The notes beneath the pieces were generated by a model. The model searched no databases. It saw only the letters and a list, made by a program, of their open reading frames with translations, and was not told the DNA's origin. Of a stretch of DNA of 64,000 bases, positions 1 to 64,000 are shown in pieces. Numbering within the stretch: the first letter of the stretch is position 1; each line of letters starts with the position of its first letter. Location of the stretch: positions 3,200-67,199 of the forward strand of contig CALESR010000270.1 in NCBI GenBank assembly GCA_937907485.1. Reading direction: 5' to 3'. Made by a program: the position numbers and the translations under genes. The DNA comes from an uncultured Rhodobacteraceae bacterium. Its GTDB lineage: Bacteria; Pseudomonadota; Alphaproteobacteria; Rhodobacterales; Rhodobacteraceae.

Positions 1-2
1 CG

Positions 3-743
3 ATCCCCGGCTTTGCCATTCTGGCGGGCTATGAGGCGGTGCGCGTGCTGCGGCCGCTGTTCGTCACGCCCGAGAGGGTTCTGGCCTGCGAGTTCCAGCG
101 CCTTGATGCTGCGCTCTTTGGCTTTGGCAGCGGCCTGACCCCGGCGGATTTCTTTGCCCGCCATCACGGGCTGGTGGCGGATCTGGTCTTTGGCCTGCCC
201 TATACCGTGTTCTGGGCGATGGTGCTGCTGTGGTGCGTGCTGTTGTTCCTGATCTCGCGCGGGCGGTTTCGGCGCTATCTGTGGGTGCTGGCGCTGACGC
301 ATCTGGCGGCCTTTGTCGTCTGGATGCTGCTGCCCGCTGCGCCGCCGTGGTATGTGCGCGCGCATGCCTGCGTCATCGACCTGAGCGTCGCGCCGCAGGC
401 CGCTGCCCTCAGCCGCCTCGATGCGCTGTTCGGCATCCGCTATTTCGAGGCCTTCTATAGCCGCGCGCCCACGGTCTTTGGCGCCTTTCCCTCGCTGCAT
501 GTGGCCTTTCCGGCGGTGGCGATGGTGACGGGCTGGCGCTGGTTCGGTCCGGCGGGGCGGGCCGTCACCGCCGCACTGACCCTGTGGATGATCGCGGCGA
601 GCGTGTATCTCGATCACCATTGGCTGATCGACGGGCTGGCGACGCTGGGGCTGGTGCTGGCGCTGCACGCTGTGCTGGTGCGGCTTTGGCCGGCCTATGC
701 GGCGCCCGATCCGGGCGCGCGCTGGCGCGAGGGGCCGCGATGA
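3..743 (+). CDS. Aur1-like inositol phosphorylceramide synthase / PAP2-superfamily phosphotransferase (5'-truncated by window edge)
   Basis: Frame is open from base 3. Membrane protein with PAAPPWY, VFGAFPSLH and YLDHHWLID, which parallel the fungal Aur1 conserved blocks (PAxxPWY, FGAFPSLH, HHYFVD) including both catalytic His and the Asp. Confidence 0.78.
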   Translation: MPGFAILAGYEAVRVLRPLFVTPERVLACEFQRLDAALFGFGSGLTPADFFARHHGLVADLVFGLPYTVFWAMVLLWCVLLFLISRGRFRRYLWVLALTHLAAFVVWMLLPAAPPWYVRAHACVIDLSVAPQAAALSRLDALFGIRYFEAFYSRAPTVFGAFPSLHVAFPAVAMVTGWRWFGPAGRAVTAALTLWMIAASVYLDHHWLIDGLATLGLVLALHAVLVRLWPAYAAPDPGARWREGPR

Positions 744-1891
744 CCCTGGAAATTCTGCCCGTGCTGGACCGCCGGTTGCTGGCGCAGTTCATCGACCTGC
801 CGCCCGCCCTGTATCAGGGTCTTGCGGGCTTTGTGGCGCCGCTGCGGATGGAGCGGGCGATGATGCTGGACCCGCGCAAGGCGCCGTTCTTTCGGCGCGG
901 GACGGTGCGGTATTGGCTGGCCCGGCGCGACGGGGTGACCGTGGGGCGGATTTCGGCGCAAATCGCCGCGGATCGGCCGGTCGGCGTGCCCGAGGCGACG
1001 GGCATGTTCGGCTGTCTCGATGCGATTGATGATCGCGCGGTGATCGCTGGGCTGATCGCCAAGGCCGAGGGCTGGCTGGCGAGACAGGGTTGCCGCCACG
1101 CCTTTGGGCCCTTCATGCTGAACATGAACGGCGAGCCGGGACTGCTGATCGACGGTTTTGAACAGCCGCCGATGACCCAGACGCCTTGGCACCCGCCCTA
1201 TCTGCGCGGCCATCTCGAGGCTCTGGGCTATGCCAAGTGGAAGGATCTGAATTCGTGGCGGCTCGATCTGCGCGGGGTCGAGGCCGCCACATTGCGCCAG
1301 TCCCTGCGCCTGCCGCGGCGGCGCGGCGAGGTGACCGCGCGGCCGATCACCCGGCGGTCGTTGCGGGCCGACCTGCCGATCCTGCGCGACCTTTACAACG
1401 ACGGCTGGCGCGACAACTGGGGGCATGTGCCGCTGAGCCTCAATGACCTGCAGGGCCTGCGCCTGCTGGCGCCCTTCCTGCCGCGCGAAACCGGCCGGGT
1501 GATCGAAATTGACGGCGCACCCGTGGCGATCTTGCTGGGCATTCCGGACATTTTCGAACTGTCGCGCGGGTTGGGGCCGCGGCCCTCGCCGTTGGGTTGG
1601 CTGCGGCTGGCCTGGCGCTCGCTGCGCTTTCGGCCGCGCAGCGGGCGCATCATCGTGATGGGGATCGCCGCGAACCTTCGCTACAGCGCTGCCGGGGCGG
1701 CGATCCTGTTGACACTGCTCGACGAGATGATCGACCAGCAGCAAGCCCTCGGCCTCGAGGCAATCGAAGGGGGCTGGGTATTGGAAGATAACGTCGCATT
1801 GACACGGCTGCTGGTTCGTTACAACTTTGCCGCCACACGGACTTTTCGCATCTTCGGCAAGACCTTCTCCGACGATGCCAGCCAGGGATAA
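740..1891 (+). CDS. bcerS: GNAT-fold acyltransferase of the YghO/bacterial ceramide synthase (bCerS) family
   Basis: ATG at 740 overlaps the upstream stop (ATGA). Motifs GRISAQI, GMFGCLDAIDD, AEGWL, GPFMLNMNGEPGLLIDGF, PWHPPY, GYAKWKDL, YNDGWRDNWGHVP and GWVLEDN match my recollection of this family. It lies near an SPT-like gene. Confidence 0.68.
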   Translation: MTLEILPVLDRRLLAQFIDLPPALYQGLAGFVAPLRMERAMMLDPRKAPFFRRGTVRYWLARRDGVTVGRISAQIAADRPVGVPEATGMFGCLDAIDDRAVIAGLIAKAEGWLARQGCRHAFGPFMLNMNGEPGLLIDGFEQPPMTQTPWHPPYLRGHLEALGYAKWKDLNSWRLDLRGVEAATLRQSLRLPRRRGEVTARPITRRSLRADLPILRDLYNDGWRDNWGHVPLSLNDLQGLRLLAPFLPRETGRVIEIDGAPVAILLGIPDIFELSRGLGPRPSPLGWLRLAWRSLRFRPRSGRIIVMGIAANLRYSAAGAAILLTLLDEMIDQQQALGLEAIEGGWVLEDNVALTRLLVRYNFAATRTFRIFGKTFSDDASQG

Positions 1892-1898
1892 CAGCTCG

Positions 1899-2240
1899 AT
1901 GACCGACAGCGACGTCAACATGGCCCCACCCGCCGAGCCCGAACGCGGCCCGGCGCCAACCGAGTGGCCGGTCCTGCCCGAAGAGGGGATGCTGGACAAG
2001 ATCCTGAAGATCGTGGTCGACGAGGGCAAGGTCGAGGCCGACGCCGTGCAACCCGTGGCCACCTTGGAATCGCTGGGCCTGATCTCGATCGACGTCATCA
2101 GCATCCTGATGGGAATCGAGGAGGAATTCGACGTCTATCTGCCGATGAGCGAGGAACTCTCCTCGGCGCGCAATCTGGCCGAGTTGATCGCCGTCATGGT
2201 CGCGCAGATGCGGCCGGACGAACTCAAGTCCATCGGCTGA
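1899..2240 (+). CDS. Dedicated acyl carrier protein (start may be 1899, 1920 or 1989)
   Basis: Small acidic protein with ATLESLGLISIDVISILMGIEEEFDV. The 4'-phosphopantetheine Ser is retained, in an atypical ISI rather than DSL context. Confidence 0.8.
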   Translation: MTDSDVNMAPPAEPERGPAPTEWPVLPEEGMLDKILKIVVDEGKVEADAVQPVATLESLGLISIDVISILMGIEEEFDVYLPMSEELSSARNLAELIAVMVAQMRPDELKSIG

Positions 2241-2248
2241 CCGGGGTC

Positions 2249-3466
2249 ATGGTGCGGGTCGCAATCACCGGATTTGGCGCCGTCAGTGCGGCTGGCATCG
2301 GCGCCGAGGCCCTGTGGCAGGCCGCGCGTGACGGGGTGTCGGGGGTGCGGCCGCTGGACATGCCCCGCAGCGAAACGCTGCGCGTGCGCATTGCGGCCGG
2401 TGTGCCGGAGTTTGATGCGGCGGCGTTGCTGGGCGGGTCGGTTCCCCGCACCAGCGAGCGCTTCAGCCAGTTCGCGATGGTCGCCGCCGCCGAGGCCGTG
2501 GCGCAGTCGGGGATCACCGCCGAGCAACTGGCCGGGCGACGCAGCGCGACGATCATCGGCACCGGGGTCGGCGGTGTCGGTACGATCGACGACAATTGTT
2601 ATCTCTTTTACAGCGAACAGCACTCCGGCGTGCGCGGCGAGGCGATGTCGGTGCCGCGCGTGATGCCCAGCTCTGCCGTGTCGCATGTGTCGATTGCGCA
2701 TGGCATCACCGGGCCCAGTTTCGGCATCGTCAGCGCCTGCGCCTCGGGGGCACAATCCATCGGCGTGGCGATGCAGATGATTCGGTCGGGCATGGTGGAC
2801 CGCGCGCTGGCGGGTGGCACCGAGGCCTGCATCACCCCGGTGACGATGCGCGGTTGGGAGATGCTGCGCGTGCTGTCACCGCGCGCCTGCCAGCCGTTTT
2901 CGGCGGACCGCACCGGCATGGTGCTGGGCGAGGGCGCGGCGGTGTTCTTGCTGGAATCCGAGGAGTCGGCCCACGCACGCGGCGCGACAGTGCTGGCGTG
3001 GCTGGACGGCTATGGCACCAGCAGCGATGCGCGCGACATGATCCAGCCCGATGCCGAGGGCGCGGCCACCGCGATGCGCGAGGCACTGGCGGATGCGGGC
3101 GTCACGCCGGGGCAGATCGGCTATGTCAACGCGCATGGCACCGGCACCGTGCTCAATGACGTGAACGAGGCCGCCGCCCTGCGCGCCGTCTTCGGAGAGG
3201 CGATTCAATCGGTGCCGGTGTCGTCGTCAAAGCCGATTCTGGGCCATACGTTGGGGGCCGCCGGGGCGCTGGAACTGGTCGTCGCGGTGCAGGCCCTTCG
3301 GCATCAGATGGTGCCGCCGCAGGTAAACCTGACCCGGCCCGACCCGAAATGTGCGCTGAACCTGCCAACCGGCGCGGCGCAACCGGCCGACCTCGACGCC
3401 GTGCTGTCGAATTCCTTTGCCTTTGGCGGCATCAACGCCGTGTTGCTGGTGCGCCGCGCGCCATGA
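2249..3466 (+). CDS. Beta-ketoacyl-ACP synthase II family (FabF/NodE-like)
   Basis: Catalytic Cys-His-His triad in SACASG, NAHGTGT and GHTLGAAG; C-terminal SNSFAFGGINA. The segment WEMLRVLSPRACQPFSADRTGMVLGEG resembles NodE-type enzymes. Confidence 0.92.
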   Translation: MVRVAITGFGAVSAAGIGAEALWQAARDGVSGVRPLDMPRSETLRVRIAAGVPEFDAAALLGGSVPRTSERFSQFAMVAAAEAVAQSGITAEQLAGRRSATIIGTGVGGVGTIDDNCYLFYSEQHSGVRGEAMSVPRVMPSSAVSHVSIAHGITGPSFGIVSACASGAQSIGVAMQMIRSGMVDRALAGGTEACITPVTMRGWEMLRVLSPRACQPFSADRTGMVLGEGAAVFLLESEESAHARGATVLAWLDGYGTSSDARDMIQPDAEGAATAMREALADAGVTPGQIGYVNAHGTGTVLNDVNEAAALRAVFGEAIQSVPVSSSKPILGHTLGAAGALELVVAVQALRHQMVPPQVNLTRPDPKCALNLPTGAAQPADLDAVLSNSFAFGGINAVLLVRRAP

Positions 3467-3864
3467 GCGCCGCGCCGCGCGCCCTTGGCACCTATGAGGT
3501 CACCGTCGAGGCCGCAGCCGCAGCCGCCCTCGCCGCCGCCTTGGGGCGGAGGGGCCCCGAGGGCCCCGTGCCGCTGACCTATCCGCTGATCTGGCTGGCG
3601 GCGCCTGCCGTCCGTCTGGCCTTGCAGGCCGAACTGGCGGGTGAGGGGGCCCTGGCCCTGCCGGTCCACATTGAACAGCGCATTGCGCTGAGCGCGCCCT
3701 TGGTGATCGGTGCGGCCTATCGGCTGGTTCTGACCCTCGACGGTCCCGATGCGCGGCGCATTCTGCGGCTCGACGGCACGCTGCACGACAGCGCCGGGCA
3801 AGAGGTGGGCACCCTGCGCACCGGCCTTGCACTGGTGGCACTGCCGCAGGGCGCAGGCGCATGA
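3463..3864 (+). CDS. Hot-dog-fold protein, probable non-catalytic partner of the downstream MaoC dehydratase
   Basis: ATGA-coupled to the KS. P(L)TYP and PVHIEQRIALSAPLVIG pattern is typical of MaoC N-terminal/HadA-like subunits; no DxNPxH motif. Confidence 0.55.
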   Translation: MSAAPRALGTYEVTVEAAAAAALAAALGRRGPEGPVPLTYPLIWLAAPAVRLALQAELAGEGALALPVHIEQRIALSAPLVIGAAYRLVLTLDGPDARRILRLDGTLHDSAGQEVGTLRTGLALVALPQGAGA

Positions 3865-4259
3865 GCGGCGCGCTGCCTGTCGGTACGCGCCTGCCGGGTG
3901 TCGATCTGCCGCTGGCCGATGCCGAGGCGGTGCAGGCCTATCTGGCGGTGTCTGGCGATGACAACCCGCTGCACCGCGACCCCTCGATGGCGCGCGCGGC
4001 GGGCTTTGACGATAGTCTGGTGCCGGGGATGCTGGTGATGGGCCAGATGGCCGAGGTGCTGCACAATTGGCCCGCCTGCGCCGCGATCGACTGGATGCTG
4101 TGCCGCTTTGTCGATCCGGTGATCGTTGGCACTGCGCTGCGCTGCGAGGGGCGGGTTGTGGCGCAGGATCCTTCGGGAGGCGTGATCCTGCGGCTGACGG
4201 CAGGGGTCGGGCGGCGCCCTGCTGTGGTGGCCGAGGCGCTCATCCGCCCGTCGCCCTGA
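3861..4259 (+). CDS. MaoC-family (R)-hydroxyacyl dehydratase
   Basis: Hydratase motif SGDDNPLHRDPSMARAAGFDDSLVPGML and RFVDPV; ATGA-coupled to the upstream ORF. Confidence 0.82.
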   Translation: MSGALPVGTRLPGVDLPLADAEAVQAYLAVSGDDNPLHRDPSMARAAGFDDSLVPGMLVMGQMAEVLHNWPACAAIDWMLCRFVDPVIVGTALRCEGRVVAQDPSGGVILRLTAGVGRRPAVVAEALIRPSP

Positions 4260-5367
4260 GGCGTCGGCGCATCCGCCAGCCGCCGATCCCCAGCGCCAGC
4301 GCGCAGCCCCCCAACACTGCGACGGGCAGGCCCCAGGCGGCCCAGACCGGCGCGATGCGCCCGTATTCCCCCAGCGCGGAAAAGACGTTGCCGCCCAGAT
4401 TCAGCGCATAGGCCGCGCCGAGGATGACCAGCGGCGTCATCAGCCCGCGCCGCGCCGCCAGCCAGCGCAGGCTGAGGCTGGCGACCAGCAGCGCCATCGC
4501 CACCATGGCGGCCAAGGCCGCATGGCGCTCGTTCAGTGCGGCGCGATAGGCGTCGGCGGCCGGAACGCCGCCCGCGGCGTGCGCAATGCGCGTCAGTGCG
4601 TCCTGCGGCACCAGGCGGGGCTCGACCCCGGCATGGGCCAGCCAGTCGGTGTTGATGGCCAAGGGCACGCGGGCGTCGCTCGGGCCCCCGGCTGGCCAAG
4701 TGGCATGGGCGCCCGTCAACAGAACGGCGCCGTCAACCGGGCGCGCCTCGTCAGCCCAGATCACCCGCTCCAGCCGGTTTTCGCCGTCCAGAAGGAACAG
4801 CCGCAGATCGACCAGCACCGGCCCTGTGGCCTCGAACCGCAGACCGGCATGGACCAGCGCCGCCCCGAAATCATGCCATTCGGGCGGCGCGCTGCCGCCT
4901 GCGAAGCCTGCGCCGTAATAGCGAAACCCGGCCTCGCCCTGCGCCTTGACGGCATGGGGGCGCACATGGGCCAGCAGCGCGACTTGCGCCAGACCAAAGG
5001 CCACCCCGACCACCAGCGCGGGCATCAGCGACAACAGGGGCGCCCGCCCGGTGTTGGCGATCATCGCGCGCTCGTGCCCGCGTGTCAGGTCGAATTCCAC
5101 CCAAAGGATGCCGATCCCCATGCCGATCGGCAGGATTGCAGGCAAGTTGTAGAGCGCACGCAGCCACAGATACCAGGCCAGACGGGGGGCGCCCTCGGGC
5201 ATCGCGGCCACGCCCTGGGCCGTCAGCACCCGGTCGTAATGCCCGGCCAGATCCAGCGCCAACACCAGCGCCAACGCCAGCGCCACCACCAGCGCGGTGC
5301 GCAGTGCATAAAGCCGGGCGACATAGCGGGTTTCCAGCCCGAAGACGGCGAGCGGCGGGCGGGTCAC
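4240..5367 (-). CDS. LptF/LptG-family permease (LptG-like paralog)
   Basis: GTG at 5367 overlaps the stop of the upstream permease. RYV..Y N-terminus, three N-terminal TMs, LPAILPIG...E..M...G motif, periplasmic beta region, three C-terminal TMs with P..AAW.P. Confidence 0.7.
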   Translation of the reverse strand: MTRPPLAVFGLETRYVARLYALRTALVVALALALVLALDLAGHYDRVLTAQGVAAMPEGAPRLAWYLWLRALYNLPAILPIGMGIGILWVEFDLTRGHERAMIANTGRAPLLSLMPALVVGVAFGLAQVALLAHVRPHAVKAQGEAGFRYYGAGFAGGSAPPEWHDFGAALVHAGLRFEATGPVLVDLRLFLLDGENRLERVIWADEARPVDGAVLLTGAHATWPAGGPSDARVPLAINTDWLAHAGVEPRLVPQDALTRIAHAAGGVPAADAYRAALNERHAALAAMVAMALLVASLSLRWLAARRGLMTPLVILGAAYALNLGGNVFSALGEYGRIAPVWAAWGLPVAVLGGCALALGIGGWRMRRRLRATGG

Positions 5368-6524
5368 AATCGTATCCCCTGAGGCAGAACCGATCCCGGC
5401 AAAAGCCGGGCCATCAGCCACGACACCAGCGCGACCAGTGCCAGCGCCAACCCGGCCACCGAGGCCAGGGCCGCCCCAGGCGGCAGACCGCCCAGCAGCG
5501 CCGCGCCCGGCGACAGTGCCAGCCCACCGCCGAGCACCGCACCCAAGGCCACCGGCAGCGCCGCCAACCGCAGCGGTCCGCGAGTCGCCGCCAGCGCCAG
5601 CCCGGCGATCAGCGGCGCGGTCAGTGCCAGCGCCATGCCCAGCACCCGTTCCAGCGCGACCTGTCCGGCGCGCGCATTTCCGCCGAACCAGTCCTGCACC
5701 ACCTCGGGCAGGGTCGCCGTGCGCAGGGTTTCCCCCGGGCCCGGTGCGCCCGGCAGGTCGATGCGCACCGGACCCAGACGCATGCGCTCGACAGCGATCT
5801 GCAGCCCGGCGGTGCGCGTCTGCCCCTCGGTGCGGGAGAACTGGATGATCCGTGCGCCTTCGAGGTCGAGCGCGCCACTCGCCGCGCCGGTGTCGAGGAT
5901 CAGCCGGGTACGCGCGGCGGTGACCACTTGCTCTTCATCGGGATTCGGCCTGAGGAAAACGAAACTGCGTGCCCCGTCGCGGCCCTGCGGCTGCTGGTAA
6001 AAGGTCGTGCTGCCGATGCTCAGGAACCGCCCCTCGATCAGCTGCCCCTGTCGCACGGCCTCGAACTGCGCCTCGATCAGGCGCTGCGTCAGATGCCGGG
6101 CCGCCAGAGGTTCGACAAAACCGCGTAGGCCACCGGCGAGGGTCATCGCGACCAGACCCAGCAGCAGGCAAAAGCCGATCAAGGCGCGCGGTGGCACCCT
6201 GGCCGCGGCGAGAATCACCAGATCACCCGCCTCGCGCCGTCGCAGCAGCGCCAGATAGACCGCGATCACCACCGCCAGTGGCAGGCCGACCGACAGGATC
6301 TCGGGCGAGGCCAGAACCAGCGTCTGAGCAAGGAACCCCAGCCCCAACTGGTTGCGCAGCGTGTCGAACAGCAGATGCGTGACCATCTTGTCGGAAAGGT
6401 AAAGCGCCTCGACCGCCAGAAGCATCAGCGCCATCTGCCCGATGACCTCGCGGCCCAGCACACGCAGATAGCGGCGCGGCAGGCGGGCGGTTCGGGGCGT
6501 GGCGAGCTGGGGGGCGGTTTGCAT
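5364..6524 (-). CDS. LptF/LptG-family permease (LptF-like paralog)
   Basis: RRYLRVLGRE, PEILSVGLPLA..IAVYLALLRRREAGDLVILAAA, FVEPLA and IEGRF follow the YjgP/YjgQ pattern. Confidence 0.75.
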   Translation of the reverse strand: MQTAPQLATPRTARLPRRYLRVLGREVIGQMALMLLAVEALYLSDKMVTHLLFDTLRNQLGLGFLAQTLVLASPEILSVGLPLAVVIAVYLALLRRREAGDLVILAAARVPPRALIGFCLLLGLVAMTLAGGLRGFVEPLAARHLTQRLIEAQFEAVRQGQLIEGRFLSIGSTTFYQQPQGRDGARSFVFLRPNPDEEQVVTAARTRLILDTGAASGALDLEGARIIQFSRTEGQTRTAGLQIAVERMRLGPVRIDLPGAPGPGETLRTATLPEVVQDWFGGNARAGQVALERVLGMALALTAPLIAGLALAATRGPLRLAALPVALGAVLGGGLALSPGAALLGGLPPGAALASVAGLALALVALVSWLMARLLPGSVLPQGIRL

Positions 6525-6531
6525 GGGCGGG

Positions 6532-7272
6532 CTATCGCGCTGGGCCAAGCCAGAGCGCCCGCAGCGCCGGGTCGCCGGCGATCTCGTCAGGGGGCGCGTC
6601 ATGCAGCACGATGCCCTGCGCGATCACGACCACGCGGTCGCAGATCGACAATGTGTCGTGCACATTGTGGTCGGTGACCAGAATGCCGATGCCCCGCGCG
6701 GCCAGATCGCGGATCTGCGCCTTGACCTGTGCAATCGACAGCGGGTCGAGCCCGGAAAACGGCTCGTCCAGCAGCAGATACCGTGGCTGAACGGCAAGGA
6801 GCCGGGCGATTTCGCAGCGCCGCCGTTGCCCGCCCGATACCTGCCGCGGTTTGGCGTCCCGCACCTCGGTCAGGCCCATGTCGCTCAGCAGAGTCTCCAG
6901 TCGCGCCTCGCGGATGGAGCGGTCGGGTTCGTGGTTTTGCAGCGCCAGACGGATATTGTCGGCCAGGCTGAGGCCGCGAAAGGCCGAGGGTTCCTGCGGC
7001 AGATAGCCAAGGCCGCAGCGCGCGCGTGCGTAAGGTGCAAGGCCGGTCAGGTCGCGTCCGTCGAGCAGCACTCGGCCACGGTCGGGCGACTCGGCGCCGG
7101 TCAGCAGGCGGTAGATCGTGGTTTTCCCGGCGCCATTCGGCCCCAGCAGACCGACGATCTGGCCGGGTTGCACGGCAAAGCTGGCATCCGCAACCGCCTG
7201 CACGCCGCGATAGCGCTTTGACAGACCGACCGCAGCTAGCGAGGGCAGGGTGTCAGGGGGGCCGTCGGTCAT
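6532..7272 (-). CDS. LptB-like ABC ATPase
   Basis: Walker A GPNGAGKTT, LGYLPQEPSAFRGL, signature VSGGQRRRCEIAR, Walker B LLLDEPFSGLDP, and the LptB-typical GIGILVTDHNVHDTL. ATG at 7272 is coupled to the upstream stop. Confidence 0.9.
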   Translation of the reverse strand: MTDGPPDTLPSLAAVGLSKRYRGVQAVADASFAVQPGQIVGLLGPNGAGKTTIYRLLTGAESPDRGRVLLDGRDLTGLAPYARARCGLGYLPQEPSAFRGLSLADNIRLALQNHEPDRSIREARLETLLSDMGLTEVRDAKPRQVSGGQRRRCEIARLLAVQPRYLLLDEPFSGLDPLSIAQVKAQIRDLAARGIGILVTDHNVHDTLSICDRVVVIAQGIVLHDAPPDEIAGDPALRALWLGPAR

Positions 7273-8261
7273 GACGCCGATTTCGGCCCGGACGGCATCG
7301 CGCCCAGTCCCAGTGCCACCACGCCGACGATCAGCACCGTCACCAGCATGAGGCCTTGATGCAGCACGCCGATGGCGATGGCCTGCGCAGGGGGGGTGCC
7401 CAGCGCGGCATAGGTCGAGACCACCGCCAGGGCCTGTGGGCCCAGATGCACCGGCGCCAGCGGCAGCAGCGACACCAGACTGATCGAGGCCACCGCCAGC
7501 AGCGCCAGCGCGGGCGAGGCCTGAATACCCAGCGCGTGCTGCAGCGCCAGCGCGGCGGCGACCTCGAGCGCCTTCTTGGCCAGCGCCAGTATGGTTCCCG
7601 GCACCAGCACCCGGCGGCGCAGCAACTGCCCGACGTCCGACGCATAGCGGGCGATCACCCCGCCGATCCGCGCCGTCCAACGCTGCCCAAAGCGGCGCAA
7701 AGCGAAGAGCAGCAGGCCCAGTCCCAGCATCCCGGCGGTCAGCGCAAGGGTCGCGTGGCGCAGCGACTCTGGCAGCGGGGCGAGCGCAAGAGCCAGCGCC
7801 AGCAAGGCCAGTTTGGCCGCTCCGGCCAGCACCTGATCGAGGGTCATGACCCCCGTGGCCTCGGCCGGCGTCAATCCGGCATGGGCGTGCAGCGCCGCGG
7901 CCCCCGTGGCGACACCGCCGAGGCCGGACACCGCAAACCGCGCGCCGATCGACAGCGCGACAACCTGCGCCATCACCGGCCAGCGCACCCGGCGCAGCGG
8001 TGCGGCAAGGCACCGCCATTGCCAGACCCAGAGAGGATAGACCGCCAGACTGGCCGCCAGCGCCAGCGCCAGCAAGGCAGAATCTGTCGCGGCCAGTGCA
8101 AGGCCGACCTGCTGCCACGGCGTCAGAACGATCCCCAGAACCAGCAATCCGCCGATGACCAGCGCCGCACCCGCCACCACCAGCCGCCGACCTCGGCCCA
8201 AAGGGCCAGTCGAGCGCAGCGGCGCATGCAGCGAGGCTGCGTCGCGATGTCCTATGCGCAT
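7269..8261 (-). CDS. YbhN/UPF0104 (lysylphosphatidylglycerol synthase TM domain) flippase-like membrane protein
   Basis: Polytopic hydrophobic protein with W.W..L, LPLAPVHLGPQ..AV...Y..LG and A.AIGVLH.G, the typical LPG_synthase_TM layout. Start is uncertain. Confidence 0.68.
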   Translation of the reverse strand: MRIGHRDAASLHAPLRSTGPLGRGRRLVVAGAALVIGGLLVLGIVLTPWQQVGLALAATDSALLALALAASLAVYPLWVWQWRCLAAPLRRVRWPVMAQVVALSIGARFAVSGLGGVATGAAALHAHAGLTPAEATGVMTLDQVLAGAAKLALLALALALAPLPESLRHATLALTAGMLGLGLLLFALRRFGQRWTARIGGVIARYASDVGQLLRRRVLVPGTILALAKKALEVAAALALQHALGIQASPALALLAVASISLVSLLPLAPVHLGPQALAVVSTYAALGTPPAQAIAIGVLHQGLMLVTVLIVGVVALGLGAMPSGPKSAS

Positions 8262-8340
8262 GCCGGGGTTACCAACTGGCTGGTGAAGGGGACAGAAGCT
8301 TGATATCTGGAATTGTTAGTCAAATCAGGATGAGAAAGCA

Positions 8341-9423
<1,083 letters not shown>

Positions 9424-9444
9424 GGGCGGTGGCGACAGGGGCGG

Positions 9445-10677
9445 ATGATGGGCGAGGGCGCGGCAACCGGACGGTCGTTCAACGAGGTGATGGGCAAGCG
9501 CATTGCCCGCGCGTTTCAGCGCGTTGCCGAGGGGATGAGCGCCGACGAGTTCAACCGCTCTGGCGCGCGGGAGGCCTTTTTTGCCCCGATCGACGCATTG
9601 GAGTCCGCGACCACGGCGCAAGGTGGGCAGTTTCTCAGCTTTGGCCATTACGACTATCTCGGGTTGACGCGGCACCCTGCGGTGATCGAGGCGGGGGTGG
9701 CGGCGCTGCGCCAGCATGGCAGCGGTGCGGGCGCCTCGCGGCTGGTCGGCGGCGAAAGGCTGGCCCACCGCGCGCTTGAAACCGCGATGGCGCGGTTCCT
9801 CGGGGTGGATGCGACGCTGGCGGTCATCAGTGGGTATCTGACCAACCTGTCGCTGATCCCGCATCTGCTGACCGCAAAGGATCTGCTGATCCTCGACGAT
9901 CTGGCGCACAACTCGATCGCCAGCACGGCCCGCATTGGCGGTTATGCCTGCCGGACCTTTGCTCACAACGATTGCGACGCGCTCGAACGTATCCTGACCA
10001 CGGAACGTGCCCGCTATCGCCATGTGCTGATTGTCACCGAGGGGCTGTTCTCGATGGATGGCGACATCCCGGACCTGCCGCGGATTCTGGCGCTCAAGGA
10101 GGCCCACAACGCCTGGCTGATGCTGGACGAGGCGCATTCCTATGGCGTGCTGGGGGCGACAGGGCGCGGCATCACCGAACATTTCGGCGTCGATCCGCGA
10201 CGAGTCGATATCTCGGTCGGCACGTTGTCCAAGAGTTTCGGCGCCTCGGGCGGGTTGATCGTCGCCGCCGAGCACGTCATCGAATGGCTGCGTTATACAC
10301 TGCCGGGCTTTGTGTTCAGCGTCGGCCTGTCGCCGGTTGCCGTGGCGACGGTGCATGCGGCGCTGGATCTGCTGATCGCCGAGCCCGAGCGACTGGCCCG
10401 CATGAACGAGGCGTCGCGGTATTTCCTGGCGCAGGCGCGGGCGGCGGGGCTGAACACTGGCCCGGCGATCGGAACGGCGGTGGTGCCGGTGATCTTTGCC
10501 GATACCCAGCAAACCATGCTGGCGGCCCGGCGGCTGCGCGAGGCGGGCATTTATGCCCCGCCGGTGGCGACGGTCGGCGTGCCCTCGGACAGTCCGCGCA
10601 TTCGGTTTTTCCTGACGGCGAATCACACAACCGCCGATATCGACCGCGCGATAGCCGTGCTGGTCGGGTCAGCCTGA
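9445..10677 (+). CDS. PLP-dependent alpha-oxoamine synthase, serine-palmitoyltransferase-like (RkpG/WcbT-type)
   Basis: YDYLGL, SGYLTN, DLAHNSI, EGLFSMDGD, DEAHSYG, and PLP-lysine motif GTLSKS. The family is certain; serine/acyl substrate is inferred from context. Confidence 0.85.
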   Translation: MMGEGAATGRSFNEVMGKRIARAFQRVAEGMSADEFNRSGAREAFFAPIDALESATTAQGGQFLSFGHYDYLGLTRHPAVIEAGVAALRQHGSGAGASRLVGGERLAHRALETAMARFLGVDATLAVISGYLTNLSLIPHLLTAKDLLILDDLAHNSIASTARIGGYACRTFAHNDCDALERILTTERARYRHVLIVTEGLFSMDGDIPDLPRILALKEAHNAWLMLDEAHSYGVLGATGRGITEHFGVDPRRVDISVGTLSKSFGASGGLIVAAEHVIEWLRYTLPGFVFSVGLSPVAVATVHAALDLLIAEPERLARMNEASRYFLAQARAAGLNTGPAIGTAVVPVIFADTQQTMLAARRLREAGIYAPPVATVGVPSDSPRIRFFLTANHTTADIDRAIAVLVGSA

Positions 10678-11484
10678 CGGGCCTTCGCCCTCGCCCGGAT
10701 CGGGGGCACTGCCGGTGTGTTTCAGACTGTAGGTCAGGATGCGGTCGACCAGCGCGTCTGGCGCCAAGGCCCCCAGCGCCACCGCCAGCCGCAGGGGCCA
10801 GGGAAAGGCGCTGATTCGCGCGCCGCGCGCGACGTCGTGGGCGATGCGCTGCGCCGCGCGCTCGGCGCTCCACAGCCAGGGGCGCGGGGTGGTCAGCGAC
10901 TGGCTCATCGGGGTATCGACAAAGCCCGGCAGCACCAGCGTCACCGCAACACCCTGCGGGCGCAGCAACCGGCGCGTCCCCTCGGCATAGATCCTGAGGG
11001 CGGCCTTGGACGCGGAATAGACCGGCGCCTGCGGCAACCCGATGCCCCCCTGAACCGAGCCGATGATGACCACATGCCCGGCGCCGCGTTGCGCCATGCG
11101 GGGCTGCAAGGGAGTCAACGTGTTCAGCACGCCCATCATGTTCACCGCCATCAGGTCGCGGGCCTGCGCGCCCCGCTCGCCGCCCGGTGGCGCCAGTGCG
11201 CGCCCGCCGCCCAGGCCCGCCCCGGCGATCACCAGATCGACCGCTTGCCGCTGGTCGCACCCCTCGATCCAGGGTTCCAGGCGGTCGTGGTCGGTGACGT
11301 CGATGCGGGCGGCCTCGACCGTGGCGCCGCGCTGGCGGCAGGCCTCGGCAGTGGCGGCCAGCCGCTCGGCGTCGCGGCCATTGAGCGACAGCGCACGACC
11401 CGGCGCGGCGTAATGCAGCGCCAGCGCACGGCCGATGCCGCTGCTCGCGCCGGTAATCAGCACATGCTGGGGTTTGGTCCGCAT
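10669..11484 (-). CDS. Classical short-chain dehydrogenase/reductase (RkpH/WcbP-like; candidate 3-ketosphingoid reductase)
   Basis: ITGASSGIG, catalytic YSASK, PGFVDTPM; AAGGAG Shine-Dalgarno upstream of ATG 11484. Confidence 0.85.
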   Translation of the reverse strand: MRTKPQHVLITGASSGIGRALALHYAAPGRALSLNGRDAERLAATAEACRQRGATVEAARIDVTDHDRLEPWIEGCDQRQAVDLVIAGAGLGGGRALAPPGGERGAQARDLMAVNMMGVLNTLTPLQPRMAQRGAGHVVIIGSVQGGIGLPQAPVYSASKAALRIYAEGTRRLLRPQGVAVTLVLPGFVDTPMSQSLTTPRPWLWSAERAAQRIAHDVARGARISAFPWPLRLAVALGALAPDALVDRILTYSLKHTGSAPDPGEGEGPSG

Positions 11485-11604
11485 TGAGGGCTCCTTGCCC
11501 TGTGGTGGTATCACGCGCGCCGGGTTCCTCGCCAGTCGGAACGACGGGATGGCGGCTTTGTCGGCCTGTCGCTATGCTGGCCGCGCCGCCAGAAGGGGTC
11601 TGCC

Positions 11605-12207
11605 TTGCGCATCCATGAACCGTTCGTCGAACCCGTTGCCCGCCGTCTGGTGGGGTCCGGCATCAGCCCCGATGCGCTGACGCTGGCCTCGGTGCCACCG
11701 GCGGTGCTCGCCGGGGTCTGCGCGGCCGTCGGCTGGTTCGAGGCGGCGGCGCTGGCCTTCACACTTAGCGGTGTGCTCGACCTGCTCGATGGGGCGCTGG
11801 CGCGGGCGATGGATCGGCGCAGCCGGTTCGGCGCCTTGCTCGATTCGTCGCTTGACCGGGTCGCGGATGCCTGTGTGCCGATCGGGCTGGTGGTGTTTTA
11901 CAGTGCGCAGGGCGGGCTGGCCGCAATCCCGGCGCTGGCGCTGCTGGCGTCGCTGTGGGTCTCGTATATCCGCGCGCGGGCGCAGTCGCTGGCGCTGGAA
12001 CTGCCCCGGCTGTGGATGCGCCGCGAGGACCGCTTTGTCGCGCTGGTGCTGGCGCTGCTGGCGGCGCGCTGGGTGGCGCCCGAGTCTGACGTGCCCGCGG
12101 TGCTGCTGCTGTGGGTCTGCGCTGCCATCGCGGTTCTGGGGATGATTGCCGGTGGCATGGCGCTGGTGCAGGCGGCACGACTGGCCCGTCAACCGCCCGA
12201 GGCGTGA
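11605..12207 (+). CDS. CDP-alcohol phosphatidyltransferase, probable phosphatidylinositol-phosphate synthase
   Basis: Signature DLLDGALARAMDRRSRFGALLDSSLDRVAD, plus SYIRARAQSL and RREDR as in PIP/AIP synthases. Near ino1. TTG start is uncertain. Confidence 0.88.
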   Translation: MRIHEPFVEPVARRLVGSGISPDALTLASVPPAVLAGVCAAVGWFEAAALAFTLSGVLDLLDGALARAMDRRSRFGALLDSSLDRVADACVPIGLVVFYSAQGGLAAIPALALLASLWVSYIRARAQSLALELPRLWMRREDRFVALVLALLAARWVAPESDVPAVLLLWVCAAIAVLGMIAGGMALVQAARLARQPPEA

Positions 12208-13070
12208 TTGCCCCAGTCCGCCGCAAAGACCGCGATGGCCGTGGCGTCATTCTGGCCCGAGCGGTTTGGCCCGTCGGTCAGCGCCTGAATCGCCGAGGCG
12301 AGGGTCTCGACCGGAAAGCTGCGGGTCGGCACCACCAGCCGCGGCACGCCGCGCCGCGCCAGATGCCCCGAGACCCAGACATCATCGACCCAGCGCACGG
12401 CCTCGGGCATGCCCGAGAAATCGTGCACCGCCGCATCCAGCGCCCTCGGCGGCAGCAGATAGCCCCAGGTGCCAAACAGGATATCGACCGGGACCAGCCG
12501 GGTCTGCGCACTGCACAGAACGTGGTGCAGCGCGGGAAACTCTCGCCCCGGCGTCAGGCACACGCCACGCAGGCCCAGCGCGGCGGTGGGGTTCGCCCGG
12601 TGTGCAGTCAGCAGCGAGGCCAGAAAATCGCGCGGATAGACCACGTCATCATCGACAACCACGAGGCAGGCGTCGGGGTCAGCCGCCAGTGTTGGCAACA
12701 GCTTGGTCACCGGGCCTTCGTCGGTGCAGCGCAGCACCTCGACACCGGGCGGCAGACCCAGCGTCTGTGGGTCAGGATAGGCCGCGCCGTCGCGTCGGCG
12801 GGTCCGGGGCAGGCACAGCACGATGCGGTCGGCGGGCTGGGACTGGTCGATCAGACTGCGCAGGACGCGGTGCAGCCGATGCGCGCGGGCGGGAATCGTG
12901 GTCAGCGTCACCACCAGCCGTTCGGGCCGCGGTGTGGCGGGCACTGGAGCGGGCACCCGCCAGCCCAGCCGCAGCGCCCGCAGATACAGCCCGGCGATCT
13001 GCGCCAGACTGGGCTGGCGATAGCGCGCAAGACTGCGGGCGATGTTTTGCAACAGGGGCACTTTGGTCAT
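12189..13070 (-). CDS. GT-A fold glycosyltransferase (GT2-like)
   Basis: VVTLTTIPAR, LRSLIDQS, DEGPVTKLLP, acidic VVVDDDVVYP, late DDVWVSG. ATG at 13070 is coupled to the upstream stop. Confidence 0.7.
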   Translation of the reverse strand: MTKVPLLQNIARSLARYRQPSLAQIAGLYLRALRLGWRVPAPVPATPRPERLVVTLTTIPARAHRLHRVLRSLIDQSQPADRIVLCLPRTRRRDGAAYPDPQTLGLPPGVEVLRCTDEGPVTKLLPTLAADPDACLVVVDDDVVYPRDFLASLLTAHRANPTAALGLRGVCLTPGREFPALHHVLCSAQTRLVPVDILFGTWGYLLPPRALDAAVHDFSGMPEAVRWVDDVWVSGHLARRGVPRLVVPTRSFPVETLASAIQALTDGPNRSGQNDATAIAVFAADWGNHASGG

Positions 13071-13840
13071 GGCGCCCAGACCTCGGCCGCGGGGCGCCAG
13101 ACCGGCGCGGCAAAGGGATTGACCAGGCGATTGCGCTCGATCCAGCGGCGGGTCAGCGAGGGGCGGGGCAAGCCTGCGTCCTTCCAACTGCCCTGCGTCA
13201 GGTGGCGGGTGACGATGTGGCGGTTCACTGGCCAGATGTCGGGATAGTCCAGCGGCGCCATGAGTTGGATCTGCGCGCCGATCCAGACCTCGGGCCAAGG
13301 GCGTTCTTGCAACAGGCGGGTCAGCATCCGGGGCCCGGTGATGTCCTCGATCCGGTGCCGGGGGGGCTGGGGTTCGGCGGCGAACAGCGCAAAGGCCCGC
13401 TCGATCGCCGCGCGCAGGAGTGGATGGCCGGGCCGGGTTGCCAGAATGCAATTGGCGATCTGCAGCGGCTTGAGATAGCCCAACTCGCGCTGACGCCGGG
13501 CGCCCAGATGCGCCTCGATCGACAGCGAGCATGGGCGCGCGAACAGGTCAGGCGGCAAGGGGCGCAGGGGTTGCATGTCGATATCGGCATAGAGCCCGCC
13601 ATCGCGCCACAGCACGGCCAGCCGGAACACATCGGCGCGCATCACGCCAAAGGGCATCGCGTCAAAGGCGGCGAGGTGCTGGGGCGCGACCTCGGCCAAC
13701 ACCGCGCGGCTGGCGTCGTCGTCGTATAACCGCAGCTCCAGGCCCGGGTTGAGCCGTGCCCAATCCGCACGCAGGGCCTCGGCCTGGGGCGGCAGTCGGG
13801 CCGTTTTCCAGGTTTGCGACAGGATGCGGGGCAGGGGCAT
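13067..13840 (-). CDS. GT32 glycosyltransferase (Och1/Sur1 DXD sugar-binding family)
   Basis: LPRILSQTWKT, RADVFRLAVLWRDGGLYADID, ANCILATRPGHPLL, ITGPRMLT and HLTQGSW are GT32 hallmarks. Confidence 0.87.
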   Translation of the reverse strand: MPLPRILSQTWKTARLPPQAEALRADWARLNPGLELRLYDDDASRAVLAEVAPQHLAAFDAMPFGVMRADVFRLAVLWRDGGLYADIDMQPLRPLPPDLFARPCSLSIEAHLGARRQRELGYLKPLQIANCILATRPGHPLLRAAIERAFALFAAEPQPPRHRIEDITGPRMLTRLLQERPWPEVWIGAQIQLMAPLDYPDIWPVNRHIVTRHLTQGSWKDAGLPRPSLTRRWIERNRLVNPFAAPVWRPAAEVWAP

Positions 13841-13971
13841 GGGATATCCAGCAGGGATCAGCGCGCAGGATACGGTGACCGGCGCAGGGTTTCAACCGGC
13901 GCGGCATCGCGGCCAATTGCACAGGGTGCGCCTCGCGGTCTAGGGTCGGGTGCACGACAAAGGACCGCCCT

Positions 13972-14691
13972 GTGACCCACCGTCCCATCGCCTATATGAC
14001 CGTCGATGCCGAACCCGATTGCCCGCCCTTCCTGTGGACATGGCGCGGCATCGACGAGGGGCTGCCGCTGCTGCTGGACCTGCTGGCGGACGAAGGTGTG
14101 CCCGCGACCTTTTTCACCACGGGCGGCACCGCCGAGGCCCGGCCCGAGGCCGTCACTGCCATCGTCAAGGGCGGGCACGAACTGGCCTGCCACGGCTATT
14201 CGCACAGCAATTTTCGCACGCTTGACCGCGACGCCGCCCGCGACGAGATCACCCGCACCAACGCGATTCTGCGCGCGCATGCCCCGGTAACCTCGTTTCG
14301 CGCGCCGTATCTGTCCTTTCCCGAGGCCTATGTCCCGCTGCTGGCCGAGGCCGGGTTTGCCGTGGACAGCTCGCGCGGGATCTACAAGCGCAACGAGCCG
14401 CGCCATGACGGCGACGGGATGCCCTTTCGGCTGGATGCGTCGGTGACGTCGAGCGTGCTGCGCCTGCCGCGCGTGCTGCGCAGCCCGTATTTTCATGCGC
14501 TGCGCAGTCCGGTCACGCTGTTCGTGCATCCTTGGGAATTCGTCGATTTGTCGCGCACGGGTATCCGGCTGGACTGCCGGTTCCGCACCGGGCAACCCGC
14601 GCTGGACCGGCTGCGCACCACGCTGCGCTGGTTCAAGGCGCGCAATTTCCAGTTTCGGCTGGTGAACGAGGCACCGGCCCTAGCCGCCTGA
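13972..14691 (+). CDS. NodB-type polysaccharide/glycolipid deacetylase
   Basis: MTVDAE, VPATFF, GHELACHGYSH, SFRAPY, FVHPWEF. Confidence 0.85.
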   Translation: MTHRPIAYMTVDAEPDCPPFLWTWRGIDEGLPLLLDLLADEGVPATFFTTGGTAEARPEAVTAIVKGGHELACHGYSHSNFRTLDRDAARDEITRTNAILRAHAPVTSFRAPYLSFPEAYVPLLAEAGFAVDSSRGIYKRNEPRHDGDGMPFRLDASVTSSVLRLPRVLRSPYFHALRSPVTLFVHPWEFVDLSRTGIRLDCRFRTGQPALDRLRTTLRWFKARNFQFRLVNEAPALAA

Positions 14692-15777
14692 GGCCATCTG
14701 CCGATAGAGCGCCAGATGCTGCGCCGCAACTTTGGGCCAGTCAAAACGCCCAAGGGCGGGGCGCGGACCGGTCAGCCGCCGGGCCAGGTCGGAATCCATG
14801 GCCAGCGCCTGCAGCGCCTCGATCATGGCAGCGTCGCTGTCGCACAGAAAGCCGTCCTCGCCGTCGCGGATGAACTCGGCCAGACCGGTGCCCGCGCGGC
14901 CGATCACCGGCAGCCCGGCGGCGCGGGCCTCGAGCGCGGCGATGCCAAAGGATTCGTTGCGCGACGGCAGGACAAAGGCATGGGCGCTGCGATAGAGGGT
15001 GCGCAGATCCTCGCGGCCCAGCCAACCGGGGTTTTGCACGCCGGCGCCCAGCGTGGCGCGGTGACGTCCCTCACCGGCGACCACCATCTCGACGGGCCGG
15101 TCGATGCGCCGTTCCAGAGCCTCGCGCAGCCTTCCCAGCACCTGTGGCCGTTTCTTGCGCTCGAGTCGCATTGCCGAGACCAGCCGAAAAGCTCCCCCGG
15201 CAGGCGGTTGCGCGGGGTCGGCCATCCAGAACCCGGCGTCAAAGCCATTGGGCAGAACCTGTGGCGCGATGGTGGACAGTGGCGCCAGTTGTGCCGCGAT
15301 TCGGGAACTGACCGCTGTCAGTCGCACGTCCGGCCACCGCGGACCCAGCCAGCGCAGCAGGGGTGCCAGCGCCGCCAGATCGGAATGCGCGGTCAGCATC
15401 ACGGGCAGGCCCAGACTGCGCGCGGCGATCAGCCCGGCGAGGCAGGCGGGCGCGACGATGCTGGCATGAACATGCACCACATCGGGCGCGATCGCGGTCA
15501 GCGCTGTCGCCATCCGCCGCACCAGCCGGGGCGACACCGCAAGGTCAAACCCCGGCAACCGCAGCCCGCCCGGTGAAAAAACCGCAACCTCGTCGCTGCG
15601 CGCGCCAGGCTGCGGGGTCAGGACGCTGACCTGCGCCCCCGCAGCGGTCAGCGCCCGGCCGAGGCCGGACAGGTGGCTCTCGATGCCGCCACGGCGCGGG
15701 GCAAACCAGTCGCTGACAAAGGTGATCTTCAGACCTCGGGTCGGGGCAAAGGCCGCTTCGGCAGGCATTGTCGGCAA
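14680..15777 (-). CDS. GT4 glycosyltransferase, PIG-A/PimA-like
   Basis: N-terminal FVSDWFAPRRGGIESHL, DVVHVHAS...TAHS, and GT4 EX7E motif ESFGIAALE. Confidence 0.9.
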   Translation of the reverse strand: MPTMPAEAAFAPTRGLKITFVSDWFAPRRGGIESHLSGLGRALTAAGAQVSVLTPQPGARSDEVAVFSPGGLRLPGFDLAVSPRLVRRMATALTAIAPDVVHVHASIVAPACLAGLIAARSLGLPVMLTAHSDLAALAPLLRWLGPRWPDVRLTAVSSRIAAQLAPLSTIAPQVLPNGFDAGFWMADPAQPPAGGAFRLVSAMRLERKKRPQVLGRLREALERRIDRPVEMVVAGEGRHRATLGAGVQNPGWLGREDLRTLYRSAHAFVLPSRNESFGIAALEARAAGLPVIGRAGTGLAEFIRDGEDGFLCDSDAAMIEALQALAMDSDLARRLTGPRPALGRFDWPKVAAQHLALYRQMASGG

Positions 15778-15861
15778 CTCCGGGCGCGGGCGGCAAAGGG
15801 CGGGAAATCTTTACGCCCTAGGGCGACATGATATCAGCGCAGTGCAGCCCCGTCGCGCGTA

Positions 15862-15890
15862 TTGCACTGTCTGCGTAGGCGGGCAATAGT
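15862..15890 (+). promoter_or_regulatory. Possible sigma70-type promoter for the barrel gene
   Basis: TTGCAC-17 bp-AATAGT; a pattern match only. Confidence 0.22.
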
Positions 15891-16005
15891 CGCGCTGGCA
15901 ACCGTCCATTCGGGAGTGGAACAGATGGCGATGTGTGGCGGCAGGCACCTGGAGCACCGTGGATGCCTGCGCTCAAGATTCGGGCTTCGGGTCTTTGTGT
16001 CGCTG

Positions 16006-16569
16006 ATGATCGCCTTGCTGCTGGCCCAGATGCCCCCCGGCGCCGCGCGCGCGCAGGATCTGTCGTGGCAGGTCTGGGGCGCCGTGATGACCGACAATGA
16101 CGTCCGGCAACTGGTAACCTTTGACAGCATCCGGTTGCTGGAGTCTGGTCTGGTCGGTTTCGCGCTGAACACCCGCTTTGGCCGCCCGTACGACCTGCCC
16201 TTTGGCCAGCTTCGTTTCGAGGCCGAGGCGCAATTGGTTCGCCATTTCGGCCTGCAGGATCATTGGGAGGTCAACCTGCCGGTGGGCCTGCGCTTTGCCC
16301 CGCGCCGCCGGATTTTGGGGTTCGACAGTCTGGCGTTTCTGATAGGGCCGTCGATGGCCTCGCAGATCCCGGCGATCGAACTGCGCCGCGGAGGCGGGGT
16401 GGGGTCACGGGGAATGGTCTATTTCCATGTCGAACTGGAGCGTCAGCTGCGGTCCGACCCCGCCGCGCGGATCTTCCTGCGGTTGCACCACCGCTCGGGT
16501 GGCTATGGGCTGTTTGCCAATGCGGTGGGGACCAACGCATTCGCCATCGGCTATCGCCGGGCGTTCTGA
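16006..16569 (+). CDS. Putative outer-membrane beta-barrel (PagL-like topology); start uncertain (15925-16006)
   Basis: Signal-peptide-like MIALLLAQMPPGAARA|QD, alternating amphipathic strands, RLHHRSG, C-terminal AIGYRRAF ending in Phe (BAM signal). Confidence 0.5.
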   Translation: MIALLLAQMPPGAARAQDLSWQVWGAVMTDNDVRQLVTFDSIRLLESGLVGFALNTRFGRPYDLPFGQLRFEAEAQLVRHFGLQDHWEVNLPVGLRFAPRRRILGFDSLAFLIGPSMASQIPAIELRRGGGVGSRGMVYFHVELERQLRSDPAARIFLRLHHRSGGYGLFANAVGTNAFAIGYRRAF

Positions 16570-16657
16570 CAGCGGCCAACCCCGAAGGCACGTCGCGGTC
16601 GGGCGCCCTGCACCTCGATACGCCGGGGTGCCGGACATCCGAGGCCCCTGCGCCAAG

Positions 16658-18586
16658 TCAGGCAATCTGCTCGCGGTGCTGCTGGTCCCAGACCTGATCG
16701 GAGAGTGCCATCGCCGTTGGCCGATAGGCCAGCGGTGCCCCGACAAGGATCGTGCGGATGGCGGGAATGTCATAGTCGCGGCAGGCCTGCGCCAATTGGT
16801 CTAGCAGTTCCGACAGTGGCTCGGGGTCGAGGGCGACCTCGGTCGCGGTCAGGATGCGTGGATGTTCGGTGCCGGTGGGCGAATCGCCGATCAGTAGTTC
16901 TTCGAACAGTTTCTCGCCCTTGCGCAGACCGGTGACCTGAATCTGGATGTCGCCGCGCATCGCGGTGTCGGCATCGGGCGTGTCGACGATATAGGGCACC
17001 AGTCCGTTCATGCGCACCATCGACAGCGCCAGATCGAGGATCCGGACCGGGTCGCCCATGTCGAGCACAAATACATCACCGCCGCGCGCCATCGCGCCGG
17101 CCTGAATGACCAGTTGTGCCGCCTCGGGGATTGTCATGAAAAAACGGTTGATATCGCGGTGGGTCACCGTCACGGGCCCCCCGCGCTCGATCTGGGCCTG
17201 AAACAGCGGGATGACCGAGCCCGAGGACCCCAGCACATTGCCGAAGCGCACGATGGAGAAGGTGGTCGTGTGCGTTTCGCGCGCGAGCGCTTGACAGATC
17301 AGCTCGGCCAGCCGCTTGGACGCGCCCATGACATTGGTCGGCCGCACGGCCTTGTCGGTGGAAATCAGGATGAAGTTCTCGACCCCGGCCTCGGCGGCGG
17401 CACGGGCGATGGCCCTTGTGCCGAACACATTGTTGCGCAGGCCCTCGATGACGTTCTCTTCGACCAGTGGAACATGCTTGTAGGCGGCCGCGTGATAGAT
17501 CGTCTGCACCGCGAATTGCCCGATCACCTTGCGCAGCCGCTCGGGATCCTGCACCGACCCGAGGATCGGCACCAGCCGCACCGTCAGCCGCTCACGCAAG
17601 AGGGTTTCGCGCAGTTCCGCATCAATGGTGTAGAGGCTGTATTCCGAGACGTCGAACAGAATCAGGATCTTGGGGGCAAGACCGATCACCTGGCGGCACA
17701 ATTCGCTGCCGATCGAGCCGCCAGCGCCAGAGACCATCACCACCTTGCCAGTGATGTTGCGCCGCATCATGGCGGCGTTGGGTTCGACCGGGTCGCGGCC
17801 CAGCAGGTCTTCGGGCCGCACACTGCGCAACTCGCTGAACTTGGCCTTGCCGCTGACGATATCGGCCATGCCGGGGATCGTCTTGATCTCGAGGCCGTAA
17901 ACCTCGATCGCGGCGACGATCTCGCGGCGGCGCACCCGTGTTGCGCTGGGGATGGCCAGCAGCACGGTGCGCGCGCGCGTGTCGTTGATGAGCGACGGCA
18001 AGGCCAGGGGGTTAAAGACCCGCAGGCCACCGATTGTGCTGCCGACCAGCGCCGCGTCATCGTCGAGAAAGGCGACCGGTTGATACTCGCGACCGTGGCG
18101 CAGCGCGTTGACCAACTGGCGCCCCGCATCGCCTGCGCCATAGACCAGCACGGGCCTGCGGTGGTTCGATTGCGTCTGTCGAAACAGCGCCCAGATCACG
18201 AACCGCGACCCGCCCGCCAGACAGAAGACGAGCATCGCCTGAATATACGGCACCGAGCGCGGCACCGGCGTGCCGATCGCCAGATCCGACAGCGAGAGGG
18301 TAAAGGCCGAGATCAACCCCCCCAGCAACAGCACCTTCAGTGCGCCCGAGGAGATATAGCGCACCACCGTGCGATACAGCCCCATAGCCGCCCAAAACCC
18401 GACAGTCAGCGGAATCACCGGCGCAAAGGCCAGCCACGCCCGCGGATCCCCGAGGAACCGCCACGATTCCAGCCGCAGGAACATCCCCAGCGCAAAGGAC
18501 AGGGTAATCAGGGCGGAATCCGAAAAAACCTGTATCGCCTGCTTGGTGGTGCGCGGCAGCCTGCCAAGACGGAGAAAAACATTCAT
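16658..18586 (-). CDS. Membrane-anchored UDP-GlcNAc 4,6-dehydratase (PglF/WbpM/CapD family)
   Basis: N-terminal TMs, YGAGDAG, EDLLGRDPV, SGAGGSIGSELCRQ, HAAAYKHVP, ISTDKAVRPTNVMGASKR, VRFGNVLGSSGSV, GEKLFEEL. Confidence 0.95.
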   Translation of the reverse strand: MNVFLRLGRLPRTTKQAIQVFSDSALITLSFALGMFLRLESWRFLGDPRAWLAFAPVIPLTVGFWAAMGLYRTVVRYISSGALKVLLLGGLISAFTLSLSDLAIGTPVPRSVPYIQAMLVFCLAGGSRFVIWALFRQTQSNHRRPVLVYGAGDAGRQLVNALRHGREYQPVAFLDDDAALVGSTIGGLRVFNPLALPSLINDTRARTVLLAIPSATRVRRREIVAAIEVYGLEIKTIPGMADIVSGKAKFSELRSVRPEDLLGRDPVEPNAAMMRRNITGKVVMVSGAGGSIGSELCRQVIGLAPKILILFDVSEYSLYTIDAELRETLLRERLTVRLVPILGSVQDPERLRKVIGQFAVQTIYHAAAYKHVPLVEENVIEGLRNNVFGTRAIARAAAEAGVENFILISTDKAVRPTNVMGASKRLAELICQALARETHTTTFSIVRFGNVLGSSGSVIPLFQAQIERGGPVTVTHRDINRFFMTIPEAAQLVIQAGAMARGGDVFVLDMGDPVRILDLALSMVRMNGLVPYIVDTPDADTAMRGDIQIQVTGLRKGEKLFEELLIGDSPTGTEHPRILTATEVALDPEPLSELLDQLAQACRDYDIPAIRTILVGAPLAYRPTAMALSDQVWDQQHREQIA

Positions 18587-18735
18587 TATCAATCACCCAA
18601 AGTCGGCTTGCATCCAAAAAAAACTTTTCGGTTGTGCTCATCCCTAGCGCGCATTGGCGCGCGGCTCAACGCCCGGAAGAGCGCACAAGCCCGTGAACGG
18701 CGCCTCCGCGCCGAGGCATCGGCCTGCCAACAACG

Positions 18736-20913
18736 TCAATCCTTGCGTTGCTTGTACTCATAGCGATAGCCATAGCCGTAGCCATAACCGTAGCCACCCT
18801 TGGCCTTGCGCGGGTCAAATCCATTCAGGACCGCCCCGCTAAAGCGCAGCCCAGCCGAGTTCATCGTCTTGATTGACGCCTCGACCTCGCCCATCGGCGT
18901 CTGGTCATGGCGCGCGACAAAGATCGTCGCTCCGGTTGCCCGTCCCAGAACCACCGGGTCAGTCACCGCCAGGACGGGCGGCGAGTCAAAGATGGTCAGG
19001 TCGAAATTCTCGCTGCACCAAGCAACGAGACCGCTCAATTCGGCGCGCATCAGCAGTTCCGAGGGGTTCGGCGGATAGCGCCCGGTCGACAGGAAGAACA
19101 GGCTGGGCACCGGACCTTGAATCACTGCGGCCTCGGGGGTGATGTCATGCGCCAGAACCTCGGCCAGGCCGGGCTGGTGGCGCTCGACCCCGAAATACCG
19201 CCGCAGTTGTCCGCGCCGCATGTCGGCGTCGATCAACAGGACCCGCGTCCCCGCCTCGGCAGCGACCACGGCGAGGTTCGCCGCCAGAAAGCTCTTGCCC
19301 GCGCCGGGATGCGACGAGGTGATGGTCAGGGTCGGCGTTTGCGCATCCAGCATGCCGAAATGCAGGCTGGTGCGCAGCGAACGGATGGCCTCGACGGTCA
19401 GATCGCCCGCGCTGTTGAGCGCCAGCAAGGGCATGTGGCCCTGCCGCCGTCCCGAGGTATCGGAATCGCGCGAATAGTTGATGGTGGCAAAAACCGGCAA
19501 GCCCAGTTTTTCCAGCGCGCCAGCCTCTTGCACGCCCTTGCGCAGCCAACTGCGAAACAGCACCCAGGCCGCCCCGCCCACCGCGCCGACGACCAGCGCC
19601 AAGGCCAGGATCAGCGAGCTGCGCGGCGCAATGGGCGAGGGCGCAGCGGCGGCCGTGTCGATGATGCGCACATTGCCGATTGTGCTGGCACGCAGCACCT
19701 CAACCTCCTGCGCGCGGGTCAGCAACTCGGTATAGATGCCCTGCGCCAGTTCGACCGACCGCGTCAGGTTCAGCACCTGCCGCTGGGTCTCGGGCAATTC
19801 GCCGACCTGCGCACGCAGCGCGACCAATTGTGCCTCGAGTCGGGTCCTTTGGTCCAGCAACTGTCGATACGTCGGATGGGCTGGCGTATACCGTTGCGCG
19901 ATTTCGTCCTCCTGGCTTTGCAGGTCCGACAGTTCGCTTTCGATCCGCGTCACCTGTGACAGGATCGCCTGGGTTTCCAGCGTCAGGTCGATGGTGACCT
20001 CGCGCTGACGAAAATCGTTCAGCGCCGCCTCGGCCTCGCGCAGGCTCCGCTCGGCGAGGGGGAGTTGCTCGCGGATGAAGGCAAGGCTGCTTTCCGCTTC
20101 GGCAGCACTGCGCGAGATGTTCTGGCGCAAATAGGCCTGAATGACGGCATTCAGCGCCTGCGCGATGGTTCGGCGGTTCGCACCGGTCAGGCTGACCTCG
20201 AGGATCCCCGAGGCCCGACCACGCTCGGCGACGGCCAGCCGACCGCGCAGCCCGCCCATCGCGCTCAACTCGTCGATCTGGGTGATGAAGAACACCCGCC
20301 CCGGTGGCGCCGTCAGTGTGGCAACTGTCAGCAAAAACCCGGTATCGGGCAGGGACAGCGCCTGCCCCACCACGCCGTCGTGCTCGGCGCCGTCCGGAGT
20401 GGTCACCGTAAAGGCGCCATCCGCACCGGCAACCAGCGTGCTGCGCATGTTGACCCACCGGGGCGGCACCGTCAGGCTTTCGAGCGCCAGCAGATCGCCC
20501 CGTCGGGCAAACCGCACCGGAAGCAGCGAATCGACAAGCGGCAGTTGATAGCGCGCTACCATCGTGCCGATCAGCGGCGCGCGTTCCGTGCCGATCACCC
20601 AGTCGAGATTCTGGTCGGCAACCGCCTGACCCAGCACCATGCGCGAACGGATGATCTCGATCTCGGTAACGCTGCGCGGGTCGGATTCGGTCAGCGACGC
20701 CAGACTGCTGGGCAGCGCCATCGAGCCGCTGCGCTCTTCCAGTTGCAACAAGGCATCGGCGCGAAACGTCGGGTTGCTGTTGGCGACCATGAACGCGCCG
20801 ATAACCGCGCCCAGCACGGCGCCCGCGACAATCCAGAACTTGCCCTTCCAGAGCGTGCCCAAGAGGGCGCCGAGATCGATCTCGTCTTCGCGAACTGCTT
20901 CGGATTTGGTCAT
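18736..20913 (-). CDS. wzc: Wzc polysaccharide co-polymerase / tyrosine autokinase
   Basis: DEIDL N-terminus, EIEIIRSR, Walker A TSSHPGAGKS, LLIDADMRRG, FDSPPVLAVTD, C-terminal tyrosine cluster GYGYGYGYRYEY. Confidence 0.95.
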   Translation of the reverse strand: MTKSEAVREDEIDLGALLGTLWKGKFWIVAGAVLGAVIGAFMVANSNPTFRADALLQLEERSGSMALPSSLASLTESDPRSVTEIEIIRSRMVLGQAVADQNLDWVIGTERAPLIGTMVARYQLPLVDSLLPVRFARRGDLLALESLTVPPRWVNMRSTLVAGADGAFTVTTPDGAEHDGVVGQALSLPDTGFLLTVATLTAPPGRVFFITQIDELSAMGGLRGRLAVAERGRASGILEVSLTGANRRTIAQALNAVIQAYLRQNISRSAAEAESSLAFIREQLPLAERSLREAEAALNDFRQREVTIDLTLETQAILSQVTRIESELSDLQSQEDEIAQRYTPAHPTYRQLLDQRTRLEAQLVALRAQVGELPETQRQVLNLTRSVELAQGIYTELLTRAQEVEVLRASTIGNVRIIDTAAAAPSPIAPRSSLILALALVVGAVGGAAWVLFRSWLRKGVQEAGALEKLGLPVFATINYSRDSDTSGRRQGHMPLLALNSAGDLTVEAIRSLRTSLHFGMLDAQTPTLTITSSHPGAGKSFLAANLAVVAAEAGTRVLLIDADMRRGQLRRYFGVERHQPGLAEVLAHDITPEAAVIQGPVPSLFFLSTGRYPPNPSELLMRAELSGLVAWCSENFDLTIFDSPPVLAVTDPVVLGRATGATIFVARHDQTPMGEVEASIKTMNSAGLRFSGAVLNGFDPRKAKGGYGYGYGYGYRYEYKQRKD

Positions 20914-21434
20914 GGAATGCTCCGTGCAGCCAGCGGGTGTGTCGATCCGTGCCAACCTGTGCCAACAACAGGGCCAAAGATCAAGCGCGGGCGCAAGGCT
21001 CACGGGACTTTGCACGCATGCTCGCGCCCGACGACATGCGGAATTTGTCTGCGTTCGGTGGTTTTGGCGTCTTCGCCAGACCGCAGACCCGCCCGGCGCA
21101 GGGGCGGACCAGACCCGTGGAAATCCGCCCAAATTTTGCGGCTGCAGCAATTCGGGCTTGCGAGAAATATGGCCACGCCTTATCCAGCCGGGTACAACGC
21201 ATGCCCCGGTCGGGCTGCCGTCTTGGTCTTTGGCGCCATGTCGAATGGTCACGGCGCTGCATTCTGGCTCGTCTGGCAGTCTGAAAAAGGCATGTCTTTG
21301 ATCCGTATTGCTCAACATTGTGCAAGATCGAGGGGCTGGCCTTGTGACCCGGTCACCCGGTGTTCTGCGTCGCGCCCCGGTGGATCAGGGTGCCAATTGC
21401 CTGGGCATGCGACTTTCACGGGGACTTTCACGGC

Positions 21435-22739
21435 ATGAAGATTGCGATGATCGGCACTGGCTATGTCGGCCTTGTCTCGGGCGTGTGTTTTTCGGATTTC
21501 GGCCATCAGGTCGTCTGCGTCGACAAGATGCCCGAAAAGATCGCGATGCTGGAACGGGGCGAGATCCCCATTTATGAACCCGGCCTCGACACGGTGCTGC
21601 AGCGCAATGTCGCGGCAGGCCGGCTGAGCTTTACCACCGACCTCGCTGCGGCTGTGGACGGCGCCGACGCGGTGTTCATTGCCGTCGGCACCCCCACTCG
21701 ACGCGGGGATGGCCATGCCGATCTGACGTATGTCATGGCCGCCGCCGAGGATATCGCCTGCGCGCTGACTGGCTATGCCGTGGTGGTGACCAAATCGACC
21801 GTGCCGGTCGGCACCAACCGCAAAGTGGCCGCCGCCATCCGCGCCGCCAATCCAGAGGCCGAATTCGACGTTGCCTCGAACCCGGAATTCCTGCGCGAAG
21901 GGGCGGCGATCGACGATTTCATGAAGCCGGACCGCGTGGTTGTCGGGGTCGAAAGCGAGCGGGCCAAGGCGGTGATCGGCGAGGTCTATCGCCCGCTTTA
22001 TCTGCGCGATTTTCCGGTGGTCTATACCGATCTTGAATCGGCCGAGATGATCAAATACGCCGCCAACGCCTTTCTGGCGACCAAGATCAGTTTCATCAAC
22101 GAGATCGCTGCCCTATGCGAGCGGGTCGGCGCCGATGTCAAATCGGTGGCCAAGGGGATGGGACTGGACGGGCGCATCGGCAACAAGTTCCTGCACGCCG
22201 GGCCGGGATATGGCGGTAGTTGCTTTCCAAAGGATACCTCGGCCCTCACGCGCATCGGGCAGGAGCACGGCGCTCCGCAGCGCATCGTCGAGACGGTGAT
22301 CGCTGTCAACGAGGCCACCAAGCGGCGGATGATCGACAAGGTGGTCGATCTGTGCGGCGGCTCGGTGAATGGCAAGACGCTTGCCGTGCTGGGCGTCACC
22401 TTCAAGCCCGGGACCGATGACATGCGCGACGCGCCTTCGCTGACCATCGTGCCTGCGCTGGTGGGGGCGGGGGCGCGGATTCGGGTCGTTGATCCGCATG
22501 GCCGCAAGGAAGGCGAGGCGCTGTTGCCGGGCGTCGACTGGGTCGAAGACCCCTATACCGCCTGCGCCGGTGCCGACGCGGTGGTGATCCTGACCGAGTG
22601 GAACGCGTTTCGCGCTCTCGACCTCGGGCGGTTGGCGGCGGGAATGGCGCGCCCGGCCATGGCCGATTTGCGCAATATCTATAATCGCGAGACGGCGCAG
22701 CGGGCCGGATTCGCGGCCTATACGGGAGTGGGACGTTGA
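21435..22739 (+). CDS. ugd: UDP-glucose 6-dehydrogenase
   Basis: MKIAMIGTGYVGL, IAVGTP, KSTVPVGT, NPEFLREG, KYAANAFLA, catalytic GYGGSCFPKD, FKPGTDDMR. Confidence 0.97.
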   Translation: MKIAMIGTGYVGLVSGVCFSDFGHQVVCVDKMPEKIAMLERGEIPIYEPGLDTVLQRNVAAGRLSFTTDLAAAVDGADAVFIAVGTPTRRGDGHADLTYVMAAAEDIACALTGYAVVVTKSTVPVGTNRKVAAAIRAANPEAEFDVASNPEFLREGAAIDDFMKPDRVVVGVESERAKAVIGEVYRPLYLRDFPVVYTDLESAEMIKYAANAFLATKISFINEIAALCERVGADVKSVAKGMGLDGRIGNKFLHAGPGYGGSCFPKDTSALTRIGQEHGAPQRIVETVIAVNEATKRRMIDKVVDLCGGSVNGKTLAVLGVTFKPGTDDMRDAPSLTIVPALVGAGARIRVVDPHGRKEGEALLPGVDWVEDPYTACAGADAVVILTEWNAFRALDLGRLAAGMARPAMADLRNIYNRETAQRAGFAAYTGVGR

Positions 22740-23740
22740 GAACAGCCTTCATCACCGGCACAGGTGGATTCATCGGCTTTCATTTGGCCGAGCTTTTGCT
22801 GCAAGAAGGGTGGAAGGTCGCCAGCCTTGACGGCATGACCGACTATTACGATGTCCGACTCAAGGAACGTCGACTGGACATGCTGCGTCAGCATCCGAAT
22901 TTCTCGTTCACGCGCGCGATGCTCGAGGACAATCCGGCAGTGCAAGCCGCCATTGCCGAGGCCAGCCCGGATGTCATCGTGCATCTCGCAGCGCAGGCCG
23001 GGGTGCGTTATAGCCTTGAAAATCCGCGTGCCTATATTGACGCGAACATCGTCGGCACCTTCAACGTGATGGAGGCCGCGCGGGCCTTGAAGGTTGGTCA
23101 CCTGCTGATGGCCTCGACCAGTTCAGCCTATGGCGCCAATACCGAGATGCCCTTTGCCGAGACGCAAAAGGCTGACACCCCCCTGACCATCTATGCCGCG
23201 ACCAAGAAGGCCAACGAGGCGATGGGCCATTCCTATGCCCATATCTATGGCCTGCCGGTGACGATGTTCCGCTTCTTTACCGTCTATGGCCCTTGGGGGC
23301 GCCCCGACATGGCGCTGTTCAAGTTCACCAAGGGGATTCTGGAAGGCACGCCGATCGACATCTACAACAATGGCGACATGTGGCGCGACTTTACCTATGT
23401 CACCGATCTGGTCCGCGGCATCCGCCTGCTGATCGACGCGGTGCCGGGCGGCCCCGAGACCGCGGTCACAGGTGACAGCCTGTCGCCGGTGGCGCCCTTC
23501 CGGGTGGTGAATATCGGCAATTCGGACAAGGTGCGCCTGATGGATTTCATCGAGGCGATCGAGGACCATCTCGGCAAGACCGCGATCCGAAACTACATGC
23601 CAATGCAGACCGGCGACGTGCCCGCCACCTGGGCCGATGCCTCGATCCTGCAGCAACTGACTGGCTATCGCCCGGCAACCGATTTTCGCGACGGGGTGGC
23701 GCGGTTCGTCGAATGGTACCGTGAGTATCACGGCGTCTGA
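22736..23740 (+). CDS. UDP-glucuronate 4-epimerase (LpsL-like)
   Basis: TGTGGFIG, HLAAQAGVRYS, YAATKK, RFFTVYGPWGRPDMA, RDFTYV. TTG start overlaps the ugd stop. Confidence 0.92.
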   Translation: MRTAFITGTGGFIGFHLAELLLQEGWKVASLDGMTDYYDVRLKERRLDMLRQHPNFSFTRAMLEDNPAVQAAIAEASPDVIVHLAAQAGVRYSLENPRAYIDANIVGTFNVMEAARALKVGHLLMASTSSAYGANTEMPFAETQKADTPLTIYAATKKANEAMGHSYAHIYGLPVTMFRFFTVYGPWGRPDMALFKFTKGILEGTPIDIYNNGDMWRDFTYVTDLVRGIRLLIDAVPGGPETAVTGDSLSPVAPFRVVNIGNSDKVRLMDFIEAIEDHLGKTAIRNYMPMQTGDVPATWADASILQQLTGYRPATDFRDGVARFVEWYREYHGV

Positions 23741-23760
23741 ACCGGGGCAGGAGAACCGCC

Positions 23761-25671
23761 ATGTCGCAACCGACCACTGCCCATCGCCCGGATATCGACG
23801 GGCTGCGCGCCGTCGCCGTGCTGCCGGTGATCGGCCATCACGCCGGCCTGCCCGGCGTGCCCGGCGGGTTTTTGGGCGTGGACGTGTTTTTTGTGATCTC
23901 GGGCTTTCTGATTACGGGAATTCTGTTGGCCGATCTGCAGCGCGGGCAATTCTCGATTGCCCGGTTCTATGAACGGCGGGCGCGGCGCATCCTGCCGGCG
24001 CTGGTGCTGACGCTGCTCGCCTCGGTGCCGCTGGCGCTGGCCCTGATGCTGCCCGGCCAGTTGATCGGGTTTGGCGAGAGCCTGATTTCGGTCGTGCTGT
24101 TCCTGTCGAACCTGCATTTCTGGCGCTCGGTCAACTATTTTGCCGAAGCTGCCGAGTTGCAACCGCTGCTGCACACCTGGAGTCTGGCGGTCGAGGAGCA
24201 GTTCTATGTGCTCTTTCCGCTGCTGTTGCTGGCGCTGTGGCGGCTGGCGCGTGGTGGGTTGATCGGGGTGTTGGGCCTGCTGATGCTGGCCGGGTTCGGC
24301 GTGTCGGTCTGGGCCTCGCATGCGATGCCGGTGGCGAATTTCTATTGGCTGCCGACGCGGGCATGGGAGTTGCTGGCCGGGGCGTTGTGCGCCGTTCTGG
24401 CGCCAAGGGTGGCGGCACTTGGGGGGGGGGGGCTTCGGTCCGTCCTCGCGGCGCTGGGGCTGGCCATGGTCGTGGGGGCGATGATGGCGTTTGATCGCAC
24501 CATGGCCCTGCCGGGGGCACTGACGCTGGTGCCGGTCGCCGGAACGGCGCTGGTGATCCTGTTCAGCCGGGCAGGGCAGGGGCTGGCCGGTCGCTTGCTC
24601 GCTTGGCGGCTGATGGTGGGGATCGGGCTTGTCAGCTACAGCGCCTATCTGTTCCACCAACCGCTCTATGCGTTTGCGCGCCTTGGCTTAGGCGACGGGG
24701 CAACGCCCGCCATTCTGGCCTTGCTGGGATTGCTGGCGCTGGGGTTTGCGGCGCTGTCCTGGCGGTTTGTCGAGCAACCTTTCCGCCGTGCCGGGGGTGG
24801 CCCGCTGCCGACGCGCGCCAGTGTTTTTGCCGCCGGGTTGGTCGCCAGCCTCGCTGTGGCGATGATCGGCGCCGGGCTGATCGCCACGCGGGGATTGGCC
24901 CATCGGTATGAGCCAAGCGACCTCGAGTTGGCGTTGTTTGATCGTCAGGAGGCGGGGGCCTATGTACGGGGTCGGTTCAACGCCGCGCGCCTGCAGCCAT
25001 TTTCCGAGGATGGGCGTCTGCGGTTTCTGGTGATAGGTGATAGCTTTGCTCAGGATTTTGTCAATGTGCTGGCTGAAGGTGGGTTCAGCCAAGGGCTGAG
25101 CCTGTCCACGCATCACGTCAGCAAACAATGCGGCAACCTCTATCAGACGCCCGAGTTGGCGCAAAACGTGGCGGCCTCGGACGCGGCGCTGTGCGAGTCC
25201 GAGGGCGGACTGGAGCGAGCCGAGTTGCTACCCTTGATCCGCGATGCCGATATCATCGTGCTGGCGAGCGACTGGCAGCCGTGGCAACTGGCGCATGTCG
25301 CCGCCACGGCCGAGCGCCTGGCGGCACTGTCATCAGCCGAGGTCTTTGTCCTGGGCCGCAAGGATTTCGGCACCGTCAACCTGCGCGACCTGATCGCCAC
25401 CGATGCCGCCAGCCGCCCTGCACTGCGCAATCCGACGCGGCCAGAGCAGTTCGAGGCCGATGGAATCCTGCGCGCGACGCTGGGCGACCGGCTCATCGAC
25501 ATTCAGGCGGCGATCTGCGACGAGAGCCTGCGCTGCCCGTTGTTCACCCCCGAAGGCGCGCTGATTTCCTATGACGGTGGTCATCTGACGCGGGCCGGGG
25601 CCGCGTGGGTGGCAGGCCGTCTTGCCGACCACCTGCCCACCCGCCTGACCGCTTCGCCCAGCCCGCCCTGA
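23761..25671 (+). CDS. O-acyltransferase (Acyl_transf_3 + periplasmic SGNH domain, OafA-like)
   Basis: IDGLRAVAV, GGFLGVDVFFVISGFLI, RRARRILPA, HTWSLAVEEQFY, GLVSYSAYLFHQP, SGNH GDSFAQD and DGGHL. Confidence 0.93.
   Translation: MSQPTTAHRPDIDGLRAVAVLPVIGHHAGLPGVPGGFLGVDVFFVISGFLITGILLADLQRGQFSIARFYERRARRILPALVLTLLASVPLALALMLPGQLIGFGESLISVVLFLSNLHFWRSVNYFAEAAELQPLLHTWSLAVEEQFYVLFPLLLLALWRLARGGLIGVLGLLMLAGFGVSVWASHAMPVANFYWLPTRAWELLAGALCAVLAPRVAALGGGGLRSVLAALGLAMVVGAMMAFDRTMALPGALTLVPVAGTALVILFSRAGQGLAGRLLAWRLMVGIGLVSYSAYLFHQPLYAFARLGLGDGATPAILALLGLLALGFAALSWRFVEQPFRRAGGGPLPTRASVFAAGLVASLAVAMIGAGLIATRGLAHRYEPSDLELALFDRQEAGAYVRGRFNAARLQPFSEDGRLRFLVIGDSFAQDFVNVLAEGGFSQGLSLSTHHVSKQCGNLYQTPELAQNVAASDAALCESEGGLERAELLPLIRDADIIVLASDWQPWQLAHVAATAERLAALSSAEVFVLGRKDFGTVNLRDLIATDAASRPALRNPTRPEQFEADGILRATLGDRLIDIQAAICDESLRCPLFTPEGALISYDGGHLTRAGAAWVAGRLADHLPTRLTASPSPP
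24421..24432 (+). repeat. G12 homopolymer inside the acyltransferase CDS, currently in frame
   Basis: Twelve consecutive G at 24421-24432 encoding GGGG; the longest homopolymer I found in the window. Confidence 0.95.
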
Positions 25672-25712
25672 GCGGCTTGGTCCCTTTGCTGCGTTTTTAC
25701 CGAGGTATTGCC

Positions 25713-26405
25713 ATGAAATTCCTTCTGCGCACCGCATTTACCGCCTTTGCGCGGCTGTCCAAACGGTTCTCGCGCGAGAACCTCTATGAATGGCTGGCCG
25801 AGGATCTGGCCACTCTGCCGCCGGGCAGCAAGGTGCTCTGCATCGGCGGTGGCGGTGCTTTGGATGCGATGATCAAGGACCATCCGTCCACGGACGCCAT
25901 TTCGATCGACATCGACCCGGATCGCAAGCCCGATCTGGTGATGGATGCAACCGCCATGACATTTGCCGACGGCACCTTTGACGCGGTCTACATGATGGAA
26001 GTGCTGGAGCACGTCAAAGACCCGCAGGCCGCGTTGAGCGAGGTCCGGCGTGTGCTCAAGGACGGTGGGCGTTTCGTCCTCAGCACGCCCTTTGTCTTTG
26101 GCATCCACGAAGAGCCGTGGGATTTCTGGCGCTTTACCCGGCATGGGCTGGAACACCTGCTCGGGGCCTTTGAAAATCACGCGATTCGGGCGCGCAACCA
26201 CTATTACCGGTCGATCATCGTGCTGTTCATGCGCTCGATCTTTTCGCCGGGCAGAAAGCGTCAATTGGTCGGCGGACTGGCCATCGTGCTGGGGATGCCG
26301 TTCTTTCTGGTGTTGATGCTGCTCGATGTCATTTCGCCGGATGATCGCTCGACGTCAGGTTATTTCGTGACCTGCAGCAAGCCGCAAAACGGGGGGAACG
26401 CATGA
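25713..26405 (+). CDS. Class I SAM-dependent methyltransferase
   Basis: VLCIGGGG, SIDIDPDRKPDLVMDA, FDAVYMMEVLEHV, LKDGGRFVLSTPF, DFWRFT. Confidence 0.85.
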   Translation: MKFLLRTAFTAFARLSKRFSRENLYEWLAEDLATLPPGSKVLCIGGGGALDAMIKDHPSTDAISIDIDPDRKPDLVMDATAMTFADGTFDAVYMMEVLEHVKDPQAALSEVRRVLKDGGRFVLSTPFVFGIHEEPWDFWRFTRHGLEHLLGAFENHAIRARNHYYRSIIVLFMRSIFSPGRKRQLVGGLAIVLGMPFFLVLMLLDVISPDDRSTSGYFVTCSKPQNGGNA

Positions 26406-27679
26406 AAGACCACACGAACTCGACCCTCGCCGTGATCGGGCTGGGCTATGTCGGCCTGCCATTGGCGGTCGAATTCGGCCGCAAGCGGGCGGTCGTCGGA
26501 TTTGACATCAATGCTCGCCGGATCGCTGACCTCGCCGCGGGCCATGACGCGACGCTGGAGGTGAATGCCGAAGAACTGGCGGCATCGCGCCATCTGCGGT
26601 TTACCGCCGACTCTGCCGATCTGGCGGCCTGTTCGATCTTCATCGTCACCGTGCCGACACCGATTGACGCCTACAAGCGCCCGGACCTGACGCCGCTGCT
26701 GCGCGCCTCCGAGACCATCGGCAAGGTGCTCAAGCGCGGCGATATCGTGATCTATGAATCCACCGTCTATCCCGGCGCCACCGAGGAAGACTGCGTGCCG
26801 GTGCTGGAACGTGTATCGGGCCTGAGATTCAACGTCGATTTCTTTGCCGGTTACAGCCCCGAACGGATCAATCCGGGCGACAAATCTCACCGGCTGCCCG
26901 ATATCCGGAAGGTCACTTCGGGCTCGACCCCCGAAATTGCCGGGATCGTCGACGGCCTGTATGCCTCGATCATCACTGCCGGAACCTACCGCGCCGAATC
27001 GATCCGGGTGGCCGAGGCCGCCAAGGTGATCGAGAACACACAACGCGACCTGAACATCGCCCTGGTCAATGAACTGGCGATCATCTTCAACCGGATGGGT
27101 ATCGACACCGACGCCGTGCTCAAGGCCGCGGGCACCAAGTGGAACTTCTTGCCGTTTCGCCCCGGTCTGGTCGGCGGGCACTGTATTGGCGTCGACCCCT
27201 ATTATCTGACGCACAAGGCGGCCGAGATCGGCCTGCACCCTGAGGTGATCCTTGCCGGGCGCCGGGTGAACGATACGATGGGCGTCTATGTCGCGGGCCG
27301 GATGGTCAAGGCGATGCTGCATCGCTCGATCCAGATTCGCGGCTCGCGGGTGTTGGTGATGGGGCTCACCTTCAAGGAGGATTGCCCGGACCTGCGCAAT
27401 ACCCGCGTGATCGACACGATTCGTGAGCTCGAAAGCTTTGGCGTGAGCGTGGATGTGCATGATCCTTGGGCCGATGCCGCCGAGGCGTCGCACGAGTTCG
27501 GCCTGTCGTTGTGCGCGGCGCCGGAGCAGGGCGTCTATGACGGGGTGCTCGTCGCGGTGGCGCATCGGCAGTTTCGCGCAGCCGGTGTTGCTGCGATGCG
27601 CGGCCATTGCACCGCGGACGGGGTGTTGTTCGACCTCAAGAGCATCTTTGCGCCGACCGAGAGCGATCTGCGATTGTGA
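26402..27679 (+). CDS. UDP-N-acetylhexosamine 6-dehydrogenase (TviB/WbpO/WecC family)
   Basis: GLGYVGLP, IVTVPTP, ESTVYPG, YSPERINPGD, KVIENTQRD, GLVGGHCIGVDP, FKEDCPDLRN. Confidence 0.95.
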   Translation: MKDHTNSTLAVIGLGYVGLPLAVEFGRKRAVVGFDINARRIADLAAGHDATLEVNAEELAASRHLRFTADSADLAACSIFIVTVPTPIDAYKRPDLTPLLRASETIGKVLKRGDIVIYESTVYPGATEEDCVPVLERVSGLRFNVDFFAGYSPERINPGDKSHRLPDIRKVTSGSTPEIAGIVDGLYASIITAGTYRAESIRVAEAAKVIENTQRDLNIALVNELAIIFNRMGIDTDAVLKAAGTKWNFLPFRPGLVGGHCIGVDPYYLTHKAAEIGLHPEVILAGRRVNDTMGVYVAGRMVKAMLHRSIQIRGSRVLVMGLTFKEDCPDLRNTRVIDTIRELESFGVSVDVHDPWADAAEASHEFGLSLCAAPEQGVYDGVLVAVAHRQFRAAGVAAMRGHCTADGVLFDLKSIFAPTESDLRL

Positions 27680-27723
27680 CTTAGGGCGGTGGCGCGTTGC
27701 GGCACCGCGGGACGGAGTAGGGA

Positions 27724-29088
27724 ATGCTGCGACGGGTAGTCGCCGGAGTGTCCGGCGCGGGGATCAAGGGGCAGTTGCTGCGCGCCGGGGCCGGAGGGCT
27801 GGGTGTGCGGATTCTCTCGTTGTTCGCGACGCTGCTGTCGTCCGTGGTTCTGGCGCGGGTATTGGGCGATTCGGGCTATGGGCTTTATGCCTTTGCGCTG
27901 TCGGTCACCGCGCTGTTGGCGCTGCCCGTGCAGGTCGGCGTGCCGATTCTGGTGATCCGCGAGACCTCCAGCGCCGAGGCGGCGCGCGACTGGGCGGCCT
28001 TGCACAGTATCCGGACCTGGGCGCTGCGGGTGAACTGGCTGTTCGGGCTGCTGATCGTCGCGGCGGTCTTGCTGTTCGCCTGGGCCGCCGGCGAGCGCAT
28101 TTCGACCTCCACCCGTCACGTCCTGTTTCTGGCGGTGGCCCTGATCCTGCCTGTCGCTCTGAGCAGCACTCTGGGCGCGACGTTGCGCGGGCTGCGCCGG
28201 GTGATGGCGGGTCTCTATCCCGGCGAGGTCGTGCGCCCCGTGCTGATAAGCGCGCTGGTGGGGGCATCGGCGTTGGTGTGGGCGGACAGCATAGGCCCCG
28301 AAACGGCGTTGCTGCTGAACCTTGCCGCAACGTTGCTGGTGCTGGGGCTTTTGATCGTGCTGGTCCGGCGTGCGCTTCCGGCCGACAGCCGCGGTGAACT
28401 GGCGCTGGCCTTCAAGACCGGGCCTTGGCTGAAATCGCTGCTTCCGCTGGCGATGATGTCGAGTCTGCATCTGGTGAACCAGAACACGGATATGGTCATG
28501 CTCGGTCTGTTCCGCGACGCGGCCGAGGTCGGCTATTACAAGATCGCGGTGTCAGGCGCGGGGTTCGTGATCTTTGGCCTGTCGGCCATCCAGGTCGTCG
28601 CCATGCCCTATGTCAGCCGCTTTTTCTCGGGTCGCGAACATGATCGGCTGCAGCGCCTCGCGGCGGCCTGCGCTGGTGCATCGACATTGCTGGCGCTGCC
28701 GGTGATCGGTATCTATCTGCTTTGGGGCCGTGAGTTGCTCGCCTTTGTCTATGGCGAGACCTTCGTTGCCTCGTGGGGGCCCCTCTTGATCCTGTCGGGA
28801 GCGCAACTGGTGAACGGGTTCTTCGGCATCGTCTGGCCGCTGCTGGTCATGACCGGCCACGAACGCGCAGGCTTTCGCGGGCTGGCGATTGCCACGGTCG
28901 TCAACGTGGGTCTGAACGCGGCGCTGATCCCGGCTTGGGGGGCCGCTGGTGCCGCCCTGGCCACCGGAATCTCGATCTTGATCTGGAACCTGCTTTTCTG
29001 GCTGGCGGTCCGGCGATATCTGGATATCGACGGTTCAGTCCTGGGTCTGCTGCGGTGGGGCAGGGCAGGAAAGGCGCCCGGCGCATGA
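27724..29088 (+). CDS. wzx: Wzx flippase (Polysacc_synt / MATE-like)
   Basis: About 12 TMs, LARVLG...YG.YA, NTDMVMLG, AEVGYY, NAALIPAWGAAGAALAT. Confidence 0.88.
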   Translation: MLRRVVAGVSGAGIKGQLLRAGAGGLGVRILSLFATLLSSVVLARVLGDSGYGLYAFALSVTALLALPVQVGVPILVIRETSSAEAARDWAALHSIRTWALRVNWLFGLLIVAAVLLFAWAAGERISTSTRHVLFLAVALILPVALSSTLGATLRGLRRVMAGLYPGEVVRPVLISALVGASALVWADSIGPETALLLNLAATLLVLGLLIVLVRRALPADSRGELALAFKTGPWLKSLLPLAMMSSLHLVNQNTDMVMLGLFRDAAEVGYYKIAVSGAGFVIFGLSAIQVVAMPYVSRFFSGREHDRLQRLAAACAGASTLLALPVIGIYLLWGRELLAFVYGETFVASWGPLLILSGAQLVNGFFGIVWPLLVMTGHERAGFRGLAIATVVNVGLNAALIPAWGAAGAALATGISILIWNLLFWLAVRRYLDIDGSVLGLLRWGRAGKAPGA

Positions 29089-30113
29089 ACCTTGCAGATT
29101 TGAAAGAGACGCTCGTGCAACGACCCGCCATTTCAGTCACCATGGCCGCCTATAATGTCGCGCCCTATGTGGCGGCCTGTCTGGATAGTCTGCTCGCGCA
29201 GGACTGGCCGGATTTCGAGCTGATCATCGTCGACGACGCCTCTAGCGATGGGACACGAGAGATTCTCAGCGACTATGCGGCGCGCGATGGGCGCATCCGC
29301 CTGTTCCTGCAGACGAAAAACATGGGGCTAGCGGTCGCGCGCAATCTGGGCATCGCCGAGGCACGCGGTGACTGGGTGACCTTCCTTGACGCCGATGACC
29401 TATACAGCCCGCAGATGTTGCGGGTCGCGATCGAAACCGGGCGGGCGCGGGGCGCCGAGATGGTGCTGTGGGACTATGTGGTGTTCACGGACGAGGATGA
29501 GATTGCCCGAAAGCGAGCCGAGCCATCGCCGATGGCCTATCTCGACCCCAAAGACCGCAAGGCGCTGCTGGATCGCCCCGCCTTTGCCTGGACGCGGTTG
29601 GTGCGCCGCGATGCCCTGACGCGGCTGCAGATCGCGTTTGCGCGGGGTCTGACCTATCAGGACGTCCCTGTGCATTGGGCCTTGGTCACGCAACTCGACA
29701 CCATTGCGCTGGTGCCGCAGCGTCTCGCCTATTACCGCCAGCAACCGCAGGCAACCACGGCGGGCAAGGGTCTGAAGCGGGCTGATTATTTCACCGTCCT
29801 CGATCTGGTCGAGGCCTATCTGGTCGAAAACGGTCTCTTCGAGACCTTTGCCGATACCTTGACCGGGCGTCAGTTGAATGCCTGGCATGGCGTGCATGAC
29901 GTGATTGCGCCTGAGCATCGCGCGCAGGTCGAGGCGATGATCGAGCAGCGGTTCACCGACCGGCATCGCGCCTATCTGCGGGCGGGCAAACCCCTGCGTT
30001 GGCAGGCGCGGGCGTTTTACCGGGCCCTCGAGGGCAACCGGTTTGCCGGCTGGGCGCTGTCCGCGCGGTCGATGCTCCGGTCGCTGTACCGCCGATTTGC
30101 GAGACGAGGTTGA
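29085..30113 (+). CDS. GT2 glycosyltransferase
   Basis: ISVTMAAYN, IIVDDASSDG, GLAVARNLG, FLDADD. Confidence 0.92.
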   Translation: MNLADLKETLVQRPAISVTMAAYNVAPYVAACLDSLLAQDWPDFELIIVDDASSDGTREILSDYAARDGRIRLFLQTKNMGLAVARNLGIAEARGDWVTFLDADDLYSPQMLRVAIETGRARGAEMVLWDYVVFTDEDEIARKRAEPSPMAYLDPKDRKALLDRPAFAWTRLVRRDALTRLQIAFARGLTYQDVPVHWALVTQLDTIALVPQRLAYYRQQPQATTAGKGLKRADYFTVLDLVEAYLVENGLFETFADTLTGRQLNAWHGVHDVIAPEHRAQVEAMIEQRFTDRHRAYLRAGKPLRWQARAFYRALEGNRFAGWALSARSMLRSLYRRFARRG

Positions 30114-30114
30114 C

Positions 30115-31068
30115 ATGGAAATTCGCGACACCTCCCTGATTTCGCGGCTCAAGCGCGCTTTGGTGACCTGGAAGAACTCCAACGCCTTTGGCAAGCTGAT
30201 GTGGCTTGAAACGCTGCGGCTTCGCGCCGCGTGGAACCTCGCGCGGTATTCGGATCGCGATGCCATCATCAAGCTCTATCGCGATTACAGCGGGCGGGTG
30301 CCTGATCTGGAAAACCCGGTCCGGTTCAGCGAGAAACTGCAGTGGCTGAAACTGAACAACCGGGACCCGCTGCAGACGGTCCTGGCCGACAAGCATGCGG
30401 TCCGGGCCTATCTGATTGAGCGCGGCTTTGGCGATTTGCTCTGCCGCCAACTCGCCCGCATCGAGGATGCACGCGCCGTCGATTTCGAGGCACTGCCGGA
30501 GCGGTTTGTCATCAAGGCGGCCCATGCCAGCGGCTGGAATCTGATCGTGGCCGACAAGGCGCGACTGGACCGGAAACAAGCGCGCCGATTGATGGCTGCG
30601 TGGCTACGGCAGGGGATCTTCTGGAACGGGCGCGAATGGCCTTATCGCGACATGCCGCACCGGCTGGTGATTGAAGAGTACCTGTCTGACGCCAGCGGTG
30701 GGCTGCGCGACTACAAATTCTATTGCTTCAACGGTGAGCCGCGTTTTGTTCAAGCCAACTCCGGGCGGCTGTCGCAAGAGCATGCGCAGAACTTCTACAG
30801 CCTCGATTGGCAGATCCTGCCCTTTGGCAAGGACCTCGCGCCGCGTCCCGATATCGAGATCCCCCGACCGCCCGCGTTGCAGCGCATGATCGATATCGCC
30901 CGTGCGCTTTCGGTCGGCCACCCGTATATCAGGGTTGATCTCTATGATCTGGACGGCCGGGTGGTTTTTGGAGAACTGACCTTCTACCCGGCAAGCGGAC
31001 TGCCGGATTTCATCCCCGATGAACAGGATTTCGTCTGCGGCGAGATGCTTGTTCTACCCAATGCCTGA
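30115..31068 (+). CDS. TupA-like ATP-grasp protein
   Basis: PDLENPVRFSEKLQWLKL, ADKHAVR, FVIKAAHASG, IEEYL, DYKFYCFNG, RVDLY, FGELTFYPASG. Confidence 0.9.
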   Translation: MEIRDTSLISRLKRALVTWKNSNAFGKLMWLETLRLRAAWNLARYSDRDAIIKLYRDYSGRVPDLENPVRFSEKLQWLKLNNRDPLQTVLADKHAVRAYLIERGFGDLLCRQLARIEDARAVDFEALPERFVIKAAHASGWNLIVADKARLDRKQARRLMAAWLRQGIFWNGREWPYRDMPHRLVIEEYLSDASGGLRDYKFYCFNGEPRFVQANSGRLSQEHAQNFYSLDWQILPFGKDLAPRPDIEIPRPPALQRMIDIARALSVGHPYIRVDLYDLDGRVVFGELTFYPASGLPDFIPDEQDFVCGEMLVLPNA

Positions 31069-31078
31069 GGACTATTTC

Positions 31079-31843
31079 ATGACGCAAGACTTGCAAGCGG
31101 CCCAGCAGGTTCAGGAAAGCTGGTATTCCTTTCCCTATCACTATGTCACCGCCCTGCCGCCCCGGTTCGGCGTGGCGCGCGTTTATGACTGGCACCTGAA
31201 CTATGCCTCTGCGGTGACATTTCTGCTGGACCAGATCGCCGCCGATGCCTCGCACGACAAGATCATCGACATCGGCTGCGGCGACGGGCGCCTGACCCAT
31301 GAACTGGCCAAGCGTTTTCCCGCTGCGCGCCTGACCGGCATCGATTATTCGCAACAGGCGATCCGGCTGGCCTCGGCGCTGAACGCCGGCGGGGCGATGA
31401 GGTTCGAGGCGCGCGATCTGATCGAAGCCCCCTTTGACGGTGACAACGATGTTGCCGTCCTGATGGAGGTCTATGAGCATATCGAGCCCGCCAAGGCCGA
31501 TACCTTTCTACGTGGGGTGCGCGACACCCTGCGGCCCGGTGGTGTGCTGCATCTGACGGTGCCCCATCGCAACCTGCCACTGGCGCCGCACCATTTCCGC
31601 CATTTCGACTCGAACGTGCTGGGCAGCGAAGTCTCGCGCTATTTCGACGTCGAGGTCATCAAGCCCTTCGAGCGCCTGTCGGCCAAGCGCAAATGGCTGA
31701 ACCGGCTGCTGATCAACCGGTTCTTCGTGCTGAATCACCAAGGGGCGCTGAATGCCGTTTTCCGCAACTACATGAACACAATGTTCCACTGCGAGCGCGA
31801 GGACCAATGCCAACGTCTCTATCTCAAGGCCATCCGCCGCTGA
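31079..31843 (+). CDS. Class I SAM-dependent methyltransferase
   Basis: IDIGCGDG, GIDYS, LMEVYEHI, LRPGGVLHLTVP. Confidence 0.87.
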   Translation: MTQDLQAAQQVQESWYSFPYHYVTALPPRFGVARVYDWHLNYASAVTFLLDQIAADASHDKIIDIGCGDGRLTHELAKRFPAARLTGIDYSQQAIRLASALNAGGAMRFEARDLIEAPFDGDNDVAVLMEVYEHIEPAKADTFLRGVRDTLRPGGVLHLTVPHRNLPLAPHHFRHFDSNVLGSEVSRYFDVEVIKPFERLSAKRKWLNRLLINRFFVLNHQGALNAVFRNYMNTMFHCEREDQCQRLYLKAIRR

Positions 31844-31851
31844 GCGCGCCG

Positions 31852-33024
31852 TTGAAGGTCTGGCATGTCGTCGGGCCGATGAACCACGGCGGCGCCGAAG
31901 TGATGGTGATGGAGCTGTTGCGCCACAAGGATCCGGGCACGCAGGTTGATTTCCTCGTGCACCAGACGCGCGACCATGTCGGCGGCAGCGCCGATTTCGA
32001 CGCCGAGATCTTGGCCAGTGGCGCGCGTCTGTTCCCGATCGTCACACCGGTGCAGAGTGGGCTGCGCGCCTATTTTCGCGCGTTTCGCGCGCTGGTTCAG
32101 GCGCAGGGACGGCCGGATGTGGTGCATACCCATCTCAACGCTCGCAGCGGGATTGTGGCGCTGGCGGCTCGGCGCAATGGGGTCCGGCGCATCATCGTCC
32201 ATGCCCATGCGGCGCTGACCTTTCGGGGGTCGCTGGCGTATCGGGTCTTTGCGACGGTAGAACTGGCCGTCGCAAAGGTGATCTTTGGGCTGCTAGCCAC
32301 CGATTTCTGGGGCTGCTCGGCCGACGCGGTCGCCAGCCAGTTTCCGCGTTGGCTTCACCGCGGTCAACCGCGGGTGGTCATCAACAACGCGATCAATGTT
32401 TCTCAGTATGTATCGGTCTCGCCCGAGGCGGTGGCCCGGGCGCGCGCCGACCTGTCGGGCGGGCGCCAAGGCCTGTTGATCGGCACTGTCGGACGACTCG
32501 TGCGGCACAAGAACGCGGCGATGCTGGTCGATATTCTCGACGCAATGCGCCGCCGCGGTGTGAATGCCACGCTTGCGCTGATCGGACGCGAGGCGGACGC
32601 CGCCTATTGCGAGGACATCCGCGCGCGGGCCTTGGATCTGGGGCTGTCCGAGGCGGTGCGCTTCATCGGCCCGCGCAACGACATTCCGGCGGTGATGGCG
32701 GCGCTCGACGTCTTTGTGTCGCCGGCCCTGCGCGAAGGGTTTGGCCTTGTCGGACTCGAGGCGCAGGCCGCCGCCACCCCGGCAGTGCTGTCAACCGGAT
32801 TCCCTGCGATGATCGACATGGATCTTGGCGCAGTGCTGGTGCCAAAGGGGTTCGACGCCGACCTTTGGGCGGAGGCGGTGATCGAGGCGTCGGGCCGCGC
32901 GCGCCCGGCGCTCGATCTCGTCGCGCGCCGCATTGGCGAGCGCGGTTTTTCGTCCGTCGAGAATACGCAGCGCATCGAACGCGCCTGGCGCGACCCGTCG
33001 TTTCTGCCCGGAGACCCCGTATGA
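31852..33024 (+). CDS. GT4 glycosyltransferase (EpsF-like); start may be 31807
   Basis: HVVGPMNHGGAE, DVVHTH, GTVGRL..HKN, FVSPALREGFGLVGLEAQAA. Confidence 0.88.
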   Translation: MKVWHVVGPMNHGGAEVMVMELLRHKDPGTQVDFLVHQTRDHVGGSADFDAEILASGARLFPIVTPVQSGLRAYFRAFRALVQAQGRPDVVHTHLNARSGIVALAARRNGVRRIIVHAHAALTFRGSLAYRVFATVELAVAKVIFGLLATDFWGCSADAVASQFPRWLHRGQPRVVINNAINVSQYVSVSPEAVARARADLSGGRQGLLIGTVGRLVRHKNAAMLVDILDAMRRRGVNATLALIGREADAAYCEDIRARALDLGLSEAVRFIGPRNDIPAVMAALDVFVSPALREGFGLVGLEAQAAATPAVLSTGFPAMIDMDLGAVLVPKGFDADLWAEAVIEASGRARPALDLVARRIGERGFSSVENTQRIERAWRDPSFLPGDPV

Positions 33025-34196
33025 CCGGTTCCGCATCGCTCTCGCTCTTGATCTGTGGTGACATCTGCCCGACGGCGGACACCCGTGCGCTGTTCGACGA
33101 TGGGGTGCCCGGTGCCTTGCTGGGCACGTTGGTCGACAGGATCCGGGCCGCCGATCTTTCGCTCGCCAATCTCGAATGCGTCTTGTCCGAAACGGCGCCC
33201 CCAGCGGACAAGATCGGACCAGTGTTGACCGGCAAGGCCGCCGACGCCCGACTGCTGGCCGACGCTGGATTCGACCTGCTGGGTGTGGCGAACAACCACA
33301 TCAAGGACTGCGGCGAGGCCGGAGTGCTGGATACGCTTGCCGCCTGTGCGGCCGCCGGGATTCGCACGACGGGCAGCGGACCGAATGCCGCCGCTGCAGC
33401 CGAACCCGCGTGCCTTGAGGTCAAGGGCTGGACCATCGGCGTGATGGCCGTGGCCGAGCACGAATTCAACGCCGCTTCGGCAACTGGCGCCGGCGCGCAT
33501 GTTTTTGATCCCTTGACCGATCTCGAACGCCTGCGCGCCCTGAAAGCACGGTGTGATTGGGTTGTCGTGCTCTATCACGGGGGTATCGAGTATCACCCCT
33601 TTCCCAGCCCATTGTTGCAGCGTACCTGCCGTTCGCTGGTGCGCAACGGCGCCGACCTGGTCCTGTGTCAGCACAGCCATGTGATCGGCACGCTCGAGGC
33701 CTATGAGGGCGGGCATATCCTGTATGGGCAGGGCAATTCGGTCTTTGGCCACCGTCCCGGCAAATCGGGGTGGAATCAGGGGCTGGCGGTCTCGGTATTT
33801 CTTGATCGAGCGGACGGAATACAGGCCCGATTGGACATGTTGCCGATTGGCTGTGACGCCTCGGGGAGGGTCGATCTCCTCCCCGAAGACAGTGCAAAGG
33901 CCTGTCTGATGGCACTGGACGAACGGTCGCGCCGCGCCGAAGATCCCGCGTGGATCGAGACCGCCTGGTCAGGGTTCTGCGCCAATCTGGGCAAGAACCA
34001 GTTGCCGCATGTGCTGGGGCTGGGCCTCTGGCCGACACGCCTCAACCGGTTGCTCAAGGGCGGGTTGGTGCGGACCCTGTTCAGCAAGAAGCAACGCATG
34101 ACCGCCCTGAACGTCGTGCGCTGCGATGCGCATCGCGAGGTGGTGTTGACCGCGTTCGGGCAGACCTTGGATATCGCGCGGTTTGATCGCCCATGA
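33021..34196 (+). CDS. CapA/PGA_cap-family metallophosphoesterase-like protein
   Basis: CGDICP, ANLEC, ANNHIKDCG, YHGGIE, CQHSHV, YGQGN. Confidence 0.85.
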   Translation: MTGSASLSLLICGDICPTADTRALFDDGVPGALLGTLVDRIRAADLSLANLECVLSETAPPADKIGPVLTGKAADARLLADAGFDLLGVANNHIKDCGEAGVLDTLAACAAAGIRTTGSGPNAAAAAEPACLEVKGWTIGVMAVAEHEFNAASATGAGAHVFDPLTDLERLRALKARCDWVVVLYHGGIEYHPFPSPLLQRTCRSLVRNGADLVLCQHSHVIGTLEAYEGGHILYGQGNSVFGHRPGKSGWNQGLAVSVFLDRADGIQARLDMLPIGCDASGRVDLLPEDSAKACLMALDERSRRAEDPAWIETAWSGFCANLGKNQLPHVLGLGLWPTRLNRLLKGGLVRTLFSKKQRMTALNVVRCDAHREVVLTAFGQTLDIARFDRP

Positions 34197-35248
34197 TGCC
34201 GCATTTCGCCCTTCTGTTCGGGGTTTCGACGGTGGCGCTGATCGCGCAATACCGCCGGTTCTCGGGCGGAATCCGTTATGTGCTGGGCTTTGTGATCGTT
34301 CTCATGCTGACCCTTTTCGCCGGGCTTCGCGGGAATTTTGTCGGCGCCGATACGATCGGCTATATCGAGCGTTTCCTGTATCTGGTCAGCGTAGACGCCG
34401 ACTGGGATGGGACCAGTTCTGCCGAGCCGGGCTACAAGACGCTGGTTCTGATCGCGCGGCTGATATCGGACGATCCGACCGTGTTCTTGATCGTGACCTC
34501 GGGTGTGGTGTCTGGGCTCTTGGTGGCCGGGGCCTATCGAATGGCGCTGATCCCGCCTCTGGCGCTGTTCGTGATGATCGCCTTTGGCTTTTATGCCTTT
34601 CACATGAACGGTTTGCGGCAGGGTCTGGCCTTGGCCGTGTATGTCCACGCGCTGCCATCGCTGCTGCAGGGCCGACCTGCGCGCTATGGGCTGTGGGTGC
34701 TGGCCGCGTCGCTGTTCCATACGACCGCGATCTTCACATTGCCGCTTTATCCGCTGTTTCGCATCGGGTTTTCGATCTGGACCTTCGGCTTTCTCATGGT
34801 CATGGCAGGCCTGACGACCGTGGGTCTGGACTTTGTTTTCCAGTTCGCCGGCCTCGCCAACGAACGCTATGCGCTCTACGGTCAGAGCACGGCCACCGGC
34901 GGCGCGATGCTGACACTGTTTCACGTCATGCTCGCTGCGATGTTCATGCTGGGGCGCCCAATGGTGCGTCGCGAATGGCGAGCGGATTACGATAAATTGT
35001 TGATGATGCTGCTGTTCGGGGCGATGATCTTCGTGATTGTCCAGTTGACGGGCAGCTACGTCGAAATGACCCGGATGGCGCTCTATTTCACCATTTCGAT
35101 GGCGTTTCTTTGGCCGATCCTCTTGCGGTCGGTTCGCTCGCCGAATGTCCGGTTTTCGGTCATTGTCGCCGTCATGGGGATGGGCTGCGTCTATTTTTTT
35201 GTTTTTCTCAATCAGATAGGCGGGTACATCCCGTTCACGTTCCGATGA
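34193..35248 (+). CDS. wzy: EpsG-family O-antigen/capsule polymerase (Wzy)
   Basis: About 10 TMs, AGLRGNFVGADTIGY, EPGY, NGLRQGLA, LFHTTA, RMALYF. Confidence 0.83.
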   Translation: MMPHFALLFGVSTVALIAQYRRFSGGIRYVLGFVIVLMLTLFAGLRGNFVGADTIGYIERFLYLVSVDADWDGTSSAEPGYKTLVLIARLISDDPTVFLIVTSGVVSGLLVAGAYRMALIPPLALFVMIAFGFYAFHMNGLRQGLALAVYVHALPSLLQGRPARYGLWVLAASLFHTTAIFTLPLYPLFRIGFSIWTFGFLMVMAGLTTVGLDFVFQFAGLANERYALYGQSTATGGAMLTLFHVMLAAMFMLGRPMVRREWRADYDKLLMMLLFGAMIFVIVQLTGSYVEMTRMALYFTISMAFLWPILLRSVRSPNVRFSVIVAVMGMGCVYFFVFLNQIGGYIPFTFR

Positions 35249-36198
35249 ACCGGCCAACCGGTTTGGCGCAAGTTGCAATGAAGGCCACGATGAGTTCCGA
35301 CAAACCGCGCCTGTACCTGAGCGTCGACTTCGAGGATTTTTCGCATGACAATCTGCGAAGCCTCGGTGCGCCGTATGAGCCAACGATGCGGCGCGAGGCC
35401 TTGCTGCGGTCGTTGGACGTCATTCAGGACTACGCCACGCGGCATTTTCAAGACCCGCGAATGACCTTTTTCTGCACCGGGATCGTGGCGCGCAAGTGCC
35501 CGGATGTCGTGCGGCGGATCGCCGACTTGGGGCATGAGGTCGCGTGCCACTATCATTTTCACGACGATGTTCGCGCCGACAATCTGCACGTGTTGTCGCA
35601 GCGCCTCAGCGATGCCAAAGCTGCCCTCGAGGATGCCGGTGGCCAGGTGGTTCGCGGCTTTCGCGCGCCCCGGTTTTCGATCGATGCCGATGACCGCCAC
35701 CGCTATGGCCTGATCGAAGAGCATTTCGACTACGATTCGTCGATGCGGGTGGATTCGGTCGAGGAATGTATCGCGGTGCGCAAGGCTTTGGGCCTGACGC
35801 GGTTGCGGGTCTTTCCCGTCGGGTGCCACCGGGTGCGGCGCTATCTCAAACCGATCAAGACCGGCGGCACCTATCTCAAGTTGTTCCCGGTCTCGATCGG
35901 GATTGATCTGTTGCGACGCTCGACGGCGAACGGGTTGCTCCCGATGCTCTATCTGCACCCCTATGAATTCGTGGCCGACCGCTCGTTCATGATCGGTTGG
36001 AAGGAGTTGGCGTTTTTGCCCCCCATGAAACGGGCGCTGGTCTATGCGCGTCAGATACAATGGCATGTTGTTGGAAATGCAGGAATGAACACCAAGCTCG
36101 ACCGGGTCTTTGCCGAGTTCCAGCAGGGCGGACGGATGTGTGATCTGCTGGCGACAGATTATGCGCTTTCGTCGGACAAGACTCAGGGTCGGCCATGA
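35245..36198 (+). CDS. Polysaccharide deacetylase family protein
   Basis: LSVDFED, TFFCTG, GHEVACH, GFRAPRFS, YDSS, YLHPYE. Start at 35245, 35278 or later. Confidence 0.85.
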   Translation: MNRPTGLAQVAMKATMSSDKPRLYLSVDFEDFSHDNLRSLGAPYEPTMRREALLRSLDVIQDYATRHFQDPRMTFFCTGIVARKCPDVVRRIADLGHEVACHYHFHDDVRADNLHVLSQRLSDAKAALEDAGGQVVRGFRAPRFSIDADDRHRYGLIEEHFDYDSSMRVDSVEECIAVRKALGLTRLRVFPVGCHRVRRYLKPIKTGGTYLKLFPVSIGIDLLRRSTANGLLPMLYLHPYEFVADRSFMIGWKELAFLPPMKRALVYARQIQWHVVGNAGMNTKLDRVFAEFQQGGRMCDLLATDYALSSDKTQGRP

Positions 36199-37067
36199 AA
36201 ATCACCATTGGTTTGCCATTCTTCAACGCCGAAGACGATCTGCCCGATGCGATCCGCTCGATCTTCGCCCAAACCCATCAGGATTGGGAACTGATCCTGA
36301 TCGACGACGGTTCGACCGACCGCTCGTTGGACATCGCGCGCTCGGTTCAGGATCCGCGCGTGCGGGTTGTTTCGGATGGGCGAAATCTGCGACTGGCGGC
36401 GCGGCTGAATCAGATCGTCGATCTGGCGCAGACCGAGATCATCGTGCGCATGGATGCCGATGACCTGATTGCGCCCGAGCGGATCGAACGCGAACTCGCG
36501 GTTTTGCAGGCCGAGCCGGGCATCGATCTTGTATCGACCGGGCTGGTGTCGATTGACCGCAAGGGCGAACCCTTTGGCGCACGTTCGCATTTTGCCGACA
36601 CTGTCACGCGCGAGAACCTGCTGCGCAAACAGGGCGCCGGGATTGTCCATGCCGCCGTGGTCGGGCGCAGGGCGTGGTTTTTGCGCAACCGTTATGACCC
36701 GTCGGTGCCAATTGCGCAGGATTACGACCTTTGGCTGCGCTCCAGTGCGAAGGGGGATCTGGCGGTGCGAATCCTGCAAGAACCACTGTATTATGTGCGC
36801 GAGGTCGGCAGTGTCACTCCGTCCAAGATGTTCCGCTCGTACCGGATGGATCGCCGGGCCCTCTGGCGCAACCGGCGTAACCTGTGGGAGGCGCGCTTTA
36901 TCCTGAAATCGCTGCTGAAAACCGCGGCCCTATGGCTGATCGTCACCGCCGGACGGCTGGACTGGCTGGTGCGCCGCCGCTCGACGCCGCTGACGGATCA
37001 GGCGCTGATCGCCAAAGTCCATTCCGATATCGCCACGATCCGAAGCACCCATGTCCCCGGCCTTTGA
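36195..37067 (+). CDS. GT2 glycosyltransferase
   Basis: ITIGLPFFN, IDDGSTD, RMDADD, AQDYDLWLR. Confidence 0.92.
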   Translation: MKITIGLPFFNAEDDLPDAIRSIFAQTHQDWELILIDDGSTDRSLDIARSVQDPRVRVVSDGRNLRLAARLNQIVDLAQTEIIVRMDADDLIAPERIERELAVLQAEPGIDLVSTGLVSIDRKGEPFGARSHFADTVTRENLLRKQGAGIVHAAVVGRRAWFLRNRYDPSVPIAQDYDLWLRSSAKGDLAVRILQEPLYYVREVGSVTPSKMFRSYRMDRRALWRNRRNLWEARFILKSLLKTAALWLIVTAGRLDWLVRRRSTPLTDQALIAKVHSDIATIRSTHVPGL

Positions 37068-38256
37068 TCCCCTTGCGCCCGCTTCGCGACGCCCGCGCGT
37101 TGCATGGGTGATGCATAGCGTCTTCAACGCAAAGTTCTTTCTGGTTCCGCATCTGCGCATGCTGGGCGAGGAGCACGAGGTCTTGCTCTATCTGCGCAAC
37201 GACGCACCCGAAATTCTGGCCAATCTGGATATTCCCGCACGGGTCGTCGAAATCCCGATTGTCAGGCATGTCGATCCCTTGGCCGATCTCAAGGCGTTGT
37301 GGGTGCTGTATCGGGCGCTGCGGCGTGATCGGCCGGACCTTGTGCACAGCACGACGGCCAAAGGCGGGCTGATCGGCATGCTGGCGGCGTTCTTCGCCCG
37401 GGTGCCGCGGCGGGTTCATACCTTTCAGGGCGAAGCCTGGCCGCATTTCACCGGGGTCAAGCGTTGGCTGTTCAAGGCGCTTGACCGATTGGTCGCATGG
37501 CTTGCGACCGAGGTGACCGTGGTTTCGGCCTCGGAACGCGATTTCCTGCGCGACCAAGGTGTGTTGCCACCGAATCGGGGTCTGGTTCTGGGCTCAGGCT
37601 CGATCTGCGGGGTGGATCTGGAGCGTTTTTATCCAGACGCCGAGAGGCGCGCTGCGAAACGCGCGGAGCTGGGCTATGTCGAGGGCGATTTCGTCATCCT
37701 GTATTTGGGGCGGCTGCAGCGCGACAAGGGGTTGCACATCCTCGATGCGGCCCTGCAAAAGCTCACGGCACGCAGCGACCAGCCGATTCACGTGCTGGCC
37801 GTCGGCCCGGACGAAGACGGGCTTGGCGAGGGGCTGGTGCGCACCTTTGGCGCCGGGGTGCAGGTGCTGCCCTATACCGACACCCCTGAGGATTTCATCG
37901 CTGCGGCGGACATTCTGGTGCTGCCGAGTTTCCGCGAAGGCTTTGGCATGGTGCTGATCGAGGCCGCGGCAATGGGTGTGCCGTCGGTGGCATCGCGCAT
38001 CTATGGCATCACCTGCGCGGTCGCCGAGAATCAAACCGGCCTGCTGTTCGATGTTGGCGACCCGCAGGCGATGGCCGACGCGATGGAGCGCTTGTTGACC
38101 GATGGCGGTTTGCGGCGCAGACTCGGGGAAAACGGCATCAACCGGACGCGCGCCGAGTTCGACCAGAAAGTTGTGATCGAGCATTTCCGCCAGTTCTATC
38201 GGGCGCAACTGGCCGAATGGGTGCCCAGGGCAAGCGACAAGGGAGAGCGTCGGTGA
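37051..38256 (+). CDS. GT4 glycosyltransferase (CapM-like)
   Basis: VHSTTAKGG, HTFQG, GSICGVD, GRLQRDKG, PSFREGFGMVLIEAAA. Confidence 0.92.
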   Translation: MSPAFDPLAPASRRPRVAWVMHSVFNAKFFLVPHLRMLGEEHEVLLYLRNDAPEILANLDIPARVVEIPIVRHVDPLADLKALWVLYRALRRDRPDLVHSTTAKGGLIGMLAAFFARVPRRVHTFQGEAWPHFTGVKRWLFKALDRLVAWLATEVTVVSASERDFLRDQGVLPPNRGLVLGSGSICGVDLERFYPDAERRAAKRAELGYVEGDFVILYLGRLQRDKGLHILDAALQKLTARSDQPIHVLAVGPDEDGLGEGLVRTFGAGVQVLPYTDTPEDFIAAADILVLPSFREGFGMVLIEAAAMGVPSVASRIYGITCAVAENQTGLLFDVGDPQAMADAMERLLTDGGLRRRLGENGINRTRAEFDQKVVIEHFRQFYRAQLAEWVPRASDKGERR

Positions 38257-39083
38257 TCGACTACAGTTTGCACCCCGCGCTCGAACGCGCCAGCATCGAC
38301 GATTACATCGCGCTGTTTGATCTGGCCTTTCCCGGCAATGACAAACTGGGGCGCGCGTATCTCGAATGGCTCTATCGGCAGAACCCGGACGGTCCGGCTG
38401 TCGGGATGGACGCCTACCTGGGTGATGAACTGGCCGCCCATTATGTCACTATTCCGCGCACTTATCGGCAGGGCGGGGCGACGTATCGCGCACTGTTGTC
38501 GGTCAACACGGCGACCCATCCCCGCCACCAGCAGCGCGGGCTGTTCAAGCGTCTGGCCAATGCGACCTATGAAGCGGGGCAGGCGCAGGGGTTTCAGTTC
38601 GTGCTCGGCGCCGCCAATGCGAATTCGACCCATGGGTTTATCCGCAGTCTGGGCTTTGAGCATCTGGGCCAAATCCGCATGGTCGCCTGGTGCGGTCCGG
38701 ATGAGGTCGTCGAGCGGCTGCGCCTCGATACTCGGCCCGATTGGCTGGCCTGGCGGCTGGCGCGACCACAGGCCAGCTATCGTCTGTCACGGTTGGCCGG
38801 GGGCAGGGTGCGCATCCAGACCCGCCAGCGCGGCCTTGGCGTGACATTGGGTTTTGTGCCCGCCGAATCCCTCGCGCCCGTTCTCACCGATCATAGGGTG
38901 CACAGCCTGCCCTGGTTGCCGAACCTCACGCCGATCTTTCCGGTGCCGGGTGCAAGTCTGCGGTTGCCCGACCGCCTGCACCCGTCGCCCTGGAACGTGA
39001 TCTTCCGCCCGCTCGGTGCCGCGGGTCACGAGATCGACACCCGCCTGTTGCAGTATGACGGGCTGGCGATGGATACGTTCTGA
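38253..39083 (+). CDS. GNAT-family acyltransferase
   Basis: WLYRQNPDG, SVNTATHPRHQQRGLF, GAANANS. GTG overlaps the upstream stop. Confidence 0.8.
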   Translation: MIDYSLHPALERASIDDYIALFDLAFPGNDKLGRAYLEWLYRQNPDGPAVGMDAYLGDELAAHYVTIPRTYRQGGATYRALLSVNTATHPRHQQRGLFKRLANATYEAGQAQGFQFVLGAANANSTHGFIRSLGFEHLGQIRMVAWCGPDEVVERLRLDTRPDWLAWRLARPQASYRLSRLAGGRVRIQTRQRGLGVTLGFVPAESLAPVLTDHRVHSLPWLPNLTPIFPVPGASLRLPDRLHPSPWNVIFRPLGAAGHEIDTRLLQYDGLAMDTF

Positions 39084-39091
39084 ACCACGCC

Positions 39092-39466
39092 TCAGGCGCC
39101 CAGTTCCGTGATAAGGTGGCGCGCCAGTGCCAACGAGTCGACCTGCGTCACCAACAGGATTGCGTCCTCGGTCGAGGGCAGCGGACCCGTGCCGGACCAG
39201 TCTTGCAGGCACTGGCGCGCAGCCTCTGCCGCCGACATGTCGATCGCACCGCTGACATCCCAATCCGGACGATCCGGCAACGCCGCCATTGCCGCCAGCC
39301 AGGTTGCACCGTCGCTGATCGAGGCCAGCGCCAGCGTGCCCCCGCCGATGCCGGACCCACCGGCCAGATCGAAGGTCTGGGCGTCGGCTGTGCTTTGCCC
39401 CAGAACCAGCGCCAGTTGATTGGCGCTGTCGCAAAGAGCGGCGGGGCAGATGATTGTCAGTCTCAT
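39092..39466 (-). CDS. Small phage-type hypothetical protein co-transcribed with the spike/fibre genes
   Basis: ATGA-coupled to the fibre gene. MRLTIICPAAL..ANQLALVLG pattern recalled from proteins that follow phage fibres in Rhodobacterales. Confidence 0.55.
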   Translation of the reverse strand: MRLTIICPAALCDSANQLALVLGQSTADAQTFDLAGGSGIGGGTLALASISDGATWLAAMAALPDRPDWDVSGAIDMSAAEAARQCLQDWSGTGPLPSTEDAILLVTQVDSLALARHLITELGA

Positions 39467-40656
39467 GTCGGCGCTCCGGTTTTCTGGGCCATGTAGTGAC
39501 TCAGCAGGGTGTTGTCGGGCTCGGACAGGGCCGTGTCGAACAGCACCAGCCCGTGAATCCGCCCGGCAAAGCGCAATCCGCCGTCCGTGCGTTGCCCCAG
39601 ATGCAACTCGCGGGCGTTTCTCCAATGTGCCGCCACGGTGCCGCTGCTCGCGCTTGAAGCAAGGTCCGCGCCGCCTGACACCTGCAACGCCGCCAGATGG
39701 GGCGCGGCGACCGAAGCCCGCAGCAGCGCGGCGGCGGCAACCGGCGCGGCGGTGGCACTGTTTGTCACAGAGACCGGCGTCCCGTTGTTTACCGTTAGGG
39801 CGATCTGCGGCAACCCGGCCGTCGCCGGAGCATCCAGCGCCATCGTTGGTTCGGCGCCGCCAAGGTCCAGAACTCGCGCTGCCACGCCATCGTCGGGCTT
39901 GTAAAGACCCGCGGCGCCGGTCAGGGCCGCGCCCGATGACAGGTCCAAACGTCGCACGATCAGCCGGTCATCTATCCCGTCAAAGGACAACGAAGGCAGG
40001 CCGCCCGCGAGGCTGTAAACCGGACGCGCGGCCAGCACGGGTTGCGTGGCATGGGCGCCGGGCAACTCGCGCACCGAGAGCCCGGCCTTCAGCGAGGTGA
40101 CCCCGCCACTCGACGGGGTATAGCAACGCAACGACAGGTCTGCCGGGAAGACCGCCAGAAACCGGTGTGTGCCGTTGCCGCTGAACACCGGGCTATAGCC
40201 GCTGCCATGCCATAACCGGATACCGCCCGAGACATAGTCGCTGATGGTGATCGTCACCTCGACGCTCGCACTGGTCTGATAGGGCGACCCATTGGCGGCC
40301 GTCAGCAACAGCCCGTTGCTGCCTGCGGGCACTGCATCGAAGGTTACGATGCCCCCGGCGACCGACACGCCACTGGCAAAGCTGCTCCAGGTTCCGGAGC
40401 CAAAACCCGAGGGCATCAACTCGGCACCCCGAGCCAGCGCATGCGACTTGTCGAGCGCCAGTGCTACGAGATCACCGGGCGTGGTGGCTGGCGTCGTGCC
40501 TGCAAGATCGGTGAACAGCGTCGCTGCATCCGAGGGGTCAATCCAGACCCCGCGGATGCCGGTGGCAAACACCATCGCCGGATCGAGCACTGGCACCGCG
40601 CCGACCCGCCGTCGAAACGGTGCCGAGCAGACCGAAAGGTCGACCACTGTCTTCAT
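39463..40656 (-). CDS. Putative GTA head fibre / phage receptor-binding protein (LamG-like beta-sandwich with inserted module)
   Basis: VWIDPSDAATLFTDLAGTTP...LDKS and ATQ...RPVY...LSFDGIDD motifs of phage-fibre LamG-like domains; Gly/Ser/Thr-rich. ATGA-coupled to the spike base gene. Confidence 0.62.
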   Translation of the reverse strand: MKTVVDLSVCSAPFRRRVGAVPVLDPAMVFATGIRGVWIDPSDAATLFTDLAGTTPATTPGDLVALALDKSHALARGAELMPSGFGSGTWSSFASGVSVAGGIVTFDAVPAGSNGLLLTAANGSPYQTSASVEVTITISDYVSGGIRLWHGSGYSPVFSGNGTHRFLAVFPADLSLRCYTPSSGGVTSLKAGLSVRELPGAHATQPVLAARPVYSLAGGLPSLSFDGIDDRLIVRRLDLSSGAALTGAAGLYKPDDGVAARVLDLGGAEPTMALDAPATAGLPQIALTVNNGTPVSVTNSATAAPVAAAALLRASVAAPHLAALQVSGGADLASSASSGTVAAHWRNARELHLGQRTDGGLRFAGRIHGLVLFDTALSEPDNTLLSHYMAQKTGAPT

Positions 40657-40916
40657 GCCAGCACCAGCGCGTGGATGCCGCTGGCCGTGGTGCCGGTCGC
40701 GTTCACCCGGCGCACGCCGAGCGGCAGGATCGAATGGTCGAGAACCGACAGGCTGCGGGTATTCCCGGCCACCGTAACGATATCCAGCGTGCCGCCGGTT
40801 TCGACATAAAGCGCGATGGCAACATGCGCCAGATCGACCGAGTCGCTGGGCGTGACGGGCAGCGCGTCGGTCGCGGGGCCGGACAGGGCAGCGGAACGAT
40901 GCGAAAAGGGGTTCAT
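40653..40916 (-). CDS. ghsA: GTA head-spike base protein, Rcc01079 family
   Basis: 87 aa: MNPFSHRSAALSGPA...VTPSDSVDL...ALYVETGG.L...ILPLGVRRVNATGTTA.GI.ALV fits the family pattern MxPF...L.xPA...(V/I)TPSD...ATGTTA..I.AL. Confidence 0.8.
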   Translation of the reverse strand: MNPFSHRSAALSGPATDALPVTPSDSVDLAHVAIALYVETGGTLDIVTVAGNTRSLSVLDHSILPLGVRRVNATGTTASGIHALVLA

Positions 40917-41015
40917 GGCAAGTCCTTGTGCTGGGGTGCGCGGCAGCAAGTCGCTGGCCGCATCCGGCACTGTCCGCCAACGGCCTTGCTCTTGCGTGAT
41001 GTGCGCGGACCCGCC

Positions 41016-41031
41016 GTTAAGACTTGGTGAA
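41016..41031 (-). promoter_or_regulatory. CtrA-like box upstream of the spike operon
   Basis: Minus strand reads TTCA-N7-TTAAC, one mismatch to TTAA-N7-TTAAC, about 100 bp upstream of ATG 40916. Confidence 0.42.
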
Positions 41032-41152
41032 CCAGCTTGGCTGCGAAGCTGGCAGGCCGCGCAACGCACCGTCAATTTCCACAGAAGCAGCCCGGCGCAT
41101 CAGGTCGCGGAACAACAAGGCGCGCCTCAATTGCCCCTCGGACGCCACGACA

Positions 41153-41758
41153 TCACCGCAGCCGACGGAAAACCGTCGCCAGGATAAGCCTGAAATCCCA
41201 GCACAAAGTTCGGTTGCGGGCATAGAGGAGGTCGAGATGTGCTTTTCGTGGAATGCAACGCGTCTGATAGACCCGCTCGTTTTCTTCCGGTGTCGTGCAA
41301 TGGCGCAGCAGGAAATCCTCATGCGCATGGAAATAGATCGAAGCCACGCCGGTCACGCCTGGGCGCGATTGCAGGACCTTGCCATAGATCTCGGGGAATC
41401 GCTCGACATAGACCGGCAGCGGCGGGCGAGGGCCGACGAAACTCATGTCCCCCTTGAGTATGTTCCATAGCTGCGGGATTTCGTCGATTCGGGTGCGGCG
41501 CAGAAACGCCCCGGTCCGGGTGATCCGATGCGCCTTGTGGCCACCCGAGGCGGTCGTATCGTTGACCGCCGGGCGCATCGTGCGGAATTTCACCAAGCGA
41601 AAAGTCTTGCGAGGCGCCTTGGCGCGGTCAGAGATGTAAAAAACCGGACGGCCATCAAGCAGGAGGATCGCCACAGCGGTCACGATCATGATCGGCGAGA
41701 AGACGGCGATGGCGATCAGGGCGAAAAGGATGTCGAAAAATCGTTTTGCAGGCGTCAT
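41153..41758 (-). CDS. Priming phosphoglycosyl transferase (bacterial sugar transferase, PglC/WcaJ C-terminal type)
   Basis: KRFFDI, KFRTM, FLRRTRIDEIPQLWNILKGDMSFVGPRP, RPGVTG. Confidence 0.93.
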   Translation of the reverse strand: MTPAKRFFDILFALIAIAVFSPIMIVTAVAILLLDGRPVFYISDRAKAPRKTFRLVKFRTMRPAVNDTTASGGHKAHRITRTGAFLRRTRIDEIPQLWNILKGDMSFVGPRPPLPVYVERFPEIYGKVLQSRPGVTGVASIYFHAHEDFLLRHCTTPEENERVYQTRCIPRKAHLDLLYARNRTLCWDFRLILATVFRRLR

Positions 41759-42010
41759 AATCCCATTCCTTTCGTAACCACCTGTCCTGTTTCTGGTGGC
41801 GACGGAAAACTTCGTCCTTCATCACCTCGCGGCGGAAGGTTCGCGCTCAAGCCTCGCTTATCCCTGATCCAACCCGGCAAGCCAAGAGCACGGTGAGCCC
41901 CCAAGCGCGGCGCACCCAAGCCTGATCCGTTCCGGGGTCTGGGCGAGGTGAAAGCCGAACAGTCTCGCTCCGCCAAACGAGGCAAACCCGTTGAGGGAAG
42001 ACCAATGCTC

Positions 42011-42028
42011 ATATGGCGGATGGGGTGG
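42011..42028. repeat. att core copy (duplicated tRNA-Ser 3' end)
   Basis: Identical to 48711-48728. Confidence 0.93.
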
Positions 42029-42153
42029 CCGCCATGAAAGCGATTTATCCGTTAGCAATCAATAGCATAATGGCGAAACTCGCCTAGTTTCCTTGGCCAT
42101 ACCACACAAGCCGGTATGCAGCCTTGCGCGATTCGGTGCATCTGGTTACTCTA

Positions 42154-42166
42154 TCTTTGTGGGGTA
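42154..42166. repeat. Probable integrase arm-type site
   Basis: TCTTTGTGGGGTA also occurs at 48658-48670, near the other att; related TGTGGGGTT at 48650-48658. Confidence 0.55.
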
Positions 42167-42184
42167 GTAAGAAGGGCACCAGAC

Positions 42185-43474
42185 ATGCCGAGGATTGCCG
42201 AAGAATTGACCGCGCTGGACGTCAAGCGGCTGGCGCATCCCGGCGGAGCCAACAATGCCCTGTTTGCGGTGGGGGGCGTGCCGGGGCTTCACATGCAGAT
42301 TACCCCAATGGGCGGGCGCACCTGGATATTGCGCGTCAAGGTGGGGATAAAGCGGCGCGATATCGGGCTGGGCGGCTTTCCCGCTGTGACCCTATCGCAG
42401 GCCCGCGACAAGGCCCGCGACGCCCGCGCCAAGATCGAGCAAGGCATTGACCCGGTCGAGGTGCGCAAAGCCGCCAAAGCCGCGCTGATTGCCTCACAGC
42501 GCCGGGGCCTGACCTTTGCGCAGGCGGTCGAGCGCTACCTTGCCGCCAAGATGGAGGCGCACAAGAACGCCAAGCACCGCCAGCAATGGGCCAACACGCT
42601 GGCCACCTATGCCACCCCGGAACTGGGCGCGCTTCTGGTGCAGGATATCCAAACGCAGGACATTCTGCGCGCGTTGCAGCCGATCTGGGTCGACAAGACC
42701 GAAACCGCCAGCCGGGTTCGCGGGCGCATCGAGGCGGTCCTGTCATGGGCAACCGTGGCCGGGCACCGGACGGGCGACAACCCAGCGCGCTGGTCTGGCA
42801 ACCTGAAAGAACTGTTGCCCGTGCCGTCCAAGGTCGCCAAGGAAGGCCACCATCCCGCCGTCACGATTGACGAAGCGCCGCGCTGGTTTGCCGCCTTGCA
42901 GGGCCGCGACGGGTTCGGGGCGCGGGCGCTGGAGTTTGCCGCGTTGACCGCGACTCGGTCCAAGGAAGTGCGCGGCGCGCCTTGGGATGAGATCGATCTG
43001 GACAAGGGGCTGTGGATAGTCCCCGCTGTGCGGATGAAAGGGGGCAAGGAACACCGCGTCCCCCTGTCCCCGCGCGCGCTGTCGTTGCTGCGCGCGCTGC
43101 CCCGGATCGAGGGCAACCCGCTGGTGTTTCCGGCGGCGCGCGGCGGGCAACTGTCCGACATGACCCTGTCGGCCACCATGAAGCGGATGCACGAGGCCGA
43201 GGTGGCCGAGGGCGGCGCGGGTTACCTTGACCGCACGTCCAAGCGCCCCGCCGTGCCGCATGGCCTGCGCAGCACCTTCCGCGACTGGGTGGCCGAGCGG
43301 ACGCAATACCCCGGCGACATGGCCGAGGTCGCGCTGGCGCACAAAATCAGCAACGCCGTTGAGGCCAGCTATCGGCGCGGCGACATGATCGAAAAGCGCC
43401 GCCGGATGATGGCGGATTGGGCGGATTATCTGGGCGGCACGGCGAAGGCCGGGCAGGTTGTGAGGATCGGGTGA
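42185..43474 (+). CDS. P4-type tyrosine integrase with arm-binding domain
   Basis: N-terminal arm-binding domain (GLHMQITPMGGRTW, LGGFPAVTLSQAR); catalytic R (TRSKEVRG), K (MKGGKEH), HGLR, LAH and Y (ASYRRG). Confidence 0.96.
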   Translation: MPRIAEELTALDVKRLAHPGGANNALFAVGGVPGLHMQITPMGGRTWILRVKVGIKRRDIGLGGFPAVTLSQARDKARDARAKIEQGIDPVEVRKAAKAALIASQRRGLTFAQAVERYLAAKMEAHKNAKHRQQWANTLATYATPELGALLVQDIQTQDILRALQPIWVDKTETASRVRGRIEAVLSWATVAGHRTGDNPARWSGNLKELLPVPSKVAKEGHHPAVTIDEAPRWFAALQGRDGFGARALEFAALTATRSKEVRGAPWDEIDLDKGLWIVPAVRMKGGKEHRVPLSPRALSLLRALPRIEGNPLVFPAARGGQLSDMTLSATMKRMHEAEVAEGGAGYLDRTSKRPAVPHGLRSTFRDWVAERTQYPGDMAEVALAHKISNAVEASYRRGDMIEKRRRMMADWADYLGGTAKAGQVVRIG

Positions 43475-44376
43475 TGTGGTGTCCAGAAGGCTACGTTTCT
43501 TGGAATGATGTGGTGAATGAAGTCTTCGAGTTGGCCGAGAAGATTTTGTGCGAAGTCAGTGCCTCGAAATCGCTTGTAGCTTATGAAGACGGACCGACAA
43601 CTCCCCGTCATATTCACTCAGCAAGTTACTATCTTATTCGTGGCGGGTTTGCTGAAGACTATGCAGAGGCGGATTTCATTGTAGGGCTAACGGCAACATA
43701 CCTCTTGAGTCATTTTCTTGAGCACTTTCCGCCACTACTAGCCAATATCGCTGGTCCAATCATTCAAGCAAGTCCAGAAGTCTTTCTTCACAAGGATCGC
43801 CTCGACCTCTGCACATATTCTTGGCCAATAAGAAGTGACCCACAATTTCAGGCGCTGTTCACTTATGCAAAGGAAGGGCGAATCTCAACGAAGACACTTC
43901 TTGATCGATTCGCGTTCATCGATCCGATTTCAGGGCAAATTTGTCGCAAGAATGGTGACATAAACTTTCTCGCTAACTTCACCTCAATGGATGAAATGGA
44001 TGCTTACAGACTTGCTGAGTTTGTCCGCAATGTGTCCGAATCCGTCGTCTGCTGGCCTGCATTTCCCGATTCAAATGATATACGAGACTTTCTAGACGGT
44101 CTTGGCTGGGACGAAAAAATCTCGGCGAAGCTAAATGACGTTCTTGGAGGCGAAACCGATTCCCCTACGACAGGCGAAAAACTGATGAGAGGAAGGCCTG
44201 ACAAGAAGGCCGCTGCTGCTAAGGTCTACTTTGATATCTTTCCAGATGGGCATGAAGCCTGCGGCAAGACATGGAAGCAAGCCCTTCAAGAAGTTGAAAG
44301 TCGCCTAGGAAGGTCAGTATCGGAAGTCACCCTCAAAAGGGGCGTTGGTCAATTACGGGGACGAGCACCTCAATAA
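43474..44376 (+). CDS. Hypothetical protein, AT-rich, with C-terminal GRP-led HTH-like segment
   Basis: Long ORF with visibly lower GC than its flanks; overlaps the integrase stop; C-terminal RGRPDKK...TWKQALQEV...SVSEVTLKR. Confidence 0.7.
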   Translation: MWCPEGYVSWNDVVNEVFELAEKILCEVSASKSLVAYEDGPTTPRHIHSASYYLIRGGFAEDYAEADFIVGLTATYLLSHFLEHFPPLLANIAGPIIQASPEVFLHKDRLDLCTYSWPIRSDPQFQALFTYAKEGRISTKTLLDRFAFIDPISGQICRKNGDINFLANFTSMDEMDAYRLAEFVRNVSESVVCWPAFPDSNDIRDFLDGLGWDEKISAKLNDVLGGETDSPTTGEKLMRGRPDKKAAAAKVYFDIFPDGHEACGKTWKQALQEVESRLGRSVSEVTLKRGVGQLRGRAPQ

Positions 44377-44476
44377 TCGCAAAAACCATTTTGAACTTTG
44401 CGAGATTTCTGAGTAGCTGCCGCTACGTGTCGGATTGGGCCACGATGCGATCCATGGCAACCGCATGGAGTAGCAA

Positions 44477-44665
44477 ATGCCTGCAACCTATCTCACTGAC
44501 CGCCAGCTTGGCGCCCGCTGGGGCGTTCACCATCTGACCATCCGTCGCTGGCAACGCACCGATCCCGAATTTCCCCGCCCGGTGAAACTGACACCCGGCT
44601 GCACCCGCTGGAAACTGTCGGAAATCGAGGCTTGGGAAGCGTCCAAAGCCCAAACCGCCGCATAA
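44477..44665 (+). CDS. alpA: AlpA-family excisionase/regulator
   Basis: 62 aa: YLTDRQLGARWGVH..TIRRW...FPRPVKL..GCTRWKLSEIEAW. Confidence 0.88.
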   Translation: MPATYLTDRQLGARWGVHHLTIRRWQRTDPEFPRPVKLTPGCTRWKLSEIEAWEASKAQTAA

Positions 44666-44771
44666 ACGAAACCGCCACCCGGCGGGGCGGCGGCGCATTC
44701 GTTTTGGGGCATTTGGACTGCCTGAACAATAGCACCACCCTGCCTTGGCATCAATGCTCAAGGTATTGAAC

Positions 44772-45062
44772 ATGACCAAACAAGACCACTGGTTTTCCAA
44801 CCCCACTCAGGTGTTCTGGTGTTGCAAAGCCCTGATCGATGGCCGCTGGATTTCCCACAAGACGGAAATTCGCGAGGTGAACGGATGGCGCCTTGGCGCA
44901 ATCATCCACAATCTGAAATCCAGATACCGCTGGCCGATTGAGGTCGAGTATCGCGGCCCCGAGTGCATCGCCTATTACCGGCTGCGCCCCGGCACCGAGA
45001 TTGCCCGCCTCAAATTCCCGCCCAGCGCCGCCGGGCTTGCGGGCGAGGTATCGGGATGCTGA
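44772..45062 (+). CDS. Small winged-helix-like hypothetical protein
   Basis: ALIDGRWIS..E.....WRLGAIIHNLK..Y.WPI pattern (HTH-like); ATG at 44772. Confidence 0.55.
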   Translation: MTKQDHWFSNPTQVFWCCKALIDGRWISHKTEIREVNGWRLGAIIHNLKSRYRWPIEVEYRGPECIAYYRLRPGTEIARLKFPPSAAGLAGEVSGC

Positions 45063-45163
45063 CCCTGTTGCTCAAGCTGGGGTTTCGCCCCGTTGTCGCG
45101 TCATTGTTGGCCCTTGCCTTCTATACGGTGCTACTCTTGCTCATCTGGTGGGTGATGCCATGA
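45056..45163 (+). CDS. Small single-TM protein
   Basis: 35 aa hydrophobic ORF overlapping both neighbours (ATGA-coupled to Prim-Pol). Confidence 0.45.
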   Translation: MLTLLLKLGFRPVVASLLALAFYTVLLLLIWWVMP

Positions 45164-46272
45164 GCACTCGCGCCCGGCGCCATGATGACGTGCTTCCCGA
45201 TGATTTCCGCAATCAGCTTGCCCGCCTTGCGCGGGCGGGCTTCCCCCTCTTGCCGCTTGGCGGTGGCACCGATGGCAAGGCCCCGCTGGTGAGGGCATGG
45301 GCTGGCCCTGTGTTGCCTTTGGCGCACGTTCTGGCCCCGCTGCACCGATCTGGGGCGCAGGTCTATGGCATCCGGCTGGACGGGCTGGCGGTGATCGATT
45401 GCGACGACGACGACCCCGCGCTTGTTGATGCGATGGAGGCACGTTTCGGCCCGTCCCCGGTGCATGTGAAAACCCCACGCGGGCGCCACCTGTATTATCG
45501 GGCTAGTCGCGCCGAGACGGCGCCAAACCTGCGCGCCGAGGGATTGCCGGTCGATATCAAGACCGGGGCGCGGTCCTATGTCGTGGGGCCGCTGTCTCTC
45601 AGGCCCGATGGAGGCGCCTATGTGGCCGCCAAGGGCGTGCTGGGCATCGATGCCTTGCCAACCCTGCGCGCGCCTCTCAGGCCCGCCCCAGAGGCGCCGG
45701 GCAGGGCACTGTTAATCGGTGAACGCCATGTGAGGCTGGTCAAGGAGGCGGTCGCAATGGTCGAGTTTGTGGACAGCGCCGAGGAACTGGCCGCCAACCT
45801 TGCGGCGGTTCGGGATGACCTTTGCCAAGATGCCGAGAACTTCCCGGATAGTGAGGTGGTCGCCATATCGGGCTGGGCTTGGACGGTGAGACTTGAAAAC
45901 CGGGTTTACCGGGGTCGCCAGAGCGCCTTTTCGGTTCAACGGCTGGCCTTGGACGCGCTGCGCCGATGGGAGAACGGCACCGACGCGCTAGCGATGTATG
46001 TGATGCTGGTCGACCTGCATGGGCATATCCCCGGCAAGCGGTTCGCGCTGGACTTCAAGGCCATGCGGGCGTCCGACCTGACCCGGCTTTCCGTTCCCCG
46101 CCTGCGCGCGGGGCGGCGCACCTTGCAAGCTGTGGGGCTGCTGAGGCTGATGGGCAACCATCGCGCGGGCGCGGTTCACCAGACCTTTGCCTTGGGCAGG
46201 CCTTGCGCCCCTGACGCCGACCCGGACCGCATCGTTCATATTGGCAAACCCGCCCACAAAGGGCAAAGTTGA
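45160..46272 (+). CDS. Bifunctional DNA primase/polymerase (Prim-Pol) replication protein
   Basis: GFPLLPL...KAPLVRAW, YGIRLDGLAVIDCD, VKTPRGRHLYYR, VDIKTGARSYVVGPLS; no Walker A helicase motif seen in the C-terminal part. Confidence 0.85.
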   Translation: MSTRARRHDDVLPDDFRNQLARLARAGFPLLPLGGGTDGKAPLVRAWAGPVLPLAHVLAPLHRSGAQVYGIRLDGLAVIDCDDDDPALVDAMEARFGPSPVHVKTPRGRHLYYRASRAETAPNLRAEGLPVDIKTGARSYVVGPLSLRPDGGAYVAAKGVLGIDALPTLRAPLRPAPEAPGRALLIGERHVRLVKEAVAMVEFVDSAEELAANLAAVRDDLCQDAENFPDSEVVAISGWAWTVRLENRVYRGRQSAFSVQRLALDALRRWENGTDALAMYVMLVDLHGHIPGKRFALDFKAMRASDLTRLSVPRLRAGRRTLQAVGLLRLMGNHRAGAVHQTFALGRPCAPDADPDRIVHIGKPAHKGQS

Positions 46273-46307
46273 CAGGTCACCCGCGAACCGATGCCAAGCC
46301 GCGCCGC

Positions 46308-46336
46308 TGGTGGCCGGGGTGGATTTGAACCCAAGG
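46308..46336 (-). pseudogene. Degenerate tRNA 3'-end-like fragment (possible relic att site)
   Basis: Minus strand reads CCTTGGGTTCAAATCCACCCCGGCCACCA: T-loop GTTCAAATC plus acceptor-like arm ending in CCA; no 5' half visible. Confidence 0.4.
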
Positions 46337-46345
46337 ACGCAGTCC

Positions 46346-47149
46346 ATGAGAGCATTTGTTGTCGCGCTAGCCCTCGCCCTCGCCCCGGTGCCCGGCGTGG
46401 CGCAGGATTTTGAGGCCGGCTTGGCCGCCTTTGTGAATAGCGACTATGCGACAGCCCTGAATGAATGGAGGCCTTTGGCCGAGCAGGGCAACGCTCTGGC
46501 GCAATTCTCCCTTGGCTTCATGTATCACCAAGGCCAAGGCGTGCTGCAGGACCCTGCAGAAGCCGTGCGCTGGACTCGCGCCGCTGCAGAGCAGGGGCAT
46601 GCAGGAGCGCAAGCCAATCTCGGCCTCATGTATCGCCTAGGCCAAGGCGTGCCGCAGGACTTTACAGAGGCCGCGCGCTGGTATCGCGCTGCCGCAGAGC
46701 AAGGCCACGCTGTGGCACAATTAGACCTTGGAGACATCTATCACTATGGCAACGGCGTGCCGCAGGACCATGTCGAGGCCGTGCGCTGGTATCGGCTGGC
46801 CGCCGAGCAGGGCAACGCCGGGGCGCAAGCCAACCTCGGCGAGATGTATAGCATGGGCGTCGGCGTACTGCGGGACTATGCCGAGGCCGCACGCTGGAAT
46901 CGTGCCGCCGCCGAGCAGGGAAATTCCTTCGCGCAAATGAATCTGGGCGCCATGTATGCCGAAGGCTACGGTATGCCACAGGACTATGTTACGGCACATA
47001 TGTGGCTAAACATCGTCGCTAGCACAGGATATCGACCTGCCGTCGCGGCCCGCGAAACTGTTGCCCGCAGAATGACCCTCACTGACATATCCGAGGCGCA
47101 GCGCCGGGCGCGGGTTTGTATGGCGTCCAATTATCAAGATTGCGACTGA
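46346..47149 (+). CDS. Exported Sel1-like repeat protein
   Basis: Signal peptide MRAFVVALALALAPVPGVA|QD; about five 36-aa repeats A(A)EQG.A.AQ..LG.MY..G.GV.QD..EA.RW. Confidence 0.93.
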   Translation: MRAFVVALALALAPVPGVAQDFEAGLAAFVNSDYATALNEWRPLAEQGNALAQFSLGFMYHQGQGVLQDPAEAVRWTRAAAEQGHAGAQANLGLMYRLGQGVPQDFTEAARWYRAAAEQGHAVAQLDLGDIYHYGNGVPQDHVEAVRWYRLAAEQGNAGAQANLGEMYSMGVGVLRDYAEAARWNRAAAEQGNSFAQMNLGAMYAEGYGMPQDYVTAHMWLNIVASTGYRPAVAARETVARRMTLTDISEAQRRARVCMASNYQDCD

Positions 47150-47207
47150 ATGCCGAATGAAGGGCGCAGGGGCGTGGGGAAAGCAGGGGGGAGGGCTAAG
47201 ATTACAT

Positions 47208-47840
47208 ATGACGCCTGAAATCACACCTACAAACCCGCAAGAGGCCTGCCCGATGCCCGATAGCCCCGCACCCGCCAAGGCCCCGCCTGACCGCATAGAC
47301 CGCACCCTCAAGGCCATACGCGACCATGAAACAGCGCCGAGCATGCAACTGTCCATGAGGGACGGCGCGTTGAACATCGGCTATGAATGCGACGACCTGC
47401 AAACCGCGATGCTCTTGCAGATGGCCGACTTGGGCACCGCTGACCGCGACGTTTACGCGGGCCTGACCGGGCAGATAGCCTGCTTGGGCGCGCATGGGCG
47501 CAGTGTGGACAATACCGCGTCCAATTTCGTCATGGGCGTTGTTCGATGCGTGAAGCCGCGCGACGAACTGGAGGCCCTGCTGGCGACGCAGATGGGCGCT
47601 ATTCACGCCGCCAGCATGATGATGGCGCGCAAACTCAATCTGGTGACGACCATCCCGCAACAGGACAGCGCCGAGCGCGCCCTGAACAAGCTGACCCGGA
47701 CCTTTGCCATGCAGATGGAGGCCCTGAAACGCTATCGCACTGGCGGGCACCAGAAGGTCACGGTCGAGCATGTAACGGTGCAAGCTGGCGGGCAGGCCAT
47801 TGTGGGCGCCGTCCAGACGGGGGGCGGGGAGCGCCCATGA
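47208..47840 (+). CDS. Conserved hypothetical protein of alphaproteobacterial integrative elements
   Basis: PRDELEALLATQM...H, KL.RTF..QMEALKRYR.GG.QKVTVEHVTV.AGGQAIVG.V, a pattern recalled from genes preceding HGGxSTG proteins. Confidence 0.65.
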   Translation: MTPEITPTNPQEACPMPDSPAPAKAPPDRIDRTLKAIRDHETAPSMQLSMRDGALNIGYECDDLQTAMLLQMADLGTADRDVYAGLTGQIACLGAHGRSVDNTASNFVMGVVRCVKPRDELEALLATQMGAIHAASMMMARKLNLVTTIPQQDSAERALNKLTRTFAMQMEALKRYRTGGHQKVTVEHVTVQAGGQAIVGAVQTGGGERP

Positions 47841-48130
47841 AATCCGACGACAACCCCATGCGCCCCGTTAAAGACCCCGCCCAGCGCCTCGCCAAAGCCC
47901 CCCGTTGCCGCGCCATGGCCAAGACAACCCGGCACCGCTGCCAAGGCCCCGCTGTGACGGGCTGGCAAGTCTGCCGGATGCACGGCGCAGGCGGCGGCGC
48001 CCCCTCTGGCCCGGCGAATGGCCGCTGGCGTCATGGGGAAAGGTCTAGGTCCGTTGAGGCCATGCGCCGCGAGATTGCCGATCTGGTGGTCGAGGCGCGC
48101 AAGGCCGCGCTGGCGTTGGGGGCGTGTTGA
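47837..48130 (+). CDS. HGGxSTG-domain-like protein (Cys/His-rich, small-terminase-associated family)
   Basis: RCRAMAKTTRHRCQGPAVTGWQVCRMHGAGGGAPSG...NGRWRHG; ATGA-coupled. Confidence 0.72.
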   Translation: MKSDDNPMRPVKDPAQRLAKAPRCRAMAKTTRHRCQGPAVTGWQVCRMHGAGGGAPSGPANGRWRHGERSRSVEAMRREIADLVVEARKAALALGAC

Positions 48131-48187
48131 AAGCTAGTCTGCGCTGGCGTTGATGCTGGTGGCACTCAAGTGGCCTCGAATTGAGGA

Positions 48188-48520
48188 CTACTCCAAGCGC
48201 ATTCCACACCGATCTCGGATGAGCGCGGCGAAAAGCTCAGTCGTTTCGTTTGGCCACTCATGGCCAGTGCGTTCGCTTGTCTGGTTCATGTTGAGAACGG
48301 CTTCAAGATCGGTAGAGGGTAGCCGTGACAGCGCTTCGTCTAGCATGGCCTCCAGCGCAAGCATGCGTCGCAGGTCTGGCATTCGCTCATTGGACGTTGC
48401 CTCTCTCGCGAAGCGTTCGACAATGAGGCAATCGGTTCGCTGCCATGTTTGAGCGAGTGCTGGCAAAGCCAAGCAGGCAAGTGAAGCGACGAAGGGAACG
48501 GCAAAGGTCAGTCTGCGCAA
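48188..48520 (-). CDS. Exported hypothetical protein (element cargo)
   Basis: TTG start and signal peptide RRLTFAVPFVASLACLALPALA|QT; two Cys. Confidence 0.55.
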   Translation of the reverse strand: MRRLTFAVPFVASLACLALPALAQTWQRTDCLIVERFAREATSNERMPDLRRMLALEAMLDEALSRLPSTDLEAVLNMNQTSERTGHEWPNETTELFAALIRDRCGMRLE

Positions 48521-48710
48521 AGTTGCCCCCTAATTCTGGCGTTGCGGCCTATGGCTGCACTCGCGTGCCCGCCCACGATGCCTCTGACTTGCTAACGCAA
48601 ACTCTCTAGTGGCGCCTAGACGCAACTTTCCCGCCAAGCGTTTTTCCAATGTGGGGTTCTTTGTGGGGTATTCTTACATAAATCTATAATTAGTCAACGA
48701 AATCAACGAT

Positions 48711-48728
48711 ATATGGCGGATGGGGTGG
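48711..48728. repeat. att core overlapping the tRNA-Ser 3' end
   Basis: Identical to 42011-42028. Confidence 0.93.
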
Positions 48729-48803
48729 GATTCGAACCCACGGTGGGGTTTCCCCCACGCTGGTTTTCAAGACCAGAGCCTTAAGCCACTCGGCCACCCA
48801 TCC
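48714..48803 (-). tRNA. tRNA-Ser(TGA), 90 nt with long variable arm
   Basis: GGATGGGTGGCCGAGTGGCTTAAGG...CTTGAAAA...GTGGGGGAAACCCCAC..GGGTTCGAATCCC...CCGCCA; anticodon TGA; encoded CCA. Confidence 0.98.
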
Positions 48804-48846
48804 GGCCCTGTGGTCATAGCCGCGCGCGCGAGGGGCTGCAAGGCGG

Positions 48847-50856
48847 TCAACCCGTGGCGATGCGCGGCCGACCCGAGGCTGTGGCGCGCAGGCGGATCTC
48901 GATGAGCAGGCGTTGGCCTTCGACCTCGGCGCCGACGTCCTCGCGGACCAGTTCGAGGCGTGGTGCGGTGACTCCGGCGGCGCGGGCGCGGGACTCGGCG
49001 CGCGTTGTGAGGTCGGCACGCAGGGCGGCAACTGCGGCTTCGGCCTCGATGAAGCGTTGGGGACCGGCCTCGAGATGGGCGACGAAAAGGCCTGGCGTCG
49101 GGCTGGTGACCTGACCTTCGGCGCGCATCGACACCTGGCCCACCACCGCGCCAACCGCATTGGCGACACCGGCGAAGTCGGGCACGACCACGTCGCAGCC
49201 CAGCCGTTCGCCGACCGCGCCATACCAGCACCCGGCCGAAGCCCCCAGCGCGATCACCGGCACTCCCAACCGAGCCTGCAACTGCACGAGCGCGGGCGCC
49301 CGGTCCAGCGCGGCCCGCGTCAATGGGTGACGGGCGAGGATTTCCGAGGGCAGCGGCCAATCGCGTCCGTCCTCGGCAAAGGCGGCCTCGAGCAAGCAGG
49401 TGACGCTTTGGCGCGTGACCTGATCGGCGATGCGGCGCGCCATGCCCTCGGCGTCGGCGGCCAGCCTTTCGCCATTGCCACCGCGCTGCCGGGCCAGCAA
49501 GGTCAGGCCCTTGTGCGCCGCTGCACCGTCCCAGCCCGACTGACGCCCCAGCACATGCGCCGCATCCGAGGGGGTCGGCCCTGCCAGCAGCACCAGCCCA
49601 CGCTGCACCAGCCTTGTCAACGCCGGGCCCTCGATGCGGGCCCGGATCAGCGCGCTCAGCCGCGCGGGACCGGCCAGCAGTCGCTCGGCCAACGCGGCCT
49701 CGCGCGGCTCCAGCCCCCCGGGCAGGGTGGTGAACAGCGGCAAGGCAAAGCGCCAGCCCTCATCAGGCGCGGGGTCACGCCCCAACGCCTCGTCTAGCGC
49801 GCGGTGCACAAGGTCCGGGTGTTGCACTGCCAGCAGCGCCAGCGGCATTACTCGGCGCGGACCCAGTTGCAGATCGCCCTCCAATCCACCCAGCACCTGC
49901 ACCTCGCTGTCGCCTCCCAGACCCGAGGTGCGCATCGCCACCGCCTCGACCATCGTGCGCCATCCGCCAACCCGGGCCCCCTCGGGGTCGATGGCGGGTT
50001 TGCCGCCGCGCAGCAGGCAGACGTCGGTGGTGGTGCCGCCAATGTCCGACACCAGTGCATCCTGCAACCCGGTCAGCCAGGCGGCCCCGGCGATCGAGGC
50101 GGCGGGGCCGGACAGGATCGTTTCGATCGGCCGCTCGCGCACCAGGGCGGCGGAAACCAGCGCGCCGTCGCCTCGTACCACCATGAGCGGCGCTGATATC
50201 CCCAGAACCCGCATATGGCCCTCGCACGAGGTCACCAGCCGGTCGATCATTGACACCAGACGAGCGTTCAGCAACGCGGTCAACGCGCGTTTCGGCCCGT
50301 TCAACGCCGCCGACAGCTCATGCGAGCAGGTCACTGGCAGGCCGGTGCGCGCGCGGATCAGCGCGCGGGCGGCGATTTCATGGGCGGGGTTGCGGGTGGC
50401 GAATTGCCCGGCGACCGCGATGGCGGCGATGCCTTGGGGCAGGGCGGCGATCCCGGCCTCGAGCGCTGCAAGGTCAAGCGGCATCGCCTCGGTTCCGGCA
50501 TGGCCATGGCCACCGGCAACGTCGATCAAGGGGTCGCTGCCCAGCGCCTCGGCGAGGCCCGCCCGGCTGCGCTCACCCCGATCAAAGCCGATCAACACCA
50601 GCGCTGCGCGGGTGCCCTGACCCTCGACCAGCGCGTTGGTGGCCAACGTCGTCGACAATGAGACCAGCGCCACATCGCCCGGCGCCACCCAAGGCGCGCG
50701 CGCCAGCACCGCGTCGATTGCGCCGCCGATCCCCACGGACAAATCCGGGCGCGAAGTCAGCGCCTTGGCTTGGGCCAGCACCTTTTGCGACGCATCGTCC
50801 AGCAAGACCGCGTCGGTAAATGTTCCGCCGGTGTCGATGCCCAGAAAAATCGCCAT
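48847..50856 (-). CDS. Hydantoinase/oxoprolinase N-terminal family protein
   Basis: GIDTGGTFTDA, STTLATNALVEG, LMVVRGDG, ETILSGPAAS, DIGGTTTD, GLGGDS, ANAVGA. Confidence 0.92.
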   Translation of the reverse strand: MAIFLGIDTGGTFTDAVLLDDASQKVLAQAKALTSRPDLSVGIGGAIDAVLARAPWVAPGDVALVSLSTTLATNALVEGQGTRAALVLIGFDRGERSRAGLAEALGSDPLIDVAGGHGHAGTEAMPLDLAALEAGIAALPQGIAAIAVAGQFATRNPAHEIAARALIRARTGLPVTCSHELSAALNGPKRALTALLNARLVSMIDRLVTSCEGHMRVLGISAPLMVVRGDGALVSAALVRERPIETILSGPAASIAGAAWLTGLQDALVSDIGGTTTDVCLLRGGKPAIDPEGARVGGWRTMVEAVAMRTSGLGGDSEVQVLGGLEGDLQLGPRRVMPLALLAVQHPDLVHRALDEALGRDPAPDEGWRFALPLFTTLPGGLEPREAALAERLLAGPARLSALIRARIEGPALTRLVQRGLVLLAGPTPSDAAHVLGRQSGWDGAAAHKGLTLLARQRGGNGERLAADAEGMARRIADQVTRQSVTCLLEAAFAEDGRDWPLPSEILARHPLTRAALDRAPALVQLQARLGVPVIALGASAGCWYGAVGERLGCDVVVPDFAGVANAVGAVVGQVSMRAEGQVTSPTPGLFVAHLEAGPQRFIEAEAAVAALRADLTTRAESRARAAGVTAPRLELVREDVGAEVEGQRLLIEIRLRATASGRPRIATG

Positions 50857-51121
50857 GCTTGCCCCCTGTTTCGCCCGGCAGAGCTAGGCCGTGGCCGGGA
50901 TAAAGGAAAGGGGGGAAGGCCGGATTGTCGGCAGGCGACGAGCGGATACAACCGCTGATATGACGCGGGTCACAAGAGCTGCCTCGGGCCGCTGCGCGAG
51001 GTACCGCTTTGCCGGGCGGTCAAGCGCCGAGGCGCGAACCATTTGGGCCGGACATCGCCGAATTCTCTGGCCAATCGCGATGGGGCCGCCCTTCAGCGCC
51101 TGTGCTCACTGGACTTTGGCG

Positions 51122-54100
51122 TCAGCCCGTCTCCGGTTTGCCGCACCGGGCGGCGATAACGCGCAATGCGCCTAACAAGGCCTCCTTGCGAAAGGGTTTG
51201 GCGACATGGCCGTCAAAACCCGCAGCCGTATAGGTTTCCACCTGATGCTGCATCGCGTTCGCGGTCACCGCCAGTGCCGGTGTCCGCGGCGCTCCGGCGG
51301 CCAACTCGGCTGTGCGAATCCGGGTCAGGGCCTCGAGCCCGTCGAGGCCTGGCATCGAGATGTCGAGCAGCAAACCGTCAAATCCGCCGGGTGTGAAGAG
51401 GTCACAGGCGGCGTGCCCGTCTTCGGCCAGCGTGACAAGGGCGCCAACGCTGCTCAGCATCGTTTGCAGGATGCGCCGGTTGGTCAGGTTGTCGTCAGCC
51501 ACCAAGAGCCGCAACCCGGCGATCCGGTCCGATGTGATACCCTCGACCACCTGCGATGGCGGCGCCTCCTTGCCTCCGACCGGTGGCGCGGGCAACTGCA
51601 GGATAACGCGGGTTCCTTGACCTTCGAGGCTTTCGATCGAGATCGTGCCGCCCATCAGCGAGACCAGCTTGCGGGTGATCGATAGGCCAAGACCGGTGCC
51701 GCCAAAGCGCCGGGCCGTTGAACTTTCGGCCTGTTCGAATTCGTCAAAGACGCGGGCCAGTTGCTCGGGGCTCATGCCGATGCCAGTGTCGGCGATCTCG
51801 ATACGCAACAGGCTGTCGCCGGGTTCGGCGGCCAGCGTCATCGTCACCGATCCGCTTGCCGTGAACTTGATGGCATTGCCGACCAGGTTGGTCAGGATCT
51901 GCAATAAGCGGTTGGCGTCGCCGCGTCGCGGCAGTTCGAGAGCGGGCGGGATCGGCACGGTGAGGGTCAGGCCCGCTGCCGTGGCGCGAGGCTGGAACAG
52001 CGCCCTGACCCTGCGGAGAACCTCGGCTGGCACGAAAGGCTGTGACTCGACGATCATCTTTCCGGCCTCGATCTTGGCCAGGTCGAGAATGTCGTTGAGG
52101 ATGGTCAGCAACCCTTCGCCTGAGACGCGGATCGTGTCGATCATGTCGCGCTGGCGCGGTGAGACTGGGGTTTCTCCCAGCAATTCGGCCATGCCCAGAA
52201 CCCCTGTGAGCGGTGTACGCAGTTCGTGGCTCATATTGGCGAGGAAACGCGATTTTGCTTCGCTGGCGGCCTCGGCGCGTTCGGTCGCGGCGATCAGCGC
52301 GCTGACATTCGACCCGGTTCCGCGATAGCCGCAAAAGGTGCCGGCGTCATCAAAGAAGGGGGCGCCGCTGACGCGCAGCCAGACTGGTGACCGCTGGTCG
52401 GTGGGCGGCAGTTTCAGCAGCAGGCCCGTCAGGGTCGCGCGGTTTTCAACCAGCACGCCCAGTGCCCGCCAATCGATCCCGAGACCGGCGATGCCGGAGG
52501 CGGGATCCAGCCGGTCCAGCCGTTGACCGATCAGCGGGGCAACGGCGATGCCGGTCGTGCGTTCGAACCCTGAGGTCAAGTGGCGCAGCAGGTTGCCGGG
52601 CGAGACCTCCCAGAACCACTCGTCGCTGACCGCGGCGATATCGGCATAGCGTTGCTCGGACGCGCGCTGCGCGGAGAGAGCCTCTTCGAGCGCCTGTTTC
52701 GCCGCCTCCAGGGCGAATTCGCGTTCCTTGCGTTCGGTGATGTCGATGTGCAGGCCACTTTCCTCGGCAGCGACGCCGGGGGCGGCCCAACGCTGGACGC
52801 GCGACTGCGACATGATCCAGATGTAGTGGCCGTCGCGATGGCGCATGCGAAACTCGTTCGCGATGACGTCGCGGTCGGTGCCGAACAATTCCGAGACGCC
52901 GTTGCGCAGGGCGTCGATATCGTCCGGATGGACCAACGCGTCGAATTTTTCATGCGTCCACGGGTGCAGTTCGGCCAGCCGGTAGCCCAGCATCGCGGCA
53001 TATTGCTCGTCGATGACGACCTTGCCCAATACTGAATCCAGTTGCCAGGTGCCGACCGAGGACGCCTCGAGGATGGCGCGCATCCGGCCTTCGGTCTCGC
53101 GCCGGTCGGTGACGTCGATGCCGATGCCGCTGATCGTCAGCGGGGTGCCGGCCGCATCCGTCGCGCTGACCTTGCCCCGTGCGAGGATATGCACCCAGTG
53201 TCCCAGCGCGTGGCGCAGGCGGAATTCGACCTCTATGCTGGCCTTGGTGCCGTGACGCAAAGCCCGCATCTGGATCACCAGTGCAAGATGGTCGGCCGGG
53301 TGAATCAGGTCCTCCCACATCTCGCGCGTGAGGTTGCCGCCGTCGTCCGAAGGCAGGCCCAGCATGTCAAGCCAGGCACCGTTGTAAACCGTGGTGCCGC
53401 TCTGGCTGTCGAATTCCCAGATTCCCAGCCGAGCCGCCGCGATGACGTCGTTCAGCCGCGCCTCGGCCGAGCGGATTTCGGTGATGTCGATGCGCAGTCC
53501 AACATGGCCCCCTTCGGGGGTCTTGCTGGTCAACGAACGGATCACCCGGCCGTCGGCAAGGCGCAATTCGGTGCTGTGAACCGTCTGGCGGTGCTGGGCG
53601 AGGCGGTCGGCCAGCCAAGCCTCTTCCTGGCCGATGGCGTCGAGGAATTGCCCGCGGTTGAGTTGGCTGCGCAGGATTTCCTCGAACCGCACTCCGGGCA
53701 CGATAAGATCGCTCGAAGCCGGGAAATAGGCGCGGTAATGCTCGTTGCAGAGCACCAGACGGTCTTCGGCATCGAAGTAGACAAAGCCGTCGGGCAGCGC
53801 CTCGATGGCGGCATAGAGCCGGGCATGGGCGCGTTCGGCAGCGCGCGCCATGTCTTCAAGCGCGGCCTCATGACGCTTGAGCGCGGTGATGTCGGATTCA
53901 AGGATGGTGAAGCCGCCTGGCCCGTTGTCGGTCGTTGACATCGGCTGGATGCTGACATCGACCCAGATCTGCTGCCCGTGGCGGTCTGTCTTGGCAACGT
54001 CTATGCGCAGGGGGCGGCGTTCGGCAAAGGCGCTGCCAATGGCAGTCAGAACCTCGGGCGCAATGCCGGGATCGTGCAATTCCCAGATGGGGCGGCCGCG

Positions 54101-55126
54101 CAGCGCCTCGAGCGGTTGGCCGGCGTTGTCTTCGACCACCTTGTTCGCCCAGACAACGCGGCAGTCGGCGTCGAGCACCAACGCCTGACTGGTCATGCCA
54201 CGCGTGACCGCGTCCAACATGGCAATTTCGGCGGCGCGCTGATGATCCTCGGTTATGTCGCGGATGCGAAAGACAAAACCGGTGCAGCCCTGCCGACCCA
54301 TGCGGCGCGCAATTGTGGTTTGATACCAGGTGTCGCCGCGTTCATGGGCGATCTTGTAGGGCTGCAGTTCAACGGTGCCCTCCCGCAGCGCCTGCGCCAT
54401 TCCTTCGCGTTGCAGGCGGGCGATATCGGCTGGGAGCGTGTCTTCGAGCGTGCCGCCGAGGATCTGGTCGGTTGGCCCGGCGAGCAGATGCGGTGCCGAG
54501 CAATGCAGGTCGATGCAGCGCCCCTCGAGGTCAATTTCCAGCACCAGTTCTGGCATCGCAGACAGCGTGGCGCGCAGCCGTTCCTCGACGTCGCTGGCGC
54601 CGGAATGGTCGCCCAGAAGCGGAGCGATCGCCCCGGCCAATCCGTCGATCAGGTGGCGCAATATGCCAAGGATGCGCGGCGTGTGCCGGGGATGGCCGTG
54701 CGCCGCGGCAAAGCCCAGCACACCAATGCGCTGGCCCTCACGCCCAAGAGGCAGGGCGAATCCGCCGTTCATGCCGAGGGACTCGAGCATTTCGCGAGTC
54801 ACAGGGCATGGGCCTGCGGCGTCGAACACCAGCGGGTCGGTGCCGGGATTGGCCGCAGCCAGCCGTGCCAGCACCGCAGGCGCGCGGGGCGCCAGCCCGA
54901 CGCGGCACCACTGGCGGTGCAACCGGTCATGCGTTTCGCTGTTCACCAAAAGCCAGGCGCAATCGGCTTCGAGGATCAGACCCAGACGTTCGAGCAGTTG
55001 ATCGACCAGCGCACCCAGTCGATGCGCCGGGGTCTGCGGCAGCCGTGCAAGGCCGCCGAGAACGACCTCGGTCACCGCCTCGGCGGTGTGATGGGGGCTG
55101 GGTTCGTGACGGCTGCCGTCGTCCAT
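51122..55126 (-). CDS. Cytoplasmic multi-PAS hybrid histidine kinase with C-terminal receiver
   Basis: Several PAS/PAC units (HPADH, HPDD), H-box FLANMSHELRTPL, N-box NLVGNAIKFT, DTGIGM, GTGLGL, REC LVADDN/LLDISMPGLDG/KP; no clear TM. Confidence 0.95.
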   Translation of the reverse strand: MDDGSRHEPSPHHTAEAVTEVVLGGLARLPQTPAHRLGALVDQLLERLGLILEADCAWLLVNSETHDRLHRQWCRVGLAPRAPAVLARLAAANPGTDPLVFDAAGPCPVTREMLESLGMNGGFALPLGREGQRIGVLGFAAAHGHPRHTPRILGILRHLIDGLAGAIAPLLGDHSGASDVEERLRATLSAMPELVLEIDLEGRCIDLHCSAPHLLAGPTDQILGGTLEDTLPADIARLQREGMAQALREGTVELQPYKIAHERGDTWYQTTIARRMGRQGCTGFVFRIRDITEDHQRAAEIAMLDAVTRGMTSQALVLDADCRVVWANKVVEDNAGQPLEALRGRPIWELHDPGIAPEVLTAIGSAFAERRPLRIDVAKTDRHGQQIWVDVSIQPMSTTDNGPGGFTILESDITALKRHEAALEDMARAAERAHARLYAAIEALPDGFVYFDAEDRLVLCNEHYRAYFPASSDLIVPGVRFEEILRSQLNRGQFLDAIGQEEAWLADRLAQHRQTVHSTELRLADGRVIRSLTSKTPEGGHVGLRIDITEIRSAEARLNDVIAAARLGIWEFDSQSGTTVYNGAWLDMLGLPSDDGGNLTREMWEDLIHPADHLALVIQMRALRHGTKASIEVEFRLRHALGHWVHILARGKVSATDAAGTPLTISGIGIDVTDRRETEGRMRAILEASSVGTWQLDSVLGKVVIDEQYAAMLGYRLAELHPWTHEKFDALVHPDDIDALRNGVSELFGTDRDVIANEFRMRHRDGHYIWIMSQSRVQRWAAPGVAAEESGLHIDITERKEREFALEAAKQALEEALSAQRASEQRYADIAAVSDEWFWEVSPGNLLRHLTSGFERTTGIAVAPLIGQRLDRLDPASGIAGLGIDWRALGVLVENRATLTGLLLKLPPTDQRSPVWLRVSGAPFFDDAGTFCGYRGTGSNVSALIAATERAEAASEAKSRFLANMSHELRTPLTGVLGMAELLGETPVSPRQRDMIDTIRVSGEGLLTILNDILDLAKIEAGKMIVESQPFVPAEVLRRVRALFQPRATAAGLTLTVPIPPALELPRRGDANRLLQILTNLVGNAIKFTASGSVTMTLAAEPGDSLLRIEIADTGIGMSPEQLARVFDEFEQAESSTARRFGGTGLGLSITRKLVSLMGGTISIESLEGQGTRVILQLPAPPVGGKEAPPSQVVEGITSDRIAGLRLLVADDNLTNRRILQTMLSSVGALVTLAEDGHAACDLFTPGGFDGLLLDISMPGLDGLEALTRIRTAELAAGAPRTPALAVTANAMQHQVETYTAAGFDGHVAKPFRKEALLGALRVIAARCGKPETG

Positions 55127-55187
55127 CCGGGGGCTTTCGCAGAATGCGTCAGGGTCGAGCATAGCAGTCAGCGCAACCGCAAACAGC

Positions 55188-55203
55188 TTGAAAAACGGTT
55201 AAC
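55188..55203 (+). promoter_or_regulatory. CtrA-like box between the hybrid kinase and DUF1989 genes
   Basis: TTGA-AAAACGG-TTAAC, one mismatch to TTAA-N7-TTAAC, about 60 bp upstream of the kinase ATG. Confidence 0.42.
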
Positions 55204-55277
55204 AGTCGCTCAAAGACACCCACTTGTCGGTCGATTGCTGCCGGGCCATGCTGGGGCACCCTGGTTTCGAGGTTCCG

Positions 55278-56141
55278 ATGCCGCATTCTGCCAACACCCC
55301 AACCGATGCCCCTGTCGACGCCCGGGCTCGTCGCGCGATTGCACCGGTGATCTGCTATCCGGTCGGCTCGCTGCCGCAGCCTGACATGGCGCGGATCAGC
55401 GCCGCCCGCGCGCGGACCCGACCGGGTGCGCGCACCCTCGTCCCGCCGCGTGAAGGCGCGGCCTTCCGCGTGTCTGCCGGGTCGTTCTTTCGCATCACCT
55501 GCCCGGAGGGTGCTCAAGTCGGCGATCTCAATCTTTTCAATGCGGCCAATCCGGACGAGCGCTTCTTTTCCGGCAAGACCCGCGCACTGCATGGCACACA
55601 TCTGAAGGTTGGCCAGCGGATGTGGTCAGGGTTTCCCTATCTGCGGCCGATGGCGACGATGGTCGCCGACACGCTGGCCTGGTATGGCACCGATCCCCAC
55701 GGCGGCCGGGTCCATGACGTGATCGGCACGCGTTGCGATCCCTATACGCATTGGCTGCTGTCGGGCGGTCAGATGTATCACCATTGCTGCCACTCCAACC
55801 TGACCCGTGCTTTGGCCGCGGAAGGGGTCGAGGGTGCCGAGAGGCTGGTGCATGACGTGCTCAATGTCTTCATGTGCACCGGCTTCACTGCCGATACCGG
55901 GCAGTATTTCATGAAGGCCAGTCCGGTGCGCTCCGGGGATTATCTGGAGTTTTTCGCCGAGATCGACCTGTTGGGCGTGCTGTCAGCCTGTCCGGGGGGC
56001 GATTGCGGGTCCGAGCATTCCTCGGACGCGGCGCCGTGCCACCCATTGTTGGTCGAGGTGTTCGAAACCGATACGGCCGCGCTGGAAGGCTGGTGGCAAG
56101 CGCCGACTGTGAACGGGTATGACCGCAGCCACGGGGCCTGA
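55278..56141 (+). CDS. DUF1989 / urea-carboxylase-associated family protein
   Basis: GAQVGDLNLFN, SGKTRALHG, HDVIGTRCDPY, CCHSNL, HDVLNVFMCTG, LSACPGGDC. Confidence 0.88.
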   Translation: MPHSANTPTDAPVDARARRAIAPVICYPVGSLPQPDMARISAARARTRPGARTLVPPREGAAFRVSAGSFFRITCPEGAQVGDLNLFNAANPDERFFSGKTRALHGTHLKVGQRMWSGFPYLRPMATMVADTLAWYGTDPHGGRVHDVIGTRCDPYTHWLLSGGQMYHHCCHSNLTRALAAEGVEGAERLVHDVLNVFMCTGFTADTGQYFMKASPVRSGDYLEFFAEIDLLGVLSACPGGDCGSEHSSDAAPCHPLLVEVFETDTAALEGWWQAPTVNGYDRSHGA

Positions 56142-56254
56142 TCGCCTGGGGCCTGAGGCCGCAAGCCGTGTGTTTCGGCATGACAAAGGGGTGCGGGGGA
56201 CTTGGCTTTCCCGATGGGTCGGAATATGATCAAATTATGTGACCAGGAGCCCCC

Positions 56255-57640
56255 ATGCCCGTTGATGCCCCCGAACCCGATCACCGGATTGCAGGCGTAA
56301 GCGCCGCGCGACTGGCGGCGTTTTCCACCCGCGAGGCGGCGCGTTTCACGCAGACAAGGGTCAAGACCCGCGCCTTGCTGGATCAGGGCGAGGCCGCTTG
56401 GCTGTCGGGCGTGCCAATGCACTGGATGCGCGACTGGCCCTCACCTTGGCCTCTGGTGATGGCTTCGGCGCGCGGTGCGCGACTGACGGATGCCGATGGC
56501 TATGAGATCGACGATTTCTGTCTGGGCGATACCGGTTCGATGTTCGGCCATTCGCCGGCCCCGGTGGCGCGTGCAATCAAGGCGCAGGCCGGGCGCGGAC
56601 TGACGGGCATGTTGCCCTCGAAAGCAGCGCTGCGGGTCGGGCCCTTGCTGCGGGCGACCTTTGGGCCGCTGGTCTGGCAGGTCGCCACCACCGCAACCGA
56701 CGCCAACCGCTTTGCCCTACGGGTAGCGCGGGCGGTGACCGGGCGGCCGAAGGTGTTGGTGTTCAACGGCTGCTACCACGGCACGGTCGATGAGACGATG
56801 GTGACGCTGGAAGGTGGGCGAACGGTCAACCGGCCCGGCCTGTTGGGGCAATTCGCCGACCTGAGCCTTGGCGCGGTCTGTGTCGAGTTCAACGATCTGG
56901 CCGGGGTTGAGGCGGCTTTGGCGCAAGGCGATGTCGCCGCCGTGCTGACCGAGCCGGTGATGACCAATTCCTGCATGGTCCTGCCCGATCCGGGGTTTCA
57001 CGCGGGGCTGCGCAGCCTGACCCGGGCACATGGTGCGCTGCTCATCATCGATGAGACGCATACGATTTCGTCAGGGCTGGGTGGCTATACGCGGGTGCAT
57101 GGTCTGGACCCCGACATGTTCGTTGTCGGCAAATGTGTCGCGGGCGGGGTGGCGACAGCGCTCTGGGGGATGACCGAGGCGGTTGCCGAGCGGTATACCG
57201 TGGTCAATGCCGGGCGCGCCTCGGGGCATTCGGGGATGGGGACGACGCTGTCGGCCAATCCTCTGCAGTTTGCCGCGCTCGAGGCGACCTTGGCCGAAGT
57301 GATGACGCCCGGCCATTACGCCCACATGGAACGGGGCGCCGCGCGGTTGGAGGCCGGTCTTGCACAGGTGATCGCCGCTCATGGCCTGCCGTGGCATGTG
57401 GTGCGCGTGGGTGCGCGGGTCGAATTCATCTGTGCGCCGGGGCCCTTGAAAAACGGCGCCGAAGCGGCGCGGGCGCATCAGCCGCAGGTCGAGGCGGCGC
57501 TGCATCTGGGACTGCTCAATCGCGGCTGCCTGATCGCGCCTTTTCACAATATGATTCTGGTCAGCCCAAAGACGCGAAAGCGCCAGATCGACCGGCTGAT
57601 CGCGGCCTTTGACGAAATCCTCACCGAGTTGATGCGATGA
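56255..57640 (+). CDS. Class III aminotransferase (GSA-aminomutase-like)
   Basis: DDFCLGDTGSMFGH, TTATDANRF, GCYHG, TEPVMTN, IDETHT, PLP-Lys VGKCVAGG, GTTLSAN. Confidence 0.9.
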   Translation: MPVDAPEPDHRIAGVSAARLAAFSTREAARFTQTRVKTRALLDQGEAAWLSGVPMHWMRDWPSPWPLVMASARGARLTDADGYEIDDFCLGDTGSMFGHSPAPVARAIKAQAGRGLTGMLPSKAALRVGPLLRATFGPLVWQVATTATDANRFALRVARAVTGRPKVLVFNGCYHGTVDETMVTLEGGRTVNRPGLLGQFADLSLGAVCVEFNDLAGVEAALAQGDVAAVLTEPVMTNSCMVLPDPGFHAGLRSLTRAHGALLIIDETHTISSGLGGYTRVHGLDPDMFVVGKCVAGGVATALWGMTEAVAERYTVVNAGRASGHSGMGTTLSANPLQFAALEATLAEVMTPGHYAHMERGAARLEAGLAQVIAAHGLPWHVVRVGARVEFICAPGPLKNGAEAARAHQPQVEAALHLGLLNRGCLIAPFHNMILVSPKTRKRQIDRLIAAFDEILTELMR

Positions 57641-59025
57641 CCGACACCTGCCCCTCAGGCGCCACCAAGGCCGAGGCCGAGGCCTTTCTGGCCGCACATC
57701 CCGATATTCAGGCGATCGATATCTTGCTGCACGATTCCAACGGGATCGGGCGCGGCAAGATCATCCGGCGCCACGAATTGTTGAGCATTTTCGAGGGCGG
57801 ACGGCATCTGCCGATCTCGATCCTTGGTCTCGATATTCTGGGTGAGGATGTGCACGAGACCGGCCTGATCTGGGACGCGGGCGACGGCGACCTACGGGCT
57901 TGGCCGGTGCCTGGCACGCTGAAGGCGCAGCACGGCACCGACCCCGCGCGGGCCGAGATGTTTCTCGGGCAATACCATCTGGACGGCACGCCGATGCTTT
58001 CCGACCCGCGCCACGCGCTGGCCCGGCAAAAGGACGCTCTGGCGGCGATGGGGCTTTTTCCGTCAGCGGCGTTCGAACTGGAGTTTTTCCTCCTTGATCC
58101 CGAGCGCGACGCCCTAGGCCGGGTGCAGCCCGCCCGAGACGTGCTGGACGGACGGTTTTCCAACAAGACCGAAGTTTATTCCGTCGATCAGTTGATCGGC
58201 ATGCAGCCCTTGTTCGACGATATCTATGCGGGCGCGGCCAAGGCCGACATCACGGCGGAAACGCTGATTTCGGAATATGCGCCGGGGCAGTATGAATTGA
58301 CCCTGCGCTACCGCGCCGATGTGTTGACGGCGGCCGATGATCTGGTGCGCCTGAAGCGCATTGTGCGGGCGCAGGCGCGCAGGCATGGCGTGGTGGCCTG
58401 TTTCATGGCCAAGCCGATCGCGGATTACGCGGGTTCTGGGATGCATCTGCATGTGTCCTTGCAGGATGCCGAGGGGCGCAACGTGTTCTCCGAAGCGCCG
58501 GGGGCTGGCTGGACCGACACCCTGCGGCATGCCATCGGTGGGATGATCCAGACGATGGGCGAGTCGATGTTGGTTTTCGCCCCCCACGCCAATTCCTGGC
58601 GGCGGTTCGCCAATCAGTCCTATGCGCCGGTTTCGCCCACCTGGGGCGTGAACAACCGCTCGGTCGCGCTGCGCATTCCCGCCGGCGATGTTCGGGCGCG
58701 GCGGATCGAGCACCGCCCGGCGGGGGTGGATGCCAACCCTTATCTGGTGGCGGCGACCGTCCTCGCGGCGCTGCGTAAGGGCATTGTCGAACACATCGAC
58801 CCCGGCCCTGAAACGACCGGCAACGGCTATGACGCCGGGGCTGGGGCAGGGATCCCGCGCGACTGGCGCTCGGCCATCGAGGCTGCAACGGGCTCGGCGT
58901 TCCTCAAGGACGCCCTTGGCGACGAGATGCACCGGACGTTTTGCGCGGTCAAGGCGGCGGAATATGCCCGCGTGGCGCGCACGATTCCGGATGTGGACTT
59001 CGATCTCTATCTGCATAGGGTGTGA
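57637..59025 (+). CDS. Glutamine-synthetase-family ligase (PuuA-like gamma-glutamyl-amine ligase)
   Basis: RGK, ELEFFL, SEYAPGQYE, FMAKP...GSGMHLHVSL, NSWRRF, WGVNNRSVALRIP, RIEHR..GVDANPYL. Confidence 0.92.
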   Translation: MTDTCPSGATKAEAEAFLAAHPDIQAIDILLHDSNGIGRGKIIRRHELLSIFEGGRHLPISILGLDILGEDVHETGLIWDAGDGDLRAWPVPGTLKAQHGTDPARAEMFLGQYHLDGTPMLSDPRHALARQKDALAAMGLFPSAAFELEFFLLDPERDALGRVQPARDVLDGRFSNKTEVYSVDQLIGMQPLFDDIYAGAAKADITAETLISEYAPGQYELTLRYRADVLTAADDLVRLKRIVRAQARRHGVVACFMAKPIADYAGSGMHLHVSLQDAEGRNVFSEAPGAGWTDTLRHAIGGMIQTMGESMLVFAPHANSWRRFANQSYAPVSPTWGVNNRSVALRIPAGDVRARRIEHRPAGVDANPYLVAATVLAALRKGIVEHIDPGPETTGNGYDAGAGAGIPRDWRSAIEAATGSAFLKDALGDEMHRTFCAVKAAEYARVARTIPDVDFDLYLHRV

Positions 59026-59078
59026 GGCTTGGGGAGGCTGCCAGTCCCCTACCGGGGCGCGGCCGGATTGGGAAACCC

Positions 59079-60248
59079 ATGCAGATCAGGGTGGCAAAGA
59101 TGCACGGTAAGTTCCTGGTCTTTGCATTGATCGCAGGCGCGGCCGAGGCGCAGGTCTGCGCGCCCGTGGCGGCGCCGCTGGTCAATGCCTGTGACGGGCC
59201 GCGCGTGACGCTGGCGATCGGCGGCGACGTGCTGGTGCATCGGGCGCTGGCGTGGCGTGGGTACGAGCGTGGGTTCTCCAGCCTGTGGGGCGCCGTCGAG
59301 CCGATCTTACAGGCGGCGGATCTGGCGGTGCTGAACCTCGAAGGGCCGGTGGCGGCGGGATTTGCACGCGGCGGGCGGCGGGTGGCCGATCCGGGGCCGG
59401 TGTTCGATGACGTCGTTTATACCGAGTATCCGGCCTTCAATTATCACCCGGTGCTGATCGAGGCGCTGCTCGGGTCAGGCGTCGATGTGGTGACGACGGC
59501 CAACAACCACGCGCTGGACCGCGGACCGACGGGGTTGGACGCGACGCTGGGCGCGCTGGAACGTGCCGGAATGCGCCATGTGGGCGCAGTTCGGGGCGGC
59601 GAGGCGGTTTGGCGGCCGTTGCGGCTGCGGACGGCGGCGGGGCAACTCAGCCTGATCGCGTGCACGTTTTCCACCAATGGCATAGCGGATGCACGGGGTC
59701 AGGTGCCGCACTGCTATGAGGATCGCGCGGGTCTTCTGGCATTGGTGCGAGCCGAGGCCGCAGGCGGCGCCGGTGTGCTGGTGCTGCCGCATTGGGGTCA
59801 GGAGTATGAGCTGGAACCAGATCGCGCGCAGCGGGGGCTGGCGCGCGATCTGGTGGCAGCCGGGGCGATGGCGGTGGTCGGCACGCATCCGCATGTGCCG
59901 CAGCCTTGGGAAATGCTGGTGGGGCCTTCCGGCGTGGTGCCGGTGGTCTATTCGACCGGCAATTTCATCGCCGCGCAGCCGCCTTTGGCACGGGCGACAG
60001 GGATGATCGCCTGGATGGACCTGTGCGCCGGGCCGCGCGGGCCGATGGTGGGCGGGGCGGGTTATGTGCCGATCCAGATGGAGTTCGAGGGCGCCGATCC
60101 TTCGTTGACGCTGGCCGATCAGGGGGCAGCTGGGGTGGCCGGGCGCGCGCTGCTGGCGCGGCAAAGCCCGGGGCGCGAGGTCGCGTTGAGCTGCAATTCG
60201 CCGCGGCGCGCACAGGTCAGGGCGCCCGAGGTGGTGATCGACCGCTGA
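59079..60248 (+). CDS. Exported CapA/PGA_cap-family protein
   Basis: GGDVLVH, NLEGP, ANNHALD, HWGQEY, GTHPHV, YSTGNF; signal-like N-terminus. Start at 59079 or 59100. Confidence 0.88.
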   Translation: MQIRVAKMHGKFLVFALIAGAAEAQVCAPVAAPLVNACDGPRVTLAIGGDVLVHRALAWRGYERGFSSLWGAVEPILQAADLAVLNLEGPVAAGFARGGRRVADPGPVFDDVVYTEYPAFNYHPVLIEALLGSGVDVVTTANNHALDRGPTGLDATLGALERAGMRHVGAVRGGEAVWRPLRLRTAAGQLSLIACTFSTNGIADARGQVPHCYEDRAGLLALVRAEAAGGAGVLVLPHWGQEYELEPDRAQRGLARDLVAAGAMAVVGTHPHVPQPWEMLVGPSGVVPVVYSTGNFIAAQPPLARATGMIAWMDLCAGPRGPMVGGAGYVPIQMEFEGADPSLTLADQGAAGVAGRALLARQSPGREVALSCNSPRRAQVRAPEVVIDR

Positions 60249-60379
60249 GCCGCGCCAACCGGTCGCAGGGGGCCCATCTTGACGCGTGGCGGTTCCGGGA
60301 TGCAGCCTGAGGGCGCCGCCGTCGCGTTGTGCCGGGCGGCGAACGGTCAGCGGTTTCAACCGGCATCGGAGGTCATGGA

Positions 60380-60898
60380 ATGAGCCTGATGCGACACTCC
60401 CTTGTTTTGTCAGCCGTTTGCGCGTTGATGACGGTGACGGGTCTGCCCGGTCGGGTTGCGGCGGATCAACCCTCGATCCTGATGGTGGCGATCGATCCGG
60501 GGGCGTTGAACCGCGTCGTGCGGCAAGAACTCGGTCGCCCGGCGGCGCGGTCCCTTCGCGCGGCATTGGTCGGCGCCACCTATCGGGTGCCCGAGATCTC
60601 GGACCTGTATGGGCCGGATTGGGTGGTTGTCGATTCGCTGTTTCCCATCCTTAGGGCGTTGCGCGACGCCGCTGTAACCGACCAGCGCCTAAACGAGGTT
60701 CTGGCGGAGGTGAACGAGGCCGCACCCGTGCGCGGTCTGGCGATCACGCCGGCTTTCGGCGGCTGCCTGACAGTGACCTTGTCGGTCGAGGTGCATGACG
60801 GCATCACCGGCGTGCAGGCGCAGGGAGTCGAGTCCGACATCGAAGGCTGCGGCTCGGGCGACCTGACGCAGGTCGGGCCGGGTTTTTATGAGTTCTGA
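60380..60898 (+). CDS. Exported hypothetical protein
   Basis: GGAGG upstream; signal-peptide-like N-terminus ending VAA|DQ. Confidence 0.55.
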   Translation: MSLMRHSLVLSAVCALMTVTGLPGRVAADQPSILMVAIDPGALNRVVRQELGRPAARSLRAALVGATYRVPEISDLYGPDWVVVDSLFPILRALRDAAVTDQRLNEVLAEVNEAAPVRGLAITPAFGGCLTVTLSVEVHDGITGVQAQGVESDIEGCGSGDLTQVGPGFYEF

Positions 60899-61080
60899 GG
60901 CGGCTCGGGCGCGCGCTGGTGGGCGTCGAGATCACGTTCAGCCTTGTCCGCGCGGGCACGGGTCAGATCGCGCTCGACCTTGCTGACGCCATATTTCGCG
61001 GCTTGCACGGCGCCCGCGTCCCGCTCGGCCGCGCGGGCGTTCTGTTTGCGCCTTATGCGCAGATTGATGATCTGCGCCAC
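60886..61080 (-). CDS. DUF4169-family small protein
   Basis: MAQIINLR..RK..AR......A....AKYG.SK.ER pattern. Confidence 0.85.
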   Translation of the reverse strand: MAQIINLRIRRKQNARAAERDAGAVQAAKYGVSKVERDLTRARADKAERDLDAHQRAPEPPQNS

Positions 61081-61083
61081 GGG

Positions 61084-61341
61084 TTACCCCCTCAACGCGC
61101 GCCAAAGACCCAGCCCGGCGCCCAGCGCAAAACCCGGAAGGATGGCATAGATCCCCAGCGCCGCAGCGCCCATCTCGCAGCCGCCTGAACTGCCGGGGCC
61201 GCAGCCCCCGGCCAGATGGCTGATCCCCAGCGCGCCAAAAGCCGCGACGATCGGCACCAACAGCGCCCCCATCAGCCCCCAGCCCAGCGCGCGGGGCAGG
61301 GCGCGCAGCAGGCGCGAGAGGGGGCTTGGATTGGCGTTCAT
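61084..61341 (-). CDS. Small membrane protein
   Basis: Two TMs around GGCGPGSSGGCEMG; ATG at 61341 coupled to the upstream stop. Confidence 0.6.
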   Translation of the reverse strand: MNANPSPLSRLLRALPRALGWGLMGALLVPIVAAFGALGISHLAGGCGPGSSGGCEMGAAALGIYAILPGFALGAGLGLWRALRG

Positions 61342-61937
61342 CCGGCCAGTCTGGCAGGTTTGCGCGGGCCATACCAGTACCAAAGCCGGTAAACCTCCAA
61401 CACCGCGAGCGGGCCGAAATGCACCAACGCTGCCCAGGGGCTGGCCCAGTCATGCAGCGCTGCCCAATGCACCAGCGTCAGCACCGCGGCCGGGTATGTC
61501 CAGCGTTGCAGGCTCTTCCAGCGCGGCCCCATGGCGCGCAGCGCCCAGTCCGCCGAAGTCACGGCCAGCGGCACGAAAATGGCCATCGCCAGCCAGCCGG
61601 TCCAGATGTCGAAACGCGCGACCTGCTCCAGCACCCGCTCCAGCGTGCCGCGGTCGATCACATAGAGCACCGTATGCGCGGCGGCATAGGCAAAGCTGGC
61701 GACGCCGAAGTATCGCCGGTTCTGGCGCAGCCAGCGGGGGAATCGTGCCTGACGAAAGATCAGGATCAGCGGCGAGGCCAGCAGGGTGATGATGAGAAAC
61801 CGCGCCGAGAACTCGCCGGTTGGGTGCAAGAGGATATGGGCAATGCGCGGGTTGTCCGAGGTGGCGAGTTGCCAAGCCATCCCTGCGCCGGGAAGCGACA
61901 GGATCAGCCAGAGAATATAGGGGGAAAAGCGCGACAT
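61338..61937 (-). CDS. Ferric-reductase-like TM protein (MsrQ-like)
   Basis: HPTGE, RRYFGVASFAYAAAH, PLAVTS.D, WKSLQRWTY...LVHW. Confidence 0.85.
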   Translation of the reverse strand: MSRFSPYILWLILSLPGAGMAWQLATSDNPRIAHILLHPTGEFSARFLIITLLASPLILIFRQARFPRWLRQNRRYFGVASFAYAAAHTVLYVIDRGTLERVLEQVARFDIWTGWLAMAIFVPLAVTSADWALRAMGPRWKSLQRWTYPAAVLTLVHWAALHDWASPWAALVHFGPLAVLEVYRLWYWYGPRKPARLAG

Positions 61938-61992
61938 ATCAGGCTCCAGAGGGTGCGCACCTGTCACGCGCGGCGCCATGGTTTCCGTCGGT

Positions 61993-62847
61993 CTAGAGGC
62001 TGCGCGCGGCAAAGGTGTCGCAGGCCGCCAGATCGCCGCCACGATAGCCAGTGAAGAACCAGCGCTGCCTTTGGTCACTGGTGCCGTGAGTGAAGCTGTC
62101 GGGCACCACGGCGCCGCCGGCGGCGCGTTGCAACGCGTCGTCCCCAATGCGCGCCGCCGTCGCCAGCGCCTGCCGGATGTCGGCTTCGGTCAGTGCCAGC
62201 CGCTGCGCTGCCGAACGCGCCCAAAGCCCGGCATAACAATCGGCCTGCAACTCGATGCGCACGCTCAGCGCGTTAGCCTCACGCTCGGCCACTCGCTGCC
62301 GCTGTGCGTTGACCTGTCCCAATGTGCCGGTCAGGTTCTGTACATGATGCGCAACCTCATGCGCGATGACGTAGGCATTGGCGAATTCTCCGCCGGCGTT
62401 CAACTGCTGCTCCATCACCCGAAAGAACCCGGTGTCCAGATAGACGCGCTGGTCGCCGGGACAATAAAACGGCCCCATCGCCGCCTGCGCCGAACCACAG
62501 GCCGACGCGGTGCCGCCGCGATAGAGCACCAGCGTGGTCGGCTGATACCGCTGGCCGGCGGCGCGGAACAGTGTGGTCCAGACCTCCTCGGTCTCGGCAA
62601 GAACGGTTGCGACAAAGGCCTCTTCGTCATCGTCGATCGCATTGGGTCCGCTGGGCGCCGGGGCGCTGGCCACAGTGCCGGTGCCGCCCGAGAGGAAGGG
62701 CGTCACATCGACGCCGAAATAGGCGCCAATCAGCAAGACGATTATCGTGGCGCCGATGCCCAACCCACCGCCGGGGCCACGACCGCCGCCTCCGCCTGTC
62801 CGCCGGTCCTCGATGTTACGACTGGTCCGCCGCCCACGCCACTGCAT
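61993..62847 (-). CDS. YpfJ-like neutral zinc metallopeptidase
   Basis: MQWRGRRTSRNIEDRR, GPFYCP.D, HEVAHHVQ, ELQADC, DSFTHGTS.QR. Confidence 0.93.
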   Translation of the reverse strand: MQWRGRRTSRNIEDRRTGGGGGRGPGGGLGIGATIIVLLIGAYFGVDVTPFLSGGTGTVASAPAPSGPNAIDDDEEAFVATVLAETEEVWTTLFRAAGQRYQPTTLVLYRGGTASACGSAQAAMGPFYCPGDQRVYLDTGFFRVMEQQLNAGGEFANAYVIAHEVAHHVQNLTGTLGQVNAQRQRVAEREANALSVRIELQADCYAGLWARSAAQRLALTEADIRQALATAARIGDDALQRAAGGAVVPDSFTHGTSDQRQRWFFTGYRGGDLAACDTFAARSL

Positions 62848-62922
62848 GACACTACCCCGTTGTGCACTGACGCCATCTTGCGGCCCGCGCGGCAAATGTC
62901 AAACCGCGCGGGCAAAGCTCGG

Positions 62923-63861
62923 TCAGGGGCGGCTTTTGCGGAACGATGAATCCGGCGTTCCGGTGAAGCACCCCATCACGTGCGGATAAGCCTCGGTAAC
63001 GACATAGCCATAGACCCCGTCCTGAACCATGCCGTTGCACTGATCCAGATCACCCGATCCCGGCACATAAACCCAGTCGTCGATAAATGTTCCGTCATGC
63101 GTGCGGCCCGGTCCACCAGCGCGCAACCCGGCGCGCAACTGATAGCTGGTGCGCACTCGGCGGATCGTTGAACCGTCGCGGATAAAGCTGCCGAAGATTG
63201 GAAAGCCATCCGCAGCAAAGCCGATCACCGGTGAGGGGCGACTGGCATCGTCCTGATCGAAGAGGGCCATCGGGTTGCCGTGGTAATGATAGGTGCCGTC
63301 GGGTTGGGTGTGAGCGTTGTGTTCGTCCGCGCCAAATTGGCCACCCGGTCCCAGAGGATCATACCGATACGGCGCCGACATGTCGTTGCAGCCGATACGG
63401 CCATCGCCAACGCCAAAACAACCGGCGGCCATCATGTCCAGCTTGACGCCATTCAGAAAGATCGCGTTGTCGTATTCCAGGCTCAAGGGTGTGGGTTGTG
63501 CGGCGGCGCGGGGGCTGGCGGTGATGGAATAGGATTGCGCGCTTTCTTGCGTCGGGGTGTGAAAGCGGCCCGTGGCGTTGAAATCATGGTTGGGGATCGC
63601 GTTTGATTCGATCCGGCAGGTGCCACCGCTGCTGGTCACGGTAACCTCGGCCTCGAAGGTGCGCTGGTTTTGTACGTCGCTGACCGTCGCCGTATTTGCG
63701 GCGACGTAATCGGCGCAATTGGCCGAGCGCGCGGTCAGCACCGCATCGGTGATGTCATGCGCAAGGGCCGGACGGGTCGTGTATCCGGTGGCCAGTGCCA
63801 AGGTCAGAACCGCCGCGCCAGCGCCGCGGTTCAGGGGGGTATAGGGGTTCGAAAGGGTCAT
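62923..63861 (-). CDS. Exported YHYH protein
   Basis: Signal peptide ending ALA|HD; NAIPNH, HNAHTQPDGTYHYH, GFAADGFPIFG, DLDQCNG. Confidence 0.9.
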   Translation of the reverse strand: MTLSNPYTPLNRGAGAAVLTLALATGYTTRPALAHDITDAVLTARSANCADYVAANTATVSDVQNQRTFEAEVTVTSSGGTCRIESNAIPNHDFNATGRFHTPTQESAQSYSITASPRAAAQPTPLSLEYDNAIFLNGVKLDMMAAGCFGVGDGRIGCNDMSAPYRYDPLGPGGQFGADEHNAHTQPDGTYHYHGNPMALFDQDDASRPSPVIGFAADGFPIFGSFIRDGSTIRRVRTSYQLRAGLRAGGPGRTHDGTFIDDWVYVPGSGDLDQCNGMVQDGVYGYVVTEAYPHVMGCFTGTPDSSFRKSRP

Positions 63862-63931
63862 TCAGACATTCTCCGGCGTTGATACCGGTAACAGAACGCT
63901 TGAGATGCCCTTTTCCGTCGCGATTTCGTGA

Positions 63932-64000
63932 TTATCCCTTGGGCGAGATCATGTCCTCAGGGCGAACGACGCGGTCGAAGGTCTCGCCATCGACATAGCC
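63932..64000 (-). CDS. fumC: 3' end of class II fumarate hydratase (partial)
   Basis: Last 22 residues GYVDGETFDRVVRPEDMISPKG* match the FumC C-terminus. Confidence 0.7.
   Translation of the reverse strand, partial: GYVDGETFDRVVRPEDMISPKG

What the first reader, a model, noticed from the sequence alone, without database searches (positions are those of the whole stretch)
39092..41031. GTA head-spike module embedded inside the capsule locus: a possible receptor-ligand 'kin-recognition' cassette
Seen: Rcc01079-family spike base, fibre and accessory gene lie between the last capsule gene (GNAT) and the priming sugar transferase, with no other phage/GTA structural genes nearby. Established: in Rhodobacter capsulatus, GhsA/GhsB spikes bind the recipient's capsule and are encoded beside capsule genes, away from the main GTA cluster. 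Inference: capsule type and matching GTA adhesin are inherited and swapped as one unit, biasing gene transfer toward the same capsule type.
Basis: partly seen in the sequence, partly recalled or inferred. Interest (0 to 1): 0.76.

Follow-up and report, generated by a model that had tools for sequence, protein, structure and literature searches.

The report
GTA head-spike genes inside capsule locus
Three small genes at the edge of this bacterium's capsule-sugar gene cluster encode the head spike of its gene transfer agent, with a sugar-binding fibre of a type not yet described; comparison with 80 related genomes shows this pairing of spike and sugar genes is common, which makes the idea that these particles aim at cells wearing the same capsule testable.

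Summary
On the minus strand, 40653-40916 encodes an Rcc01079-family spike base (NCBIfam NF048002, 106 bits against a cut-off of 28; PDB 6TB9 E 1e-11). ATGA-coupled to it are a 397-aa fibre (39463-40656) and a 124-aa accessory (39092-39466). They sit between a GNAT gene and a Bac_transf priming transferase, at the end of a 25-kb Wzx/Wzy/Wzc polysaccharide cluster. A canonical RcGTA head-tail cluster lies on another contig.

The fibre is not a GhsB homologue. It has a conserved N-terminal peptide, an inserted domain and a LamG/ConA-like lectin domain. The accessory belongs to an unannotated family.

Across 80 Rhodobacterales loci the base is conserved and the fibre falls into about 44 types. A polysaccharide gene lies within 500 bp in 35-59% of loci, against 3-4% by chance. 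In Roseovarius, breakpoints place base and fibre inside the variable part of the sugar locus, and fibre type tracks the downstream sugar genes.

The arrangement is already known from Rhodobacter capsulatus. New here are the fibre type, the accessory and the generality of the linkage. Matched binding and kin-biased transfer remain untested, and counter-examples exist.

The parts
40653..40916 (-). Head-spike base protein (87 aa), Rcc01079/GhsA family
   Evidence: NF048002 at 106 bits against a cut-off of 28. phrog_12296 at E 8e-19. PDB 6tb9_E3 at E 1.3e-11. 70-79% identical to bases of Roseovarius, Roseibacterium and Maritimibacter.
39463..40656 (-). Head-spike fibre candidate (397 aa). Residues 1-~20 are a conserved attachment peptide, ~24-75 a conserved N-domain, ~95-197 an inserted beta-sandwich, and ~200-397 a LamG/ConA-like lectin domain with a C-terminal helix.
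   Evidence: ATGA overlap with the base stop. The N-terminal ~70 aa are shared with 62 of 66 fibres that follow spike bases. AF2 pLDDT is 76.6 overall and ~88 for residues 200-397. Foldseek hits: Pan3 tailspike E 1e-6, laminin/neurexin LG, CBM40. Weak Pfam Laminin_G_3 match.
39092..39466 (-). Accessory protein (124 aa), unannotated alpha/beta family
   Evidence: ATGA overlap with the fibre stop. Homologues sit in the same position in 12 other loci. 559 representative clusters in 1.84 billion proteins. AF2 pLDDT 82. No PDB fold match. One uncharacterised Caudovirales protein at E 6e-6, TM 0.88.
40917..41152 (-). Intergenic region upstream of the base; holds a CtrA-type half-site TTAAC at 41016-41020, 104 nt before the start codon
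   Evidence: Sequence read. The half-site occurs in 24 of 65 upstream regions against 10 expected from shuffles. No sigma-70 promoter or terminator match on this strand. This is weak evidence.
41153..41758 (-). Small polyprenyl-phosphate sugar-phosphate transferase (priming enzyme), same strand and directly upstream of the spike genes
   Evidence: Pfam Bac_transf at 176 bits. Matches the C-terminal catalytic part of TIGR03025.
16658..39083 (.). Wzx/Wzy-type polysaccharide (capsule/EPS) cluster that converges on the spike module
   Evidence: Pfam assignments. It holds 13 of the 48 polysaccharide-type ORFs found in the whole genome and is the only large cluster. The Wza exporters lie on other contigs.
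42011..48728 (.). Context only: integrative island (P4-type integrase, Prim-Pol) at tRNA-Ser(TGA). It is not part of the spike module. Without it the locus would abut the tRNA.
   Evidence: Integrase domains. tRNA at 48714-48803. 18-bp direct repeats at 42011-42028 and 48711-48728. Metagenome contigs of related strains end at 42020-42028.

Best explanation
The three genes most likely encode the head spike of this bacterium's RcGTA-type gene transfer agent.

Shown: the 87-aa protein is a true Rcc01079-family base. The genome has a complete-looking GTA head-tail cluster elsewhere. The three genes are translationally coupled.

Inferred by analogy with the RcGTA structure: pentamers of the base sit on the capsid vertices, and a single fibre plugs into each pentamer through its conserved N-terminal peptide (MK-[IVL]-V-x-D-[LIF]-S-[VLI]-T-S).

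Inferred from the model fold: the fibre's C-terminal LamG/ConA-like lectin domain binds a surface glycan. The most likely ligand is the polysaccharide made by the surrounding Wzx/Wzy locus, giving the first reversible attachment of particles to recipient cells.

The 124-aa accessory co-varies with fibre type. It is most likely a fibre-specific assembly chaperone or a distal partner. This is inferred and weak.

Because base, fibre and accessory lie inside the exchangeable part of the sugar locus, fibre type and glycan type tend to be inherited together. If binding is matched, that would bias GTA delivery towards cells of the same capsule type. The linkage is shown comparatively in relatives. 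Matched specificity and biased transfer are not shown.
For: Identity of the base:
- NF048002 scores 106 bits and PDB 6tb9_E3 matches at E 1.3e-11.

GTA in the genome:
- Contig C355 carries an rcc01685-like gene, HK97 protease and capsid, connector, TP901-1 tail, TIGR02217/02218 proteins, peptidase and megatron at 1717 bits.
- The DUF2793 tail fibre is on C66.

Link of this module to GTAs:
- In Antarctobacter heliothermus the same trio (88 + 394 + 130 aa; fibre 33% identical over its full length) directly follows the GTA cluster and is followed by convergent sugar genes.
- In Roseovarius sp. MBR-78 the megatron and DUF2793 genes lie 5 kb upstream of the base.

Architecture:
- An ATGA-coupled fibre follows the base in 66 of 81 loci.
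- The N-terminus is conserved and the C-terminus falls into about 44 types.
- The fibre has a lectin fold.

Linkage to sugar genes:
- A strict polysaccharide gene lies within 500 bp in 35% of loci and 48% of fibre types, against 3.4% of random positions in this genome.
- Breakpoints and co-variation are documented.

Precedent:
- RcGTA head spikes bind the capsule, and ghsAB abut and are co-regulated with the capsule genes (PMC5026251; PMC7296036; PMC10218006; locus).
Against: - The fibre has no detectable similarity to GhsB (E 0.7) and fails NF048003. It also lacks the IALGLGLGL plug peptide. Its role as the spike fibre therefore rests on position and on the conserved N-terminus.
- Only 5 of 31 genomes of the genus have a spike base, although 31 of 31 have the megatron. 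The spike is dispensable and may be recently acquired.
- Rcc01079 homologues also occur in true phages, and this genome carries at least one prophage.
- There is no expression, proteomic or binding evidence.
- The Wza exporter is not in the locus, so 'capsule' as opposed to EPS or O-antigen is not settled.
- Roughly half of the fibre types are not next to sugar genes.
Confidence: 0.65

Rival explanations
1. The linkage has no matched specificity. The module is the GTA head spike, but it sits in the sugar locus only because both are fast-evolving, phage-exposed surface functions that collect in the same recombination hot spot next to a tRNA, or because they share QS/CtrA regulation. On this view the fibre binds some other or broader glycan, and no kin bias results.
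For: - The locus abuts tRNA-Ser and an integrative island.
- In L010/L018 the fibre C-terminus was replaced alone between conserved flanks that carry no sugar genes.
- About half of the fibre types have no polysaccharide neighbour.
- In the Marinosulfonomonas-type group the only 'sugar' neighbour is a single NAD-dependent epimerase followed by housekeeping genes.
- In R. capsulatus the neighbouring genes are co-regulated.
Against: - The enrichment is about ten-fold over chance and survives collapsing to fibre types.
- Fibres more than 60% identical share downstream genes four times more than upstream genes.
- Roseovarius loci with 92-94% identical upstream blocks carry different fibres together with different GT/Wzy/Wzx sets.
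- In R. capsulatus the adjoining capsule is the demonstrated ligand.
Confidence: 0.2
2. The module is a phage-derived remnant or moron. On this view it is a left-over or captured phage head-fibre cassette that does not decorate the GTA. It would serve a resident prophage or have no function.
For: - Rcc01079 homologues are interspersed with phage sequences, and some lie in prophages.
- PHROG 12296 matches the base.
- Distant fibre homologues lie between portal and scaffold genes of a phage contig.
- The accessory has a Caudovirales homologue.
- Distribution within the genus is patchy.
- A prophage is present on C192.
Against: - There are no phage genes around the module, and it lies outside the att-bounded island.
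- All three ORFs are intact and coupled, with host-like GC3.
- The base is 70-79% identical across many genera, always with an intact fibre gene behind it.
- In two genomes the module is contiguous with the GTA cluster.
- The C192 prophage has its own GhsB-like tail fibre and no base gene.
Confidence: 0.1
3. The three proteins are cell-envelope components of the polysaccharide pathway, for example a lectin-like anchor or chain-length factor for the capsule, and are not particle proteins.
For: The genes lie on the same strand as, and 236 bp downstream of, the priming transferase. LamG lectin domains occur in many non-viral proteins.
Against: The base is a curated equivalog of a capsid-bound protein whose structure is solved. 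The sequences show no obvious signal peptide or membrane segment (read by eye, not tested with a predictor). The module also occurs away from sugar genes and next to GTA clusters.
Confidence: 0.03

Closest known systems
Rhodobacter capsulatus RcGTA head spike, ghsA/ghsB (rcc01079/rcc01080), beside capsule genes rcc01081-01086
   Same: The base protein is homologous (NF048002; PDB 6TB9). The fibre gene follows the base directly and overlaps its stop. The locus lies away from the head-tail cluster and is contiguous with polysaccharide biosynthesis genes. The capsule is the known ligand in that system.
   Different: - The fibre is unrelated in sequence: LamG type, and it fails NF048003.
- The N-terminal attachment peptide is different.
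- A third, accessory gene is present.
- The module lies at the 3' convergent end of a Wzx/Wzy/Wzc cluster, behind the priming transferase, rather than upstream of the glycosyltransferases.
Spike modules of Roseovarius, Antarctobacter and Roseinatronobacter (loci L007/L062, L093-L095, L020, L046)
   Same: The base is 70-79% identical. The fibre shares the same N-terminal peptide and domain. Several loci carry the same accessory family. The module is embedded between a priming-sugar block and a variable GT/Wzy/Wzx block.
   Different: The fibre C-terminal domains are only 30-35% identical or are unrelated. The neighbouring sugar genes differ. In two genomes the GTA head-tail cluster is contiguous with the module, whereas here it is on another contig.
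Phage receptor-binding proteins with a conserved anchor and exchangeable lectin or depolymerase domains, including cyanopodophage Pan3 tailspike (PDB 9VYH) and capsule-type-limited gene flow in Klebsiella (PMC8259999)
   Same: A conserved N-terminal attachment part is joined to a mosaic C-terminal glycan-binding part. The concept that capsule type channels which particles, and so which DNA, reach a cell is shared (one search lists the paper; I did not read it).
   Different: Here the adhesin gene is chromosomal and sits inside the host's own capsule locus. It belongs to a non-replicating GTA and decorates the head rather than the tail.

Membership tests
RcGTA head-spike base (Rcc01079/GhsA; NCBIfam NF048002) | Scores above the curated cut-off of the equivalog model over its full length | tested here: met
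   106.4 bits against a cut-off of 28, profile positions 1-85 of 85. Whole-genome six-frame search gives 105.3 bits and a single copy.
RcGTA head-spike base (Rcc01079/GhsA; NCBIfam NF048002) | Sequence relationship to the solved capsid-bound base protein | tested here: met
   PDB 6tb9_E3 'Head spike base Rcc01079' at E 1.3e-11, residues 1-81 aligned to 1-81.
RcGTA head-spike base (Rcc01079/GhsA; NCBIfam NF048002) | The genome encodes an RcGTA-type head-tail cluster whose capsid the base can decorate | tested here: met
   Contig C355 carries the rcc01685 family, HK97 protease and capsid, connector, TP901-1 tail, TIGR02217/02218 proteins, peptidase and megatron at 1717 bits. The contig starts mid-cluster, so portal and terminase were not examined.
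RcGTA head-spike base (Rcc01079/GhsA; NCBIfam NF048002) | Pentamer bound to capsid vertices of released particles | not testable with these tools
   Needs particle proteomics or cryo-EM.
RcGTA head-spike fibre (Rcc01080/GhsB; NCBIfam NF048003) | Match to the GTA_spike_fiber model, or pairwise similarity to Rcc01080 | tested here: not met
   No NCBIfam hit at E <= 0.01. The only NF048003 hit in the genome is a prophage tail fibre on C192. BLASTP against R. capsulatus GhsB gives E 0.7.
RcGTA head-spike fibre (Rcc01080/GhsB; NCBIfam NF048003) | N-terminal alternating-leucine peptide (IALGLGLGL) that plugs the base pentamer | tested here: not met
   R. capsulatus GhsB starts MIALGLGLGL. P0002 starts MKTVVDLSVCS. 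A different peptide, MK[IVL]VxD[LIF]S[VLI]TS, is conserved in 61 of 66 fibres of this clade. It may do the same job, but that is inferred.
RcGTA head-spike fibre (Rcc01080/GhsB; NCBIfam NF048003) | Gene directly downstream of, and coupled to, the base gene | tested here: met
   ATGA overlap at 40653-40656. The same arrangement is seen in 66 of 81 loci and in R. capsulatus.
RcGTA head-spike fibre (Rcc01080/GhsB; NCBIfam NF048003) | Carbohydrate-binding domain that binds the capsule | tested here: inconclusive
   The model shows a LamG/ConA-like fold related to phage tailspike, CBM40 and laminin G domains. The ligand is not testable here.
Wzx/Wzy-dependent capsule/EPS locus | Priming transferase, flippase, polymerase, co-polymerase/tyrosine kinase and glycosyltransferases together | tested here: met
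   Bac_transf, Polysacc_synt (Wzx), EpsG (Wzy-like), Wzc (Wzz + GNVR + ATPase), GT2 x2 and GT4 x2.
Wzx/Wzy-dependent capsule/EPS locus | Outer-membrane exporter (Wza, Poly_export) in the locus | tested here: not met
   The three Poly_export genes lie on contigs C245, C11 and C199, and none is in the window. Capsule, EPS and O-antigen cannot be told apart from sequence.

The most novel reading that the evidence does not exclude
Across GTA-bearing Rhodobacterales, the head-spike base, its exchangeable lectin fibre (with a fibre-specific accessory) and the serotype-determining part of a capsule locus would form one recombining receptor-ligand cassette. Each capsule type would then carry its own matching GTA adhesin. 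GTA exchange would be partitioned into capsule-defined 'mating types', and acquiring a new cassette would switch a lineage's gene-exchange partners in a single step.
Probability: 0.3. Interest if true: 0.8.

Novelty: new variant of a known kind. Interest (0 to 1): 0.55.

Why it matters
GTAs are thought to move large amounts of DNA among marine and freshwater Alphaproteobacteria, yet what decides who receives that DNA is known for only one strain pair of R. capsulatus.

This locus and its 80 relatives add three points:
- The capsule-spike neighbourhood is not peculiar to R. capsulatus.
- The adhesin is a modular protein with a constant anchor and about 44 different glycan-binding ends.
- At least in Roseovarius, the adhesin sits in the same exchangeable segment as the serotype genes.

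That turns 'is GTA transfer kin-biased through capsule recognition?' into a concrete experiment. Candidate cultured strains are Roseovarius nubinhibens ISM and Antarctobacter heliothermus DSM 11445. It also gives annotators a second, unannotated head-fibre family and an accessory family to look for.

Tried and rejected
- GhsB homology of the fibre. BLASTP against R. capsulatus GhsB, NCBIfam/NF048003 and PDB sequence search were all negative. The fibre is filed as a positional analogue, not a family member.
- Function of the accessory. Pfam, PHROGs and NCBIfam gave nothing. PDB Foldseek gave nothing below E 0.4. BFVD gave one uncharacterised phage protein. The equivalent ORF in the phage contig L009 is not similar.
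- Base-like protein in the phage contig L009. The 100-aa ORF before the fibre homologue shows no profile similarity.
- Promoter and terminator scans around the module found nothing on the coding strand. The CtrA half-site enrichment is only 2.4-fold over shuffles and is kept as weak evidence.
- Cassette variation within this species. Contigs from four sludge and bioreactor metagenomes are colinear at about 97-98% identity over 28-42 kb, so no swap is visible. All runs listed are marked 'DNA?' (kind guessed); no separate search for RNA runs was made.
- R. capsulatus strain L092 as a 'swap'. It is a deletion that removes the capsule genes and the 3' end of ghsB, not an exchange.
- My first ORF chaining produced a spurious 444-aa 'fibre' in L011. 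It is antisense to a GT4 gene. The real fibre there is truncated after about 45 residues, and it was excluded from later statistics.
- The idea that the module is cargo of the neighbouring island is rejected, because the att repeats at 42011 and 48711 exclude it.
Full report
**What is in the window**

Three minus-strand ORFs are translationally coupled. The base is 40653-40916 (87 aa), the fibre 39463-40656 (397 aa) and the accessory 39092-39466 (124 aa). Each stop overlaps the next start as ATGA. Their GC3 (0.77-0.79) matches that of neighbouring genes.

The 87-aa protein hits NCBIfam NF048002 'spike base protein, RCAP_Rcc01079 family' at 106 bits, against a cut-off of 28. It also hits PHROG 12296 and the solved RcGTA chain 6tb9_E3 'Head spike base Rcc01079' at E 1.3e-11 over its full length. 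It is the only copy in the 3.6-Mb genome. The 397-aa and 124-aa proteins have no curated family, apart from a sub-threshold Laminin_G_3 match at the fibre's C-terminus.

**Surroundings**

The region from 16.6 to 39.1 kb is a Wzx/Wzy-type polysaccharide cluster. It holds a CapD-like dehydratase, Wzc, two UDP-sugar dehydrogenases, an epimerase, an AT3-SGNH acyltransferase, methyltransferases, Wzx, GT2, TupA, GT4, PGA_cap, EpsG, a deacetylase, GT2, GT4 and GNAT. It converges on the spike genes.

On the other side, on the same strand as the spike genes and 236 bp upstream of the base, lies a 201-aa Bac_transf priming transferase. This is the only large polysaccharide cluster in the genome. The Wza exporters are on other contigs, so 'capsule' is a reasonable but unproven label.

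Beyond the transferase a 6.7-kb island is inserted at tRNA-Ser(TGA). It carries a P4-type integrase and Prim-Pol and is bounded by 18-bp repeats at 42011 and 48711. The spike module lies outside this island.

**Is there a GTA?**

Yes. Contig C355 carries an rcc01685-family gene, HK97 protease and capsid, head-tail connector, TP901-1 tail protein, TIGR02217, hub TIGR02218, NlpC/P60 peptidase and megatron (NF048004, 1717 bits) in RcGTA order. The DUF2793 tail fibre is on C66.

All 31 genomes of the genus have the megatron, but only 5 of 31 have a spike base. Head spikes are therefore an optional, patchy GTA accessory, as Hynes et al. found for Rhodobacterales.

**The fibre**

It has no detectable similarity to R. 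capsulatus GhsB (E 0.7). It does not match NF048003 'GTA_spike_fiber'. That model's only hit in this genome is a 687-aa tail fibre of a prophage on C192, next to tape-measure, GpU and GPD genes.

Only 12 homologues appeared among 5.8 billion proteins. The best named one is in Antarctobacter heliothermus, 33% identical over the full length. There the same trio (88 + 394 + 130 aa) directly follows the GTA hub, peptidase, megatron, DUF2793 and endolysin genes, and is followed by convergent sugar genes.

Alignment of 21 fibres shows three parts:
- a conserved N-terminal ~75 residues;
- a ~120-residue insert present only in the long forms;
- a C-terminal domain that begins at a conserved 'HAxQ...ARP...FDG[IV]DD' motif.

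The AlphaFold model has pLDDT 76.6 overall and about 88 for residues 200-397. Residues 1-21 are disordered. The C-terminal half is a LamG/ConA-like jelly-roll, and the whole model looks like two tandem beta-sandwiches. The best structural matches are cyanopodophage Pan3 tailspike (E 1.3e-6), neurexin and laminin LG domains, and sialic-acid-binding CBM40 modules. These are lectin-type folds.

In RcGTA a single fibre subunit plugs the base pentamer with residues 2-10, IALGLGLGL (sequence confirmed). The fibres of this clade instead share MK-[IVL]-V-x-D-[LIF]-S-[VLI]-T-S in 61 of 66 cases. I take this as the equivalent plug for their own base subfamily, which is an inference.

More distant 580-aa homologues lie between the portal and scaffold genes of a P22-portal phage contig. 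That fits a head-fibre origin.

**The accessory**

Homologues occupy the same ATGA-coupled position in 12 other loci, always behind LamG-type fibres. Two unrelated small-protein families take that position behind other fibre types, and many loci have none.

The family has 559 representative clusters and no annotation. The model (pLDDT 82) is an alpha/beta fold without a PDB match. One uncharacterised Caudovirales protein matches it (E 6e-6, TM 0.88). A fibre-specific chaperone or distal partner is the best guess, held weakly.

**Generality of the neighbourhood**

A scan of one genome per species returned 185 spike-base loci, of which I analysed the best 80. The bases are 62-79% identical. In 66 of 81 loci an ORF of 242-578 aa overlaps the base stop. 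The N-termini form one family (62 of 66), while the C-terminal parts fall into 44 types at 50% identity.

I labelled polysaccharide genes with iterated profile searches seeded from Pfam-annotated genes. A strict polysaccharide gene (GT4, GT2, Bac_transf, Wzx, Wzc, CapD, Ugd) lies within 500 bp of the module in 28 of 80 loci. Counting sugar-nucleotide epimerases as well gives 47 of 80. The figures for random positions in this genome are 3.4% and 4.2%. Collapsed to fibre types, 21 of 44 have such a neighbour within 500 bp and 27 of 44 within 2.5 kb.

The background comes from one genome and the labelling is home-made, so the fold-enrichment is approximate. A ten-fold effect is nonetheless robust.

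**Cassette test**

Among locus pairs whose upstream 6 kb is syntenic, 20 of 23 pairs with unrelated fibres also have unrelated downstream flanks. Six of 7 pairs with fibres at least 50% identical share the downstream flank. Relatedness does not explain this pattern:
- Roseovarius loci L011, L023 and L044 have 92-94% identical upstream blocks, but different fibres and no downstream similarity.
- L016 and L028 have only 76% upstream identity, yet share the fibre (68%) and 5.2 kb downstream at 81%.

Pfam-annotated copies show the layout. A conserved, divergently transcribed DegT-CapD-Bac_transf block comes first, then base-fibre(-accessory), then a convergent variable block of GT4, Wzy, GTs, Epimerase_2 and Wzx.

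Breakpoints fall at the DegT start (the base is then only 77% identical) or about 30 nt into the fibre gene. At the protein level, fibres more than 60% identical share 0.30 of downstream gene length but only 0.08 upstream.

Counter-examples exist:
- L010 and L018 have conserved, sugar-free flanks. Their fibres are 60% identical for 195 residues and then unrelated, so the C-terminal domain was exchanged alone.
- The 355-aa fibre group is followed only by one epimerase and then housekeeping genes.
- R. capsulatus strain L092 lost the capsule genes and the ghsB 3' end by deletion.
- Within this species, four metagenomes carry the same locus at about 97-98% identity.

**Regulation**

A CtrA-type half-site TTAAC lies 104 nt upstream of the base. 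Such half-sites occur in 24 of 65 upstream regions, against 10 expected. R. capsulatus ghsAB is reported to have CtrA half-sites too. This is suggestive only.

**Comparison with what is known, and verdict**

The base is a member of the GhsA family. The fibre works like GhsB by position and predicted fold but is not a member of that family. The neighbourhood with capsule genes was already noted, and shown to be functionally meaningful, for R. capsulatus. Hynes et al. found no rcc01080 homologues elsewhere and only local synteny.

I found no paper describing LamG-type head fibres, the accessory, or a general spike-sugar-locus linkage, but the library is incomplete.

I rate this a new variant of a known kind, of moderate interest. 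Matched binding and kin-biased transfer remain to be shown.

Noticed in passing
window 42011-48728: A 6.7-kb integrative island at tRNA-Ser(TGA), bounded by perfect 18-bp direct repeats (ATATGGCGGATGGGGTGG). It carries a P4-type integrase and a Prim-Pol gene. Contigs of related sludge strains end exactly at the left repeat (42020-42028).
   Followed up: partly
window 46478-47017: Four to five tandem copies of a 108-nt unit (65-75% identical) inside the island. They probably encode a repeat protein.
   Followed up: no
genome contig C192:6425-8488 (L098): A 687-aa prophage tail fibre is the only match in the genome to the R. capsulatus-type 'GTA_spike_fiber' model NF048003. It lies next to tape-measure, GpU and GPD hub genes. 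The GhsB-like domain therefore exists here on a prophage tail, not on the GTA head spike.
   Followed up: partly
L093 (Roseovarius sp. MBR-78 contig 11) and L044/L095: One Roseovarius genome has two spike loci with 92% identical upstream DegT-CapD-Bac_transf blocks. The copy 5 kb from the GTA megatron has a fibre truncated after about 45 residues. The other copy, next to a transposase fragment, has an intact 408-431-aa fibre and a different sugar gene set.
   Followed up: partly
L092 against L090 (Rhodobacter capsulatus strains): One R. capsulatus strain has an identical ghsA, and its ghsB is identical up to about residue 266. The sequence then runs into unrelated DNA (ABC transporter, two-component system, RND pump), and the rcc01081-86 capsule genes are missing. 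A single deletion removed both the receptor genes and the fibre tip.
   Followed up: partly
L010 against L018 (Roseovarius tibetensis and Roseovarius sp. D22-M7): The fibres are 60% identical for the first 195 residues and unrelated in the last ~280, while both flanks are about 82% identical and carry no sugar genes. This is a clean C-terminal domain exchange.
   Followed up: partly
L009 (JGI metagenome phage contig): A 586-aa homologue of the fibre (39% identity in the N-terminal and middle domains, 26% in the LamG domain) is encoded between a P22-type portal and a scaffold gene. This suggests a head-fibre role in a podovirus-like phage.
   Followed up: no
PDB 8cjz_h: A second solved 'Spike Base Protein' (92 aa) matches the base weakly (E 9e-4). 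I did not identify the particle it comes from.
   Followed up: no
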